Shown: positions 1-64,000 of the stretch, piece after piece | How positions within the stretch are numbered: the first letter of the stretch is position 1 | Layout: the number at the start of each line of letters is the position of its first letter | Assembly (NCBI GenBank): GCA_003971905.1 | Contig: RSEE01000088.1 | Span: 186,001-250,000, forward strand | Direction of reading: 5' to 3' | Length of the DNA stretch: 64,000 bases | Source of the DNA: Moniliella sp. 'wahieum' | Taxonomy: Eukaryota | Program-made: the position numbers and the translations under genes | Notes under the pieces: generated by a model | Seen by the model: the letters and a program-made list of their open reading frames with translations, nothing else | Database searches by the model: none | What the model was told of the DNA's origin: nothing

Positions 1-303
1 GTGGGCCGAAAAGCAGTGGGATGGCCAACCATCAGTGGCGTTGCGACGCAGGCTAAGGCCCAGGCGACTTGCCAGTATCTGCGCTCGCCCTGCTGCTCTC
101 CAAGGCCACCACGTGGCTCTCCGTCTGACGTTTGCCTCGCTACGTTGACCAGCCGAGGGGCGCTCATTCCGGCCCGCGCGGCGGAATTACGATCCAAATC
201 TCCCATCCGCCCACCCACAGGTTAATACACCCCCCCCCCTTTGGGCGGCAAGCCGGGTGCGACGACAGACAGCTTGACCGCCCCACCGGCAGCTTGCTCG
301 GCC

Positions 304-1448
304 ATGTCTTCGACCCAACCTGAGCAGCGTCCCGATGCGGCGAGGGAGGACAAGGCGCACGCCGGCGCCGACCGGTTTGTGGGCAAGGCAGACACGTTGG
401 AAGACTCGCTGAAAAAGCAGACGATTGGCTTGGTCCGGCTCGAGGACTTTCAAAAACGGCGTGCCGAGCTGGAGGAGGAAAAGCGGCGGCAGGCGGCGCA
501 GACGGATGAGCTCAAGTACGTGTGCGAGTGACGGAGCGGGTGGATGGGATGGGTTGGGGAAATGGGGACGGGAGGCAAGCGCGGATACTAACCCTCCATA
601 CCTGGTTTGGCCTTGTTCTGCCTTCTGCTCAGACCCGAGGAGAAAGAAGAAAAAAGAAAAAGCAGACCAAGGCGACGCTTTCGTTTGAGGACGAGGTGGA
701 TGACATGCCCCTGCCCGCCAAGAAGAAACAAAAGACTGGACCGACCCCGCCGAGCCGACCAAGTCCAGTTTCAAGAACCCAGATGTGGATACCTCCTTCC
801 TCCCGGACCGACAGCGGGAGGAGGAGGAACGGCGGGTACGCGAATCGCTGCGTCAAGAATGGCTCCAAAAGCAAGCCAAGATGAAGGAGGAGTCGATCGA
901 GATCACCTACTCGTACTGGGATGGAAGTGGACATCGCAAGGTGGTCAAGGTACGTATCGTGCTGTCCTGTCGGACGGGAATGGGGAAGCCGCGGGAGGCG
1001 AAGCGAGGCGAAGCGAGGCGAAGCGAGGCGAAGCGAGGCGAGGCGAGGAAGACGGACTGACTGACATGACCCGCAGTGCAAAAAGGGCGATACGATTGCC
1101 CAGTTTCTGGAAAAGTGTCGTGTGCAATTCCCCGAGCTAAGGGGGGTCAATGTGGACAGTCTCATGTACATCAAGGAAGACCTGATCATCCCTCATCACC
1201 TTTCGTTCTACGATATGATCGTGTCCAAGAGCCGGGGCAAGTCGGGTCCGCTGTTCAACTTTGATGTGCACGACGATGTGCGGCTGTTGGCTGACGCACG
1301 GGTGGAGAAGGACGAGTCGCATGCGGGCAAGGTGGTGGAGCGCAGTTGGTACAACCGCAACAAGCACATCTTTCCTGCCTCCCGCTGGGACGTGTTCGAA
1401 TTGGGTAAAGATTATGGTGGCTACACCATTCACGACTCCAAGAAGTAA
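304..1448 (+). CDS. xap5: XAP5/FAM50 family nuclear protein (3 exons; introns 516-632 and 950-1076; one apparent frameshift near 760-785)
   Basis: Motifs '[14 protein letters not shown]', '[14 protein letters not shown]...[12 protein letters not shown]' and '[11 protein letters not shown]...[13 protein letters not shown]...[27 protein letters not shown]'; GTACGT donors and a TACTAAC branch point at 586-592. Confidence 0.92.
996..1047 (+). repeat. (GAGGCGAAGC)n microsatellite inside XAP5 intron 2
   Basis: Direct tandem repeat seen in the sequence. Confidence 0.85.
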
Positions 1449-2463
1449 GCTGGCAGCTGGCACAGCCTCCCTGTTGTACTGTACTCTTGATGCTACCACC
1501 TGGTCGTCCCGTCGTCAAAGCCCTGTGGAAGTACAGACCATAGGGACAGTGGGAACGATCGAGTAAAGCTAGCGAAGCGATTGCTGCATCCTTTGAATAA
1601 AGAGGGGAGCTACTGGGAACGGACCCAATTTCGGGAATCGGCTTGCTTCAGCACAAGTTGGCTGGAGTATGATTGTGTCCAACCTTCTCAATTGCATACG
1701 CGATGCTTTCGCACCACCGGCTGCGCTTTGGTTGTCACTACTTTGCTGGCTGGGGGGGTTGCGTAGCCCGCTGCTTCTATCATCTGCTCCCGCGGGGTTC
1801 TTGCCAGCACCCTCTCCAGAGAGGGATGCTGGACTGATGAGCGTAGAGGATTGCAAGCTCACCGAGCGTTTGATGCTGAAGGATATTCTATGCCGCGTAC
1901 AGTGCCCATGTAGTACATCTCTCTTCGTTGACACTTTCAGCCTTCAAGCTTCACCCCCCCTACGCATAAGGACCAGCAGTAACTCTACAGGTGTAAAAAC
2001 AGACGCACTGCCCCACATACATGCCGGCTTGAGGTTGTGTTCATTCCATCTGAGTTGGTACGATGCTGCCCTGAACGAAAGTGAGAGCGAGTTGGGCTGT
2101 TGACATGGGACAGGTAAACACCACGACACTGCGTTTGCACCACGCAGCAAAGGCAAACCTTCCCCTGCGCTATTTTTGAATGCCGCAGTGGAGGTGGACA
2201 GAGAAGAGAAACCCGTTCCTTTTTCTCTGGAGGGATAGCATCGTTTGATATATACAAGGCCAGTGCAAAGTTAATCCGCGACGAACAACAGGTGCGTGAC
2301 GGAGAGCGTTGGGGTGTGGCGAACCGATATGAAAAGGCCCTGTGGCTCTTCGGCTGTGGCAAGCCACACTCATTGTCCCAACCATCCAAACAGAAATGAG
2401 AGAAACGTCCCAACCACTATTCATGTTGTAGGGGGGGGGGGGGGGAGGGGGGAGACACCGTGA

Positions 2464-5400
2464 CTATTCATCAACAAAAAAGATTTCCTGGCAGTACTCG
2501 ACAATTGTCTCGACGCTCTTGGATTGCAGGGCAACATCTTGCTGGGCGCGTGCCAGGTCGGAGGCAGGGAGGCGGCACAGCGTAGGTCCCCAGCAGATGC
2601 CCAAGTTGGCCAGGCTCATCTGGTTCGTTTCTGCATGGTCGGCCACCTTGGCCAGGTGCAAGCTCAAGGCGCGTAAGGTGGCGTAGTGGGCATCGGGCAA
2701 ACGGTTGACCAAGGAATGAAACCGAATGTACAGCGTGCGCTTGTCCCCGATCCGAGCTGCCTCGATAAACTCCGAGTACAAGTTGGCTGGGATGAGAGCG
2801 TTGGGCAAGTCGCGCAAGTACAGCTTCAACACGCTGGTTACCGTGTGCACGTCCGCTCGCCCTTCCCGTCGCAGCAGGTCCAACGCATACGCACGATCGC
2901 CCGTGTCAAAGCACGCTTTGGCCACCGCGAGGCGGGAGGAGGCGCCACTGATCCGGTACAGTCCCTCTGTGTCCAGTCCGCACTCTTCCACAACTTGGGT
3001 ACACAGCGCCACCACGATCGGAACTTCGCATTGGTCCCGGATCATGTGCTGCTCGAGATCCATCCCAAATACCGAAGGAGGCAGCACCGCCAAAGGAGGA
3101 GGCGTGGCAGATACTGTGGTGGTAAGGGGCAGTACAGTACTAGGGCCCGGACTGGGAGGGGTGGTGACGGTGCGGGTAAAGAGGCCCTTTGTGCGCTTGG
3201 TCGATCGCTCTGCCTTTCGCCCTCCCATGGGCGTCCAGGAGGTCAAGTAGGATTCTACCTGACTTGCACTGGTCAACTGCCCCAGCACCAGCGGAAGGTT
3301 CAATCGATCTGGAGGGTCAGGCGGTGCGGAAGACACCATCTCGACCTCGGCCTGGGCTACGCGTGCCAGGTCCTCAGCATAGCCTGCCAGTTGGGTCTGT
3401 GCCGCTTCCAGCGCCACCCTGGTCGCGTTGAGGAGGAGCATGACGAGCTGAGGCAAGTGGGTAGAAAAGCTCTTGCTTGATCGCTTTCTCATGAGCCGAG
3501 GCCGATTCGAGCGACTCGGTGGCAGCGCGCACTTTGAACCGCAGGTCCTCTTCCATCTTGGCCGACCGGACTGCCTTGGTAGCCCCGCCGCCAAATAGAC
3601 TCCCCAAACCAAGACTCTTGCTTTTCGCCCGGGGTCGCGTGATCGCGCCTGGGGTCGACGAGCCCGAAGCCAACGACGGCTGCGACGAACCTCCCTGGCC
3701 AAGTGCCTCTGCGCCTGGGGGTTCGCTGAGCAGCAGGCCCGAGATACGGTTGGTGGGATCGTCGGCCTCGGCCATGGTGGGGCTCGTAGGACGGCGCAAG
3801 ATGCGTTCCAGTTCGTCTTCGGCTGTCCACAGACGGGTTTGGTACTTTTCACACGCCGTCTCGGCATCGGCAAGGTGTCGCTCATGTTTCGTGTTGATCT
3901 CCTTGACTTCTTTGACCCAGCCTTGGACTTGGTTCACGCACCCGCTCAGCTGCTCCGAGCGAAGTCGGAGCGACTGCGCCAGGCGAGCGCGCTCGTTCGT
4001 GCTCGCCCGATGCACTAGCAGCGTCGCACGCCACGTCTCCAGAGGGGAAGGGGTGGATAACACGCCTTTGTTGTTGCTGCCGCCGCCGTTGCTCGAATCT
4101 GAGCTGGTCAATTTCAGCAGCCCCTTGACATGGCTTTCTTCCAGTTGGGCCCGATGGCGGAAAAACGAAGCGATTTCTTCAGCAGTGCTCGTTATGTCGG
4201 CCGCACGAGCCAGCAACAGTGCCACACCAAACTGGAGAGGAAGAATGAGAAGAGGAAGAGCAGATTGAGTTAGCCTATACAAAAGGTAGTAGATGGGTGG
4301 GTGAGGTGGGGGGCAAAAAGAGAAAGAAAACGGGTTATTACATACCTCCAGCTCGCAGAGTTGCTGGAATGTCTCGGGACGAACATCGCCTTGGAAGGGT
4401 CCTGGTTCCCCAGACGGATCGGCCGAGAGATTCTCCGCGGCGCGCGGTGGGATTTTTGCATCGAGGCTTGGCAGCCCCCCACCGTCTCGGCCGCCTGGAG
4501 AGGGGACAAGCCACTTTTCTTGGATTGGATCGAAGCCGTCTCTTCCGAACTGGAGTGGGAAAGCAGCATGTTGCCCACAATGCCAACGCTGCGATTGTTG
4601 CTCAGGCTCGTCTCGGATCGATTGTGCGCGGGGGGGGAAGGGGGCAAGGTGAACAGCGGGGGTTGCGTTGTTGCCTTGGCAGTGGAGGGAGGGGTGAACC
4701 AAGCTTCGGGATGCGCAACATGGGAACTGGTTGAGGGACGGGGGAGGTGGCCAACTGAAAATACACTGTTGACGGAGGATGTTGAGCGGGTGCGAGGGTG
4801 CACGGTAGTGGCCGCCGGGTACAGCGGGTTGCCTCGCCTTGGCGCCGAGGGCGGGGTGGGAAGAAGAGCGCTTTTCCCCTCCTCGGATGTCCTGTTGCGC
4901 GCACCAGAGATAATGACAATCGACTCGTTGGACATGTGCGGCTTGGCGGGCCAGGGCTGTTGGTTTGGGCCGCCGACTGTCGGCTTTCGCGCAGCGCCAG
5001 GTTCTGCGGAGAGGGATGCAAGGGGAAGCTGCGCATGATGGTAGGCTGGAGGCTAGGTGGGCTCTCTGCTTTGGCTTGTTTTTTGGTCAGAAGAGGTGGG
5101 ATGGGGAGAGGAGGGCTGGGATTGAGGTAGGAAGGAGGCAAGGCGGTCGAATGCGATTTGGCATGATGATGGGCCTTGGTTGGAGCGTGCGGGTGGCCAT
5201 CTGGCATGCCCATCGTGGGCGCCGACGACGGCACAGCGGGTAACCGGACCGTATCCATTTCGGACGAGTCCCAAGGGACCAGCTGGGCATGATCTTGTAT
5301 GGCCGGGGGGGAGGCAGCCAACTGGGTCAGGTTGGGGGTGGAGCTGGAGGCATTCAGCATGATGGGCTGGGGCGCGACGCAAGACGTGGTGTTGGCCAGG

Positions 5401-6079
5401 GCAGAAACGGAGATGGAGAAGGCGGTGGAGGGCGTGTAGGATTGGGACGAGTTGACGCTGCCTGAGGGGGTCGGGGCTCGCTCGGGGTGCTGCGGCGGTG
5501 GGAAGACCGGCGTGGGCGGGCGGATGGGGCGAGGCCGACTTGGGCGGCCACACGGCGGCACTGCTGCTGTCCCGCGGAGGCTGTAGGGCGCAGCGGCGGG
5601 GCTTTGCCGTCCACCAGCAAGGGGACGGGAAAGGGGATGTCGAGCGAGGTGGTGTGGGACAGGGGGAGCCCCGTCGGCTGCGTAGTAGCAGAGGCAGAAC
5701 GCTCCAGGTTGAGGGCGGCAGGGCTGTCTGAGCCATGCGGCCTGGTTGGTGGGTCCTGGTCGATGCCCAACAGGCTGAGGGGGGGGAGCTGCCAGTCGTC
5801 GATGGTGCCCGTGGAGCTGGCGCTGCGTTGCGGGTGACGGGAGACGAAAAGAGCGCCAGGCGGCCGGCGGAGGGGAGGGGCTTGCCCCAGCAGGCAGCGT
5901 GGCGACGGTGGGGGCGGCGTTTTCTGTCGGCGGCGGGGGCGGCGGAAGTGGGAGAGGAGGCCGGCGTGCTGTGCAGCGGGGCCGATGGTGGGGGTGGGGA
6001 GGGCGGTGGTGAGGGCGGGGGACGAGGTGGGGGTGCGTGGCCGCGAGGTGGCGGGGGGGTTGGCGACGTTGATGCCCAT
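2464..6079 (-). CDS. Rho GTPase-activating protein with an F-BAR-like coiled-coil region and a long Pro/Ser-rich N-terminus (Rgd1-like); intron 4232-4345; several frameshifts
   Basis: C-terminal RhoGAP domain 'VFGMDL...VPIVV..C...VEECGLDTEGLYRISG...LKLYLRDLP...NQMSLANLGICWGPTL'; FCH-like 'EEIASFFRHRAQLEESHVKGLLKL'. The start codon is inferred. Confidence 0.85.
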
Positions 6080-6779
6080 GGTGGGAGCAGCAGGCCGAGA
6101 GCGAAGGAGGGGGGGGGAAGAAGGGGTGGTGGGATGTATGGCGCACAACAACAAAGAGAACCTCTCGAGAGACTATGCATTCTGGCTCTGGGAGTGCGCC
6201 TGCTCCACACTCTGCCTCCCCGCTGCTGTGGGCGCTGGGATGCACTCAGGGGCGCCGAATTGGGCCGTCGGCGGAAGCATGCGGCATGGGGGCGTGCCTA
6301 TTCTGTACTTTAATCTGTTCGCGGCCTGCTCCACCCGAGCCGCCAGATGGGCGCTGATCGGTCATCCCGCACACCGCCCCCGTGCCCGCCCCACCGCCCG
6401 GCGCCACACCCGCAACACACCGCATGCGTACTTCTATCAAAATATCACCCCAGAAGCATGCCATATTTGCCCCCCAACACCTGCTCCGCGTCTCCCCACC
6501 ACCACCTCTTCCATCGCCACCTGCGATGGCCACACTTACTTCCTTCCCGCTGTGGGTGTGTTGGGAGGAAAACAAACAATACAACATCCGCCTAAACATG
6601 TGGTGCGAGGCGTTGGCAAGATATATAATATACTTTTACGCTCTGCGAGCCACATGCTATCACAACAAAACAATAACAAATCCTGTTCTACGTTCCCATT
6701 CTTGCAGCCGGAAGAGCGACAGAAATCTCCCATACAGCTATATATATTGTGAGGCTTGTTAGATTCATCGCACAGGTTG

Positions 6780-7051
6780 TGTTGGCCTAGGGAGCCTGAC
6801 GGACAGAACGATGAGGAGAATAAAGCGATGGATTATTGGAGCCAGAGTTGGGTCTGGGTAGTACTGAAGATGAGGCATCTATATATAGGAGGCCGGACTG
6901 GACACATGGCCAGTGAGGTACACAGGAGAGGATGCACAGGGACAACAGTGCCACACGCTGGGACGATACCCGCAGCGTGGAAGCCGACGATGGAACCGGG
7001 CGAACCTGGTCTACCGCCTGGGAGCCGGAGGATCATCGATCACAGTCCACA
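6780..7051 (-). mobile_element. Diverged solo LTR of the TRIM-like family at 11873 and 49094
   Basis: Aligns by eye along its full length to the young ~237-bp LTR (TGTTGGCCTAGGGAGCC...CACAGTC[A/C]ACA); perfect 5-bp TSD GGTTG at 6775-6779 and 7052-7056. Confidence 0.9.
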
Positions 7052-8156
7052 GGTTGCATTCCTGATCTCGATCATATAGCACGATCGATATAGGAGAAGC
7101 GCTGAGCGCTGACAGCGCTGACAGTTACTACTATATGCACAGGGCCCTGGTTCATGCCGAAACCACAGAAAGGAGAAACACAAAGTAATTTGAGCTACCG
7201 CGGGTGGGTCGTGCACGTACTTTGGCCAACGTTCCTTCAGTTCCTTCTCAGGCCTAGGACTTCCGAGGGTTTCTCGCTTCCGTTTGCCTTGTTGTGTTCC
7301 GGCACAGCCTAGCCCCTGGCCGCGACTGCCTGCTTGATGCTCCCCCGTAGGCGTTGCTGGCTGGCTTGTCTACTACCACCCCTAGTCTCACCCAGCACCC
7401 GCGACGACCGTCAGGACCCTAGATCTCATCACACAGGGCAACAGCAACTTCCTTCTCTTTGAGACATCTGAGAAGAGCAATCTCTCTTACCGTCTCTCTC
7501 TTTACTTTTTTGCCTTGATCATTATAATGGCGTTGACACCAAAGCAGACGTACAGCAAGCAGGGTTGTTTTGTTGCCAAGTGTGGGCTGCGTGTTGTGTC
7601 GTAAGACCAACACGAGGAATGCCAGCAGCGGAGGCCACTGCATAATGATGTTCCCTCATCCGATTGTAATGGTACGGTGTAGAGGCGACAAGTTGTCATC
7701 CTCTTCTTGTTTGCAGGGTGGACGTATATACTACTTTGGTATAGACGCTGAAGCGGCCGGTGTCCCATACTTGGTGTAACCTCTTTGGGGCTGGGGATTG
7801 GCAAGCACGGTGACATGGTGGGTGGGTGGCCTCGGCTGCTGGGGCCACCGCAGCGGTGCGGGGCAGACCGGCTGGTGGGGCAGTGCGCTGGCTTAGGTCA
7901 GCTGGCCAGAGCGCGCAGGCGCAGGCGCGTGGGGAACCGCATCCACGCTGGACGTGAACATTGCACGGCGGAAGCGGGCGGAATGAGCGCCGGCGGGCGG
8001 CGCGCAGGCGAGGGGCGCGTGAGGCGGCGGCTGACGCGTGACGGGCAGCGCAGCCCAGCCCAGGCTCAGCAGCGCCCAGCCACTCAGCCCGCAGCCACCG
8101 CCTGCCCCCCCACCTCCACCTCCCTCCACCAGCCACACCCCCCGGGGCATGCAGCG

Positions 8157-11063
8157 ATGAAGAGCTTGAAGAAGGCCATGGCGCTCTCGCGCACCTCCAA
8201 AAGCGACTCCAACAAGCAGCCCCACCCGTCCCACCCCCCGCAGCCCACGCCCCCCGCCGCCCCCGACGCCGCCAGCACGCCCTCCCGCACCGCCTCCCTC
8301 CGCGCCTTCAAGTCCAGCGCCAGCAGCAGCAGCACCGCCCACGCCGCCCCGTCCCCGTCCCCCCCCACCGCCACCCCGCCCCCCAACGGCGCAGCCCCCG
8401 CCCACGCCCCCGCCAAGGACCCCAAGCGCTCCAACGGCCACTCGCCCCACAGCAGCAGCGCCGCCCCCCGTCCGCCGCGGCCCCGCCTGCGCCACCCAAG
8501 CCCGATGCCAAACCATCCCGCTCCGCCCCGCGCAAGAGCAACCCCTCCGCCTCCTCTGCCTCCTCTGCCTCCTCTGCCCCTGCCCTGCCGGGCTCCACAT
8601 CCTCCACCCGCACGCCCACCCTGCCAGCGGCGCAGCCCATGCCTCTCCCTACGAACGCAGCGCCGCCCCTGCCCCGGCCGTGCTTACGCCCGGCACCGCC
8701 GCCGGGCCGGCTGCGACGCCCATTAATGCCACTGGCACCGCCGGCCAGCCCCGTTCGGTCTCGGGTCTGGGCGGCGCGGCGGGCAAGGCCTACCCCACCG
8801 TCTCTCCGGTTGGCGCTGGTGCGGGCTCTGGCGCCTCGACGCCCGCTGGTGCCAACGGTGCCGACACGAGCAGCAGCAGGCTGTACCCCGACCATTCCTC
8901 TGGGTCTGGTGTTGGGTCGCTGATTGGTGCCGGCCACGCGATCGGCGGAGCACCTGCAGCCGGCTCAGGCGCGACGGTTGGGTCGCAGACGCCCTTGTCG
9001 CAACAGACGCCGAAAGACATTGTGCCCGGAACGGCACTCAAGACGCCCCCGCGCAAGCAACGCAGCAGTCGGATGCACATCTCCTCCTCCCATTCCGGCG
9101 CACAGGGACAATGGGACCCGGCGATGCTGGGCTTGCCCCCGGGCGCCCGCCCGCCTCAGGACCTGGAGAAACTGCCTGCGTTCTTGGAGGTCGTTCCGGC
9201 CGACCGGCAGGAATTGTTCATTCGCAAGCTACGCCAGTGTTGTGTTGTATTTGACTTTGACGACCCGACGCGCGACATGCACGGCAAACAGGTCAAGGCG
9301 GCCACGCTGCACGAACTGCTCGAGTACATCACCTCCACGCGCGGCGTGATCACGGATGCCATCTACCCCGAGGTGGTCAACATGTTTGCTGCCAACTTGT
9401 TCCGCACCATCCCGCCGGCGTATGGGTTTGCTCAAGCTGCCGCCAGCCGTGCTGCGCGCGAGGACCCGATCGCAAATGACTTGACGTCCTACAACCCGAG
9501 TGCGATGGACGACGATGCGTCGGAGACGGGGTCGATCGTGTCGGGTCTGGCGCCGCTTGCGTCCGAGACGCGCGGTGGTCCGCCTTCGCCGGCTGCCTTG
9601 CTCTATGGCGGTGGCAACACGGGCGAGGGCGCGTTTGACCCTGAGGAGGACGAGCCGGTGCTGGAGCCGGCTTGGCCGCATTTGCAGGTTGTCTACGAGT
9701 TTTTCCTTCGTTTTGTCGAGTCGCCCGAATTTCAAACGTCGCTGGCCAAGCGCTACATCAACCCGCCGTTTGTACTGCAGTTGCTCGAACTGTTTGACTC
9801 GGAAGACCCGCGGGAGCGCGACTTTCTCAAGACGACGCTCCATCGGATCTACGGCAAGTTCCTCAACCTCCGTGCGTTTATCCGCCGTTCCATCAACCAC
9901 GTGTTCTTTATGTTCATCTATGAGACGGAGCGCTTCAATGGGATTGCCGAGCTGCTCGAAATTTTGGGATCGATCATCAATGGGTTTGCGTTGCCTCTCA
10001 AGGAGGAGCACAAGGTGTTTTTGGCCCGCGTGTTGGTTCCGCTGCACAAGGCGCGCAGTTTGGCGCTGTACCACCCGCAATTGGCCTACTGCGTGGTGCA
10101 GTTCCTTGAAAAAGACCCGAATTTGACGGCGTTGGTCGTGTTGGGGTTACTGCGGTACTGGCCCAAGGTCAACTCGCCCAAGGAAGTCATGTTCCTCAAC
10201 GAGACGGAAGAGATTCTGGACGTGATTGACCCGACTGAGTTTACCAAGATTGCCAGTCCGCTGTTTACCCAGCTGGCACGGTGCATTGACTCGCCGCATT
10301 TCCAAGTGGCTGAACGCGCGTTGTACTTTTGGAACAACGAGTACATTGTTTCGCTCATTTCCGACCACATTGACCAAGTCTTGCCCATTGTCTTCCCCAC
10401 GCTCTACCGCAACGCACGCCACCATTGGAACAAGACGATCCACCAACTGACGCGCAACGCGCTGCGCCTCTTTGTCGAGATCAACCCGGCCTTGGTCGAG
10501 GCCTGCACCAACGAGTACAAGTCCCATCGCCAGTACGAACGGCAACAGTGCGCCGACAAGGACGCAGCATGGAAAGTGTTACGGGAACGCGCGCTGGACG
10601 AAGCCAAGGAACTGCATGTACCGCCTCCGGCGCAACTCACTGCCGACCTGGCCAACCCGCCGAGCAACGTCGCCCGCTACTTGGAACAGCGGCGGTTGCG
10701 GCACCTCAGCCGCCACCGTGCCGCCACGGGCGCGCTGGGCCTGAGCCCGACCCCGACGCAGGACTCGACGACTTGACCGACTCGGACTCGTCCGACGACT
10801 ACTTTTTCGACGACGAGGCCGACGGTACCATGCCCGGCGGGCCTGACGGCAGCCTGTCCCTCACGCAAGGCCAAGAGTTTGGTGCTGGTGCCGGTGCTGG
10901 CGCCGGCATCGCAGGGGGCACAGACATGCACCCAGCCGGCCTGCTGCCGAGCGGGATGAACGCGATGAATCCCGACACGGGATATGCGGCTCAAGGCCAG
11001 GCGTGGCCAGGCATGCATGCCGACCATGCTGGTGGGTATCCCTACCCCGGCGCTGAAGCTTGA
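8157..11063 (+). CDS. RTS1: Protein phosphatase 2A regulatory subunit B'/B56 (Rts1/Par1-like); frameshifts in the low-complexity N- and C-terminal parts
   Basis: '[16 protein letters not shown]', '[27 protein letters not shown]', '[24 protein letters not shown]', '[18 protein letters not shown]'. Confidence 0.95.
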
Positions 11064-11238
11064 AGCTTCAAGCTTCAAGCTTGATGCTTGATCCTTCTTT
11101 GGCCCTTGCCCCTCGTTGCCAAAAGTCCAAGACAGCTCAAGGCTGCCTTGCCTGGCCTTGCTTGGCTCACCTTGCTTGCCTTGCCATCTCAACAGCCCAC
11201 TTGAAACTCCTGTCGAACGGTGTGGGCGTCCTGCCGAG

Positions 11239-11288
11239 CGCGTGCGTATGCGTATGCGTATGCGTATGCGTATGCGCATGCGCACGCG
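11239..11288 (+). repeat. (TGCGTA)n microsatellite in the 3' flank of the B56 gene
   Basis: Direct tandem repeat. Confidence 0.85.
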
Positions 11289-11872
11289 CAACCTGGCCTA
11301 TTCCTTTCCTTTTCCCCTCTTGGCCGTGGCGCGCAGCTTGAGACCTCTCTCCTTTCCTTTTCTTCAAATTTACCCCCGCCTAACCCCTCTTAACCCCCTT
11401 TCTCAGTGCTGCCGTTTAGCCCTCCGCGTACCCCCCTTCCCCCTCGTCGGACTGGCTGCTGTATGTTCTGCCATGACCCTGCTGGCGTTCGGTTCTCCTC
11501 TCCTCTCCCTCTCCCTCCCGCCCCCCCCATGCCTCTCGGAGCGTTTTTTTTCTCTACTTCTTCCCCTACCCCCATGTTCTTTCTTTGGTCCTGCCGCCTT
11601 TCCCCTTTCTTTCCCCTTTTCCCCTTTTTTCCTTTCTTCTTTCTCTTTCTCTCTTCTTTTTCCCCTCTCTCTCTCTTTCCCTTCTCCACTCTCGTACGCC
11701 CTCAGGAACTCCATTTTGGCCTCCCCCTGCAGTGCGAGCTGCGTGCCGCGCCACATCCACGTTGCCCGACAGAACGCGGTAGGCTGCGGCAAGCGAGATA
11801 GCCCTAGCACACTGCGACGGTACTTGTTTTCCTGGCGTGATTCATTCCGATGTTGGCAAAGCTGGGTAGGGG

Positions 11873-14741
11873 TGTTGGCCTAGGGAGCCGGACGGGCAAA
11901 GGATGAGGAGAAGGTGATGGATTGGAGCCAGAGTTGGGTCTGGGTACAGAGGCATCTATATAGGAGGCTGGACTAGGCACAGGGACAGTGAGTCACAAGG
12001 AGAAGTGCAGGGCACAGGGACAGTGACACGCAGGGACGTCAGCGTGGAAGCCGATGGAACCGAGGCGAACCTGGTCTACCGACTGGGAGCCAGAGGATCA
12101 CAGTCAACACCCCCGCTGGCCAGGGAACCCGGAGACATCGGTTTGGGATGAGCTCCTGCCAGTGGATGTAGAGAGGGGAGGACTTGAGTGGCAACCGGGA
12201 CGAATGGCCTGGAGTTGTGCATGGCCACACGACTGGCCTACACCCCGCTGTCCAGGATGACACCTGAACGAGCCGAGCGCTTGTGGTTGGTGTATTGTGC
12301 GACCGCCAGATGCTTGTAGAAGTCTTAGAAGTAAAAGTAGTAGGGGTTGCGCCCCGAAGCGATTTGGTGGGCAAAAGTAAAAGCACCAGTTATAGGTGTA
12401 GTGAAAGAAAATTGGAAACTTGGAGTAAATGCGGTCCAAGGTCGTTTGGCATCAAAATTGGATGCGTTTGGTAGTTGTTTGGTTCCGCATGCCTGGTGCC
12501 AGGGGGTCCATTGGGCATGGGAAAGAACGGGCGCTATGCGTCAACCGTCTTGATCTGTTTGGGTTCTCTTTGTTGTTGAAAAGAGGAGTGGAAGAAGTTG
12601 GGTGACCACCCCCCCCCCCATCCTTTCCCCAGGTGCCCCGGATGAATTGGCAATCCGGGGCGTGTAGCCGTGGGTGGGGCACTTGATGAGCAGCCACCCC
12701 CGCTTTCTGCGATTCGCCTGCGCCGTTTTGTCGTTGGAGGAATTTCGTCTCGTTGACGATACCCGACACGTTTTGTTCCGTCGTGTGTTTCCCTAAAAAT
12801 CATGCCCCATCTGTGGGGGACGAGTGTGCCGATTGTGGCGGTAGTATGCCGATTGTGGCGGTAGTATGCCGATTGTGGCGGTAAGGTGCCGATTGTGGCG
12901 GTGGTGTTTGTTGGGCGGAGGACGGTGTGTGTCTTGTGGGCTTGCGGCTTAGCTTGGGCTTGTAGGCTTGGGGGTGGGCTTGCTTGAAGAGCGCTCCCCT
13001 TCCGGGGGATCAGATTGTAGCTCTGTTGGCCTAGGGCCGGACGGGCAGAAGGATGAGGAGAAGGTGATGGATTGGAGCCAGAGTTGGGTCTGGGTACAGA
13101 GGCATCTATATAGGAGGCTGGACTAGGCACAGGGACAGTGAGTCACACAGGAGAGTGCAGGGCACAGGGACAGTGACACGCAGGACGTCAGCGTGGAAGC
13201 CGATGGAACCGAGGCGAACCTGGTCTACCGACTGGGAGCCAGAGGATCACAGTCAACACCCCCCTGGCCAGGGAACCCGGAGACATCGGTTGTGGGATGA
13301 GCTCCTGCCAGTGGATGTAGAGAGGGGGACTTGAGGGCAACCGGGACGAATGGCCTGGAGTTGTGCATGGCCACACGACTGGCCTACAGAGTTGGGTCTG
13401 GGTACAGAGGCATCTATATAGGAGGCTGGACTAGGCACAGGGACAGTGAGTCACACAGGAGAGAGTGCAGGGCACAGGGACAGTGACACGCAGGGACGTC
13501 AGCGTGGAAGCCGATGGAACCGAGGCGAACCTGGTCTAACCGACTGGGAGCCAGAGATCACAGTCAACACCCCCGCTGGCCAGGGAACCCGGAGACATCG
13601 GTTGTGGGATGAGCTCCTGCCAGTGGATGTAGAGAGGGGAGGACTTGAGTGGCAACCGGGACGAATGGCCTGGAGTTGTGCATGGCCACACGACTGGCCT
13701 ACACCCCGCTGTCCAGGATGACACCTGAACGAGCCGAGCGCTTGTGGTTGGTGTATTGCGACCGCCAGATGCTTGTAGAAGTCTTAGAAGTAAAAGGTAG
13801 GGGTTGCGCCCCGAAGCGATTTGGTGGGCAAAAGTAAAAAGCACCAGTTATAGGTGTAGTGAAAGAAAATTGGAAACTTGGAGTAAATGCGGTCCAAGGT
13901 CGTTTGGCATCAAAATTGGATGCGTTGGTAGTTGTTTGGTTCCGCATGCCTGGTGCCAGTGGGGTCCATTGGGCATGGGAAATGAACGGGCGCTATGCGT
14001 CAACCGTCTTGATCTGTTTGGGTTCTCTTTGTTGTTGAAAAAGAGGAGTGGAAGAAGTTGGGTGACCACCCCCCCCATCCTTTCCCCAGGTGCCCCGGAT
14101 GAATTGGCAATCCGGGGCGTGTAGCCGTGGGTGGGGCACTTGATGAGCAGCCACCCCCGCTTTCTGCGATTCGCCTGCGCCGTTTTGTCGTTGGAGGAAT
14201 TTCGTCTCGTTGACGATACCGACACGTTTTGTTCCGTCGTGTGTTGTCCCTAAAAATCATTGCCCCATCTGTGGGGGACGAGTGTGCCGATTGTGGCGGT
14301 AGTATGCCGATTGTGGCGGTAGTATGCCGATTGTGGCGGTAGTATGCCGATTGTGGCGGTAGGTGCCGATTGTGGCGGTGGTGTTGTTGGGCGGGAGGAC
14401 GGGTGTGTCTTGTGGGCTTGGCGGCTTAGCTTGGGCTTGTAGGCTTGGGGGTGGGCTTGCTTGAAGAGCGCTCCCCTTCCGGGGGGATCAGATTGTAGCT
14501 CTGTTGGCCTAGGGAGCCGGACGGGCAGAAGGATGAGGAGAAGGTGATGGATTGGAGCCAGAGTTGGGTCTGGGTACAGAGGCATCTATATAGGAGGCTG
14601 GACTAGGCACAGGGACAGTGAGTCACACAGGAGAGAGTGCAGGGCACAGGGACAGTGACACGCAGGGACGTCAGCGTGGAAGCCGATGGAACCGAGGCGA
14701 ACCTGGTCTACCGACTGGGAGCCAGAGGATCACAGTCAACA
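11873..14741 (-). mobile_element. Non-autonomous mini LTR retroelement (TRIM-like), tandem array: LTR 11873-12109, internal 12110-13023, LTR 13024-13258, partial duplication 13259-13569, internal 13570-14501, LTR 14502-14741
   Basis: LTRs end TGTTG...CAACA; 5-bp TSD AGGGG at 11868-11872 and 14742-14746; G-run polypurine tract next to the LTR on the minus strand; no recognisable gag/pol ORF. Confidence 0.93.
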
Positions 14742-16114
14742 AGGGGCGCGGTTCTATGGCTTGGCTTGGCCAGGGCAAACGTGGGAAGTGCGCAACGCAA
14801 CCCAGGCGCAGAGGTAGATAGAGAAGGAGGGAAGGACAGAAGGGCCGGCTGGGATTCCATATTCCCGCTGGATGGGACGGATAGGATGATCGACAGGATA
14901 GATTTGCTGCGGGGCGTGGTGTGACATGTGACATGTGACATGCGATGTCACATGCCACGCATGATGGCGGTGATGCATGATGGTCCCTGTGCTTGGCGGC
15001 CGACGAGGGCCGAGGGCGAGAAGGGCGAGGCGAAGCGAGCGCGAGAAGGCGGGCAGGCGGGCAGGGCAGGAGGAGCGAGAGGAGGCCGAGGCCGGAGCGC
15101 GCGAGCGTGGCGCGTGGCAAGCGATGTATGATGGGTTGGATTGCCGACGAATGCACTGATTTACTGATGAATGGTTGGACCAAGGGCACGAGGATTGATC
15201 GAATGGTCATGGACCGGGCGCAGTATGCAATGGAGCCAGAGGCAGGGCGCGCAGGACACTGGCGTGCTGCCGGGGCGTGGGATGGGATCGATGTGGGTGT
15301 GACATGTGTGAGGAACTATAAACCGCAGCACACTAGGACGGGTGCTCATTCAATGGGCGGCCGGCGGGAGCCGAGACAGGGCGGGTAGGGAGTACGTGCG
15401 GCGCGGATGCGCTGATGTGGATGATGGATGATGCGCCCGCCGATGCCGCGCTGCCGGATCCACCAGCACGCGCGCCGGCTTGCCGAGGCGGCCACCCCCT
15501 GGCCCAGCATGCAGCATGCAGCACGTCGCTTGGCTGCCAGGGGTTTGTTGGACGCCACGCTCCCCGCTCCAAGCGTCCAGGCGCCAGGCGTCAGGCGGCA
15601 GGCGTCAGGCGGCAGCAAGCGTCCTGGGCGCTCGGCATGGCCGGCAGCCTGCCCACCGCACATCGCTCTCGCCTCCCCGGCGCCTCGGCAGCCGCCGGCT
15701 GGCCTCGCCCGCACCCTCGCCCTCGGTCCGCAGCGCCACGCCGCGTTGCCAGCCACCCGGCGCATCCCCTCGCCCTCGCTCCATCCGGCAGGCAACGCGC
15801 CAGCCTTCGTTGCCACGCCCGCGTCGCTAGCTCTCTTGTCCACCGGCATCCCATCGGCATCGTCGCTGCCATCCGCACAGACCACGCCCCGCCCATGCCC
15901 ACCCACTCAAGCCCCAATCCACGCTTCAGCCTTCAGGCCAAGCTTCAGGCTCCAACGCGCTCGGCGTCGTCCCCGTAGGCCACACTAGGACCAGCTATGG
16001 TGTCTGCTGTGCGGTGCATGCTCCTCCGTCGCATAGATAACCCACACCACCGCCTTTCCTTGGCCCGCACCGTCGCCTGCCCTCGCTCCCTTCCCCCCGC
16101 TGCCTCTGCCTCCG

Positions 16115-18849
<2,735 letters not shown>

Positions 18850-19780
18850 TCACTAGTCACTCCCCCCACCCGCTCTCCTAGCCCGTCCTCTGTACTAGCT
18901 CCTGTGCTACACTCCTAATCCCACTCTACCCGTTCGCCCACCCCATGTAGAGCTCTCTAGGCATGCCCACAACTTATGAGTCGAAGCCTGAAAATGTCTT
19001 TTCCGTCACCCTCCCTCCCGACCCCCTGTGCCCACCTTGAGTGTTGCCCTCTAGGGGTACGAATTCGTGGCCTTTCCCTGAGTGCCATGTAGGCGACCCT
19101 CGGCTCTCCCAGGCTCCATGCTCTCGTGCCCGTCTTCTTCCATCGATCCGTCCCCTGTGGTGGAGGCACCAGGCGCGCATCCGTCATCCGTCTCTTCGAC
19201 GTCCACAGGTATGGCCCATAGGAGCGTCCCTGTTGCCCCATTGGGTTCGGTTCTACGATGAGGGACCATCGTGTCCCGGGTGCTGGTATATATATTCATG
19301 GATCGGGGGCCCATGTAGTACAGTTGGCGTGGTCCTGCATTTTGTGCATAGCTTCCTATGTACTGACATCCGGGACGGAAGACGCAAGCTGGATGGCCCT
19401 CCGATGGCCAGGGGCAGCGGTAAGCGAAGGAGAAGAAGATGGGAGGGGGAAACGTGGGTTGGGCTAGGACTTGGTAGTATATATCCGAGTAACAGCTCCC
19501 CTTATTGTTTTCAGAAAGGCAGAAGAGGGGGGGTGGCCAACGGTGGATGTTTGGATCCAAGGCGATGACGTGTTGGGCGGGTACCAGCGCCCACGAGGGT
19601 GAGGGAGGAAGCGGATGTACAGTGTTCTCCCACCTACTGCTTCTGCAGCTTTCAATATTCACCCTACCGGCCACTTGTCTTCGTGGGTGTAGGAAACGGG
19701 GGATGGGAGGTGCGTTCCATCTGCGGATGGGCAGGAAGAATGATGGTTTAGAATGATGTGTTTGCCAGCTCCGCCAATTA

Positions 19781-19867
19781 GCCTCGCTATTTCAATCGGT
19801 AGAATTTGGGACTTTTACGCACTGCGAGTCCATCCCACGGCTGCGGGTTCGAGTCCCGCGTGAGGCG
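19781..19867 (+). tRNA. tRNA-Lys(UUU) with a 14-nt intron (19818-19831)
   Basis: Acceptor stem GCCTCGC/GTGAGGC; anticodon stem TGGGA/TCCCA with loop CT-TTT-A^A; T-arm GCGGG-TTCGAGT-CCCGC; T-run terminator within 19868-19875. Confidence 0.9.
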
Positions 19868-20123
19868 TTCTTTTTGTTTTGTTTGGGTAGTTCGGCATGT
19901 TCCTTCTCAAGTAGGCTACGCAATGCACACGTTCACATATCGCGCTGGCTGGCTATCGGTTGCTAGTCTATCTGCCATGTGCACTTACTTTGGTCCCAAG
20001 AACACAACGATGCGATTCAAACAGTCCGACCCGACGCTCGTCGTGGGCAGCCGGGCAAGACAAGCTAGTGCGGCAGGGCGTTCATGAACCATGAACCATG
20101 AACCATGAACCATGAACCTCGTC

Positions 20124-23100
20124 TCAAAAATCGCTCTCCTCGTCCGACGCTACTACCCGTGTTCGGGCACGCGACGCGGGCGCTGGCCGTGCTGGCCTCG
20201 CTTTGGCTGCCGCTCTGGAGCGAGAAGAGCGTACGGGCGCCGGGGGCGGACGGTTCTCCTGATCCACTTCGCTCTCTTCCTCTTCCTCCTCTTCCTCCTC
20301 CTCCTCCTCGTCGTCTTCTTCTTCTTCCTCGTCGTCGTCATACTTAACAGCGCCTTCTTCGATCGGGTACTCCGGGCTCGAGGAGGCGGCGCGACCGTCT
20401 CCTCATCCGAGTCGATCTGCTTGGCGCGTCGGCTGGGCGCCTTACGGGGTGGACTGTGCTTTGGGCGCGCGCTTGGCGGCACGAGAGACCTTTTGGCTGG
20501 CCGCAGTGCCGAGCTCTTGCTCCTCTTCCCCCTTGGCACGGTACTTGTCCAAGAGCGCTTCGAATTCAGCCAAGTCCGAGCTGCCGCCCCCGGCGGCCGC
20601 TGCTGCCCGACGCGCGGCGGCGGCGGCACCAGGACCAGCACCACCAATGTTGTTCCGCGCCTTGGTGAGGATGTCGGAGAAGGCCTTGAACACCTCGGGG
20701 CTGTGGAGCTTGTCTTGGTAGTAGGGCAGACCGTCAATGAGTTTCTTGAGCGACCGCTCGGATCGGTAGGGCAACAGGCTGAGGCAGAACGCAATGTCCC
20801 TCCATTGCCGCTCGTCGCCAGCGAGGCGGAAGCGTTGGCACAACTTGTCCACCACATTCTCCGCTTGCCGTTCCTTGTCGATGAAGCCAAAGATGAAGCG
20901 CATCACGTGCTCAAACGTGGTGCTATCCACCGCATGCACCCCTTGAGACAGGTGGGAGATAATGTCGGGCAAGTTTTGTACACTGCGTTTTCCTTGGTGG
21001 CCAACTCGGTAAAGAAGAGCTTGGCCAGATCGCTGATTCGACGGTCTTCATCCTCAATGCACTTGGCCATCTCGCCCAATTGACCTTTGACTTTGATCAT
21101 GCCATTGAGAATCAAGTGGGTAAGCACCATGAGCGTGTGTTTCTTGACGCCAATGTCCTTGTCACTCAAGCCCGTGTAGAGTCGGTCCGAGTCCGTGTCG
21201 ATGCGCTGAGGGAAGCAAACGGCAATGTCACCCAAGCCAATGACCACGTTGGACCGCACCACCGGATCGGTGGTGGTGGTAAGGATGCGCAGGAGCAAGG
21301 CCAAGTTGGCCTCGCAGAACCGCTCGCTGACGCACATAAACTTGACGAGCGAAGCACGGCAGCCTTGCGCAGCGTCGAGTTGGCATACGTCTTGGGGTTG
21401 CAGCAAATGTGGGTGAGCAGAGGACCAAAGGTGGCCAGCAGACTTTGCGAGCCATACAACAACTCTTTCTCCTTGACTGCCTGCACCACATCTCCAATAT
21501 CGTCTTCTGCATTCCCCGCCACTTGGTCCAGCTCATCCTCGGCCTCGGCCACCGCCGCCGCTTTCTTCTTGCCTGCTTTGGCCCCCTTCTCGATCGCAAT
21601 CGCCAGCGCCTTGCTCTTCTCTGCCTCGGCCTTGCGACGCTTGTATTCGCGCTCGACCAGTTCGAGGTAGACAATCTGTTTGAGCGCCACATGACCCACA
21701 ACAAAGAGCTGGGCCAGGGAGAACGAGGAGCGTAGGTAGCCCTCCCCCTCGATTTGGGTGTCAACCATGCTCTCCTCCCCTTCCTGGATTGGCTGGAGAG
21801 CCAAAGAGTTGGAAGGTCATGGTCTTGATGATTTGACCACAGAGGGCATCCGGTTGCTCGCTGAGCAGATAGATGGCCTGGAGGGAATGTTCGGCGAGCG
21901 AGAACCATTCGGGATCGGCCGCCTGGCTGGTAGGCATGGCCATCTGAATCGCGTCGACCAGGCGGGCAAACATGGGTGATCGGCGGGGAAACGAATCCGC
22001 TCGTCCGACATGGCGCCTTTGACTTCTTGACCGTGCCTCCCACTCGGCATAGTGCGACGACGGTGTACTTGGCCAGCACCAGATCGCGGGTTCGCGCCAC
22101 CAGGCCGGCACCCAACCCCACCCGCAGCAAAGCATCAATCTTGCTCTCGATCACATCCCGTCGCGCGGCTGCCAGCATGCTGAGGATGATAATCGCGCCT
22201 CGGCGTTGGGCGCGGGATGGAAAGGTTGGACTCGTACACGTCCCACAGCTTGGCGATCACATCGTCCGCAACGAGGTCCTCCGTCATCATGGTCACCAGC
22301 AGCTGCTCCAACGAGGTGAGCTCGGCCAAAGTGGCGCCAACGTGCGCTCGATCATGTTCTTGGCAACACGGGACACGTTGACGTGGTGAGGAACGTCGGG
22401 CAAGAAATCAAACCAGAGGGTGCGGTACACGTCGAGCAGTCGGCTGCGCACGCCCGTTACCCGTGTCCCATCTTCCATCACCAAGCTGTTGTCCTTGACC
22501 CAAATTAGATGGAGCATTTTGCGCATCCCCTCCATCGCTCCATTCAACTTGTACGCAAATGCAACACGGAAGAACTCCATCGACTCGATCACCTCGGTTT
22601 TGTTGGTACTGGCCAACAGTTGAAGAAGAAGAGGCATGGCTTGTTCCAGTTGCCCGATAAATGTCAACGCATCGCTGTAGTATCGGGAGGTTAGGCGGAG
22701 CTTGGTCAGACGATCGGCCTCTTCCGAGGTGAGTTCGGTTTGGGACGCCTGGAGCGCAGCCATGTCGACCACGCTTTTGCGGGGCTTTTTGGTCTTACGT
22801 GCTCGTGGCGTCCGGCTTTCATCCTCCTCCGCATCCTCGTCCTCCTCTTCCTCTTCCTCCTCTCTCTTCCTCCGCTTCTTCATTTTCATCTTCCTCCAAT
22901 TCGGGGACGGCAGGAAGAGCAACGGAGAGTTTCTTCTCCATTTCGTCCAGTTCGACTTTGAGCGCGTCGTATCGTGCTTCCCATTCGGCGCGGTTCAGTT
23001 CGCCTCCATGCATCAGGCCATAGGGATGGGTGAGGATCATTTTGGACAGCAGCGCAATGGAGTTTTTGCGAACAAAACTCGACTTGTCCTCCAGAGCCCG

Positions 23101-24612
23101 GGTGACCACTTCCATCAACTCCACCCGTTGCCGGGCAAATTTAGTAGGCAAGTCCAAAAGCGACCCGAGATGACGACCGCCTTGGCCCGCACATAGCTGC
23201 TTACATCCAAAACCGAACCAGCACCAGGTCCCAGTACGCGTCGATTTGTTTCTTGCGTGCCTCGGGGTCGAGCATGCCATCGTCCGTCTCAGTGGAAGGC
23301 ATGTCGGTCGCATCGATGGTCGCCAGTGTCCCGCCTGAGTTCTTGGCATTGGGTCGGCCACCTGCCTCGGCAGCTACCCCGGTCGCGACGAGGTGCTTGA
23401 TGAGCAAGCCCAAAACTTCAAGCATGGAGTTGCGCATGGTATATGCCTGGGTACAGCACCGGGTCAGCGGGCCGCATGCAGCACAAACAGATGGGGGTGG
23501 ATGGGGGGAGGGGGGGGGGGACGTACCTCACTGTCAAGGTGTTTATGCAGCACCGCCATCGCCTTCTTACCGAAGCAGGGCTGAGCTCAGCCAGGCGCGA
23601 ACGAGGAAGCGGCCAAAGGATTTGGACGATTTGGCATCGGCCGAGCCAAAGGACTTGGTACCAATCTCACGCAACAGATCGTCAGCCAAGCGGGGCTGAT
23701 CAAAGTCGGTGCGGACGACATGGGTGATCTCGGCAAGAAAGTCGGGCAAATGCTCCGTGTACTGCATGGCCTGCATCATCAATGCCACCGCCGCCGACGT
23801 TTGGCTCTGGTGCTTGATGGCCAAACAGACACCTTGGTGATACCGGCTTTGATGGGGTTCTGCCGTGCGGGTCCGGCAGCCGCCTCGGCGGCGGCCAGGA
23901 CGGGTGTAGGCATCGTCTTCGATCAGAAGAAAGACGGGGCGGAGGAAACAGCCAGCGACAAACGCATCGCGGTCGATGGTGGTGGCCCAGATACGGGCGG
24001 ACTGGAGAGTGCGCATGGCACGACTGAGCAAGGAAAGGAACGTAGGGATGTGCGCAGGCCAGTTGAATTGTTCCTTGTTTCATTTGGCGGATGCCCTTTT
24101 TGCGGCCGCCAAGGCCGCGCCGGACCCGCTGGCGGCGTGCAGGCGCTCGCGCTCAGCGACGAGGACAAACCAGTGGAGCAGAAGCCCCCACTTCTCAAGT
24201 TGGGTACGATGGGCACGGTAGTCCACCGCACTCGTCTCGTCGCGCGCCGTGTCGTCGAGGGCGGCGGCAAGCCGGTGGTCAAGGCATCAGCAGCTTGGCC
24301 GCGAGCGAGGGGCAGAGGAAAGGTGTGGGTAGTGGAGCAGGAAGCTGCGCAGCGCGTCGTACACTGTCGCTTCACCGTCCGAAGTGGCAATGAGTTCGTC
24401 CAGGGAGTCGGCGCCGGCGGCGGGCGGTGGCGATGCGATCGACGACGGCGTTGAGCACCGCGGCGCGTTCGCGCGCATCGAGCTCGGGCACGGCGATCTC
24501 GCTGGGGATGACGTAGCCCGCTGCGGCGTCGGCAGAGGTGGGGAGGGCGAGGAGCTCGTCGGCAAGGTGAACGCAGAGCCCGGGCGACGCCGGACGGGTC
24601 AGACTCGGCCAT
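20124..24612 (-). CDS. YCS4: Condensin complex subunit 1 (Ycs4/Cnd1/NCAPD2); intron 23447-23526; many frameshifts
   Basis: 'LEDKSSFVRKNSIALL....THPY', 'LLASTNKTEVIESMEFF', 'VVRSNVVIGLGD', 'LTHLILNGMIKVKGQLGEMAKCIED', 'ERQWRDIAFCLSLLPY'; acidic C-terminus. Confidence 0.95.
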
Positions 24613-24845
24613 GGCGGTGGGGGTGGTGGAGGCGGGTGTTGGTGTTGTGGTGTTGCGGAACCGGCGCGTTGCCTGCGAGCAGCGCGCGTGTTGTTCGCAC
24701 GCACATACGCACATACGCGCGCGTCACGTGACACGCGAACATTTCAGCTGGCGCGCCACCACTGCCCATGTGGACTGGATCGAAGAGCGGGTCTTCGGAC
24801 TCCGCCGCCGGCCAGCGGGTCTGCCTCCCACCCCCCGCCGCCGCC

Positions 24846-25828
24846 ATGGAGCAGAGCAGTCCGCCGCCCCCCCCGAAACGCTTGCGCTCATCAACTTCCT
24901 CCGCTCCAACCCTGCCCTCCACCCGCACGTCGGCATCACGGCAAGCGGTCGAGTACTTCAAGGGCAAGCACGCCGTTGCTGCTCTCACCTCGCCTCGCTT
25001 ACGCTGCCCTGGCCGCCAAGGGCAAGGTGGCGCCCGCGGCCACCGAGGAGGAGGCCACCAAGCTACTCCACGACACCATCCGCTATGCTTTCTTCCTGCG
25101 TGCCGACCGCGGCGACAAGATTAAGGCGCGCGATGCCAACGGCGATGCCGGCGGCGGCGGCGGCCGTTGTTGCGCATCAAACCCATGCAGTCCTTCCAGC
25201 CTGACCTGGTTCGTTTTGCCGCACCTCTTATTCCTGTTCCCCCGCGGCGGGACATCCATCCCTGACTGACCTTTGTTTTGTTGTTTCTTCGCAGTACTTT
25301 GTATGGCTCTACGAGGGTTCCCAACTTTACGTCAAGCTGGCCGGATTCGGCATGGTCGCCGTCATCCTTGCCGCTGTCATGTTCCCGCTCTGGCCTGCGT
25401 TTCTGAGGCAAGGCGTCTGGTACCTGTCGGTGGCCGTGCTGTTTTTGATTGGCGCGTTTATTGTCTTGGCCATCTTCCGTCTGATCCTCTATGTGATTAC
25501 GATCGTGGTGGCCAGTCCGGGGATTTGGCTGTTCCCCAACCTTTTTGAAGACGTTGGATTTTTCGACTCGTTCAAGCCGCTCTGGGCATGGGACTTGCCT
25601 CCTCCTCCGAAAAAGGCCAAGCGGTCCAAGGCGAAGCAAGTCTCTCCGCAGCAAGGCCAAGGGTCAGAGGAAGAGAAAGCACCTTCCGGCCGTACTGCCG
25701 TCGCCAACCTGCCCGGCATGGCGCCGGCCGAGCCGAGAGCGCGGCGCCGCGCTCCAAACTGCCGCCACCCCCTTCCAGCCACCCAGGTAGAGCAAAAAGT
25801 TTATCTCAAGCTCGACGAACTGGATTAG
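24846..25828 (+). CDS. SEC62: Translocon subunit Sec62; intron 25209-25294; frameshifts
   Basis: 'VEYFKGKHAV..L', 'YFVWLYEG', 'MFPLWP..LRQGVWYLS', 'PGIWLFPNLFEDVGFFDSFKPLWAW'. Confidence 0.92.
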
Positions 25829-26347
25829 AAACGATGTTTGTGCCTGCCGCTCGCTTCCCCCCATTTTTCTGTCGGCATACCCTGGTCGATTTCGACGAGA
25901 CGGCATAGTAGAGTAGGCATCTGTACCCACCCTGCAAAGGAACCCTTATTCCAGCTGCCGCCTGCTGTAGCCGTTGGCCAGCCTCGCGAGTTCTTCCGAT
26001 GGTCAATGGCTATCCTTACGGCCCCAGAGCTAACAGGAACGAACGGACCGCGCGCCTGGCTGGCGCTCCTTGGTCAGTGAGGGCCGCATTCTGCATTCAT
26101 AGAGCCGAGGCCGCGCCCCCCTCTACATATCCACCCCGCCCTACCCTTCTCGCCCAGACTCGACTAGCCACACCCTGGGTGAAGCTTGCGACTTGACTGA
26201 AATTGTTTCCTGTAGCATACTCTGATATGTGCAGTGCCGTCTACGTGGGGATTCCCAGCGTGGGGGTACGGCGAGTGGGGGGGGGGGGGGCAACAGGGGA
26301 GTTGCGAGGTCACTAGTGTACAAGGGCAGTAAGGGCATGGAGGAGGC

Positions 26348-27321
26348 CTAGGCGAGCTGGGAGCGTTTCTTGGCCGTGTTCATGTACGGCCGCAGCACCC
26401 ACTCGACATCTGCCGTGGCATTCTCCAGGGTGCCCTGACGGATCTCAAACGGCCGCATCTCGAACCGAGGACCGACCTCGGCGAGCTGGACGTCCTTGTG
26501 GCTCAACTTGAGGAACACGTGGTGACGGAACGAAATGTAATCGTTGCGATTGGCAAATGTCATGACACGCTTCGCGTCCTCCTTGGGCACGGGGAACAAG
26601 AAGCGCAGGACACTCATCACGCGCACGCCCAAGGGCGAAGCGAGGTTGTCAAAGATCAAGTGCGGGTACTGCTCCGACACGGTCGACTGCGCATGCGCAT
26701 CCACCTCGTGCCGCAGCACCACATTCGCCAGGTTGAACTTGACTGTTGGGCCATGGGGGAAATGGGAGACGATGAGCGCATCGGGCACACCGCGGTGCTC
26801 ATGCACAATCACCACGTCCGTAATGTCGTTGGCGCGACAGGCAGCTGCGAGCTCGGCGGTGGTGTAGCCACCCCGGTTGAGACGCGTGGCATTGGGGAAA
26901 ACAAGACGAAGTTCCTTGGCGAATTGGGTCAGGCGAGAGGAAGGATTGTGGGAGGTGGTGACCAGCACACGCGGGTCGTACGTGCCGGCCTTGCTGTACT
27001 CGTCGTCGAGCGAAGAACCGGGCTCTGAATACCATGCGAGGAAAACAACCAAAGCAGAGTCAGAGAGATGCGCAGACAGAAGCCCAAAGGGGGAGGGGGG
27101 GGGGGGGACCCAACGCCCGACTACGTACCGGCCTGCGACTCGTCGAGGGTGAGGGTGGCGGCGTACTTGCGCGCATCGTCGCGCAGCTCGGGCGGGATGG
27201 GCTTGCCCTCGGCCAAAAACTGGCGGATTTTTTGCTTGCGCGCCCAGATCTGGCGCTCCTGGGCCTCGAGGTTCTTGCGGTAGATGAACTCGCGGCGCTC
27301 GCGGATTTGCCGGCGCAGCAT
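26348..27321 (-). CDS. IMP4: U3 snoRNP Brix-domain protein Imp4; intron 27025-27128
   Basis: 'MLRRQIRERREFIYRK', 'DDEY...DPRVLVTTSHNPSSRLTQFAKEL', 'HEHRGVPD', 'LAEVGPRFEMR', 'EWVLRPYMNTAKKR'. Confidence 0.96.
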
Positions 27322-27607
27322 GGCGGTGGGTCAGGTCGACGCGATGGGGAGAGAAGAAGAAGAGGTAGGCAGCCAGCGAGGTGTGCCCCCACTCCTCCGC
27401 GCCGACCCCCCCCAGGGCCGGGAGGAAAAAAAATAGAGTGCCCCGGGGCGGAATGGCCGCCGGGCGGAATTGCGGCCGAGGCGCTTCGCTTCTTCTTGGA
27501 TTGACTGGCCCCAGTTGGCGGCGGGCGGGAACGGCAGACTTGAGCGCTACGCCGTCGCTGCTGCCTCTGCCTCTTTTGCCGCCGCCTCTGCCGCCTCGCT
27601 CCCCACC

Positions 27608-28240
27608 ATGTTCGTCTCGCCGCGCGTGCTATCGTACCGGTTCCGGTACTGGCGGCAGAGCCAGAGCACCCTCAAGTCCGTCAAGGCTCAGCGGGAAGAC
27701 TGGGAGTCGCACCGTCTGTTCCCGGCTGCGCGGCATGGTCTGTACCATGGCGTGCGCATTGGCAATGGCCATCGCATCACCAAGAAGCAAAAGCACCACA
27801 ACAAGCGCCTGTTCAAGCCCAACATTGGCAAGCGTCGTGTGTTTAGTGTGATTCTGGGCCGCGCGATCCTCACCCGCCTCAGTACCCGCGCCATCCGCGC
27901 CATCAAGCGCGCCGGCTCGCTCGACAAGTACATCCGCTCCTCCAGTGACGGCAAGCTGGGTGAGTTTGGTCGTTCGCTGCGCGACGAGATGGCCGAGTGC
28001 GGGACGATTCAGATGCAGTTTGAGCGACTGGGCCTGCTGCCGTCGATCGAGGAGACCCGGACCGAGTACATGAAGAACCGCAAGGGCCCGCTCAACAAGC
28101 TCCACAAGAAGAAGGCGTGGCAGCCGCCCGAGGCCGCCCTCAAGGTGGCATCACAAACGTCGCCGTTGCAGTTGGCGCTCAAGAACCTGCGTGCCAGCGA
28201 GGGCCACGACTTTTATGGCCCCATCAAAAAGTCCTCCTAA
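27608..28240 (+). CDS. Mitochondrial ribosomal protein bL28m (MRPL24-like)
   Basis: 'ARHGLYHGVRIGNGHRIT...NKRLFKPNI..RRVFS.ILG......LSTRAIRAIKRAGSLDKYI'. Confidence 0.85.
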   Translation: MFVSPRVLSYRFRYWRQSQSTLKSVKAQREDWESHRLFPAARHGLYHGVRIGNGHRITKKQKHHNKRLFKPNIGKRRVFSVILGRAILTRLSTRAIRAIKRAGSLDKYIRSSSDGKLGEFGRSLRDEMAECGTIQMQFERLGLLPSIEETRTEYMKNRKGPLNKLHKKKAWQPPEAALKVASQTSPLQLALKNLRASEGHDFYGPIKKSS

Positions 28241-29267
28241 GGTGCCATGCGACCCTACGGCTAGGGCGGTGCGCCGGCGGGCAGCGCCGCTGTCGCTCCT
28301 CACGTTGAGGGAGCGTGGGACGACACGTTGCGCGTTGGCAGTGCCGGCGATTTTTAAGTATGAAGGACGGGCTCACTCTGCCGTGCCTGGCTGTTACGCT
28401 TCTGTAGGGGTGCATTGCTTGCGATGCAAGGTTCGCGCAGGGACTACGATGTTTGTTCTGGCGGCCTTGGTTGTGGGCGGTGGGAGGTTGGATGGGGGTA
28501 GAGTGGGCCGAGGGCTCGTATGCATTACCATAACCAACGCGGAGTGGTGAGGAGGGGCGGGGCGGAGTTGGTTGTGGGCGAGAGGGATGGTGGGCTGGAC
28601 GCATAGCGAATGCACAGGAGGGCAATATGCTGTAAGGGGTCAAGGAGGTGCGGAGGGCAACTGTGATGACAAACATGTGTGCCGCACATTGCTGGGTTGG
28701 TCATGGCGGTCATCAGGCGTTGGCGAGGCTGTGCTGTGGATGTGATGGGCTAGTTTGGATGTAATGCGACATGAGAAGCAAAGGTGGGTGTAGACGACCA
28801 ATTGGAAGGCGCTGCTGTGACTAATATGAGACGCCAGCACACGCGTGCTTGACGGAGTGCTGCATGCTGGGCGTGGATGGACTGAATCGAGCGGGCTGAG
28901 TGCGAGTGGGCCAGTGGGGCTGCGAGCGGAGGCTGAGCCGGGGCGTGCTGAGGCCTGAGGTGTGCTGAGCTGAGCCCATGGATCGCAAAAGGCAGACACG
29001 GCCGCTGCAGTGCCGAGCGCAGCAGCCACGCGTGGCCGCACAGCGCTCCAGCGCAGCACCTCCTCGCCCCGCACCCTGCCGCTGTGTGACATGTGACGGT
29101 GCTGCAGGGGGCGTGCACGAGCATCCATTCGCATTCAGCACTCTGCATTCTGCACTCGCACGCTGCATCCCCGCCCGCCCATCCACCGCCCTCCGCCGTC
29201 CGCCGCTGCCTCGCCCGGCCCAGCCCCCGTCGGCTGCCCCCACCACCTCCCCCCCCCCCCCGTCCCC

Positions 29268-31386
29268 ATGCGTCTCCCCCGCCCCGCCCCCCTCCGCCCG
29301 CGCTCCTGCGCCTGCCCCTCCGCTCGGGCCTCCGCGCCGCCCTCCGCCCGCCCGCCCCGGCGCCTGCCCCGCCCCGGCGCCTGCTCTCCTCCACCCGCTT
29401 GGTGCGCGCGGCGCCCCCCCGCCCCCCCCCACCCCCCCCCCCCCCCCCCCCCCCCCCCCGCCCCCGCCCCCCCCGTCCTTCTGGGCACGCCACCCCGTCA
29501 TCAAGTACACCCTCTTCGGCCTCGGCAGCATTGGCTTTGGCCTGAGCGCCACCATTGCCCTCATCCTCGCCTACGACTTTACCACCTACCACGAGCACCA
29601 TGTCGGCTCGGTCCCCGTCTCGCAGCTTGCGCTCCACCCGCAGCGCGGCGGACCCAAGAACCTGCCCGTGCTCTCTGCCCTGGTAGACGACATGCAGGAC
29701 GACGAGTCGGCCAGCCTGGCCCAGAAAGAGCACCTGGTTATTGTGGGCGGCGGCTGGGGCGCCGTCGCCTTGCTCCAGTCGCTCGACAAGGACAAGTACC
29801 ACGTCACCCTCGTCTCGCCCACCAACTACTTCCTCTTTACGCCGCTCCTTCCCTCGGCGCTGTCGGCACCGTCGAGCCCCGCTCGCTCGTCGAGGGCCTG
29901 CGCCGCATCCTCAAGCGCGTCGACGGCCATTACATCCAGGCAAAGCCGTGGACGTGGTGCTGCCGTCGCAGTTGGACGAGAATCGCGAGTTGCCGCCCGG
30001 CAAACGGCACCTGCTCGAGGTGGCCGTTGTCGACCGCAGCGGTTCGGATCAACACGGCGAGGAAACGTTTACCGAGCATGTCTATGTGCCGTACGACAAG
30101 TTGGTCGTGGCCTGCGGCAGTGTGACCAGCACCCATGGTGTCCCTGGCCTGGAGCACAGTTACCAGCTCAAGACGATCGACAATGTGCGCAGCATCCGCT
30201 CCAAGATTGTCAACAACCTCGAGGTCGCTTCCTTGCCCACCACCACCCCGGAGGAGAGAGAGCGACTGCTGAGCTTTGTTGTCTGCGGCGGCGGTCCCAC
30301 GCGTGGAAACGGCAGCAGAGATCTTTGACATGATGAACGAAGATGTGCTCAAGCTGTACCCCAAGCTGATTCCGTGCCAGGTCAAGGTATCTGTGATTCG
30401 TCGCGCGAGCACATTCTCAACACGTACTCAGAGACCATCTCCCAGTACGCCGAACGCAAATTTGGGCGGGACGGTGTGCAGCTCATCACCAATTCGCGTG
30501 TCAAGTCCATTTACCCCGACAAGGTGACCTACACGGTGCGCAAGAGCGACAACACGGTGGAGGAGTTTGACATTCCGACTGGCTTCACGCTCTGGTCCAC
30601 GGGCATTTCGATGAACCCCTTTACGCGCCGCGCGAGGTGCTGCCCAACCAGTTCCACCTCAAAGCGCTCATGGTCGACTCGCACCTCCGCGTCAAGGGCA
30701 GCCCGCGCGGCAGTATCTTTGCCCTGGGCGACGCGGCGACGACGGACAACCGGTTGATCGACCATCTGTACGAGTGGGTGGAGAAGCACGATGTGGACTG
30801 TGATGGCCAGCTGTCCTATGACGAGTTTGCCGCCGTCGTCAAGGACATTAGCAAGGAGTACCCTCTGGCGACCAAGCACTTTGAAAAGCTCGACCGTTTG
30901 TTCCATGAATACGACGTGGACAAGGACGAGCGCTTGTCGGTCAACGAGCTGTCGACGCTCTTGCTCGGCTTGCAAAAGAACATCACTTCCTACCCGCCCA
31001 CGGCGCAAACCGCGTCGCAGCAGGGTAAGTACCTTGGCAAACTGCTCAACAGCGAGGCGCGCGCGCGCGACCGCGCCCTGCGACGATCCCACTCCGACCC
31101 CGAGAGTGACCGCCAGGTCGCCAAGACCAGCACCGAGATGGAGGAGGAACACTACCCGCCTTTCAAGTTTACCAACCTCGGTTCGCTCGCCTACATTGGC
31201 AATGCCGCCGCGTTTGACATTCCCTTCTTGCCCGAACGCGTGGGCCAGTATGCGGGCGGCTTGGTGGCCATGTACGTCTGGCGCTCCTTCTACCTCTCGG
31301 AACAAGTCGACTCGCGCACCCGTCTCCTCCTCTTGGTCGACTACATCAAACGCGGTATCTGGGGCCGCGACCTGAGCAAGATGTGA
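29268..31386 (+). CDS. Type II (external mitochondrial) NAD(P)H dehydrogenase with an EF-hand insert (NDE1/NDB type); start uncertain, several frameshifts
   Basis: 'LVIVGGGWGAV', 'YFLFTPLLPS', 'VPYDKLVVACG', 'FVVCGGGPT', 'IFALGD', EF-hand loops 'DVDCDGQLSYDE' and 'DVDKDERLSVNE', 'YPPTAQTASQQGKYL', 'LGSLAYIG', 'IWGRDLS'. Confidence 0.92.
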
Positions 31387-32577
31387 TCGACCCGCTGGAC
31401 CGCTTAGCTGCTTGGCTCAGCTCAGGGGACGTGGATGCGGAGGTGAGCTTGCACGAGCCAAACCTCGCACCCGCCAACGGACACTATTGCTCGTCGTATC
31501 GCACGGTTCAGGTGGTTCAGGTGGTTTAAGCGGCCCATGTCGCACTCCTCGTTTTCGTCTCCTTCCCCCCTCCGAGCCCGGCAGACGAAGCAGCGGAGCA
31601 GCGGGGAGAACCCGGCCCTGAGGCCTGAACCCTGCTCGCCCGATCCTATCCATGCTGTCTTTTGCTGCTTTAACAGTCGTCCATGCTGTCCATGCCGTGC
31701 AGTATCGTTGGGCGTGGGCAAATTCAATAGTATCCTGTTAATGCCTCGATCTGGTTAGGACAAGGAGCAGGAGCCACAAAGGTAGAAAAAATGTGTGCTG
31801 CAACGCTATTGCATGAAAGGAGCCAAGGTAGAAAGAAGCTGTGCGCTCCAGGCCATCCATGGTCACCTGGTCACGCACACGCCGTTCGTTCAGGTTAGAG
31901 ATCTGAGATCCGATGCATGATGTGTGATATGTGACGCGTGAATGTGACTCCAGCATGTCACACCGCCACATGTCACATGTCACAGGTCAGACCTCCGATC
32001 TCGCATCTCCGATTCAGGCGCAGATTGCGATCCCGACGCTCGCGTGGGGCCAGCCTGGGCGCGTGCAACCCATGAAGCAGCCACCTCGTGTGTCGTTTGT
32101 CCACCCCTCCTCCCTAGTGCCCCACGCGGCGCTGCCCTCAGGGCGCCATCGCCTTCTCTAGCCCTGCGCTACCCCGACGGCCATGGGCACCTATCCACCC
32201 ACCACATGGGAGCTTCCCGTCCCCCTCGTTCTCTATCTACCCCCCTCCCCAGCTGATGCAATAGTAGCTGTCTACCTCCCTGGTCCGTTCCTACAGCCGC
32301 ACGAACCACGCGCGACCGTGCACAGCGTCCCGAGCCAAGCAAAACAGTTCATAGCGACAATCTGTGCGGGCGACCGCTCCACCTTCGCTCCAGTGCATGG
32401 GTTTTGTGGCAAGCAGCAGCAAGTGGCGAGTCAGATGGGGCGGAGCAACGAAACAAAAAGAAATCAACGAGCAAACAGCAGGCAGCACAGCGCACGCCCG
32501 CCCACTCGGGTACCACAACCTGCACAGGCGGGACGGGAACGGGACGGGAACGGGACAGGCAGCCCCACCGGGCCTAC

Positions 32578-34212
32578 CTACGCAAATGGGCTTCCAGCGA
32601 TCCAAGTGCCTCCTGCCGTCGCCGATCCAGGCGCGGAGACCGGGTCGTCGTCGGGGCCGACCTCGGTGGGCTCGCCAGGAGTATAAAGCGGCGCTGGCGC
32701 TTGCGGTGGCGGGTTGCTCGTCCCGTACCGCTCCTTGGCGTTGCGGGACATGATGCCGGTCAAGGGACCGAGCAGACGAGTAAACTGCTTTTCGCTCAGT
32801 TTGGCCACCTTGAGCTGCGGTTTGGAGGCGGCGGCAGCCCCCGATCCCGATCCCGCTTCCGCGTCGGCCTCCACGCCTTCCATCCCCTCTTCCTCTGGGC
32901 TGGCCGTGACGACGACCGACGCTGCACGCGGCGTGTTGTACAGCAACGCCAGTTCGCCAAAGTAGTCTCCGCGGCCCAGCCGACCCACCGTCACCTCGTC
33001 CTCCTCGGGGAAGGGTGCGTGGTGGCTGACGGTCGGGGTACCGGCGGTACTGGTCCGGCGCTTACGAACTTCAGCGTGACCGTCGATGATGAGGAAAAAT
33101 TCACGACCCTTTTCGCCTTGCTTGACCGGCCGTTGGCCCAGCTGGTACGTAGCCAGTTGCAGCGAATCCACTAGCTTGGCCCGTTCCTCGGAGCGCATGT
33201 GCTCAAACAGCGGTACTTCCTTCAAGAACGAATCGAACAGCTGGCGCCGCCGCAGCGCCGACTCGAGCAAAATCGTCCGGAACGTCACCCGATCCACCGC
33301 CCACAACGTGCAGGCCGACGTACTCTTCACTGTCGCCGCACGTGGCTGGGCATACATGAGTGCCAACTCGCCAAAACTGTCTCCAGGGCCGTAGGTGGTC
33401 ACCTTATCGCCCAAGTCGGTCGACGATGATGCCGGCGCTTGCTGCTCCGACCCCGATCCCGACCGCTTGTACACCTCCAGCGCACCGGAACCGACAACGT
33501 AAAAGTAATCTCCTTCCTCGCCTTGCGAAATCACCGCTTTCCCCGCCGGCACCTCGACCTCCTTCATGGCCAGTAACACATCGTGGTACTGCTCATCGTC
33601 CAGGTTGTTGAACAAAAAGTGGTTCTGCACCGCCTGTTTCAGGCGGTGCATCTGGCCTTCCGTCTTAGGGATCTGCGGCATGACAGGAGGCGGATGCGAC
33701 GTGCTGACCGGCAACGATTCCGCCGAGACCGAGGTACGTCGACGCAGGTCCATCAGCGCCGGGTTGAGTTGCACCAGCGGGCCGGGTGTGTCGGGCTCCT
33801 CCTCCGTCGAGTCGGTACTGGCATTGCTGTCCCACGAATTGCGGAAGGCGACACTGCCGCCTCCGGAGGTTTGGACGAGCAGCGTAGGCGGGGGAGCCGA
33901 GGCGGCCGCGGCGGCGGAAGCCGAAGCAAACGTAGAGTTGGAGCTGGAGCTGGAGCTGGAGCCAAACGGATCGGAAGTGGCAAACACATTGGGATTGGGA
34001 GCAGCGACCGAGTCGGGCGCCACGTCGTCCGTCGGGCCAGCGTCGAGCGGGGGGGCGGGGGCAGGCGCGTCGCGGCGCAGCGCCTTGCGTTCGCGCTCCA
34101 GGCGGTGGTTGAACCAGTTGGCGCAGAACTGGAGCGTGTCGGACGGGCGGGCGCGCGCCACGTCGCGGTTGAGCTCGTTGAGGATCTGAACAAACTCGCT
34201 GGGCACGGCCAT
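32578..34212 (-). CDS. ubc1: cAMP-dependent protein kinase regulatory subunit (Ubc1/Bcy1), intronless
   Basis: N-terminal dimerisation/docking domain 'P..F..IL.ELNRDV.R.RP.D.LQFCANWF'; inhibitor site 'RRTSVSAES'; two cNMP-binding domains 'FGELALMYAQPRAATV' and 'FGELALLYNTPRAASV'. Confidence 0.96.
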   Translation of the reverse strand: MAVPSEFVQILNELNRDVARARPSDTLQFCANWFNHRLERERKALRRDAPAPAPPLDAGPTDDVAPDSVAAPNPNVFATSDPFGSSSSSSSNSTFASASAAAAASAPPPTLLVQTSGGGSVAFRNSWDSNASTDSTEEEPDTPGPLVQLNPALMDLRRRTSVSAESLPVSTSHPPPVMPQIPKTEGQMHRLKQAVQNHFLFNNLDDEQYHDVLLAMKEVEVPAGKAVISQGEEGDYFYVVGSGALEVYKRSGSGSEQQAPASSSTDLGDKVTTYGPGDSFGELALMYAQPRAATVKSTSACTLWAVDRVTFRTILLESALRRRQLFDSFLKEVPLFEHMRSEERAKLVDSLQLATYQLGQRPVKQGEKGREFFLIIDGHAEVRKRRTSTAGTPTVSHHAPFPEEDEVTVGRLGRGDYFGELALLYNTPRAASVVVTASPEEEGMEGVEADAEAGSGSGAAAASKPQLKVAKLSEKQFTRLLGPLTGIMSRNAKERYGTSNPPPQAPAPLYTPGEPTEVGPDDDPVSAPGSATAGGTWIAGSPFA

Positions 34213-34716
34213 CGCGGTGAGAGGGGGGTGGTGGGGCCAGTGACTAGCGCCCGTGCCTGTGACTGGGCCAGACGAGGTGCAATCGAAATCGATAAGCGCC
34301 CGGAGGAGGTGCGGCCTGGCGCCTGCGACGCCGCCCAGGCGAGGCGAGGCGAGGCGCTGCGATGCCTCCCGTCGCAGCCCTCCGTTCGCTCGGGCGCCCC
34401 AGCACACTGCCCGCGCGCCCAGCCGCCCGCAACCCTAGCCCCCACCGCGCCAGCCAGCGTGCGTGTGGCTTACCTAACCGGTGCACCGTGCACGCTGCTC
34501 GCGCGCTAGGGTTGGCTGTCTGCTGCCCGCCTTCCGACGCCTGCGGCAGTCATTAAACGCCCAGCGCTGCGTCTGTAACCATAAACCCGCATGGTGCTAC
34601 GTGCGCCGCCACATGGCTGCCAGCCGGCCTGGGGTCCCACGAGCCATCCATCCCATATGCCTCGCACACACCCATCCTCTCTTCGCTCTTGCGTCACCCC
34701 GCCATCGCCCCGGCCC

Positions 34717-35793
34717 TCAAATCAGGAACGGGAACATGGCCTTGCGGCCGCGCGGGTAGTCCGGGAACTCCTTGCGGTAGTTGCGGTGCTTCTTCTGCGC
34801 CCACACCACCATCTGCGCCGTCGACACGGCCGTAAACAGCACCGCGGCCGGCGACAGGGTCAGCAGCGAAAAGCACACCCACGACATGGTCTGTCACATC
34901 CCCACGTTTCGCCCCCCCCACAGTAGGTTAGTAGCCCATTTTCCACACGCCCGGCCGCCGCAGCCGGCCCGCAACACACGGCCACCCAAGAGCAAGGCGA
35001 ACAGAACGCGCATACGTACCTCGAAAAAGTAGTTGGGGCAACTGACCAGCTCAAACAGGAACCCGCGCGGGATCTTGCGCACCCGGGTCCCGGGTGGGCG
35101 CAGGTTGGAGAGCATCACATGGCACACCAGGTTGCCCAGCTCCGAGAGCACCATGGCCGCGGCCCACGTGTAGATCCACCACGACCCGTTTTGGCGCAGC
35201 CCGCCCTCGAGCGCAGCTTGCGACTTGCCCGGCCCGTACACACCTAGCGCAAGCAGCACGCCCGACAGGCCCCAGTAATGCGAGCTGTTCTTAAACAGGT
35301 TGAAGAGCGGCATGTCGTCGCTGCTAAAGCGGTGCACAAACAGCGTCTCCGCCTCCCGCTTGGCATAGTGCGCCAAGACGAGGGAAAGAGCAACGCATTG
35401 CATCTCGCTGTGCTGATACTGTTGCCGGAAGAGCCACGGTCCAGCCACATACAGCGCGGGGTGGATGAAGAGCGGACCAAAGTACTCGGTCAGAAAGACG
35501 GTGCGCCAAGCGACCTGCGGGCCGAGGTCCTTGACATCGAGCGTGCCGCCCGTGGGGACATATTGGTCGAGCAGGGCCTTGTCGTCGAGCAGCGGGGTGC
35601 GCGTTTCGCCAACGGTAGTGAGGCGCTGGCGGGAGGGGGCGAGAGTGCGCGCCTTGGCCTGGATGGCCTGCTTCAGCTCCAAGACGGTGGGGGCCGTGGG
35701 GAACTCGAGGGTAACAGGGAACTTGGACGGGGACTTGGACGTCGCTGGCGCGGGCTTGGAAGAGCGCTTCTGGATGGTGATGCTGTAGACCAT
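34717..35793 (-). CDS. TSC13: Very-long-chain enoyl-CoA reductase (Tsc13/TECR); intron 34891-35019
   Basis: 'VKDLGPQVAWRTVFLTEYFGP', 'HYAKREAETLFVHRFS...MP..NLFKNSSHYW', 'LFELVSCPNYFFE'. Confidence 0.94.
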
Positions 35794-36114
35794 GGCGGAT
35801 GGTGGTGGGGGTGGCTGCGCGTAAGTTTCGTTGGGTCAGCTGCGCGTACTGAGTATTGGCTGAATGCGCGCCCGAAGGCCGAGGCCGAGGCAGGCGGGGG
35901 AGGCGGCGGCTTATGTCATGCATCATGCCGCCCTCGTTGGGTCTGGGCGGGGCTGGTAGGGTTGGGGGTGCTGCTTACGTACGCCTCCGCCACACCCCAG
36001 TCGCAGTAGCGGCTACACCAGAGCGCACTGGCACGCACCCACGGGTGCGGTACGTACGCCGCCCCCATCCCCCCCCTCCACCGCCCCTGTCCCCCCGCCA
36101 TCACGCCCGTCCCG

Positions 36115-37267
36115 ATGGTGCTCCCGTCGCTCGGCACGCTCGCCAAGGGCATCGCCACCCTCGCGCTGCTCAGCCTCGCCACCACCGCTGGCCTCCTGTA
36201 CCGCTACCAGCGCCTCCTCATCTACCCGGCCAACGTCCCCCCCGGCTCGCGCCAGCACTGCATCACCCCCGACGAGCTTGGTCTGCCCTACACCGAGCAC
36301 CACCTCACCACCCCCGACGGCGAGACGGTGCGCATGTACCTCATCCTCCAGGACGGCAGCGTCGAGCGCACTGTCCATGAGCCTGTCGCCGTCGGTGCTG
36401 CTGCTGCCGCCCGCCGCCCCACCATCCTCATCCTCCATGCCAACGCAGGCAACATGGGCCACCGCCTGCCCCTTGCCAAGGTGTTTTACCGCCGCTTTGC
36501 GTGCAACGTCGCCATGCTCTCCTACCGCGGATATGGCCTCAGCACCGGCTCCCCCTCCGAACACGGCATCCGCTCCGATGCCCACGCCGCCCTGCGCTTC
36601 CTCAAGTCCCATCCCGTTCTGGGTGGCACCGCGCTGGTGGTGTGTATGGCCAGAGTCTGGGTGGCGCCGTGGCAATCGACTTGGCAGCCCGGTTCCATTC
36701 CGAAGTGGACGGCGCCATCCTCGAGAACACATTTACCTCCATCCCCGACCTTGTCCCGCACGTCCTGCCGCCTCTCAAGCCATTCCTGTTTCTGTGTCGT
36801 GAAATCTGGCCGAGCGGCGTGCTGATCAGCCAGCTGGCACCCAAGTTGCCCGTGCTCTTCCTGAGTGGGAGGGAGGACGAGCTGGTGCCGCCTGCGCAGA
36901 TGACACGCTGTACCAGCGGTGCAACTCGACGGAAAAACACTTTGTGCCAATAGCCGGCGGAATGCACAACGACACGTGTGCCCAACCGGGCTACTTTGAT
37001 CACGTTGGCCAGTTTCTCAAGCAGTACATTATTCCCCTTGCCAAGGAACGCGCCACCCTGCTCGCCACGCCAACTTCCACCCTGTCCCCCCCCACTACGT
37101 CCGCTACTGCCACTGCAGCGGCCGGATCGAGCGCGGCCGACGACCGCCACGCCGAACTTCGTAAGCGCACCGGCACCTTGCCCCCGCCCTCCACCACGCC
37201 AGACGAGTTGACCGGCGACGAGGGGGAATGGGTCAAGATGAACACCAACGAGGCACCTAAACTCTGA
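36115..37267 (+). CDS. bem46: Alpha/beta hydrolase Bem46/ABHD13; frameshifts
   Basis: 'YQRLLIYP', 'LHANAGNMGHR', 'SYRGYG.S.G.PSE.GI..DA', 'YGQSLGGAVAI', 'ILENTFTSI', 'LFLSG..DELVPP', 'GMHNDT'. Confidence 0.93.
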
Positions 37268-37953
37268 ATACCCGTTTCTTATTGACCTCTCCTCATCCCC
37301 CCCCCCCCCCATCCCCTCTCCCGTGGTGGAACTAGCCTGTTGGACATGCCATGTGAATCTTGATAGCACTGGCTTGTCGCCTGGACAGACTGTATTGAAT
37401 AATGATTGAGGAAAGGACAAGAGCGTTTGCCCACTTGTTATGGAAAACGAAAATGCACTCCTTGCTCTCCCGGCATGACGGACATGGAAGTTGAGCCGCC
37501 ACGCGCGTCACGCTTCTACCGCGTTAGCCGGTCCGGGATGGATCCTGATCTGAGGGCCTAGGGACTACGCGCCTGCCTGATGTCCCATCTGGTCCGTGTA
37601 GGAAAGAAGGTTGGGAAACGTGATGTTTGATCGTATGTGTATATCTAGACCAGTGGCCACGAAGACAAGTTACAAAAGAATAAGGGAGAGGAGAGAGCAG
37701 CAGCCGAAATGTCCGTAATCGTGATCCTCCCCGCGGTCACGGCATGGGTCACACGCGGAGGCATTTTTCTTCAACAACAAAACAGAAACAACTTCATCCC
37801 GGGGAGGAGAGAAGGAATAGTGCCAGTGGGATGAGGGATTTACTGTCGTCCAATGTTGGGCAGGAGAGAACAATGAACTCTTGGGAAGGATTTACCGTTG
37901 TCCATGGGGGTAGGAGAAAAAGAAACAAGGGGGTCTTTGGTTTTGAGGTGCGA

Positions 37954-39657
37954 TCAAAAGTGAGGGGCGTTGAGAGCAAGAAGCAACATCAGACCAGCCA
38001 GCAACCCTGCACAGGGCAGAGTCAATACCCAGCCCACAAAGATCCAGAGCAGCTGGCGCCAATTTACAGCGCCCAGGTCGTAGTTCATCAAGGCGACACC
38101 CATGGACGAACCGACGAGACACTGCGTAGTGGATACAGGCAGGGACAAGCGCGATGCAAGCAGGACGGTGATGGCTGCTCCGAGTTCAACAGAGAACCAC
38201 GGGAGGGCGACATGCGGGTGATCTTGTTGCCGAGAGTGCGAACAATGTGGTAGCCGTAGAACCAGAACCCGATGCCCAGCAACAGACCGGCCACGACCAA
38301 AAACCAAACGGGGGTGGTTGACTCGGTGTCCACCTCGCCAGAAAGGTAGGTGGCGTACACGGCAGACCAAGGCCCCACTGCATTCGCCACATCGTTTGAG
38401 CCATGCGCGATGGACATCATCACTGCAGAGACCACTTGACAGTAGGTAAACAAATGCTCCACCCTCCCATCGTACTCGGCTGCCTTGGAATGGATCACAT
38501 CCAGACGCTCAGACTGGTGCATGACCACTTCCCGTGTAACCCCTTGCAACAGCCCAAACTTGAGGTACCCCCACGTCTTCCGAGGGTTTGACCAAGCCAG
38601 GTGCTTGACTGGACCAATAAAGCGCTCGTACGGTTCGACCATCTTGGCCGGCTTGGGTTGGGAATCGAGATGAGCCACCGTCACTGGGCGTTGTTCCAAA
38701 TCGTTGTTGTTGAAGTCGGACTTGACCGAGCAGATTTCGTCTTCCACGTCATATTTTTCCCCACGGATGACGGTGGAAGAGCGTTGCTGATGGGGCGTGG
38801 TTGTACTGGGTGTTGGTGGTGGAGCCTGGGAACGGGACCCACGGGTCTTTTTTCCACAAAAGAGGGCCGAGAGGTAAGTGCCAAACCTGAATGCGCTCAT
38901 CTTGAAGGACCAGGCGTCGGTGTGCATACGGAAGGAAAAAGATGTAGGCCAACAATAGGCAGCCGCCAAAGACCCCGAGAATGGTACCAACAGTTTTGCC
39001 AGTCCCAAACTTTTCCAAATCGCCTCCCACCGTGGGGGCTTCAATGGTAAGAAACAAGGCGAGAATGCCGCCTGTGATGGCCATGTATAGTGGAGCAAGC
39101 CGCATGGCCCATTTGAACGGGTCCTTGCGTTCCAACAGAGTGTACTTGATCACCCCAAACACGATTGCCGAAAAGCCAGCGGCAATGCCGGGTGCGATGC
39201 CCCACGACGCGGCGATTTGTGTCACACTGCCCTTTTTCCACTCCCAGTGGATCGACGCTTGGGACGCAAGGCCCACCCCACACAATGCCCCTACAATGGT
39301 CTGGGTCGTGGACACTGGGAAGCCCAATGCAGTCGAAAGGATCAACCAAATCGCACTGCCCACCTCGGCACACGACATGGCCAGCATCAGCGGGCCTGGG
39401 TGGCCCGTGAACCGGTCAATGTCAATGATTCCACTCTTGATGGTGCTAGTGACACGGTCACCCAGTGCGACGGCACCAATGAACTCGGTGCAGGCAGCTA
39501 GGAGACCCGCTTGCCACATGGTGAGCGTGCGTGCAGCGACCGAGGTAGCATACGAGTTGGCCACATCATTCGCGCCGTTCCCAAATGCGCTAGCGGTAAA
39601 GGCCAGGGTGGTGATTGCCAGGATCCAGTCGTACTTGGCCGTAACTGGGGGGATCAT
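37954..39657 (-). CDS. PHO89: PiT-family Na+/phosphate symporter (Pho89 / Neurospora PHO-4-like); frameshifts
   Basis: Two PiT signatures, 'GNGANDVANSYATSV' and 'SIAHGSNDVANAVGP'; 'PVSTTQ' occurs twice. Confidence 0.95.
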
Positions 39658-42109
39658 TGTGGCGGGAAAGGAGATAGGTGTGTGGGTCGATGGTGTGTAG
39701 ACTGGTATATATCCGAGAAATGCCGTATGAGGAGGAGGTTTTAGTATAGAGGGCATAATCGCCAATGGCCCAGTATCCTTCATTTTGTTCAGGGCTCTGT
39801 GACCAAGGAAACGATGATATGAAGCAAAAGCACGTCTTAGGGGTGCGATGGAGGGAGCAACTGGCTCAGGTACAGAGCCAAAAACTGAGTGAGTAACTGG
39901 CTCTCAGGCACAGCCAAAAGGGTCGCAACATGTGCTTGACGAGAAGAACAGAGCATTATGATTTTGTGCATGCGAATAAGGAAGGAAGGTGGAGAGTAGG
40001 ACACTCGACGCATGTTCAAGGCACATTAGTGTGCTCTATGAGTTGCCCTCACAACTCTGTGTGTATTGGTATACCCGCTCCATCACAGCCCATTCGGCCC
40101 TGCCAAGATATTATTGCTCGGTCTGCCAAGATATATAGGCTGGTCTGCCAAGCCTGGTTTTATTGCCTAAGCGCACGTGGCCAAAAATTATAATACGCCG
40201 GGATAGGGTTAGAAATCAAGTCGCGTCTTCGGCGATTGATGGTGTGGAGCAAAAGAGGAATGCGATAAAAACGCCAAGTACAACGGACGCAACACTCAAG
40301 AGCTGTTGATCCCGTTGGTCATGCCGATCATGTAGTAGGTCATGAAGACGCGTGAATACTGAATCGTGAATGCCATATGCCACCAAGACGTCGTCCATCA
40401 TCGATCATCGATCGATTCATTACAACACAAGATTTTCAAGAGCACCGGGGCTTTATAGTTCTCTGATGCGCGCCTGCGGCAACCAACCCCTCCTTTGATT
40501 TGTCATCCTTTCTACACCCCTATTGAATCCGCTTTCCCTTTGCCTATACCCCTTGTTGGTGGGGATCATTTACCCACCTTCCATTCTCGTCCCTTATCGC
40601 CTTTCCTGTCCAACTCCTGTGCCCGTTTCCAACCAATTGATTCAGTAAAGAGGACATCGTCTCCACTCTCATCTCCACTCTTAACTGCTTCCTCATTTCC
40701 TCACATCCTCCAGTTTTCCATCCGCCCAGTCGCCCAGTCGCCCGAGCCTTCCTTCAGCCGCGTCGATTCCCCGTAGCAGCTTATCGCGTGGGTTCCTTTC
40801 CAGCCACGTCGACAGCCGCCCCTGTCCACAGCCTCCGCTCTGGCAGTGTTTGGCCTCCTGTTGGGACACTAGTGCGGTGTGCCAAGGGCACAGCTGGATT
40901 CTGGCGCTCCCAGCCCCTTCCATCCAGCAGCTAGCTCCGCTAGTTCCGCTCGGACGGAAATGTGGCTGCCCGACATGCCTCCTTCTAGAAGCCTCGGCAG
41001 TCGTATAGCTCTTAGTCTTCCCTCTCTTCCACTCCCTCCTCCTCCTCCCTCTGCGCTATTCTCTACTATCGCTCACCAGAAGCAATCAATCCCTATCGTC
41101 TATTGACCTCCAGTTCTTGATTGCCGCCTTCCTTGGCATCGGGATCCGGTCACATCACTCCACATCCTCAACCCGTCTCTAATAAGCCCCGCAGCTTCAG
41201 AGACCTTACTACTGCCGAAGACCGAGCATACACAGTCTTGCCACACGTGCAGCCGCCTCGGCTTCCCGCCCAAAGGCCTCTCCTCGTCCCTAGCTCCGCT
41301 CGGATCCACCAGCTAGCTCAAGCACAAAACTACCGTTCTGACGGTCTCCTACGGGATTGTACCCCACAAACCTGGGTGATCCCCCTGGAGGGGAACGCCC
41401 ATGACGATCCCATCTCACCAGTCGGGGCTAAAGCGAGAGAGAAACCAGTAGAGTCGAGACTAGGTCGAGGAATGCAACATGCAATCCCTCATCTTCAGTG
41501 CATCCGTGTGTCGAGGCAGTTGATCATCATCTTCATCTTTTACAGGGAGACCGCGTGTGTGGTTTTGACATCCTCCCAGATCAACGCCCAGATCTGAGAT
41601 GCATCATCAGTGTGCCACAAGCGTCCAACTTTGGTTCAATCAATAATGCCACTTGACTCTGGGGTGGGCGCTGGGCAAAGATACAAGTGATTAACGTACC
41701 AATAAGATGTGATCTATGATTGCCGATTGTCTCTCCTGTTGGTCACACGCAATGTCACATGTGACATGTGATGTCACGCTCTTGGGGAAATTCGCTCACG
41801 CTTGACGGGTGACGCAAATAAGCGACCGGGACCAGGGTCCAAGTGGTTAATGACTAATGACGTTAATGACTCACTCATGCGTCACGCGTCATTAGCGCTT
41901 AGCCACCGGTCACCGCATCATCGATCATCGATCACTTCGTCACCGATGATCGGATCATCGACCAATGGATCACCGATTGCTAGCATCACTCTCAAATCAC
42001 AGCCAAATCACAGGATCCAAAAAAGATTAGGGGTTCAATTAATGCATTTCTGAATAGAGCAGGCGCTCGCGTTTGCGCCAGAACACCGCGGGGTAAATCC
42101 AGCGCAACT

Positions 42110-42407
42110 TCACGCGCTCGAGGACGACGACGGGAAGGGGGAGGGGCAAGGAGCGCTGCAAGAGTTAGTCGTTGCCCCCAGCCAAACGAAAAACGAGTAA
42201 GCGAAACTTGGGCACGCCATGAGGTGGAAACGTCGAAAGACTTCTGGGGCACAAGCGATGAAAGAGAGTTAGTACACGATGGACAACAGCAACAGGATGC
42301 CAAGAACGTACCAGTGTGCATGGCCTTTGGAGCTGCAAGTGCACAGAGAGGGAAGACAAGTTAGCTGAAGAACAGGGAGCGCGTGGAATGGGGACGGTAC
42401 CGGCCAT
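42110..42407 (-). CDS. Candidate micro-exon microprotein, MAAPKAMHTEVFRRFHLMAAPCPSPFPSSSSSA (33 aa); coding exons 42407-42401, 42332-42312, 42243-42216, 42155-42110
   Basis: Three GT-AG introns (42400-42333, 42311-42244, 42215-42156), each with a CTAAC branch point, join into one open frame; a further upstream intron at 42705-42605; ATG has A at -3; TATAAAAA at about 42792-42785. No homology could be checked. Confidence 0.6.
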
Positions 42408-44460
42408 GATGTTAAGGATGGTCGTCAAGGTGTTGGCCACGGATGATTTGGGAGGTTGTGGGTAACACGCGTGGCTCAGGACGTGGTAGAAGCTCTTGAT
42501 TCCCAGTTGGGGTGTCGATTTGGATCCGAGACGACGCTGGCGATGGGCTTGGAGATGCTCGCGGCGACATTGAGGATGATCTTGACCTGCGACGGTCTCC
42601 CAACCTGGCAGAAGAGCAGGCAGACAGGGTGAGGGTGTGTTAGTATACTCAGTCCTGGGCTCGAGGGGATGTGCGAGACCACAGGTGGGGGATAGGGGAA
42701 GGCACGTATCCAGAGGAAGGTTGGTTGTTTGCTGGGAAGGATGGTGGTGGGAGGGGGACGGAAGCGAACCTGGGGGGGGCGGGCTTTTTATATCCACGTT
42801 TCCTAGGGGCATTTAGGCATGTATATATTCAGGCTGCCGATCCCTGCGACGGAACGCTAGCGAAGGCCAGCAGCACGACACTGTCACATTCCTCTGGCGC
42901 TGAGGCAGTGTTACTTTCCGCCATGCTCGAGCGGAATGCCCAGGGCAATGCCCTCTCGCGTCGCGTTCTGAAAAGCTACAGAGTGCTCTCAACTATGGTA
43001 TCCGCACTCCTGCTCCAAAAGACGAAGTGGCATCCCTTTGAAGCAGCAACGCCTCCTTTGGCCCCAGTCTGGGGGCCTCAAACTCAGATTCACAACTGAT
43101 CAGCAACCACCCACAGCTTATGAAAAGAAGATGATATCAGACCCATAGCAACTCCGGTATAGAAGTACTGCTCTTTGCAGCAGCGTGTGTGTTGCGCATT
43201 CTACTTGTTGGCACTAGATTACAGGAAGAGCTATCGCCTATAGTTTTGCGCGGAATCAGTAACGTCGATGGTATTGAACAGGGAGCCTGCTAGGGTGGTG
43301 TTGCATAGCCTCGATGAGCCATACAGAGAATTGGTTTGATGGAGCCGAACATCATAAGTCTTTTTGCCCGTATGACCATAGTTGCTGTTGAAAGGAAACA
43401 CCATTATATAGTGAAAGAGATATGGGATGGTTGGTATATATTTACAAGGGATACCGTAGTATTACCAAGACTTCCTCCCTTTTCTGCTCTTCACTACGAG
43501 CCATTATGGTGTGAAGGCCTCGTATTCTTCCCAATAATTAATGGAAAGTATGAATCAAACCTCATATGGGGCAAGCGCCTGTGCTTCCCAAGATAACATT
43601 GACGCCCATGTCGACCAATGCCCCTCCGCAATATATATGTGGTTGTGTGGAAAGCCTGAGCCCCCCACCCCTCCTGCACAACAGTCTATTTGTGCATAGT
43701 GTATGAAAGCTATCCATATGTTGTGAAGCACTGTGTGCATGTACATGTTCCCAAACATGATCCACTGATTCTCGAAAAATGCAGAAGATGCAAGCTATTC
43801 AGACTTCTTCTATTGGCCATCAGCTTCCAGCTGAATCCCAAGACTGAATATTGATTGTCTCGTTTCCCCGTTGTGATGAGTCTCGGGCACTTAGTTTAAA
43901 GATGCATCTGCGTTTCACTCGCTATAGCTACTCACTCTCTGAACTTACAAAATGACATACTAGTCTCTGTATAACGTCTGTATACCATACACAGTTGGTG
44001 TTCTGGCATACGTTGATATCTCTTTTCTAGCATACACATGCGTGCGTCTCGCTAGTTTTTGTATCAAATATCTTGCTTGTCGTAACTCACTACGAACAGT
44101 TGCCTCTAACATGGCCATGGTGTATATAGGAAACGGCATAGTACAGGAGGAAGCGTACACTTTGGCCATAAGTTTTGGTGACCGACATGGTGGTGAGAAG
44201 AGTCCGAGTCCCACTCGGCGTAGGCACGCCGTCTGCATCCATGGCCATCGACTTGGGTGTAGCACATGCCGGTATCGACTTGGATGTATCTGCTCCACTT
44301 GTGCATATCTGCATGGGCACATCGCATGGACCTTGGCGCATTGCACGACTTGTGTGTTTTTGTGCGTACTGCATAGGCTTGCGCATATTGCACGGACTTG
44401 TGCGTATCGCATCGACTTAGCGTACAGAGCCGCGCCCACGATGCGCAGCAGCACCACCGG

Positions 44461-44569
44461 GCGCATCACCCAAATGCTCACCGCATCCGCCATGCAGCAC
44501 CGGGCGCATCACCCATTGCTCACCGCATTCGCCAGGCCGGCGTTGCGCATCACCCAATGCTCACCGCAT
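44461..44569 (+). repeat. Three copies of a ~25-bp direct repeat, GCGCATCACCCAW(A)TGCTCACCGCAT, with a period of about 42 bp
   Basis: Copies start at 44461, 44504 and 44545. Confidence 0.85.
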
Positions 44570-46709
44570 GCAGCTGCCCGTCGTGTGTCTCAGATGCCCA
44601 CGCGCGTACATATTTCGCAACCCCCCGCCCAGCTGAGACACCCCCTCCCAGTGGGCCACTGTCCAGCCCTATCCCGTTCAATTTGGCCGGGGTGGTTGGT
44701 GGACCCTGGATTTGGCATACTGTCCCCGTGCCCAGGCGTCACCCGTCAAGCGTGAGCGGATTTCCCCAAGAGTGTCACGCGTCAAGTGTCACACGTCACG
44801 GTGCAACAATACAGCCTGCAGGTGGCTTCGTAACGCGTAACGCGTATAAATGGGGCCGGTGTTTCGTGCGGTGTCGAAGAAAAAAGGGCTCTATAGCCCT
44901 GGTGTGGGATGGCTGCGGCATTTCGAAGACGTGTGACTAGTGACTTTCGAAGATATACGCCTTCTGAGATCTGACCTCGATCTGACCGGTCACCGGTCAC
45001 CGGTCACCGGTCACGGGTCAACTTCAAGTGGCCGGTGGCCGTTTCACAGTCCCATGCGCGGCCCATTGCATTGGTGCGTGTATCCGTCAGTCGAGCAGTA
45101 CAGCAGTACAGCAGTACAGCAGTACAGCTACAGCACAAATGATCGAAATGATCTCAACAGTACAAAAGTCGCAAGATGGTTGCTTGTCCTACAACCTGGC
45201 GGAGCCTGGCCGAGCGCGTTGAACATGTCGAACGTTGAAGTTGAAGTTGAACTTCAAAACGTTGAGCGCGCGCTGAGCGTGAGCTGTAGCAATTAGTAAC
45301 TAGTAACTACGGCTCGTGCGCGTGACGCGTAAGCGTAAGCGTAACGCGAACGTTTATATGTTTACCGTTTACACCTTAAAAACGTTTAACGTGGTCGATT
45401 TCCGTGTGGTACGCCGTCACGCGTCACACGTCACGCATCACATGTTACATGTCACCGGTGTCACCGGTCACCTATCATTAGATCACTAAATCATTATCAT
45501 TTCCCCCTCGCATCGAAGCAGGAGGCGTGCTGTGTACTGCGTAACGCACTGGATGTGTGACGTATCACATGCACATCCCATGCGTGATACATGGTACGTT
45601 GTACACAAACCCAAAACCTGATGGCTTGGAAAGCGATGTATGTAAAAAGAGAACACACGTCTGGGCCTGTCGGGGCTGTCATGCATGTCATGGCTGTCTG
45701 GGCCTGGGGAGGTCAGGTGGAGAGTATCGTATGGCCCACACCGGACATGTTCGGCGGGTTATGGATCCTGCCCGTACGGGGAAGAGAAACAGGCAGTGTG
45801 TGGCATGTGAAGCTTGAAGTGTGAAGCAACTGTGCAGAGCCCGACGAGTGACTGATAGGACCGCGGCCTAGCGAGCGTTAAGCTTGAAGCTATGTCAGTG
45901 AGAGCGCGCATGATGCTTTTGAAGCTTGAAAAGCTTGAAGCTCGAAGCCTTGGAATCTTAGGCCTTAGGCATTAGGTCTTAGGTCACTAGTCACTAGTCA
46001 CTACCCAATACCCAATACCCAATACTCAGTACTCAATTGTACTCACTTGCTTCTTGAAGCTAGCTTGAATCAGAACTCGAAGCTTGAAACCTGAGCCTGG
46101 GCGTGAAGAACTTGAAGGTTGAACGTTGAACGTTGAACGCGCTGAACGGTTGGGGTCTGAACGTCTGAGATTCTGAGACGTTGAGGTCTGAACGTCTGAG
46201 AGTCAGATCGTTGAACGCCCTCAGCTCCTGAGGCCTGAGGTCCATGAGGCGCGACGGCCGGCGCTGAATGGGATACACAATGTGGATTACATGTGTCACA
46301 TGTCCCCGGTTACATGTTACACACAGGTTACAATGCGCTGTACAGGTTACAAAATGCGCTGTGAATCGTATAGAATTAAATATCGCCTCCCTTGCGTAAC
46401 GCGTAACAGGTCAGACAGGGCCAGGACAGAGGGAGGGGAGAGGGGGGGATGGAGAGAGAGCCTTGGAACAGAAAACGATTAGAGTACGAGACAATATTGC
46501 CAGGGTGAGAGGCCTCAGACGCGGGCAGTTTGTACGACCACAACTTGATGCGGTAAAACAAATGTGCCCTAACCCCGCCCCCACCCAAGCCCCCTCCGTT
46601 GTGCGTTGCCCAACTTAGCCCATCGAACCCCGCTAGTCCAGTACAGGAACACATTGCACCCCGGCTGGGAACGAGGCACCAAACCGGAGAATGAATGACC
46701 TCCTCCGAA

Positions 46710-48354
46710 TTAATGCAACGGAGCCGACTGAGCCAGGGGCGGGAGGAAGTGCACGTTATCCAGGGGACGTGAGGTCGGCGCGGACGCGCCGCCGTGATGG
46801 CCGGGGTGCACCTCTGGCACGTCGCCCACATACTTCTCAATCACTTTGCACAGGGCATGTTCCAATGCCTTCCACGAGAAGGTTTTGACGTCTTTGGCAA
46901 TGGTGCGTGGCTTGGGGTCCTTAAAGTTCATGATCCGCTGGAAAAAGTCCTCCGAGCCGCCCGAATACTTGCGGATCGTCTCGGGATGGAAGCCCTCGAG
47001 GTTCCGGCGGATGCGGTTTTTTTCTTCGATCGAGAACCGGCTTGCGACGAGGGCTTCGAGCAACAGAATCGTGTCGACCGACGTGATGTAGCACTCGTTG
47101 CGGTCGGCACGGAAGATGCACGAAACCACAATTGAGTTTTTCACGTACTGGTCCGGCATGATGGGGCGAAAGGTGGCATGGATGGTGGTGCCCTCTTGCT
47201 TGCGCCAGAATTGCACCAGCCGGCGACCCTCGTTGAGCTCGTCCACGGTCCAGCCGTACGCCATGGAACACAAGTCGCCTTGCAGTCGTAACTGGGCCCG
47301 AGGTAGGCGGGGCATGGCATCGGTAACGAAGCTGCCATCGTGCGAATGATTCGACTGGGGAGCCCGTACAAGCGGCGGCGCACTCAACGGCTGCATTGGT
47401 TTCCCCGCCATTCCCGACTGGGGTGTGCGCAGAGCCATTCCACGTCCAGCAGGCGAAGCCGACTGGGGAGGGGCGTGATCAGAGTAGTAGCGACCACGCG
47501 TGTATGGGGTGGGAGTATCCCGGGGACGCGCTCCAATCGACATACTGCTTCCGCCACGGATCGGGCCGTACTGCGACGAGCTAGTGGCATTGCTCGCATT
47601 CCATAGCTCGGACGAACCCGGTTCAAGCCTGGGTGGATGATGCATAGAGGGTTGCGTAGCTGCAGACCCGCAACGAGAAGTATTAGAAGAAACATCCAAT
47701 ATTGGGAAGTTAAGTGGCGGAAGCAAAGAGAGGGACGTACTGATCTGGAAAGTGCCAACGCTGTGTAGTGACGTGGTATTGAAACCGGCTGGCCGGAATT
47801 GAAGCCGAATCGGAACGTTGTCTGGATTCACAGACGGCATGTCGGCTAACATGGGCACATTGGCGAACAGAACGACCGATGCAAAGCCAGGGGAGGGCGG
47901 CGGCTCATAGCTAGCGTGGGCAGCTACGAGGAACGGGCCTAGGGTAAAGTGGAACTGGAGGTCGTTTGGTCCTGGACGCTGATGTTCGAGTAAATGGGCG
48001 GGCAGCGTGACGCGGACAGAAATCTGGGAGCCTTGGGGGCCGCTCATGGGCATGAGAGGCTCGATGCGTAGGTCATCCGTGCCCGGCGTGGCGGGCGAGC
48101 CAGAGGCGCCAGCGGGGCGGGGGGGAAGGTCAGGCGAGTGGGCGGCGCTGGATGCGAGGGGGCGGTGGTGGAGGCAGCCACCGAGTGCGCTGGGGCGGCA
48201 TGGGATCCAGACGACAGCGACGGGTCGGCCGCAGTCGACACGGGGTAGGCCCACTGGCTCGGCATGGACGAAGCAGTGCTGCGGCTGCGGCTGGCAGTAC
48301 TGAGGGGTGGGAGCGCCGTGGGACGTGGTGGTGCGCTGCGAAGGAGGCCGACAT
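46710..48354 (-). CDS. MedA/Medusa-domain transcriptional regulator; start inferred across a frameshift
   Basis: C-terminal 'RRLVQFWRKQEG..I...F', 'VVSCIF......CYITSVDTILLLEAL...RFSIEEKNRIRRNLEGF.P.TI.K', 'FF..IM.F..PKPR.I.KDVK.F.W..L..AL.KVI.KY'. Confidence 0.85.
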
Positions 48355-49093
48355 GGGGGCGAAGGAGGAGTTGGAGGGAACGAAGCAACGCGGAGGCACG
48401 GAGAGCGGGCAGAGGGACGCGTGTGGCTGCTCCGGCCGGATACGCGGCCACAGCAGCGCCCAGCAGGCCCAGCTCAGGCTCATCTGAGCGCTGAGTACGG
48501 CAGGCGCACCCGAGCACGGCCCACAGACGGCCATCAATCACCGGTCGCCGATCATCGGTCATCGATCACCGGCCAACTGGGACTGCCGGGGAAGATGGGC
48601 CTGGGGAGCTGTGCGTGAGGGTGATGTATGACGCGATGACGTGTGATGGGTGACATGTGATGCATGATGAAGGAGTAGTCGCTGATTGGGACTTGTCGGT
48701 ACCGAGTCAGTAACTCAGGACTCGGTCCCGTACGTACACTGCAGTACACGGCCTAGGTAGGTAGGTACTCGGTGACGAGAATGACTTGCAGCTTCAAGCT
48801 TCAAGCTTCAATACACACAGGGTACGGGGTCCGAAACGGCCAGGGACGGCGCGATGTATGAGACACTGCAATGATTAATGACTTGAAGCTTGAAGTTGCG
48901 CTTGAGTAGCTAGGGACAAACACGCGTCACCGTGTCAGGCATGTCACATGCCACATTGACTGGGATGATCGAGATGATCGATTATCGAGTAAGTCGATTC
49001 AGCTTTAAGCTTTAAGGCCTAAGATCTAAGATCGATTAAATATTAGGATGTTGAGATCTGAGATTCGTTGTTAGACGAGGTCGATGAGGCCGA

Positions 49094-51630
49094 TGTTGAC
49101 TGTGATCCTCTGGCTCCCAGTCGGTAGACCAGGTTCGCCTCGGTTCCATCGGCTTCCACGCTGACGTCCCTGCGTGTCACTGTCCCTGTGCCCTGCACTC
49201 TCTCCTGTGTGACTCACTGTCCCTGTGCCTAGTCCAGCCTCCTATAGATGCCTCTGTACCCAGACCCAACTCTGGCTCCAATCCATCACTTCTCCTCATC
49301 CTTCTGCCCGTCCGGCTCCCTAGGCCAACAGAGCTACAATCTGATCCCCCGGAAGGGGAGCGCTCTTCAAGCAAGCCCACCCCCAAGCCTACAAGCCCAA
49401 GCTAAGCCGCCAAGCCCACAAGACACACCCGTCCTCCCGCCCAACAACACCACCGCCACAATCGGCACCTTACCGCCACAATCGGCATACTACCGCCACA
49501 ATCGGCATACTACCGCCACAATCGGCACACTCGTCCCCACAGATGGGGCAATGATTTTTAGGGACAACACACGACGGAACAAAACGTGTCGGGTATCGTC
49601 AACGAGACGAAATTCCTCCAACGACAAAACGGCGCAGGCGAATCGCAGAAAGCGGGGGTGGCTGCTCATCAAGTGCCCCACCCACGGCTACACGCCCCGG
49701 ATTGCCAATTCATCCGGGGCACCTGGGGAAAGGATGGGGGGGGGTGGTCACCCAACTTCTTCCACTCCTCTTTTTCAACAACAAAGAGAACCCAAACAGA
49801 TCAAGACGGTTGACGCATAGCGCCCGTTCATTTCCCATGCCCAATGGACCCCACTGGCACCAGGCATGCGGAACCAAAACTACCAAACGCATCCAATTTT
49901 GATGCCAAACGACCTTGGACCGCATTTACTCCAAGTTTCCAATTTTCTTTCACTACACCTATAACTGGTGCTTTTTACTTTTGCCCACCAAATCGCTTCG
50001 GGGCGCAACCCCTACTACTTTTACTTCTAAGACTTCTACAAGCATCTGGCGGTCGCACAATACACCAACCACAAGCGCTCGGCTCGTTCAGGTGTCATCC
50101 TGGACAGCGGGGGTGTAGGCCAGTCGTGTGGCCATGCACAACTCCAGGCCATTCGTCCCGGTTGCCACTCAAGTCCTCCCCTCTCTACATCCACTGGCAG
50201 GAGCTCATCCCACAACCGATGCTCCGGGTTCCCTGGCCAGCGGGGGTGTTGACTGTGATCCTCTGGCTCCCAGTCGGTAGACCAGGTTCGCCTCGGTTCC
50301 ATCGGCTTCCACGCTGACGTCCCTGCGTGTCACTGTCCCTGTGCCCTGCACTCTCTCTGTGTGACTCACTGTCCCTGTGCCTAGTCCAGCCTCCTATATA
50401 GATGCCTCTGTACCCAGACCCAACTCTGGCTCCAATCCATCACCTTCTCCTCATCCTTTGCCCGTCCGGCTCCCTAGGTAACAGAGCTACAATCTGATCC
50501 CCCCGGAAGGGGAGCGCTCTTCAAGCAAGCCCACCCCCAAGCCTACAAGCCCAAGCTAAGCCGCCAAGCCCACAAGACACACCCGTCCTCCCGCCCAACA
50601 ACACCACCGCCACAATCGGCACCTTACCGCCACAATCGGCATACTACCGCCACAATCGGCATACTACCGCCACAATCGGCACACTCGTCCCCCACAGATG
50701 GGGCAATGATTTTAGGGACAACACACGACGGAACAAAACGTGTCGGGTATCGTCAACGAGACGAAATTCCTCCAACGACAAAACGGCGCAGGCGAATCGC
50801 AGAAAGCGGGGGTGGCTGCTCATCAAGTGCCCCACCCACGGCTACACGCCCCGGATTGCCAATTCATCCGGGGCACTGGGGAAAGGATGGGGGGGGGTGG
50901 TCACCCAACTTCTTCCACTCCTCTTTTTCAACAACAAAGAGAACCCAAACAGATCAAGACGGTTGACGCATAGCCCGTTCATTTCCCATGCCCAATGGAC
51001 CCACTGGCACCAGGCATGCGGAACCAAACAACTACCAAACGCATCCAATTTGATGCCAAACGACCTTGGACCGCATTTACTCCAAGTTTCCAATTTCTTT
51101 CACTACACCTATAACTGGTGCTTTTTACTTTTGCCCACCAAATCGCTTCGGGGCGCAACCCCTACTACTTTTACTTCTAAGACTTCTACAAGCATCTGGC
51201 GGTCGCACAATACACCAACCACAAGCGCTCGGCTCGTTCAGGTGTCATCCTGGACAGCGGGGGTGTAGGCCAGTCGTGTGGCCATGCACAACTCCAGGCC
51301 ATTCGTCCCGGTGCCACTCAAGTCCTCCCCTCTCTACATCCACTGGCAGGAGCTCATCCCACAACCGATGTCTCCGGGTTCCCTGGCCAGCGGGGTGTTG
51401 TGACTGTGATCCTCTGGCCAGTCGGTTAGACAGGTTCGCCTCGGTTCCATCGGCTTCCACGCTGACGTCCCTGCGTGTCACTGTCCTGTGCCCTGCACCT
51501 CTCCTGTGTGACTCACTGTCCCTGTGCCTAGTCCAGCCTCCTATATAGATGCCCTGTACCCAGACCCAACTCTGGCTCCAATCCATCACCTTCTCCTCAT
51601 CCTTCTGCCCGTCCGGCTCCCTAGGCCAAA
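49094..51630 (+). mobile_element. Second insertion of the TRIM-like element as a tandem dimer: LTR 49094-49330, internal 49331-50246, LTR 50247-50483, internal 50484-51395, LTR 51396-51630
   Basis: Near-identical to the reverse complement of the 11873-14741 units; TSD GCCGA at 49089-49093 and 51631-51635; G-run PPT before the 2nd and 3rd LTR. Confidence 0.93.
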
Positions 51631-54057
51631 GCCGAGGTTAGAGGTTCTGAGGTTGAGGATACTGAGGCCCTGAGGCTCATATCTCAATCTGAGGCCTTAG
51701 GGCTTAGGCCTTCCTTATTGAGGTACCGAGTGTACTGAGACGCCTGAAGCAGGCCTGAGGCCTGAGGGCATAATCTGCTTGTGATTTTGCACGATCACAG
51801 ACGCCAACAACAACGGTAGGGCAAGAAGAGGCCGCAGCAGAGACTGCAACCCTGGCGCCCCACCACAATCAGTATATGTAGGTTTTGTTCTAGCGCAGAC
51901 AGAAATAGACCGACACCAAAACGACCGTTCAACACGCTTTTGTAATGCGTTGGTAACATTGGAGACTGAGTTGCTGGAGAATGGTGATTAATGATTGGCG
52001 GTGGCAACAGCTTTTTGGAAACTGCCTACGCATTCCGAGGCACACCGTGCCTGACACCGCCCTTCCTTAGGGGTTTGTTTACGGCGTCGGCCGTCGGCGC
52101 GTCAGGCCGGCGTCTCAGTACTCAGTTCCTAGTAAGTACTCAGACTCAGGACTACTCTCCTCAGCGCCAGCGCTCAGCGCTCAGTGTTTACTTACTCAGA
52201 GTACTGAGCATCACTACTGTTGAACGTTGATGACGACGAGACGAGAAATGTTGGGAGACGGAGTGGCCTGCTTCAGCGCTTACAATATGGTAGTTACTAC
52301 CTACTAGTTAAACTCCTAGTGGTAGGCCGTGCTACACATGCTCAATATCCTGTCACACATGTCCCAGCTCGGACAGGGAATCGTATTGAGATGGCAGGAA
52401 TGCAGGAGTGGTGCACGGTGTTGGAAGGTGGGCGCTATATCATGCATCATGCATGTGTGATGCACGTGTCGCGTGACCGGTGACCCAGTATCACCGAGTG
52501 AAACACCGTCGGAATTGTCACATGTCACATGTCCCACAGAACACGACGGATGTGGATTTGGCCTATGCACATGGCCTATCGCCGGAAGAGAGCCCTGAGG
52601 CCCTGAACTTGAGGCACGACCTGGCGGTTATGCCATTGGCTGCCTGATTGGGTGGGCGCCAGCTGGTAGCCAACGCGGGATTTGGGAGCCTGGTAGGTGT
52701 GCCACTAACTAACATGCCCCTCTCTGCTAATAATAGTTTGCAAACGATATATGAACCCTCCAGAGAGTAACAGCGAATCATCTGCGGTACATGCCTTTTG
52801 TCGCGTCATCACACATCACCAAGTTACAACACCTATGCAGGACGAAGCGCCTCTCTCACAGTAATACAGGGCACGCAACCACAGCAAATCCTACTTTGAC
52901 CGGTTGCCTTTAGTGCACCTTTTCAGCGGCTTGAAAGAAGGAATATTATTGTTGCGGATGGCTTATCTCGCCACAGAGAATCATAGAACAGCATCAATGA
53001 CTCTTAACTCGAATCCCTCCGTGGTGCTTTATAGCCGATAATGGGAGTGTACACGGAGCACGCCCTCCGTCAGCTCGAGCATCCACGACAGTATGTAACA
53101 CAAGGATGTGCGCCGTCTTTTGACAGTGATGAGCATCCCTACGGTGCCCCTCCCTCCCCGCGCGCAGTATTCCCCGCGCTGTCCCGGCCCGCCGGCAATA
53201 TCTTAGTGTTGAACGTTGACTCCGAATCTATTGATACCCTTTTGCTTTGGGAGACAATTTTCTCAAGTACCTAGCATTTAGCGAATCCAAGAACATGCCT
53301 ATGTATGAGGTATACATATCAATCAAGCCGCGTTATATTACGTTAAGAGGTCGACTGGCCTGATCAAAATGCAGTTTGCTGATATCTGCATCCTATATCT
53401 GCATCTCCTGCTCTCGGTCGCTAGTACTATTTCCATCCTATTATTGCAGTGAAGGGGTGTGGTTCTCGGAAAACGCTTTCAAGATGAGCTCATCTCCAGC
53501 ACTCGTTCGACAAGACCACTATATAGAGGCGCAGCGCTCCATTCTCAAGAGTTCAGTCGCTCATCTACAAGGATGAGAAAGCTCAAAAGCTTTTGGGCCT
53601 GTAGTACAATGGGGGAGAACATAGAGAGGAGGTTGCAGCGCAAAACACTGTTACCACCCCGTGGTCTCTTTGTAGTCATGCACCCCTACCGACGCCAATA
53701 ACGCTTGCCCTTAGTGCTATCGAGAATTGGGAATTGGGATGAGCCGCCTGACCTCGACAGCTTGGTGGGAGTGCTAAACAAGAAATATGGCTTTGCTGGG
53801 ACGGGATGCGCAAATGCGCGGAAATGCTGACCATAAAACGCTTTTTAGTCAAGCCTTTCCAATGCCGCCACAGCAACTTCTTTTCAATATGAAGATCCGA
53901 CTAGCTGCCTCAGAAAACAAGGATGAGAAGGTGGGACAAAAGGCCTAAGGGGACGTCTGCTTCATTTAAGGGACCCGCAAGCAAAATGAGAGTAAGAGAG
54001 AACAAGATATGGGTTGCGGTAAACTCCAGTCTCTTCGTACATTCATTTTTTCTTTTC

Positions 54058-55564
54058 TCATTCTGCAATCATCGAAATCGTGCATGGTAGGCGCCCTGTC
54101 CCCCGGGGCTGAGTCTCGGAGTTCATGGTCTCATCGGCCATAGAAGCAGGGGAGGGAGCACTCTTACATCGAGTAGCATACACATCGAGTAACGGATGTG
54201 GCGTAATGAGGCAGTAAGCAACCGCGTTACGCTTGAGGTCAGCATGCCAGATTGCCTTCATCAACGCCTCGAGCTCGCTCGAGATGTACAGGTCACGTGT
54301 CAACGTCTCGAACGGGACATCTTCTCCACCAAGTGAGAATTTGGCCAGTCAGCGCGGTAAACCCGTGCTGCCGAAGGAAGAGCTCGTCAATCACAAGTTG
54401 CCGGTGAATGTGGAAGCATCTGTTCCAAGATTCGGCCTGCCGCTTCCGCGACAATTTCGGGACTGCGCCAGCCACGCTCGGCCCCCTCGCCCGGGTTGAC
54501 GATCCGCATAGCCGAGGTGCCAATCATCGTCAGGGGCCAAAGCGAGTTGACGCCCACCTTGCCTTTCGTCTCGGCCGCCAAGGCGAGGGTGAGAAGCGAC
54601 ATGCCCATCTTTGTGATCGTGTACGCTGCACCGGTTTGGGCAAATTGCTCGGGCCAGGCACCTCCCTTGCCAGTGCTGACCGTCCGAAAGTCTCCCAGAG
54701 GAGGGAGAGAGAGTGAGAATGTGGGCGCGGTTGGGGGTCCAAGCCCGGCTGGATTGCTCGTAACTCTTGAGCAAGTGCGGGAGTGCAGTCCGTGCGACGA
54801 GATACGAGCCACGGGCATTAATCGCTTGCAGGAGATCATACGATTTGGTCGTGGCTTGCTCCGTTGGGGTCAAATTGATCGCCGAGGCGTTATTGATCAC
54901 AATATCTAGACCACCAAACTTGTCCACCGTCGCTCCAATCGCATTCTCCACTGCCGACGCATCCCGCACATCCATTTGGATTGCAAGACCCTTGGCATCC
55001 GTCTGTTCCTCCGTACCAATCCGTTCAATCTCCTCTACCGCCGTATAAATTGTGCCGGGAAGCTGGGGAAACGAGGGTCAGCACGCCACCTTCGTGATAA
55101 GCTCACCACGTTCCGCAGTGTATACATACCACACGATGAGGTTCGGCACTAAGTTAAAAGTAAGTGCGGGAACGCAAGAAAAAAGACGCGGTTAGTCACT
55201 GTCCACCAACGCTTCCCAGTGGGGCTTGACCGTTCTAACAAATGACTTTGCCGTGTTGTCATTGTGCCGAGGTGGGAAGGAGGGGAAAGGCGACGTACGA
55301 TTTCGCTGCCACCGCAACGTTGGCTCCCATCCGGGCGAGTTTCTTGGCGATCTCAAAACCAATCCCACGTGAGGCGCCCGTGCTGCAGAAGCCGAGTCAG
55401 CTACGTCGATACAGAAGGGGAGCAGCGGGACGTACATGAACGCCGTCTTTCCTATAGCAGCCGCAATGGAGGAAGGAGGGGGAGGATATGTTGTTAGCAT
55501 TGGCTATGGGGGCCAGCAGTACAAACAGATGGGCGAGAGGAGACGTACCCCGAAGTGCAGCCAT
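54058..55564 (-). CDS. Short-chain dehydrogenase/reductase, HSDL2-like; several 5' micro-exons; 3' end uncertain
   Basis: Spliced reading 'MAALRG-KTAFI-TGASRGIGFEIA..LA..GANV.VAAKS-AEPH.-LPGTIYTAVEEIE', then 'FGGLDIVINNASAI', 'AYTITKMGMS', 'VNSLWP.T.I.T.A'. Confidence 0.88.
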
Positions 55565-56944
55565 GGTGTCGTGTGAGCTGAGGGCGGTTCCCAGAATGTG
55601 GGTACGGGGCTTGAACTGGGCTGAAAGAAGCCAGGTGGTGGGACGGAGGCAAGCCGGTAGGGGAAGCCTGTGCACGGCCCGTGAATTTAGTCCGCGACGT
55701 GCAACATTCAACGTTCAACCCCAGCTGTCACACTATCCGACTGTTTTTCCCGCCGCGTATAATACCGGCATCCGCATCATCCATGCATCATTCATCGATA
55801 TCAGCATAGGGTCAAATGGGCTGAGGATGGGAGGACTGGGTTGGCTAGGCACGTTAGGCGTTTTAAGCGCGCACACCCACCATGGATGGCCACTTGCGGG
55901 CGGAGTGGGGCCGGATGGGAGAGGCGGGAAAGCCAGCTGAGCGTGGCTGGGCTGAGCTTCACCATCCACACTCGATGATGCAATGCTCTGATTAATGATT
56001 GAGCTCATGTGCATCGTATCTCTCATCGATGAGTCTTATCCATCATCGATGGCCCTGCGGGGATCCAGCTTAGCTTCAAGCTTCAAGCTTCAAGCTGGGG
56101 CGGGGCGGTGGTCCTGCTGGAAGCGGGGATACGGACCTAATAGCTTTTGGCCCTGCATTTTATCCTGACGCCAGGGACCGATTCCTACTTGGTCTGATTC
56201 GCTTATTGCTAGCCTAACCCGCGCATTCCCCCCAGCGGGGCGCCCACCCGGGTTTCGGCGTCGTCCTTCCGAGTAAGCCGGAGAGCCTGAGGACTCGGTG
56301 AATCCCATAACAGGCGGCTGCGGAGAAGTGGCGGAACGTATTCCTATGTTGAACGTTGAACGTTGCACTTGAACATTCAAATATTCAACCCCATTCAATA
56401 TGCAACATTGAATAGTGAACGTTCAACGTTCAACCTACTTAACCTTGACTATCAACGTGTTCACACGTCACAGTCGCTTGGAGATGTTCGCCTGTGTTAT
56501 AGGGCCGTATGCGTCTTCCTGATCCATTTGATCCTTCAAACACCGCTGCTGATCTCCCCGTGAGTGCCCATCAGGTTAAGTATTCGGTATGGAATGGCAC
56601 CATGGACCGGAATATATGAACGGGAGACTGGACGACTAACATAATCTTCGTCTCTATATTTCTGTCATGTGTATATAGTAGGTGAGGAGAGAAGGATGAC
56701 TGCATGGCATGCTCATCAACGGTGGCACAGCGCAGAAAGGGTAATGCAGAGTGCAGAGGAGATGTGAATTGCATAACAAACCTCCGTAGCGTAATGAACC
56801 CAGTCATAGAACAGAGAGATGAGAGAGTGGAGGGATGGAGGATGGGGCTCGGCAAGCATACCAACCACATACGGGCATGGTGCAACTTCCCACGACGTCT
56901 GGGCCTCCATGCATCAGTCGGTCACTTATTGGCATAGTCATCCA

Positions 56945-58971
56945 TCATCCAGGCCCAAACACACCCGGAAAGGTTTTTGGATGAGATGCGTTCTCATCTG
57001 TTGGGTTCGATGATAGAAAAGAAGGTCCACGTAGAGGAATGGCAGACAAAAACGAGGACGGTTGCATGGGGGAAATGACGGACGAAGATGAAGAGTATGG
57101 CTCCAGATCGAACATTTGTCTTATCCACCAGGGATCAGCCTCTTGGGATTCATCTCCTTCGCCACGTGACGTTGATGCAATTGGAACCATCCGTCGTACC
57201 CTATCCGCAGTTGGCGAACCCGAGCCTCCAAAGTGGAATGAAGGGGATGGATAGCCCTCACGAGATTGGAGTGGGGCATTATTTGCGGATACTGTTGAAG
57301 GAGGAATGAGAGAGTCGTACCTTGGCGCGGCGGCGCGGTATCGCAAGAGAAGGGAAATTGAGGCACGTCAGGGGTAGTGATCCCTGTGCTGAATGTGGCT
57401 GAAGTCGGTTCAAGGAAAGGGAAGAATACAATTCACTCGTGGCCTGGTTGTTTGAGCTTGTGTAAGAAGTTCCGTCGCCTGGAGGGCAAAGAGGAATGCT
57501 GCTTGCACCTGTATCGCTAGCCATCTGGGGCGAGGGAGGCAGCCTACCAGACGACGACACAGGAAAGGAAAACTCCGGATCACGTCCAGCACGGAGATCC
57601 ACCTTGGTTCCAGAAACGGATCGCGGGGACCACGTGGTTGAAGAGCTGTGGCGTCGTTTGGAACCATGCTTATTGAAGCTTTTGACAAAGGACTGGCGAC
57701 GGGGAATTTCCATGTTGAGCGGTAGGCTCTTCCTCGATCCAAGTCTTGGAGTCCGTCCATGCTGCACTTCCGTAATTGGTCCCACGCCTGAAAAAAGAGC
57801 ACGACACGTGGTTGGCTCCGCCTGCAAGACGTTGTAATTGCTTACTTTTGATGGTGAATGGGAAATGAGGTCTTCACTAGTAGAAGAGCTGCGCAGAGGC
57901 TGGGGTGAATGAGTGCACGGCGCAGAGGAACGTCTCCCTTGATAGAGATGGACTTGTAGTGCGGCACTGTTATGTTCAGGCGTCCAAGTGGAGATACACA
58001 GTTGAGGATCGTCTTCAAGTATAGGGTAGATCAGACTTGTCACCCCGCATTCATCGGATAATGAACGGGCCCGAGAAAGGGAAATCCTTCGCCATAATAC
58101 GCCAACACCGAAGGAGATCACAACAATAAACAGAGAGAGAAACATGTTAGTCCTCAACAATAACTGGGGTGTTACTAGCTTTACTGATGGCGGTAGATGA
58201 ATACCAAAACAGACGTACCACACCCCCTTGTAGTGCATTTGCCCGCCCGCACCACATCACGTTCTTCGATACGCTTGAGGATGCTGTCTCTCTGCCCTCG
58301 GGTTTTGATTGGACCAACAGTAGTGCTCTGTGCGTGAGGGGGCAAACGCATGGCGAGATTGAGGAGCTTGGTGCCATTGACCATGTCGTTGTCTGTTTTT
58401 GTTAAAAGGAGAGAGGGAGAGAATTGGTTAGTCCAAACGTGCTGTTGGTTCGTTGATGCATGGTGAGCGTTATACTCACCTCGCCGGCGACAAATAGTCA
58501 CTCCGCGCGCGTCAAGCTGGTAGACCATAGTTCGCTGTTCGGCCCAATACGAGACCATAATACTGGGGCATGAAATTCCCGAAGGAACCAAAGGGATAGG
58601 GGCAGTGCCGTCTGGAGTTGATTCCAAGGTCAACAATGCAGACAAATCGGAAGCCGACCTCTCTGCCCCAGCCGAAGAAAACAAGGAGATCCATCCCCAT
58701 CCGCGCCTAGAAATTCTCTTCGTGGTGAAACCGTGGTTCCATTCTGGCCAGGAAAATGTGAAGAAGGAAGTGGAAAATTGAGGCTCATCCCTCTAGGAAG
58801 CTTCTGGAAAGAATGGGGAGTCGAACTTTGTCCTAATAGAGTGTCTTCGGTAGAATTAACAGGCATGAAGCGTACTCCATGCCCTACCGCCACGCCTTGG
58901 CTCATGACATGCCTTCCACCACTTTCACCTGAAAGCGGAGGCAAAGCCCAATTTGGAGGCTCTCTACTCAT
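56945..58971 (-). CDS. APSES/KilA-N transcription factor, divergent StuA/Sok2-like; introns 58393-58479 and 58087-58218; ends approximate
   Basis: 'YWAEQRTMVYQLDARGVTICRRR^DNDMVNGTKLLNLA...TRGQRDSILK.......V..G.MHYKGVW^ISLSRA' follows the StuA-type APSES consensus. Confidence 0.8.
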
Positions 58972-61587
58972 GTCACCTCCACAAGTTGATCGCCAAGAAT
59001 AGAACGCTAAGCCCGTGTGATCGGCGTACACTTTTGGGGGTAGATGGTGTTCGCGAAGACGTGAACTGCGTCGATATCTCGGAGTGTTGAGACAATACCT
59101 GTGCTTGCCCTCCCCAAGCGCCGCCAGCAACGTCTTGTCGAGAGACTGCACTGTTCGCCAAAGAAGCCGCAGAGCTGTGGAGGGATTCGTCAGAGGAAGG
59201 GGGGTTTGGTGGCAGGGAAGAAACAGAACGTTGAACGTTGACTCCCCACAGCCACATGTGTCCCTATAGTCTTATGAGAGATTTGCGCGATTTGAGCTGA
59301 GTACGTTCGCTCCTCTGAATAATCTAGAGGAGCGGGCGTGCCTGGTCAACCTTGTGACCTAGGTCCACTGAGCTCTTTCGATATAGATCTCCCGAAAAAG
59401 GACCCCCCCACGACAGACACCGCCGTTATTACTTTCTTCGTGATGGATGAGCTTCATCCATAACCGGTAATCCCGAATGCTCTTTACAACCCCACCCACC
59501 CAAACAGCAGGATCGAGCTTATCATCATTAAGATAAAACGGGGCGTGCGAGGTTATACATGCACATTTCCTTCATATTTGTAGCGTATTGCTGAAGAGCG
59601 TTGGTTGAGATGTGAGAGTACTGAGTGTGGATACACGTGGTGTATGAGCTTGTTGAAGTGTGGCGGGCAAAGAAGATGCATACATATGATTCTCTTCCGC
59701 TCTCTCCTCTCTGTATGTTTCTATAACCCCTTCTCTTCCATGGCGCTCGATCGCATTAAAACGTACCGTTACACATGCAATGATTCGCACGTAATACCAA
59801 AGTAGAGGAGCGCTGGCGTGAAATTGGACTCAAATGTTCGGCCAGGCACACCCGACCACACCCTCACAGATATGGCGGACCATTGGGGCTTATAGTGGTG
59901 AACAGGAAGGGACATGAAAAACGTGGGATTATCGATTATCGATCATACTGAGCCACACGTCTGACCCCACATTCCAGTATGCGCTCCCCACTCTGTCGTT
60001 TCATAGTATCATTGCGTTCCTTAATGTCCGCCAACTAACTCCTGAGTCATGTGTGCATGAAATCGTTCACAAGAACTTAGTACTGACTGTGTGCAGACAG
60101 ACCGTGGAAACACCTCGCTCCCACTGCCAAGCTCGCTCACATAAGCACAAGGTATGTGCATGTTCCTGTAGGGGGAGAGAGAAGAGAGAATCACACGTAC
60201 GGGGAGACTCCAACCAGTCCTTCGTTTTTTTATCTCTCTTTCATATAATTATAGCTGTTTCTATATTCATGTAAGAGCTTTGGCCTGACTAAGGACTCTG
60301 TTAGTTGTGGTGATGCTTTGGTATAGTATCAGATGCACTGCTTCTGTTCCACTTCAAGCTTCACCAAAAGACGGAGCCGAGAGACATTCCCTCATCCGCG
60401 GTGTAACTAGTATAACTAGGCGAAATAGACGGGGATGATTGAATTAAACCACACACTAAATTGCGTTGAATATATATTAGGCGATGTGAATCTTTTCGTC
60501 GATCATCGATCACACCTTCTCATCTCGTCAGAAAGCCGTGCTTACCACAACCCATGCAATGGGTCCCGGTCCAGCATTCGCCGCACCACCCTTCGTTTTC
60601 AGGCTCGCGCGTCGCCAACCCCGACGTAGTACTATAACCTGCAAGTTGGGTACCACGTCGCCACACAGGAGTACCTTATTTTCTTCCATCCTTCTGGTTT
60701 GTTTTAAGGTGAATGCACATTTCACACCGCTATCATCATGATGTTACGGTATACTTAGGAGGGGTTGCGGCAGCTGTGGGTTTCAGTGTCCTCCTGGACT
60801 CACGCACGGACGCGGTATTCTCCTCTCAAATGTTGTTCGGGCGATAACACACTTTTGGTGGTGGGGAAAGCGGCGACTGCTCCCCGCGTGAGTATACTCT
60901 GCCCCAAATCCACTATATATAGCGCGCACTCATATAGTAGTGACTAGTGACGCCCTCTGAGAGAACACATCCCAGAGAGCAGAGTCGGAATTGGTGGTCG
61001 ATGAAGACTATAACGGCTTGCTCAAAGGTAGTGGCGTTCGAGCCCAATACGCCTCTCCCTTCTCAAACCGCGATCGGAAATGCCATATAGGTGATCTTTT
61101 TGGCCATAACTATAATACTGTGACCAAATTCTTGCAGTATCCCGAACACAGCCGCATACTTGAGGATGCGTAGGTGAATAAGGGACGAGCAAAACAGCGG
61201 CTGAGAACAAAGAGTGACTGCTCGATACTATAAGTATAGACTTCGGAGATGGAATAACCATACAGTGGGAGTTAGTATTTGGACACCTTCAGTCGCCCCT
61301 CAAGCTGGAAAGGAGGACGTATCGTCGACTCTTTTTGGGTGTGGGCAGCATTTGACGCGGCTTTGAAACGCTGCCACATATATGCCAGTTTTTGGTGGCG
61401 ATGAAGACAGCAGCAGTATATTGTACTGGAAGAGCGATGAGAAATCAATATACCAACACTATACGGGGTACTGATATGGCATGCTATCTATCGTTTGTGC
61501 CTGTCCGATTCCGCAGAGTCCCTCTCCGTGGTCAGGTGTTGCGAAGACATCTTTCTCGTCTCCACACCCTTCTCGCGAGCAGCTACC

Positions 61588-62119
61588 TGTCATAGTTTAG
61601 CTGATTTCGCTCCCATTCCCAATTTCTTCGTCCGAGCGTCTCGCTCTTTCCCTGTTTCTTCCCCAGCACCATGTCCTCTGTTCTTGCGGCTCATCACGAG
61701 GTCGAACATGTCCTCGACTCTCGCCGCAAGCGTCGTGGAGGCCGCATTGAGTACTTTGTTCACTTCCGGGGCTATCCTGTCCACGAGAGGGAGTGGGTAC
61801 CGGCTGCGGACATGTCTCATGACGCCGAGCCAGTGGTCCGTTTCCACGCCCTCTACCCCGATAAGCCTGTCTCCCATGCCCGCCGACTCGCCCTCTCTCG
61901 CCTCCGTCGCCGCCCGGGAGAGGAGGTCTGAAAGGGGGCAATGTCATAGTTTGGCTGATCTCGCTCCCATTTCCAATTTCTTCGTTCCGAGCGTCTCGCT
62001 CTTTCCCTGTTTCTTCCCAGCACCATGTCCTCTGTTCTTGCTTCTTCCCCACGAACGATTGCTACACCCCTTGGCCTAGTCCGATCCTGGTCTCCCTCGC
62101 CTTAGCCCCGACTGTGACA
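61588..62119 (+). mobile_element. Internally deleted chromovirus (Ty3/gypsy): truncated 5' LTR 61588-61687, chromodomain, PPT, complete 3' LTR 61942-62119
   Basis: ~100-bp direct repeat starting TGTCATAG; 3' LTR bounded by TGTCA...TGACA; PPT GAAAGGGGG at 61930-61938; imperfect TSD CTACC/CTATT. Confidence 0.85.
61671..61931 (+). CDS. Stand-alone chromodomain ORF (86 aa) derived from a retrotransposon integrase C-terminus
   Basis: 'HEVEHVLDSRRKRRGGRIEYFVHFRGYPVHEREWVPAADMSHDAEPVVRFHALYPDKP'. Confidence 0.7.
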   Translation: MSSVLAAHHEVEHVLDSRRKRRGGRIEYFVHFRGYPVHEREWVPAADMSHDAEPVVRFHALYPDKPVSHARRLALSRLRRRPGEEV

Positions 62120-62769
62120 CTATTATACCAACTCGTGCGTTAGTACTCCTGCCTCAGAAAGCTTGAACGTGATGCTTAAGGATGCTGAAAATGACCTTAA
62201 TGGCCTTCCTATGGCCGGATGGAAAAGGCCCCTGGACCTGTGACGGCGTTCTTCCCGTGAGCGACACGAGCATGAACGCCCACGGAGTCACTCTGAGGAG
62301 ATCAGATAGATGATAGTACGCTAATATAATTAAGCCTCGTTTGGTACGCAATAGCTCCAGCCACTGCGTCTGTGCTGGCTGAGGCCGTCCCGCTGCCGCG
62401 GCTGAAAGTTGAAATGCGTCAAGGGCGCAGCCATCCGGGAAACAATGCAATCCGGATCAAATTACCCCGCATCCTGCTCTGAATCCCAGAAACGGGTGAG
62501 CTCGGGATCATCGATGACACTATGCAACCTGCAGGTGGGCTCGCCTAGGGTTAGGAAGGCGCAATAAACATCCGCAGCGGGCAGGCGGCTCGTCTGTGGA
62601 TGTTTCTATTCAGAACCCCTGCATGGCGCCTGTGTGGCTGCCCCCCTGTGGTTCGTCCCGACCGCCCCGCCGCTTTGGGCTTCCCACCCAACATCGACTC
62701 GAGTGAGTATCGCGCGGCGTGCAGCTGTCCTGGTTGGTGGTCCTGACTTCTCTGTCTCCAGCCAGACTC

Positions 62770-63886
62770 ATGGCCTCCGTGCGACGATGTCAGTGTGCGC
62801 GTGCTGACGGCAGCGCTAGCGGTGCGAGCCTGCCCTTGCCCCGCCGTCCTTACCGCGCCGATTCGCTCGGACGTGGTGCAGATCACCTACACAGGTGGCC
62901 AAGAACAAGCGTCAGCCGTACGCCGTTTCGACCAAGGCTGGTCACCAGACCTCGGCTGAGTCGTGGGGCACGGGCCGTGCCTTGGCTCGTATTCCCCGCG
63001 TCGGTGGCTCGGGCACGCACCGTGCTGGCCAGGCTGCGTTTGGTAACATGGCCCGTGGCGGTCACATGTTTGCCCCCACCAAGGTGTGGCGCCGCTGGGG
63101 GTGAAGACCAACCAGAACCAGAAGCGGGTTGCCACCGCTTCGGCCCTGGCTGCGCGGCTGTCCGTCGCTGGTTCTTGCCCGTGGCCACCGCGTGGAGCAG
63201 GTGGCTGAGGTGCCCCTCGTTGTCCCCACCGAGGTCGAGTCCTACTCGAAGACCAAGGAGGCTGTCGCCCTCCTCAAGGCTCTGACGCGTACGATGACGT
63301 GCTCAAGGTGTCCAACTCGCGCAAGATCCGCGCTGGTCAGGGCAAGCTGCGCAACCGTCGTCACGTCCAGCGCCGTGGCCCCCTTGTGGTCTACAACGAA
63401 GACAAGGGCATCTACCGTGCCTTCCGCAACCTTCCTGGTGTGGAGCTCGTGTCGGTTCACCGGCTCAACCTTCTCCAGCTCGCGCCTGGTGGTCACCTCG
63501 GTCGCTTTGTGATCTGGACGGAGGCTGCCTTTAAGCAGCTTGACTCGATCTTTGGCACGTACGACGCTGCCTCGGCCCAGAAGAAGGGCTTTGTTCTGCC
63601 CCGCGCCAAGATCACCAACACGGACGTGTCGCGCCTGCTTGCGTCGGAGGAGATCCGGGCTGTGCTCCGTCCTGCCGGCCCCAAGGCGACCAAGCGTCCC
63701 TTCACCCAGAAGAAGAACCCGCTGCGCAACAAGTTCGTCATGGACCGCCTCAACCCTTACGCTAAGGTTCAGCGCAAGATTGGGCTGAGATTCGTGCTGC
63801 CAAGGCGGCTGGCACCTACAAGCCGGCTGCCAAGCCTGCCAAGCTGGCTCTCAACCCAAGTTCCTCGAGTTCTTCACGCTCCCTAA
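62770..63886 (+). CDS. RPL4: 60S ribosomal protein uL4 (L4); 5'-UTR intron at about 62703-62761; frameshifts
   Basis: '[61 protein letters not shown]', '[11 protein letters not shown]', '[20 protein letters not shown]', 'KKNPLRN'. Confidence 0.97.
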
Positions 63887-64000
63887 ACGGGGCTCGACCG
63901 TCGATGTTTGTTGGGAACTCTGATCGTTGCTCGCACTTCGCCCAAGCAGAGGTTTTGGTGTGTGCCAGCTTGTCTGGTACGCTGTGCTGTGCCTACGGTT

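Follow-up and report, generated by a model that had tools for sequence, protein, structure and literature searches.

The closest described systems are those in which a cut-and-paste enzyme seals the DNA flanking its element as hairpins. Such flank hairpins are formed by hAT, Transib, RAG and Mutator-like (MULE) enzymes and are opened by host enzymes such as Artemis, as set out in the passages of PMC5499845 that deal with them. For Ac/Ds in yeasts, the footprint sections of PMC5873905 describe P-nucleotide palindromes, the involvement of Pso2, which is named there as the fungal relative of the Artemis-type nuclease, and joining by ligase IV that is possible without microhomology. The same sections give 28 different footprints in 128 clones for Ac/Ds in Candida and place the centre of the palindromes on the complement of the base beside the element, which amounts to an odd core. 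Basidiomycete elements with 7-bp target duplications also exist. Among those in the relevant parts of PMC12730594 are hAT7 of rust fungi, whose consensus starts with CAACGGTGGG, CAACACTGGG or CAGCGATGGG in the first 14 of its 71 mentions in Table S1, and Kyakuja (KDZ group) of Agaricomycetes, which makes 7-bp target duplications and lacks terminal inverted repeats, its ends being 5'-CA..TG-3'; the ends of the CACTA-Transib group are given there as CA..TG as well.

Against this background, we consider seven extra bases in an old solo LTR within a window of 64 kb, by which we mean the whole stretch of DNA that was analysed. These bases are, in our reading, probably the donor-site excision scar of an unclassified cut-and-paste DNA transposon with a 7-bp target. 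The host LTR is unremarkable and like ordinary solo LTRs, and serves merely as a dated substrate that recorded the scar. The LTR, its surroundings and its relatives in the window are these:

6780..7051, + strand: old solo LTR, 272 bp, with TG..CA ends and homology to seven young LTR copies
6775..6779 (left) and 7052..7056 (right), no strand: 5-bp target duplication GGTTG of the solo LTR, perfect, read directly
7031..7037, + strand: left 7-mer of the scar, GATCATC, which is GATCACA with its last two bases exchanged for TC; 7031 is listed among the left-handed forms
7038..7044, + strand: right 7-mer of the scar, GATCACA, intact and the same as the single copy in young LTRs (for example 12096-12102)
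2467-6245, - strand: RhoGAP/F-BAR gene, one neighbour of the solo LTR
8170-10773, + strand: PP2A-B56 gene, the other neighbour, oriented divergently from the RhoGAP/F-BAR gene
7101..7123, + strand: two stacked scars about 50 bp beyond the LTR end, GCTGA-GC-GCTGACA (+7, left-handed) and GCTGACA-GC-GCTGACA (+9, both 7-mers intact around two mirrored bases)
60501..60514, + strand: 14-mer GATCATCGATCACA, identical to the LTR scar, in unrelated non-LTR DNA, where the same target 7-mer was scarred independently
Starts at 11873, 13024, 13387 (partial) and 14502 on the + strand and at 49094, 50247 and 51401 on the - strand: the seven young LTR copies, found by alignment with the old LTR

The assignment of the host as a solo LTR rests on its TG..CA ends, its 5-bp duplication and its homology to LTRs that flank internal regions. 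Positions 7030-7045 read GGATCATCGATCACAG, against GGATCACAG at 12095-12103 of a young copy, and the old LTR thus carries GATCA-TC-GATCACA at 7031-7044 where the young LTRs have GATCACA; past the insert the alignment picks up again (CAGTCCACA aligned with CAGTCAACA) and runs on to the ..CA end of both LTRs. When the old LTR is aligned with every other copy in the window, the seven bases are absent from 7/7 younger copies, the partial copy at 13387 additionally lacking one G shortly upstream of the insert position, and the exact 7-bp difference that the earlier note had claimed is therefore borne out. The same holds for its second claim, that the filler is set by the flanking dinucleotide, as the inserted bases are exactly those predicted from the flank GA-TCA. 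The TC of the left 7-mer reverse-complements the GA with which the right GATCACA opens, as P nucleotides would, and copies of the target are retained as in a footprint, with 5 of the 7 bases of GATCACA at 7031-7037 and all 7 at 7038-7044.

By our own arithmetic, seven random bases would fit this rule about once in 4^7 cases, and an imperfect tandem copy sharing five of seven bases would fit it about once in 16. The second figure bears on slippage, by which an imperfect 7-bp tandem duplication (AGGATCA to AGGATCA-AGGATCA) would have been followed by two substitutions that mimic the rule by chance. Five of the seven inserted bases do match those that precede them, and the LTR is old enough to have gathered two substitutions, but both deviating bases are the predicted reverse complement (the chance of about 1 in 16), and the inserted unit does not equal the adjacent one. 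The identical 14-mer at 60501-60514, in unrelated DNA, also speaks against slippage, as does the rarity of perfect TNA-centred heptamer duplications that are not palindromic (2 loci). Taken together, slippage is very improbable.

The direction of the change depends on how the LTR copies are related. The young copies are mutually 95-99% identical and form two arrays of the type LTR-internal-LTR-internal-LTR (11873-14741, + strand, and 49094-51629, - strand), built from a short non-coding LTR element with an LTR of about 237 bp and an internal part of about 0.9 kb. The partial LTR at 13387 lies within the first array, which as a whole is bounded by the 5-bp duplication AGGGG, and both arrays look like the products of unequal recombination at single insertions. 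Among the young copies, the indels are 3-bp changes and a single tandem copy of 19 bp, and none is 7 bp long. The old LTR shares 77-79% identity with them and differs by about seven further indels of 3-11 bases, none of which obeys the rule. Both blastn (word size 7) and an nhmmer profile recover the same eight copies in the window, with no third LTR lineage to serve as an outgroup, and a metagenome scan with an LTR pattern spanning the scar site gave 0 matches; the young copies are a single lineage, and old against young is a comparison of two.

With two lineages to compare, it is possible, if rather doubtful, that the longer form is no novelty of this locus: the scar could have been carried in by a progenitor retrotransposon of an old LTR subfamily, or the longer form could be ancestral and the young lineage could have lost exactly 7 bp between the GATCA repeats. 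Precise deletion is favoured by five-base direct repeats, and the seven young copies, being 95-99% alike, count as one lineage; the old and young LTRs, 21-23% apart and separated by some seven other indels, may moreover belong to separate subfamilies. Against an older origin stands the roughly 60-fold excess of such units, which means that they must arise somewhere by insertion. The distribution of scars points the same way, since they are dense in old non-coding DNA, two are stacked 50 bp past the LTR, and the 5.4 kb of young LTR-internal arrays contain none (0 loci) even as scars abut these arrays at 14922, 49005-49052 and 51756; the unit in the LTR, furthermore, is still perfect in a sequence that has diverged by about 20%. 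An older origin would concern timing only and is compatible with a footprint mechanism. The +7 unit is likely an insertion, and we lean towards an origin in place, after the LTR had integrated.

When the LTR unit is placed into the context of the whole window, it proves to be one of many. TNA followed by a 4-base palindrome and the same TNA occurs at 78 sites, against 1.3 expected from 40 second-order Markov simulations. The two predicted bases are found on the left at 45 of these sites, on the right at 46, on both sides at 23 and on neither at 10, and the rule is thus obeyed on at least one side at 68 of the 78, a density of about 68 scar loci per 64 kb. In a broader search, five bases followed by two inverted ones and the same five were counted 143 times on the two strands, where 100 simulations gave a mean of 9.8 and a maximum of 25; in 91 of the 143 the five bases end in T-N-A, which gives the pattern xyTNA-rc(xy)-xyTNA, compared with 0.26 expected on two strands. 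The earlier proposal that the xy-TNA rule yields every such motif is accordingly general in the window (68 of 78 sites, 91 units against 0.26) and fails at the 10 sites where neither flank fits. As the +7 of the LTR belongs to this over-represented class, it is not an accident. Decayed scars are plentiful: sites with one violation number 111, where 7 are expected, and those with two number 227, where 93 are expected. Scars are chained in two or three units nine times in the window. The abundance of decayed forms, together with the scar-free young arrays, implies that scars accumulate and decay with time, which fits a scar in the old LTR and none in the young ones.

The geometry of the junctions gives additional insight. 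We enumerated the forms expected if both flanks go through hairpins, a scan that is blind to deletions and irregular joins. Where S is the 7-mer, the commonest junctions are S followed by the reverse complement of its last two bases and by S minus its first two, at 46 sites, and the mirror form, at 45, each against 0.13-0.17 expected, such that left- and right-handed forms are balanced (45 against 46); the minor junction classes remain in single figures against these 91 perfect units. The palindrome axis falls exactly at the end of the 7-mer, which gives an even, 4-nt core, and odd-core forms are scarce (2 + 2 sites against 0.43 + 0.43 expected, compared with 78 against 1.3 for the even core). 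Both 7-mers are intact around two mirrored bases (S-2-S, +9) at five distinct loci, 45138, 45450, 45677, 48964 and 7108, where about 0.03 are expected. The duplicated unit is therefore 7 bp and not 5, and the '5+2' look arises because two bases of one copy have been replaced. The perfect 7-bp duplications of a TNA-centred 7-mer that is not palindrome-like, at two loci only, also find a place here, as clean retained duplications are expected to be rare if the ends pass through hairpins.

In these properties the scars resemble flank-hairpin footprints and V(D)J coding joints, sharing with them retained target copies, short palindromes templated by the flank, trimming of the other end and minor variants. 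They are unlike the Ac/Ds footprints of PMC5873905, as far as its footprint sections describe them, in that the core here is an even 4 nt with its axis at the duplication boundary, odd cores amounting to 4 sites against 0.85 expected. In comparison with the Ac/Ds experiments, one product class is also far more dominant here, and the duplication is 7 bp with a central T-N-A.

A candidate for the kind of element that could have left such scars resides in the same window:

41779..44772, no strand: element with inverted repeats at its termini, 2,994 bp, non-coding, start CTCTTGGGGAAAT, CT..AG ends and subterminal TCACCG-type repeats
41779-41815 and 44736-44772: its terminal inverted repeats, 37 bp with 1 mismatch
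41772..41778 (left) and 44773-44779 (right), no strand: its 7-bp target duplication, TGTCACG

It was found by a window-wide search for inverted ends flanked by 7-bp direct repeats, which gave this one convincing element only, and no convincing counterpart with a duplication of 5, 6, 8 or 9 bp was found in the window. A metagenome scan for its end pattern returned 0 matches. Two other readings of its boundaries were rejected. With a 3-bp (TCA) duplication, four more bases would match by a coincidence of 1 in 256, and a mismatch would enter the inverted repeat; with an 8-bp duplication (TGTCACGC), the inverted ends are no longer equal, and there is no fit to the 7-bp period or to the hAT target pattern. 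Pfam searches of 26 of the 27 element frames of at least 60 aa gave no match at E<=0.1, the sole hit listed at E<=1 being DUF7479 (E 0.6), and the element is therefore taken to be non-autonomous.

The element shares both its duplication length and its target with the scars. A target matrix built from the pre-insertion 7-mers deduced at 60 scar loci has the consensus nGT(C/G)ACn, and under this matrix TGTCACG ranks within the top 0.034% of all 7-mers in the window and, among the 2,294 NNTNANN 7-mers, within the top 1%. The LTR site, GATCACA, is an ordinary target, within the top 26%. This correspondence is provided by one element, whose insertion site lies inside a run of scar-like motifs and directly adjoins a one-mismatch scar.

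The DNA flanking the element, at 41753-41778 and 44780-44800, consists of TGTCAC/GTGACA units, with a complete 7-mer and then its reverse complement at 41753, which suggests repeated visits to the same spot. Directly to the right of the element, at 44700-46450, scars cluster more densely than anywhere else in the window, with about 20 loci in 1.7 kb. Local hopping is not needed to explain this cluster, as scars per non-coding kb differ about two-fold between the window halves, by a rough estimate from the gene map.

The affiliation of the element is less straightforward, as its ends, CTCTTGGGG, match no family that was checked. Its inverted ends and 7-bp duplication are like those of hAT7, and the hAT superfamily forms flank hairpins; the start CTCTTGGGG nevertheless departs from the family-typical CA(A/G)C..TGGG ends in the first 14 of the 71 hAT7 mentions in Table S1 of PMC12730594, and the odd-palindrome footprint signature of hAT is not seen here. 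With Kyakuja, as characterized in the parts of PMC12730594 cited above, the element shares the 7-bp duplication but differs in its 37-bp inverted repeats and CT..AG ends, and its start likewise sets it apart from the CA..TG ends given there for the CACTA-Transib group.

It can be hypothesized from these observations how the LTR scar came about. An element of the kind resident at 41779-44772 would have landed in the LTR at GATCACA and duplicated the 7 bp. At excision, by analogy with the RAG, Transib, hAT and MULE enzymes, each flank would have been sealed as a hairpin exactly at the element boundary. A host nuclease would then open both hairpins by a nick 2 nt from the tip, so that each flank carries a self-complementary 3' overhang of 4 nt; Artemis habitually opens hairpins about 2 nt from the tip. 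In the final step, each overhang strand would be joined by ligation to the opposite flank at its recessed 5' end, and bases would be neither gained nor lost. With S = xyTNAzw, the top strand would then read xyTNAzw-w'z'-TNAzw and the bottom strand, in top-strand sense, xyTNA-y'x'-xyTNAzw, both products being exactly +7 and differing in the 4-base core alone, and replication or mismatch repair would fix one of them. In the LTR, the second form, GATCA-TC-GATCACA, would have been fixed. Re-insertion into an existing scar would lengthen the scar in a 7-bp register. This sequence of hairpin, nick and ligation would explain why the insertions have a fixed length and a variable core, why they depend on local sequence and why the two mirror forms are balanced at 45:46.

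A footprint is preferred over a free '5+2' insertion because the resident element has a matching 7-bp duplication and because 7+2+7 scars occur. The idea in the earlier note of a self-contained insertion, five bases copied and two flipped, consequently stands as a description, and as a mechanism it is probably the visible half of a two-step event. Several observations speak against the footprint reading. No transposase was found by Pfam in the window frames scanned, which comprised 141 frames with a length of 150 aa or more (E<=1e-5) and another 39 frames between 40 and 62 kb (E<=0.01), and the link to an element is made through a single resident copy with ends unlike the families checked. The scars are, in addition, far more uniform than experimental Ac/Ds footprints, +7 making up most of the recognisable forms, and about 68 loci in 64 kb demand very many cycles of insertion and excision. 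Nor was an occupied site seen together with a scar allele to match it.

The lack of a transposase in the window and the extreme uniformity of the product (91 perfect units, each minor class numbering fewer than ten) would suit a templated insertion made in one step and independently of any transposon. Following a break or replication error at TNA, the nascent strand would fold back, with TNA as the loop and xy/y'x' as the stem, copy two bases backwards and re-copy five. Such a process would require a cut placed off-centre at a TNA signal that is itself symmetric, the five S-2-S loci do not follow from it, and it leaves the 7-bp duplication of the element and its fit to the target (top 0.034%) as coincidence; we regard it as unlikely. 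About as unlikely is that the units are no transposon scars at all and stem from a mutational process of this fungal lineage that is site-specific and so far undescribed. It would write seven templated bases at T-N-A and build much of the intergenic DNA, heptamer arrays included, from local sequence, and the 7-bp duplication of the element would be either coincidental or a side product of the enzyme responsible.

Should the excision-footprint reading be true, this genome would hold an unusually dense and legible natural record of excision, with about 68 loci per 64 kb, nearly all of one conservative form, and a dated substrate such as the solo LTR would show scars building up with the age of the DNA. 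The scars would imply an unclassified element family with a 7-bp NNT(C/G)ANN target, as well as a near-deterministic hairpin repair with its axis at the element boundary and its opening 2 nt from the tip. It is also conceivable, on the same reading, that repeated landings at old scars grow arrays of palindromic heptamers in promoters, and excision could thereby be a source of regulatory-looking sequence. In a limited search of the literature, we found no description of such scars in smut-related fungi.

Other repeats in the window were observed in passing. At 20083-20117, just upstream of a condensin Cnd1-like gene, there are five tandem copies of CATGAAC, which are TGA-centred and have a unit that is not palindrome-like and misfits the scar rule. 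A 6-bp-period repeat of about 180 bp, at 16290-16471, overlaps open frames beside an MFS transporter-like frame, and long runs of G and of C, some reaching about 30 bases or more, lie in a gene-dense region at 23493-23520, 26258-26309 and 29417-29486. Finally, the segment 61588-62041 contains a chromodomain frame at 61605-61928 (Pfam Chromo, E 1e-8) between 100-bp direct repeats (61588-61687 and 61942-62041) that are 95% identical, and this frame may be a remnant of a chromodomain-carrying retroelement.

Follow-up and report, generated by a model that had tools for sequence, protein, structure and literature searches.

The interval 42110-42800 of this 64-kb window (the whole stretch of DNA that was analysed) raises the question of whether its minus strand carries a spliced gene, and of what kind that gene would be. 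The content of the window is fungal, with RhoGAP, B56, Brix, PKA regulatory subunit and DUF7082 genes and a GC content of 58%. The original prediction placed in this interval an unannotated gene of four introns and very short coding exons, upstream of the phosphate transporter gene PHO89, and suggested that its product or its transcript may be tied to phosphate homeostasis. The splice and promoter signals, the reading frames and the position relative to PHO89 each bear on a different part of that proposal.

Splice-type and promoter-like signals

The building blocks of the prediction are present in the DNA. On re-reading the sequence, TATAAAAA, the four GT..AG candidates, their branch motifs and the exon lengths were all found at the predicted positions. 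Listed in the direction of the minus strand, the signals are as follows.

42785..42792, minus strand: TATA box (TATAAAAA), a putative core promoter, read in the sequence
42706..42780, minus strand: C/T-rich tract 3′ of the TATA box, read in the sequence, where transcription would start
42605..42705, minus strand: candidate intron 1, 101 nt, with the weak donor GTGCCT, the branch motif TACTAAC and a CAG acceptor 34 nt past the branch motif
42333..42400, minus strand: candidate intron 2, 68 nt, with the weak donor GTACCG, the branch motif GCTAAC and the acceptor TTGCAG
42244..42311, minus strand: intron 3, 68 nt (GTACGT ... TACTAAC ... CCCCAG), the sole fully consensus intron of the four
42156..42215, minus strand: candidate intron 4, 60 nt, with the weak donor GTGCCC, the branch motif GACTAAC and the acceptor TTGCAG
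42156..42311, minus strand: alternative to intron 4, in which its sequence forms the 3′ end of a 156-nt intron from the GTACGT donor at 42311

The dense splice-type signals of this region exceed chance. A CTRAY branch motif followed by YAG is found in 4/4 candidates, in every case as CTAAC with a CAG 8 to 34 nt past the motif. Of the CTAAC motifs in the 64 kb, 16 are on the plus strand and 25 on the minus strand; four of these 25 minus-strand copies fall within the 621 nt of the putative unit, as do two of the five minus-strand copies of TACTAAC in the window. In 5000 dinucleotide-preserving shuffles of the local 621 nt, four CTAAC motifs were reached three times, and four CTAAC+YAG modules were never reached; the maximum was three modules, in nine shuffles. 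When a 620-nt frame was slid over the 64 kb, the only positions with at least three CTAAC motifs lay within 42850-41781 of the minus strand; the plus strand had none. The candidate introns (101, 68, 68 and 60 nt) are all inside the fungal range of 42-529 nt given in PMC5677156.

A second signal lies at the 5′ end. TATAAAA is present as a single copy on both strands of the 64-kb window, at 42792-42786 of the minus strand, and this copy sits 80 nt 5′ of the first candidate donor. Since the window holds one copy against 1.14 expected for its whole length, the placement of that copy directly 5′ of the CTAAC cluster, on the same strand, is notable. The GC skew at 42400-42800 is strongly positive on the plus strand. 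The CTAAC+YAG cluster and TATAAAA are two independent signals, and the case for a real Pol II unit rests chiefly on them.

The donors were compared with published fungal introns. Among 2022 introns from four Fusarium species, 93% have G and 1% have C at position +5 (PMC5677156), and the same source quotes G at 94% for introns of N. crassa. Against this Sordariomycete consensus, one donor of the four has G at +5 (GTACGT at 42311), and GTGCCT, GTACCG and GTGCCC have C. Intron 3 fits the consensus of PMC5677156. For the first acceptor (42605), the only donor with G at +5 is GTTCGC at 42769, 16 nt past the end of the TATA box. For the second (42333), exon A offers, on a reading of its sequence, no such donor except GTTGGG at the first bases of the exon. 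A search for an internal duplication of exon-intron units found none. Judged by the sequence signals, splicing would take place at least at 42311-42244; use of the acceptor at 42156 instead would yield the 156-nt intron. The two modules whose acceptors end at 42605 and 42333 may act as weak splice sites or as alternative ones.

These observations bear on the possibility that there is no gene at all and that the motifs coincide, without function, in a C/T-rich intergenic stretch. The three non-consensus donors of the four agree with such a coincidence, and so do two results set out below, namely that every frame is without a homologue or family and that the codon scores overlap those of other intergenic segments. 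The failure of all 5000 composition-keeping shuffles to reach four CTAAC+YAG modules speaks against it, together with the window's lone TATAAAA directly upstream on the same strand and the one fully consensus intron. On balance, we consider the absence of any gene unlikely.

The sequence just beyond the putative unit has features of its own. Dense motifs resembling transcription factor sites (ATGTGAC x2.9, TGAGTCA, TGACGCA-like and AACGTCA-like) occupy 41740-41900, just 3′ of the unit, and may be regulatory. Heptamer repeats of the GATGATCG type lie at 41910-41977, just beyond the 3′ end of the unit, at 40396-40416, approximately 740 nt 5′ of the PHO89 start, and at 48539-48569, just 5′ of the DUF7082 ORF; the last of these is 91% identical over 32 nt to approximately 41904-41935.

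Reading frames, coding potential and homologues

Three elements of the minus strand are relevant to whether the unit could encode a protein.

42412..42570, minus strand: 52-codon upstream ORF (uORF), of low complexity and rich in Ser and Pro, with its stop 4 nt before the ATG at 42407
42405..42407, minus strand: ATG with A at -3 and G at +4 in the context CTTAACATCATGGCCG, from a reading of the sequence
42039..42155, minus strand: last exon, whose top frame by codon usage has 38 codons plus TAA and differs from the predicted frame

The fungal start-codon (Kozak-type) consensus makes the context of ATG 42407 favourable. From this ATG, the original prediction joined minus-strand exons of 7, 21, 28 and 46 nt into a 33-aa peptide; they do join in frame, and re-translation gave the same peptide. 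The uORF of 52 aa, from 42570 to a stop 4 nt before ATG 42407, was also confirmed on re-reading. Its codon score of -0.01 per codon and GC3 of 0.49 are non-coding-like.

Codon scores were computed with a table trained on 4189 codons from the Pfam-supported genes of the window, on a strand whose richness in C inflates every frame. With that caveat, the last-exon frame 42155-42042 scores 0.26 per codon, over 37 codons, and has a GC3 of 0.84; intergenic stretches of 38 codons reach at most 0.22, and the in-frame range is 0.18 +/- 0.15. For the predicted frame of the last exon, the score is 0.21 per codon, from just 14 codons. In a six-frame scan of the gene-poor 6.7 kb at 39900-46600, 3/5 of the best coding-like segments are in the unit, on the minus strand, and the last-exon frame ranks fourth among the coding-like segments of that scan. 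Other intergenic segments of the same 6.7 kb score 14.3, 10.1 and 9.3, and the codon scores of the unit are within their range. Inside the 204-nt exon, the best frame also switches without an intron, with f0 leading at 42784-42527 and f2 at 42512-42375, which argues against a single clean coding sequence.

The weight of an in-frame ORF depends on how many could be built. Spliced ORFs were enumerated by taking any GT as a donor, acceptors only where preceded by CTRAY, and ATGs in 42760-41900; these rules allow 12,106 spliced ORFs. Because so many are buildable from the same signals, the in-frame 33-codon ORF carries no weight. An ad hoc score that adds donor quality to the codon score places a 70-codon model first of the 12,106, among ORFs that start at or downstream of 42760. 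This model, which would best fit the signals, runs from ATG 42407 through exon 42407-42312, intron 42311-42156 and exon 42155-42042 to a stop at 42041-42039. A single long coding sequence from ATG 42812 (205 aa, one intron) was rejected: the TATA box lies inside it, its best frame changes and it has no homologue.

Searches for homologues covered both proteins and RNAs. In Pfam, the six frames and ORFs of the unit gave only sub-cut-off matches at E up to 10 (Agd3_C 0.035, DUF3558 0.1, DUF6020 0.2), and Rfam 15 gave no match to either strand of 40000-45000 at E up to 1. Against a collection of 5.8 billion proteins, a 215-aa read-through ORF had 256 word candidates among proteins of 118-377 aa, none with E <= 0.01. 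In the same collection, the uORF frame had seven candidates within a restricted length range, none significant, and no protein of 28-91 aa shares three 5-residue words with the predicted frame. The last-exon frame found one match in 1.84 billion representatives of any length, a 570-aa tandem-repeat protein aligned over nine weak stretches, which we regard as spurious; it found no usable match in the ESM Atlas and a best E of 1.6 in the PDB. Metagenome contigs scanned with the 215-aa ORF gave 248 pattern matches, of which none was confirmed, and the 64-kb window was searched for a paralogue of the unit, with none found. Two specific identities were also discarded. A likeness of the N-terminus of the unit to the ribosomal protein eL39 found no support: no ribosomal family appeared in the six frames and ORFs (Pfam, E up to 10) and no ribosomal chain among the PDB matches. 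A snoRNA host gene was set aside in view of introns of 60-101 nt, the lack of an Rfam match and the fact that no C-box (UGAUGA) was noticed in exon A.

A gene of exactly four introns, micro-exons of 7, 21, 28 and 46 nt and a 33-aa microprotein is, on this evidence, extremely improbable. In its favour, an open frame runs across the joined exons from a well-placed ATG to a stop, and 4/4 of its branch motifs and acceptors are of good quality. It depends on three donors that have C at +5, each of a type that accounts for approximately 1% of the 2022 Fusarium introns in PMC5677156. It is one among 12,106 possible ORFs, and the C-terminal part of its peptide is low-complexity Ser/Pro, with no protein of 28-91 aa having three 5-residue words in common with it. 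What survives of the predicted gene is a putative spliced minus-strand unit, backed by the CTAAC+YAG and TATAAAA statistics. The micro-exon coding sequence is disfavoured by its three C-at-+5 donors, by the absence of a homologue in the searches above and by the higher score of another last-exon frame.

The same combination of strong 3′ splice modules, poor donors and a best coding frame that switches without an intron is what a decayed, intron-rich small gene would leave behind, if its branch and acceptor signals persisted while donors and frame eroded. The lack of a conserved intact ORF is consistent with such a pseudogene. Neither a parent family in any frame (Pfam, E up to 10) nor a paralogue elsewhere in the window was found; we regard this origin as decidedly unlikely.

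Position relative to PHO89

Downstream of the putative unit, the minus strand encodes a PHO4-family (PF01384) transporter, recognised in two ORF pieces (E 1.7e-53 and 3.7e-33). This agrees with the prediction of a PHO89 gene on the same strand, and the likely ATG of PHO89 is at 39657 of the minus strand. The unit (42800-42040, minus strand) is approximately 2.4 kb 5′ of it in the same orientation. Two further sites are relevant here.

41244..41249: CACGTG, reading GCACGTG on the minus strand and lying between the unit and PHO89
40174..40179: CACGTG, reading GCACGTG on the plus strand and lying within PHO89's own promoter, adjoining TATA-like sequences at approximately 40130-40195

GCACGTG is the consensus reported for the factor NUC-1 of N. 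crassa, and an earlier study described in the same source found two NUC-1 sites in the pho-4 promoter (PMC12506109). The GCACGTG sites at 40174 and 41244 match this Neurospora consensus (PMC12506109).

The original prediction also drew attention to a CACGTT beside the TATA box. The window holds 64 CACGTK sites against 72.7 expected, and at least 64 were reached in 78 of 100 shuffles; there is no enrichment. Because the CACGTK count is at chance level, the CACGTT next to the TATA box means nothing by itself. A tie of the putative unit to phosphate would draw on its position and on this chance-level CACGTT and nothing more, and is unsupported.

Conservation beside other phosphate transporters, which the prediction had proposed to look for by tBLASTn and synteny, gave no help. 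When metagenome contigs were scanned with PHO89, 33 fungal loci were found, with identities of 55-73%, and of 82% on one short contig. Blastn of 39700-46700 against the 33 loci found nothing at E <= 1, and tblastn of the frames of the unit against them had a best E of 0.27. The flanking DUF7082 and steroid dehydrogenase genes are not beside these 33 PHO89 copies (best E 0.78 and 7.3, respectively). The loci thus contain no recognisable unit and differ from the window in gene order; they are too distant to serve as evidence against conservation.

In S. pombe, the upstream RNAs prt, prt2 and nc-tgp1 lie 5′ of phosphate-acquisition genes. By analogy, a tandem upstream regulatory transcript would cross GCACGTG 41244 and 40174 and repress PHO89 in plentiful phosphate. 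Like the S. pombe units (PMC7470944), the one described here is 5′ of a phosphate-acquisition gene in the same orientation, at approximately 2.4 kb, with a putative TATA-box promoter. In both cases, the downstream gene's transcription factor sites separate it from the upstream unit; here both GCACGTG sites are between the unit and PHO89, a geometry that fits the model in PMC7470944. The promoters of the S. pombe PHO lncRNAs are two-part, combining a TATA box with a HomolD box that lies 15-30 nt 5′ of it (PMC7470944). Unlike them, the present unit has no HomolD box near its TATA box, as no CAGTCACR was found on the minus strand near 42800-42830 with one mismatch allowed; the HomolD element may, however, be peculiar to S. 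pombe. The unit also carries intron signals, whereas PMC7470944 does not present the S. pombe lncRNAs as spliced, the words 'spliced' and 'intron' being absent from that review. A transcript of this type would further have to cover approximately 1.9 kb from the last splice acceptor to the PHO89 promoter, CACGTT beside the TATA box is no commoner than chance, and the PHO89 copy carries a frameshift. Repression of this kind therefore appears very unlikely. The broader proposal, in which a spliced upstream RNA, with or without a micropeptide, would run from TATA 42792 across GCACGTG 41244/40174 and tune PHO89 by tandem transcriptional interference, is by the same analogy highly improbable.

The transporter gene itself is disrupted in this assembly. 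At 38196 of the minus strand, a 1-nt deletion separates the conserved motifs ...SPSRG and FSVELGAA..., and the two halves of the gene overlap by one base in different frames. Among 31 related loci with both transporter halves, 27 have them contiguous in one frame with a 0-nt gap, and four have gaps of 68-121 nt. Either an indel introduced in assembly or a recent mutation that inactivates the gene accounts for the frameshift at 38196.

Repeats occur at several other places in the window. Between the unit and the DUF7082 gene, 44770-46360 (approximately 1.6 kb) contains many different adjoining short tandem repeats with units of 6-9 nt in 2-13 copies, among them ACCGGTC x5, AGCAGTAC x4.4, TACCCAA x5, GAACGTT x4.7 and TGAACGTC x12.8; many of the units contain GTCAC, ACGT or GTAAC. 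A family of repeats of approximately 410 nt, 96-98% identical, forms two clusters of opposite orientation approximately 35 kb apart, on the plus strand at 11929-12337, 13079-13800 and 14559-14741 and on the minus strand at 49094-49274, 50018-50428 and 51168-51574, with a weaker copy (77% identical) at 6843-7035. A GTATGC microsatellite is found at 11246-11275. Repeat matches spaced by 6 nt extend over approximately 150 nt at 16322-16469, overlapping an ORF with a weak MFS/sugar-transporter match.

The putative unit and its meaning

The reading that best accommodates these observations is a small, lineage-restricted Pol II unit on the minus strand, at roughly 42750-42000. Transcription would start in the C/T-rich tract 3′ of the TATA box at 42792, the exon structure would differ from the predicted one, and the mature RNA would be either non-coding or a template for a short orphan protein. 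This reading is backed by the cluster of CTAAC+YAG modules, the lone TATAAAA, one consensus intron, the context of ATG 42407, the coding-like segments and the rank of the 70-codon model. It is weakened by the lack of a homologue or family in the searches made, by C at +5 in three of the four donors, by ordinary codon scores and by the frame switch. We hold such a lineage-specific spliced transcript with about even confidence.

Several known systems offer a comparison. Like the orphan small spliced genes and lncRNAs of filamentous ascomycetes, the unit is short, lacks homologues and a long conserved ORF, combines a TATA box with a C/T-rich promoter, and would have short introns with CTAAC branch sites. 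It is unlike them in the unusual density of its intron signals, with four modules in 0.55 kb, and in being known from sequence alone. Highly expressed fungal genes, such as those for ribosomal proteins, habitually begin with micro-exons. The unit would start like a ribosomal protein gene: its first coding exon would comprise just the ATG and 4 nt, its 5′ leader would contain introns, and its putative promoter is C/T-rich with a TATA box. Unlike in those genes, its frames match no ribosomal or other family (Pfam, E up to 10).

For gene models, the locus holds a lesson with two sides: a dense cluster of branch motifs and acceptors genuinely argues for a spliced unit, and an in-frame micro-exon ORF assembled from freely chosen GT dinucleotides is no evidence for a gene. 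Unannotated, species-restricted spliced transcripts are common in fungal genomes and are little informative alone. The unit, if transcribed, would be one more of them, and would gain importance only if transcription from it ran as far as the PHO89 promoter. We know of no report of PHO control by an upstream lncRNA in a filamentous ascomycete. Should transcription of the unit extend as far as the PHO89 promoter, phosphate control by upstream lncRNAs of the fission-yeast type would be extended to filamentous fungi.

Follow-up and report, generated by a model that had tools for sequence, protein, structure and literature searches.

The 64-kb window analysed here, a single stretch of DNA that forms our whole evidence base, originates from a Ustilaginomycotina-like, smut-related fungus and contains a gene for a MedA-like developmental regulator and copies of an LTR element. 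The latter comprise a tandem LTR-internal-LTR-internal-LTR element on the forward strand (11873–14741), an inverted second copy on the reverse strand (49094–51629) and an old, diverged solo LTR that includes positions 7031–7042. The target duplications of the window's LTR elements are AGGGG and TCGGC, not TNA. Young copies of the element differ by indels of 1–3 bp and by one 19–20-bp minisatellite unit, and the alignment of five of them contains no 7-bp indels. Many 1-bp indels between the copies were also observed, mostly in short single-base runs.

Outside the coding sequence, the window is rich in 10-mers in which two TNA hinges enclose a palindromic tetramer core. We counted 95 TNA-N4-TNA matches with palindromic N4, versus 6.85 ± 2.6 expected (maximum 16) from 200 exact dinucleotide shuffles of the window; 100 shuffles inside 500-bp blocks gave an expectation of 7.3 ± 2.8. 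The corresponding 10-mers with non-palindromic N4, a comparison proposed in the original prediction, showed no excess over the shuffled window (118 versus 109–119 expected). The excess of palindromic units is real and far above chance. All strings that had been predicted from the letters alone, 11 inside the tract at 44770–46410 and five outside it, lie where they had been placed, and the cores indeed cover 14 of the 16 palindromic tetramers, AATT and TATA being the two that are missing.

The distribution of these units is uneven. Five islands, which together span 4,135 bp or 6.5% of the window, contain 64 of the 95 10-mers, whereas none of the 95 falls within the 7,852 bp of supported coding sequence; the earlier picture of intergenic DNA full of such runs does not hold throughout the intergenic DNA. 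The main island (44770–46410) holds 26 10-mers, versus 0.35 expected and a maximum of 3 in 500 shuffles, and its self-identity is 0.382 at lag 7 and 0.308 at lag 14, compared with about 0.22–0.27 at other lags. The remaining islands lie at 41740–42000 (6 matches in 261 bp), at 48440–49070 upstream of the MedA-like gene (13 in 631 bp), at 51680–52540 (11 in 861 bp) and at 55700–56440 (8 in 741 bp). Lag-7 identity is 0.384 over 48500–49100 and flat over 55100–61400. Rfam and tRNA scans of the islands returned no matches.

Many units are joined into arrays. The longest (44983–45020) reads TGA-CCGG, three times TCA-CCGG, then TCA-CGGG-TCA, and includes a perfect period-7 run of 30 nt (44985–45014). 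Shorter arrays consist of two TAA-CGCG units whose third hinge has decayed to TAT (44829–44846; l = 2, r = 6), of two TCA-CTAG units plus a hinge (45983–46003) and of two TGA-ACGT units plus a hinge (46118–46139), the last being followed by decayed units of period 7–8 up to about 46217. At 45438–45472, units with differing cores (CATG, CATG, CCGG) share their hinges in a chain. Arrays reach five copies, and 9 of 68 hinge chains contain at least two 10-mers, which exceeds the result of random re-hitting of the window's approximately 2,300 TNA sites.

To define the specificity of the pattern, we scanned all 16 hinge types of the form h1-N-h3. T.A was the sole enriched hinge (95 versus 6.6 expected), with the others at or below ∼1.7 times expectation. 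Likewise, a core length of 4 alone was enriched, as palindromic 2-mers (24 versus 27 expected) and 6-mers (2 versus 1.95) occurred at chance level, and period 7 was prominent among perfect two-unit arrays (55 versus 3.7). These counts bear out the fixed 7-bp period and TNA hinge of the original prediction, and the pattern behaves, as that prediction proposed, like the scar of a repeated TNA-directed process. The two hinge Ns are identical in 78 of the 95 10-mers; of the rest, 7 have complementary Ns and 10 have Ns that differ in another way. Among 91 oriented units, 78 have C or G as N; this predominance of TCA and TGA hinges speaks against the TWA target of PIF/Harbinger type that had been suggested.

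The elementary unit proved to be longer than the 10-mer. It is a 12-mer, [TNAxy][y′x′][TNAxy], in which a 5-nt direct repeat is separated by the reverse complement of the repeat's own last 2 nt; 91 instances, which group into 60 arrays, were found in the window versus 0.5 expected. Across a grid of direct-repeat lengths d = 3–8 and inverted spacers p = 0–4, strong enrichment was limited to d = 5/p = 2 and to full arrays, d = 7/p = 0 (52 versus 0.5 expected). Three instances had d = 6/p = 2, one had d = 7/p = 2 and none had d = 8. With d held at 5, a spacer of 4 nt occurred three times (0.1 expected), one of 3 nt once and one of 5–8 nt never. All three p = 4 variants have TG directly before them; they include TCACC.GGTG.TCACC (45452–45465, within the chain described above) and, on the forward strand and with a period of 9, TCATG.CATG.TCATG (45679–45692).

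The flanks of single 10-mers show the same geometry: 51 of 59 carry at least two extra matched bases on one side, 8 are free-standing, and only two have an extension of exactly 2 bases to the left as well as to the right. The minimal unit is 12 nt rather than 14 nt, and the modal run length is 12–13 nt rather than ≥ 14 nt. This table of extensions rules out the idea that TNA is a 3-bp target-site duplication around four added bases, which would leave free-standing 10-mers; the repeated block is 5 nt long. It likewise rules out a 7-bp target duplication, whose predicted form of two full units accounts for just those two cases. Simple fold-back, also proposed earlier, requires complementary Ns, which are present in 7 of 95; moreover, 13 of the 17 cases with non-identical Ns keep the one-sided 2-nt extension and look like decayed ordinary units. 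A two-step origin was rejected as well, since neither of its possible intermediates is in excess in the window, i.e. TNA-pal4 without a following TNA (327 versus 316.5 expected) or the plain 5-bp duplication, d = 5/p = 0 (3 versus 4.0).

Among 31 isolated oriented units, the base at −1 is G in 19, compared with a background of 26–27%, and base x is C in 10, with no C enrichment on the far side. Seventeen of these units are on the forward strand and 14 on the reverse, and the orientations are intermixed, which argues against an effect of replication direction. Other conceivable sources of such lesions are nicks that follow CpG deamination, interstrand cross-links of the 1,3 type at TNA, nickases of the HUH type and the intermediates of retroviral-type integrases (5-nt gaps, 2-nt flaps). 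UV damage at dipyrimidines was considered too, but the damaged strand would then bear no fixed relation to the inverted bases.

A large halo of imperfect units surrounds the perfect ones. There are 111 12-mers that satisfy eight of the nine constraints, versus 8.0 expected, and the failures spread over all nine, a pattern indicative of neutral decay; the absence of units from coding sequence points to selection against frameshifts. A rival reading takes the units as functional cis-elements, i.e. promoter arrays of sites for dimeric regulators. Their concentration in islands, one of which is directly upstream of the MedA-like gene, would suit such a role, and some units contain putative bZIP-like or bHLH-like half-sites. 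However, the core is free over 14 tetramers, in agreement with the earlier rejection of one transcription-factor motif; the asymmetry of the 12-mer makes no sense in terms of protein binding; the one-mismatch halo fails at each constrained position; and one unit arose within a decaying solo LTR (see below). We regard a regulatory function as highly improbable. An error of sequencing or assembly is less credible still, and we find it hard to entertain. Although the 1-bp indels between LTR-element copies suggest an unpolished long-read assembly, substitutions in the units are proportional to age, coding sequence is avoided, and units are missing from young repeats, the sequences most prone to misassembly. 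To our knowledge, no platform error writes site-templated 7-bp insertions at TNA.

Importantly, the LTRs allowed one event to be polarised. The old solo LTR contains GATCA.TC.GATCA (7031–7042), where six younger LTR copies have one GATCA; the alignment has GGATCACAG in the six young copies and GGATCA-TCGATCA-CAG in the diverged solo LTR. Judged by this alignment, the difference is a de novo 7-bp insertion. The LTRs of both the tandem element and its inverted second copy show the ancestral state, and neither element contains a 7-bp unit. The ancestral site has neither the palindrome nor the second hinge, no microhomology that could prime a fold-back is present there, and the TCGA core of the derived site comes from the local GA.

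Founding events of this kind would act on a 5-mer whose first three bases are TNA and which usually has G before it, converting G-TNAxy into G-TNAxy.y′x′.TNAxy; the seven added bases would be the reverse complement of the last two bases followed by a second copy of the 5-mer. The inserted information would then come entirely from the site itself, which explains why the tetramer is always palindromic yet otherwise free. As each event regenerates its target, units can grow into arrays and chains: same-core arrays would form through re-use of the target or through slippage, chains with new cores would arise where the next 2 bases differ, and substitutions would later erode the units. Slippage probably contributes to array growth, given arrays of up to five copies and more multi-unit chains than random re-hitting would give. 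As a full account, in which self-complementary heptamer microsatellites slip, their palindromic loops escape mismatch repair and only palindromic units survive, we consider it most improbable, in line with the original prediction, which had set ordinary slippage aside. Slippage needs an existing repeat, whereas one lone 5-mer suffices to give rise to the founding unit. In addition, the minimal units are 12 nt and not 14 nt, and the other self-complementary hinges, ANT, CNG and GNC, lack enrichment.

Our best explanation, on which we stand evenly balanced, is that the 7-bp pattern is not a functional motif and consists of neutral mutational scars of a recurrent local templated insertion that proceeds through a hairpin. 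We infer a break with ends overlapping by 5 nt, made by a 5-nt staggered cut or as a 5-bp target duplication. The end terminating in xy would pass through a covalently closed hairpin, whose opening 2 nt (rarely 4 nt) from the tip would leave P-nucleotides, and this end would be joined to the unaltered end that starts at T. According to PMC3299998, Artemis and the fungal enzyme Pso2 open closed hairpins at a distance of 2 nt from their apex. As the agent we favour a DDE enzyme of transposase type, or else some other nuclease with a site preference for 5′-(G)TNA. The earlier suggestion of hairpin P-nucleotides survives in part: the spacer has the exact P-nucleotide form, but P-nucleotides at the TNA end would give TN′A and no free core.

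Several observations count against the hairpin route. P-nucleotides are single-sided (a double-P junction was seen once in the window, and junctions without P-nucleotides occur at chance level), whereas the hairpin-forming transposons known to date cap both flanks when they excise. The junctions also vary far less than the hairpin and end-joining footprints that have been measured, and TNA sits at one edge of the 5-bp duplication, which is not the symmetric target of a dimeric transposase. The original prediction had also proposed a search for PIF/Harbinger-like or hairpin-forming enzymes; the 64-kb window yielded no gene for a transposase or a nuclease, and Pfam detected no transposase domain in 87 ORFs (39.9–64 kb) or in 44 ORFs of a 3-kb inverted-repeat unit. 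A scan with a DUF7082 alignment for stray fungal contigs in a bacterial/archaeal sequence collection confirmed none.

A polymerase could generate the same unit without a transposase. Following a nick at G|TNA, strand displacement would re-synthesise TNAxy, a 2-nt switch onto the displaced strand would add y′x′, and the new end would finally be ligated to the displaced strand at its 5′ terminus. This route yields the correct product, accounts for inverted bases on one side only, starts the insertion right after the enriched G and agrees with inverted spacers of at most 4 of the 5 displaced bases. On the other hand, it leads one to expect variable lengths, yet d = 5/p = 2 outnumbers d = 6/p = 2 and d = 7/p = 2 by 91 to 3 and 1; its last join must close a nick that borders a 3-nt loop; and unit orientation is not strand-bound over tens of kilobases. 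We know of no nickase with G|TNA specificity. We rate the polymerase route as rather unlikely.

Classical excision footprints, in which 3-bp TNA duplications would enclose 2 nt from each inverted transposon end, appear very unlikely. Tc1/mariner footprints have the architecture TSD-remnant-TSD, to which the 10-mer corresponds exactly, and the matches cluster in islands flanking inserted elements. A search of the window for transposons bordered by TNA or 5-bp repeats gave chance array matches and one ambiguous candidate, the 3-kb unit, which has 43-nt inverted ends (41773–41815 and 44736–44778) and an island on either side. TCA adjoins each arm, and the cores nearby (CATG, CGCG, CACG) fit its end dinucleotides. 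In contrast, its inverted-repeat similarity runs outward into the 7-mer arrays, so that the apparent duplication may belong to the repeat, and its interior has no transposase match. More generally, 14 cores at similar frequencies would require 14 element families, the core repeat after the second hinge in 51 of 59 single units is not predicted, and the TCGA core of the polarised case stems from the local GA.

Returning to the hairpin route, a duplicated block with a spacer that is the reverse complement of its flank recalls V(D)J joints and the hairpin-forming transposons (hAT elements such as Ac/Ds, Mutator-like elements and Transib), although no element or transposase of this kind was found in the window. 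Palindromic insertions are known at fungal excision sites; PMC5873905 reports 28 footprint types among 128 Ac/Ds excisions in Candida albicans and describes hAT footprints as palindromes centred on the complement of the element-adjacent base, on either or both flanks and with many alternative junctions. Here, there is almost no such heterogeneity (p = 2 in 60 arrays versus three instances with p = 4), and the palindrome is single-sided and centred after xy. The duplicated block of hAT and Mutator elements is 8–9 nt, and a hAT footprint keeps its 8-bp duplication on both sides, as opposed to a 5-nt block here and no instance with d = 8. A footprint of Transib/RAG-like type, with a 5-bp target duplication and flank hairpins, agrees with d = 5 and p = 2 but not with P-nucleotides on one flank or a TNA-edged target, and no such element was seen.

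Other systems share single features. PIF/Harbinger and IS5-group elements make 3-bp TWA or TNA target duplications and thus resemble our units in preferring 5′-TNA-3′; here, the block is TNAxy, N is mostly C or G, G precedes, and the core derives from the flank and not from element ends. Enzymes that cut 5 bp apart have weakly palindromic targets, e.g. GTWAC for HIV integrase and NYSRN for phage Mu. They share with our units a 5-nt stagger and a preference for G-T-N-A with a free base at its centre, but the 5-mer repeated here lies one base further along (TNAxy instead of GTNAx), with x being C in 10 of 31. Short template switches and quasi-palindrome correction, in which one event likewise turns local sequence into a short, perfect inverted repeat, use a pre-existing imperfect inverted repeat as primer and give variable lengths, whereas the ancestral site here has no inverted repeat and the lengths are fixed.

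Full-text literature searches, judged by titles and abstract openings, found no description of this process. It is our tentative view, held at slightly less than an even chance, that a lineage within the Ustilaginomycotina carries an undescribed DNA-breaking or DNA-joining activity that repeatedly inserts 7-bp palindromic units at (G)TNA, with the site itself as template, and grows intergenic islands because each event recreates its target; such an activity would be a transposase-derived or other site-preferring nuclease coupled to hairpin opening. The insertion process seems to contribute to the growth of intergenic DNA. If true, this would add a new mutational signature that can be read from sequence, as well as a new source of non-coding DNA. 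Should the pattern hold genome-wide, the signature would be unusually precise, with 5 nt direct and 2 nt inverted at a defined trinucleotide, and would offer genetics a concrete process with hairpin-opening, end-joining and transposase-like genes as candidates. Its self-regenerating target would enlarge intergenic regions and give rise to palindromes, restriction-type sites and DNA prone to form hairpins, and the balance of insertion and decay would provide a built-in clock for the non-coding DNA of a poorly sampled fungal lineage.

The intergenic DNA had been described as full of runs in which a TNA hinge alternates with almost any self-complementary tetramer, and direct reading of the main island of 7-bp units (44770-46410) recovered all of the strings listed in the original prediction where they had been placed, as it did for those beyond this region. 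Across the 64-kb window, 95 TNA-N4-TNA 10-mers have a palindromic core, compared with 6.85 ± 2.6 in 200 exact dinucleotide shuffles, whose highest count was 16, and with 7.3 ± 2.8 in shuffles restricted to 500-bp blocks. In contrast, non-palindromic cores between TNA hinges showed no excess (118 versus 109-119 expected), which bears out the enrichment anticipated for palindromic cores. The main island alone holds 26 such 10-mers (0.35 expected). When all 16 hinges of the form h1-N-h3 and core lengths from 0 to 8 were scanned, T.A was the sole enriched hinge and 4 the only enriched length, and 14 of the 16 palindromic tetramers occur in the window with none strongly favoured, so that the core is indeed free. 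Period 7 dominates the perfect short arrays (55 versus 3.7 expected) and likewise the Tandem Repeats Finder output for non-coding DNA. While the main count of 95 was tested against exact and block shuffles, first-order Markov resamples supply the expectations for the hinge scan, hinge-N identity, core lengths, oriented-unit composition, repeat/spacer grid, period arrays, TNA-palindromes lacking a second hinge, array grouping and near-miss counts given here; every statistic derives from this single 64-kb window. A literature search found no description of the 7-bp pattern.

The two hinge Ns are identical in 78 of the 95 hits (complementary in 7, otherwise different in 10), which marks the structure as a direct repeat rather than a 10-bp palindrome. 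We lengthened the 59 single 10-mers outward for as long as period 7 persisted. At least two extra bases matched on one side in 51 of them; only 2 of the 59 gained exactly two bases at both ends, as the 14 nt of two full units would require, and period-7 runs had modal lengths of 12 and 13 nt. This one-sided extension and these modes identify the elementary object as [TNAxy][y'x'][TNAxy]: a direct repeat of 5 nt, with the reverse complement of its final two bases standing between the copies. On a grid of direct-repeat length (d) and inverted-spacer length (p), d=5/p=2 accounts for 91 instances in 60 arrays and full arrays (d=7/p=0) for 52, each against 0.5 expected, while d=5/p=0 lies at chance (3 versus 4.0). 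Apart from rare variants, namely d=5/p=4 (3 versus 0.1, each following TG), d=6/p=2 (3 versus 0.1) and d=7/p=2 (one instance), the remaining combinations are near null, and the window holds no inverted spacers of 5-8. Since TNA plus a palindromic tetramer without the second hinge is also at chance (327 versus 316.5 expected), no intermediate is visible, and the 12-mer appears to arise in a single step.

One event could be polarised. A small, non-autonomous LTR-type element (LTR ~240 bp, TGTTGG...GTCAACA; internal part ~0.9-1.2 kb, with 20-mer and 18-mer minisatellites) forms LTR-internal-LTR-internal-LTR tandems at 11873-14741 (+ strand; 5-bp target duplication AGGGG) and, as an inverted copy, at 49094-51629 (- strand; TCGGC). 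The two loci are ~97% identical, and a Pfam scan of the 49094-51629 copy found no protein domain. An older solo LTR of this family (~6779-7045, ~78% identical) reads ...GGATCA-TCGATCA-CAGTC..., exactly GATCA.TC.GATCA, where all six young LTRs align with ...GGATCACAGTC.... As the six share a single 5-mer, the ancestor had neither palindrome nor second hinge, and the change was a +7 insertion; in this single case, pre-existing-palindrome alternatives are ruled out. The solo LTR carries further small indels of +2, +3 and +6. Dozens of 1-bp indels, chiefly within short single-base runs, separate the near-identical copies (11873-13388, 13387-14741, 50114-51629 and 49094-50478). These indels look like long-read errors left in the assembly, not like biology, and suggest that the sequence is an unpolished long-read assembly; errors of this type would not create the 7-bp pattern.

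The polarised event is oriented as ctG|TGATC, and the preceding G is a wider trait: G lies 5' of the first T in 19 of 31 isolated orientable units (background 26-27%), with no corresponding C on the opposite side in the same 31. The two orientations of these units are intermixed (17 on +, 14 on -), and 78 of 91 oriented units carry C or G at the hinge N. About 20 units with 5+2 geometry, among 52 rows grouped by eye, start other than with TNA, so the geometry is the general rule and TNA a strong site preference. The same conclusion follows from two period-7 arrays with non-TNA hinges, CATGAAC x5 at 20083-20118 (AACCA.TG.AACCA) and CAGCATG x2.7 at 15505-15523 (CAGCA.TG.CAGCA).

None of the 95 hits falls in the 7,852 bp of Pfam- or homology-supported coding sequence, and none in the young LTR elements (5.4 kb). 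Of the 95, 64 are concentrated in five islands that together span 4,135 bp (6.5% of the window); identity at lag 7 rises to 0.38 in 44770-46410 and 48500-49100 and is flat in other non-coding stretches. The islands border both LTR-element loci and a 3-kb unit ending in 43-nt inverted repeats (41773-41815 and 44736-44778, 93% complementary). The arms of the latter are decayed 7-mers whose similarity extends into the flanking arrays, GTCAC/TCA adjoins both, and the 2.9 kb between them has no Pfam match; the unit may have arisen by inverted duplication or may represent a non-autonomous DNA transposon. It also contains tandem repeats of 19, 23 and 41 bp (44360-44569). Across the window, 12-mers satisfying eight of the nine constraints number 111 (8.0 expected), and the failed constraint is distributed across all nine, the picture of neutral decay following insertion. 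Neighbouring units often have a common hinge and unlike cores, as in the chains at 48651-48669 (TGA-CATG-TGA-TGCA-TGA-TG) and 45438-45472, which is expected if a fresh event re-uses the hinge together with whichever two bases come next.

Islands lie on both sides of a MedA-like DUF7082 gene (46713-48473, - strand), one directly upstream and the main island downstream. Its smut-fungus relatives carry the name 'related to transcription factor medusa', and its domain shares 70% identity with Ustilaginaceae proteins; the gene is set in non-coding DNA unusually long for such a genome. Genes in the window have introns and basidiomycete relatives, the best named match of the PKA regulatory subunit being Tilletiaria anomala (46% identity). 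These matches place the window in a sparsely sampled lineage within Ustilaginomycotina or related to it. Rfam places a tRNA gene at 19781-19867 (+ strand, 49 bits) that is absent from the ARAGORN output and, at 87 nt, probably contains an intron. A putative transporter N-terminus has a perfect (ACAGCA) x26 array (16318-16471) within its open reading frame; read in that frame, the array gives a long Thr-Ala repeat adjoining a poly-Gln run. A run of ~61 C (29414-29474) and shorter G runs (2431-2452 and 27089-27107) occur within or close to reading frames that are GC-rich and proline-rich.

The 7-bp units are reminiscent of several known systems: the canonical footprint of duplication, end remnants and duplication; junctions with P-nucleotides, as left by hAT, Mutator and Transib elements; PIF/Harbinger and IS5-group elements, which prefer TNA; and HIV integrase and phage Mu, whose weak targets resemble G-T-N-A with a 5-nt stagger. 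Each of these families appears to depart from the units in at least one testable defining feature (duplication length, palindrome side or centre, heterogeneity, or hinge composition). The search for a transposase, which covered 87 ORFs from 39.9-64 kb and 44 ORFs of the 3-kb inverted-repeat unit, found none, a weakly informative result given that 64 kb is a small sample.

The original prediction invoked hairpin-opened ends that add P-nucleotides, or else fold-back template switching. Polymerase fold-back would find no sequence to prime on at the ancestral site; enzymatic hairpin formation needs no homology and so fits such a site. The inverted dinucleotide does have P-nucleotide form, but on one end only, unlike known transposon excision: the form with P-nucleotides at both ends occurs once, and that with neither is at chance. 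The 7-bp outcome is also far more uniform than Ac/Ds excision in Candida albicans, for which 28 footprint types were measured among 128 excisions (PMC5873905). Nick-initiated strand displacement, with a short template switch onto the displaced strand, would account for one-sided inverted bases; it leaves the fixed lengths unaccounted for, and we consider it unlikely. The 5-nt overlap of the joined ends is as expected if the cut were staggered by 5 nt or a 5-bp target were duplicated. Our best model is thus a hairpin-capped break at (G)|TNAxy|, in which the xy end would be capped as a hairpin, opened at +2 and joined with the unaltered end beginning at T. Fungal Pso2 and Artemis cleave closed hairpins two bases from the tip (PMC3299998). 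Such opening would match the dominant two-base spacer and tolerate the rare four-base one. As all inserted bases are copied from the site itself, five directly and two inverted, a free palindromic core can arise without a special target or a set of transposon ends.
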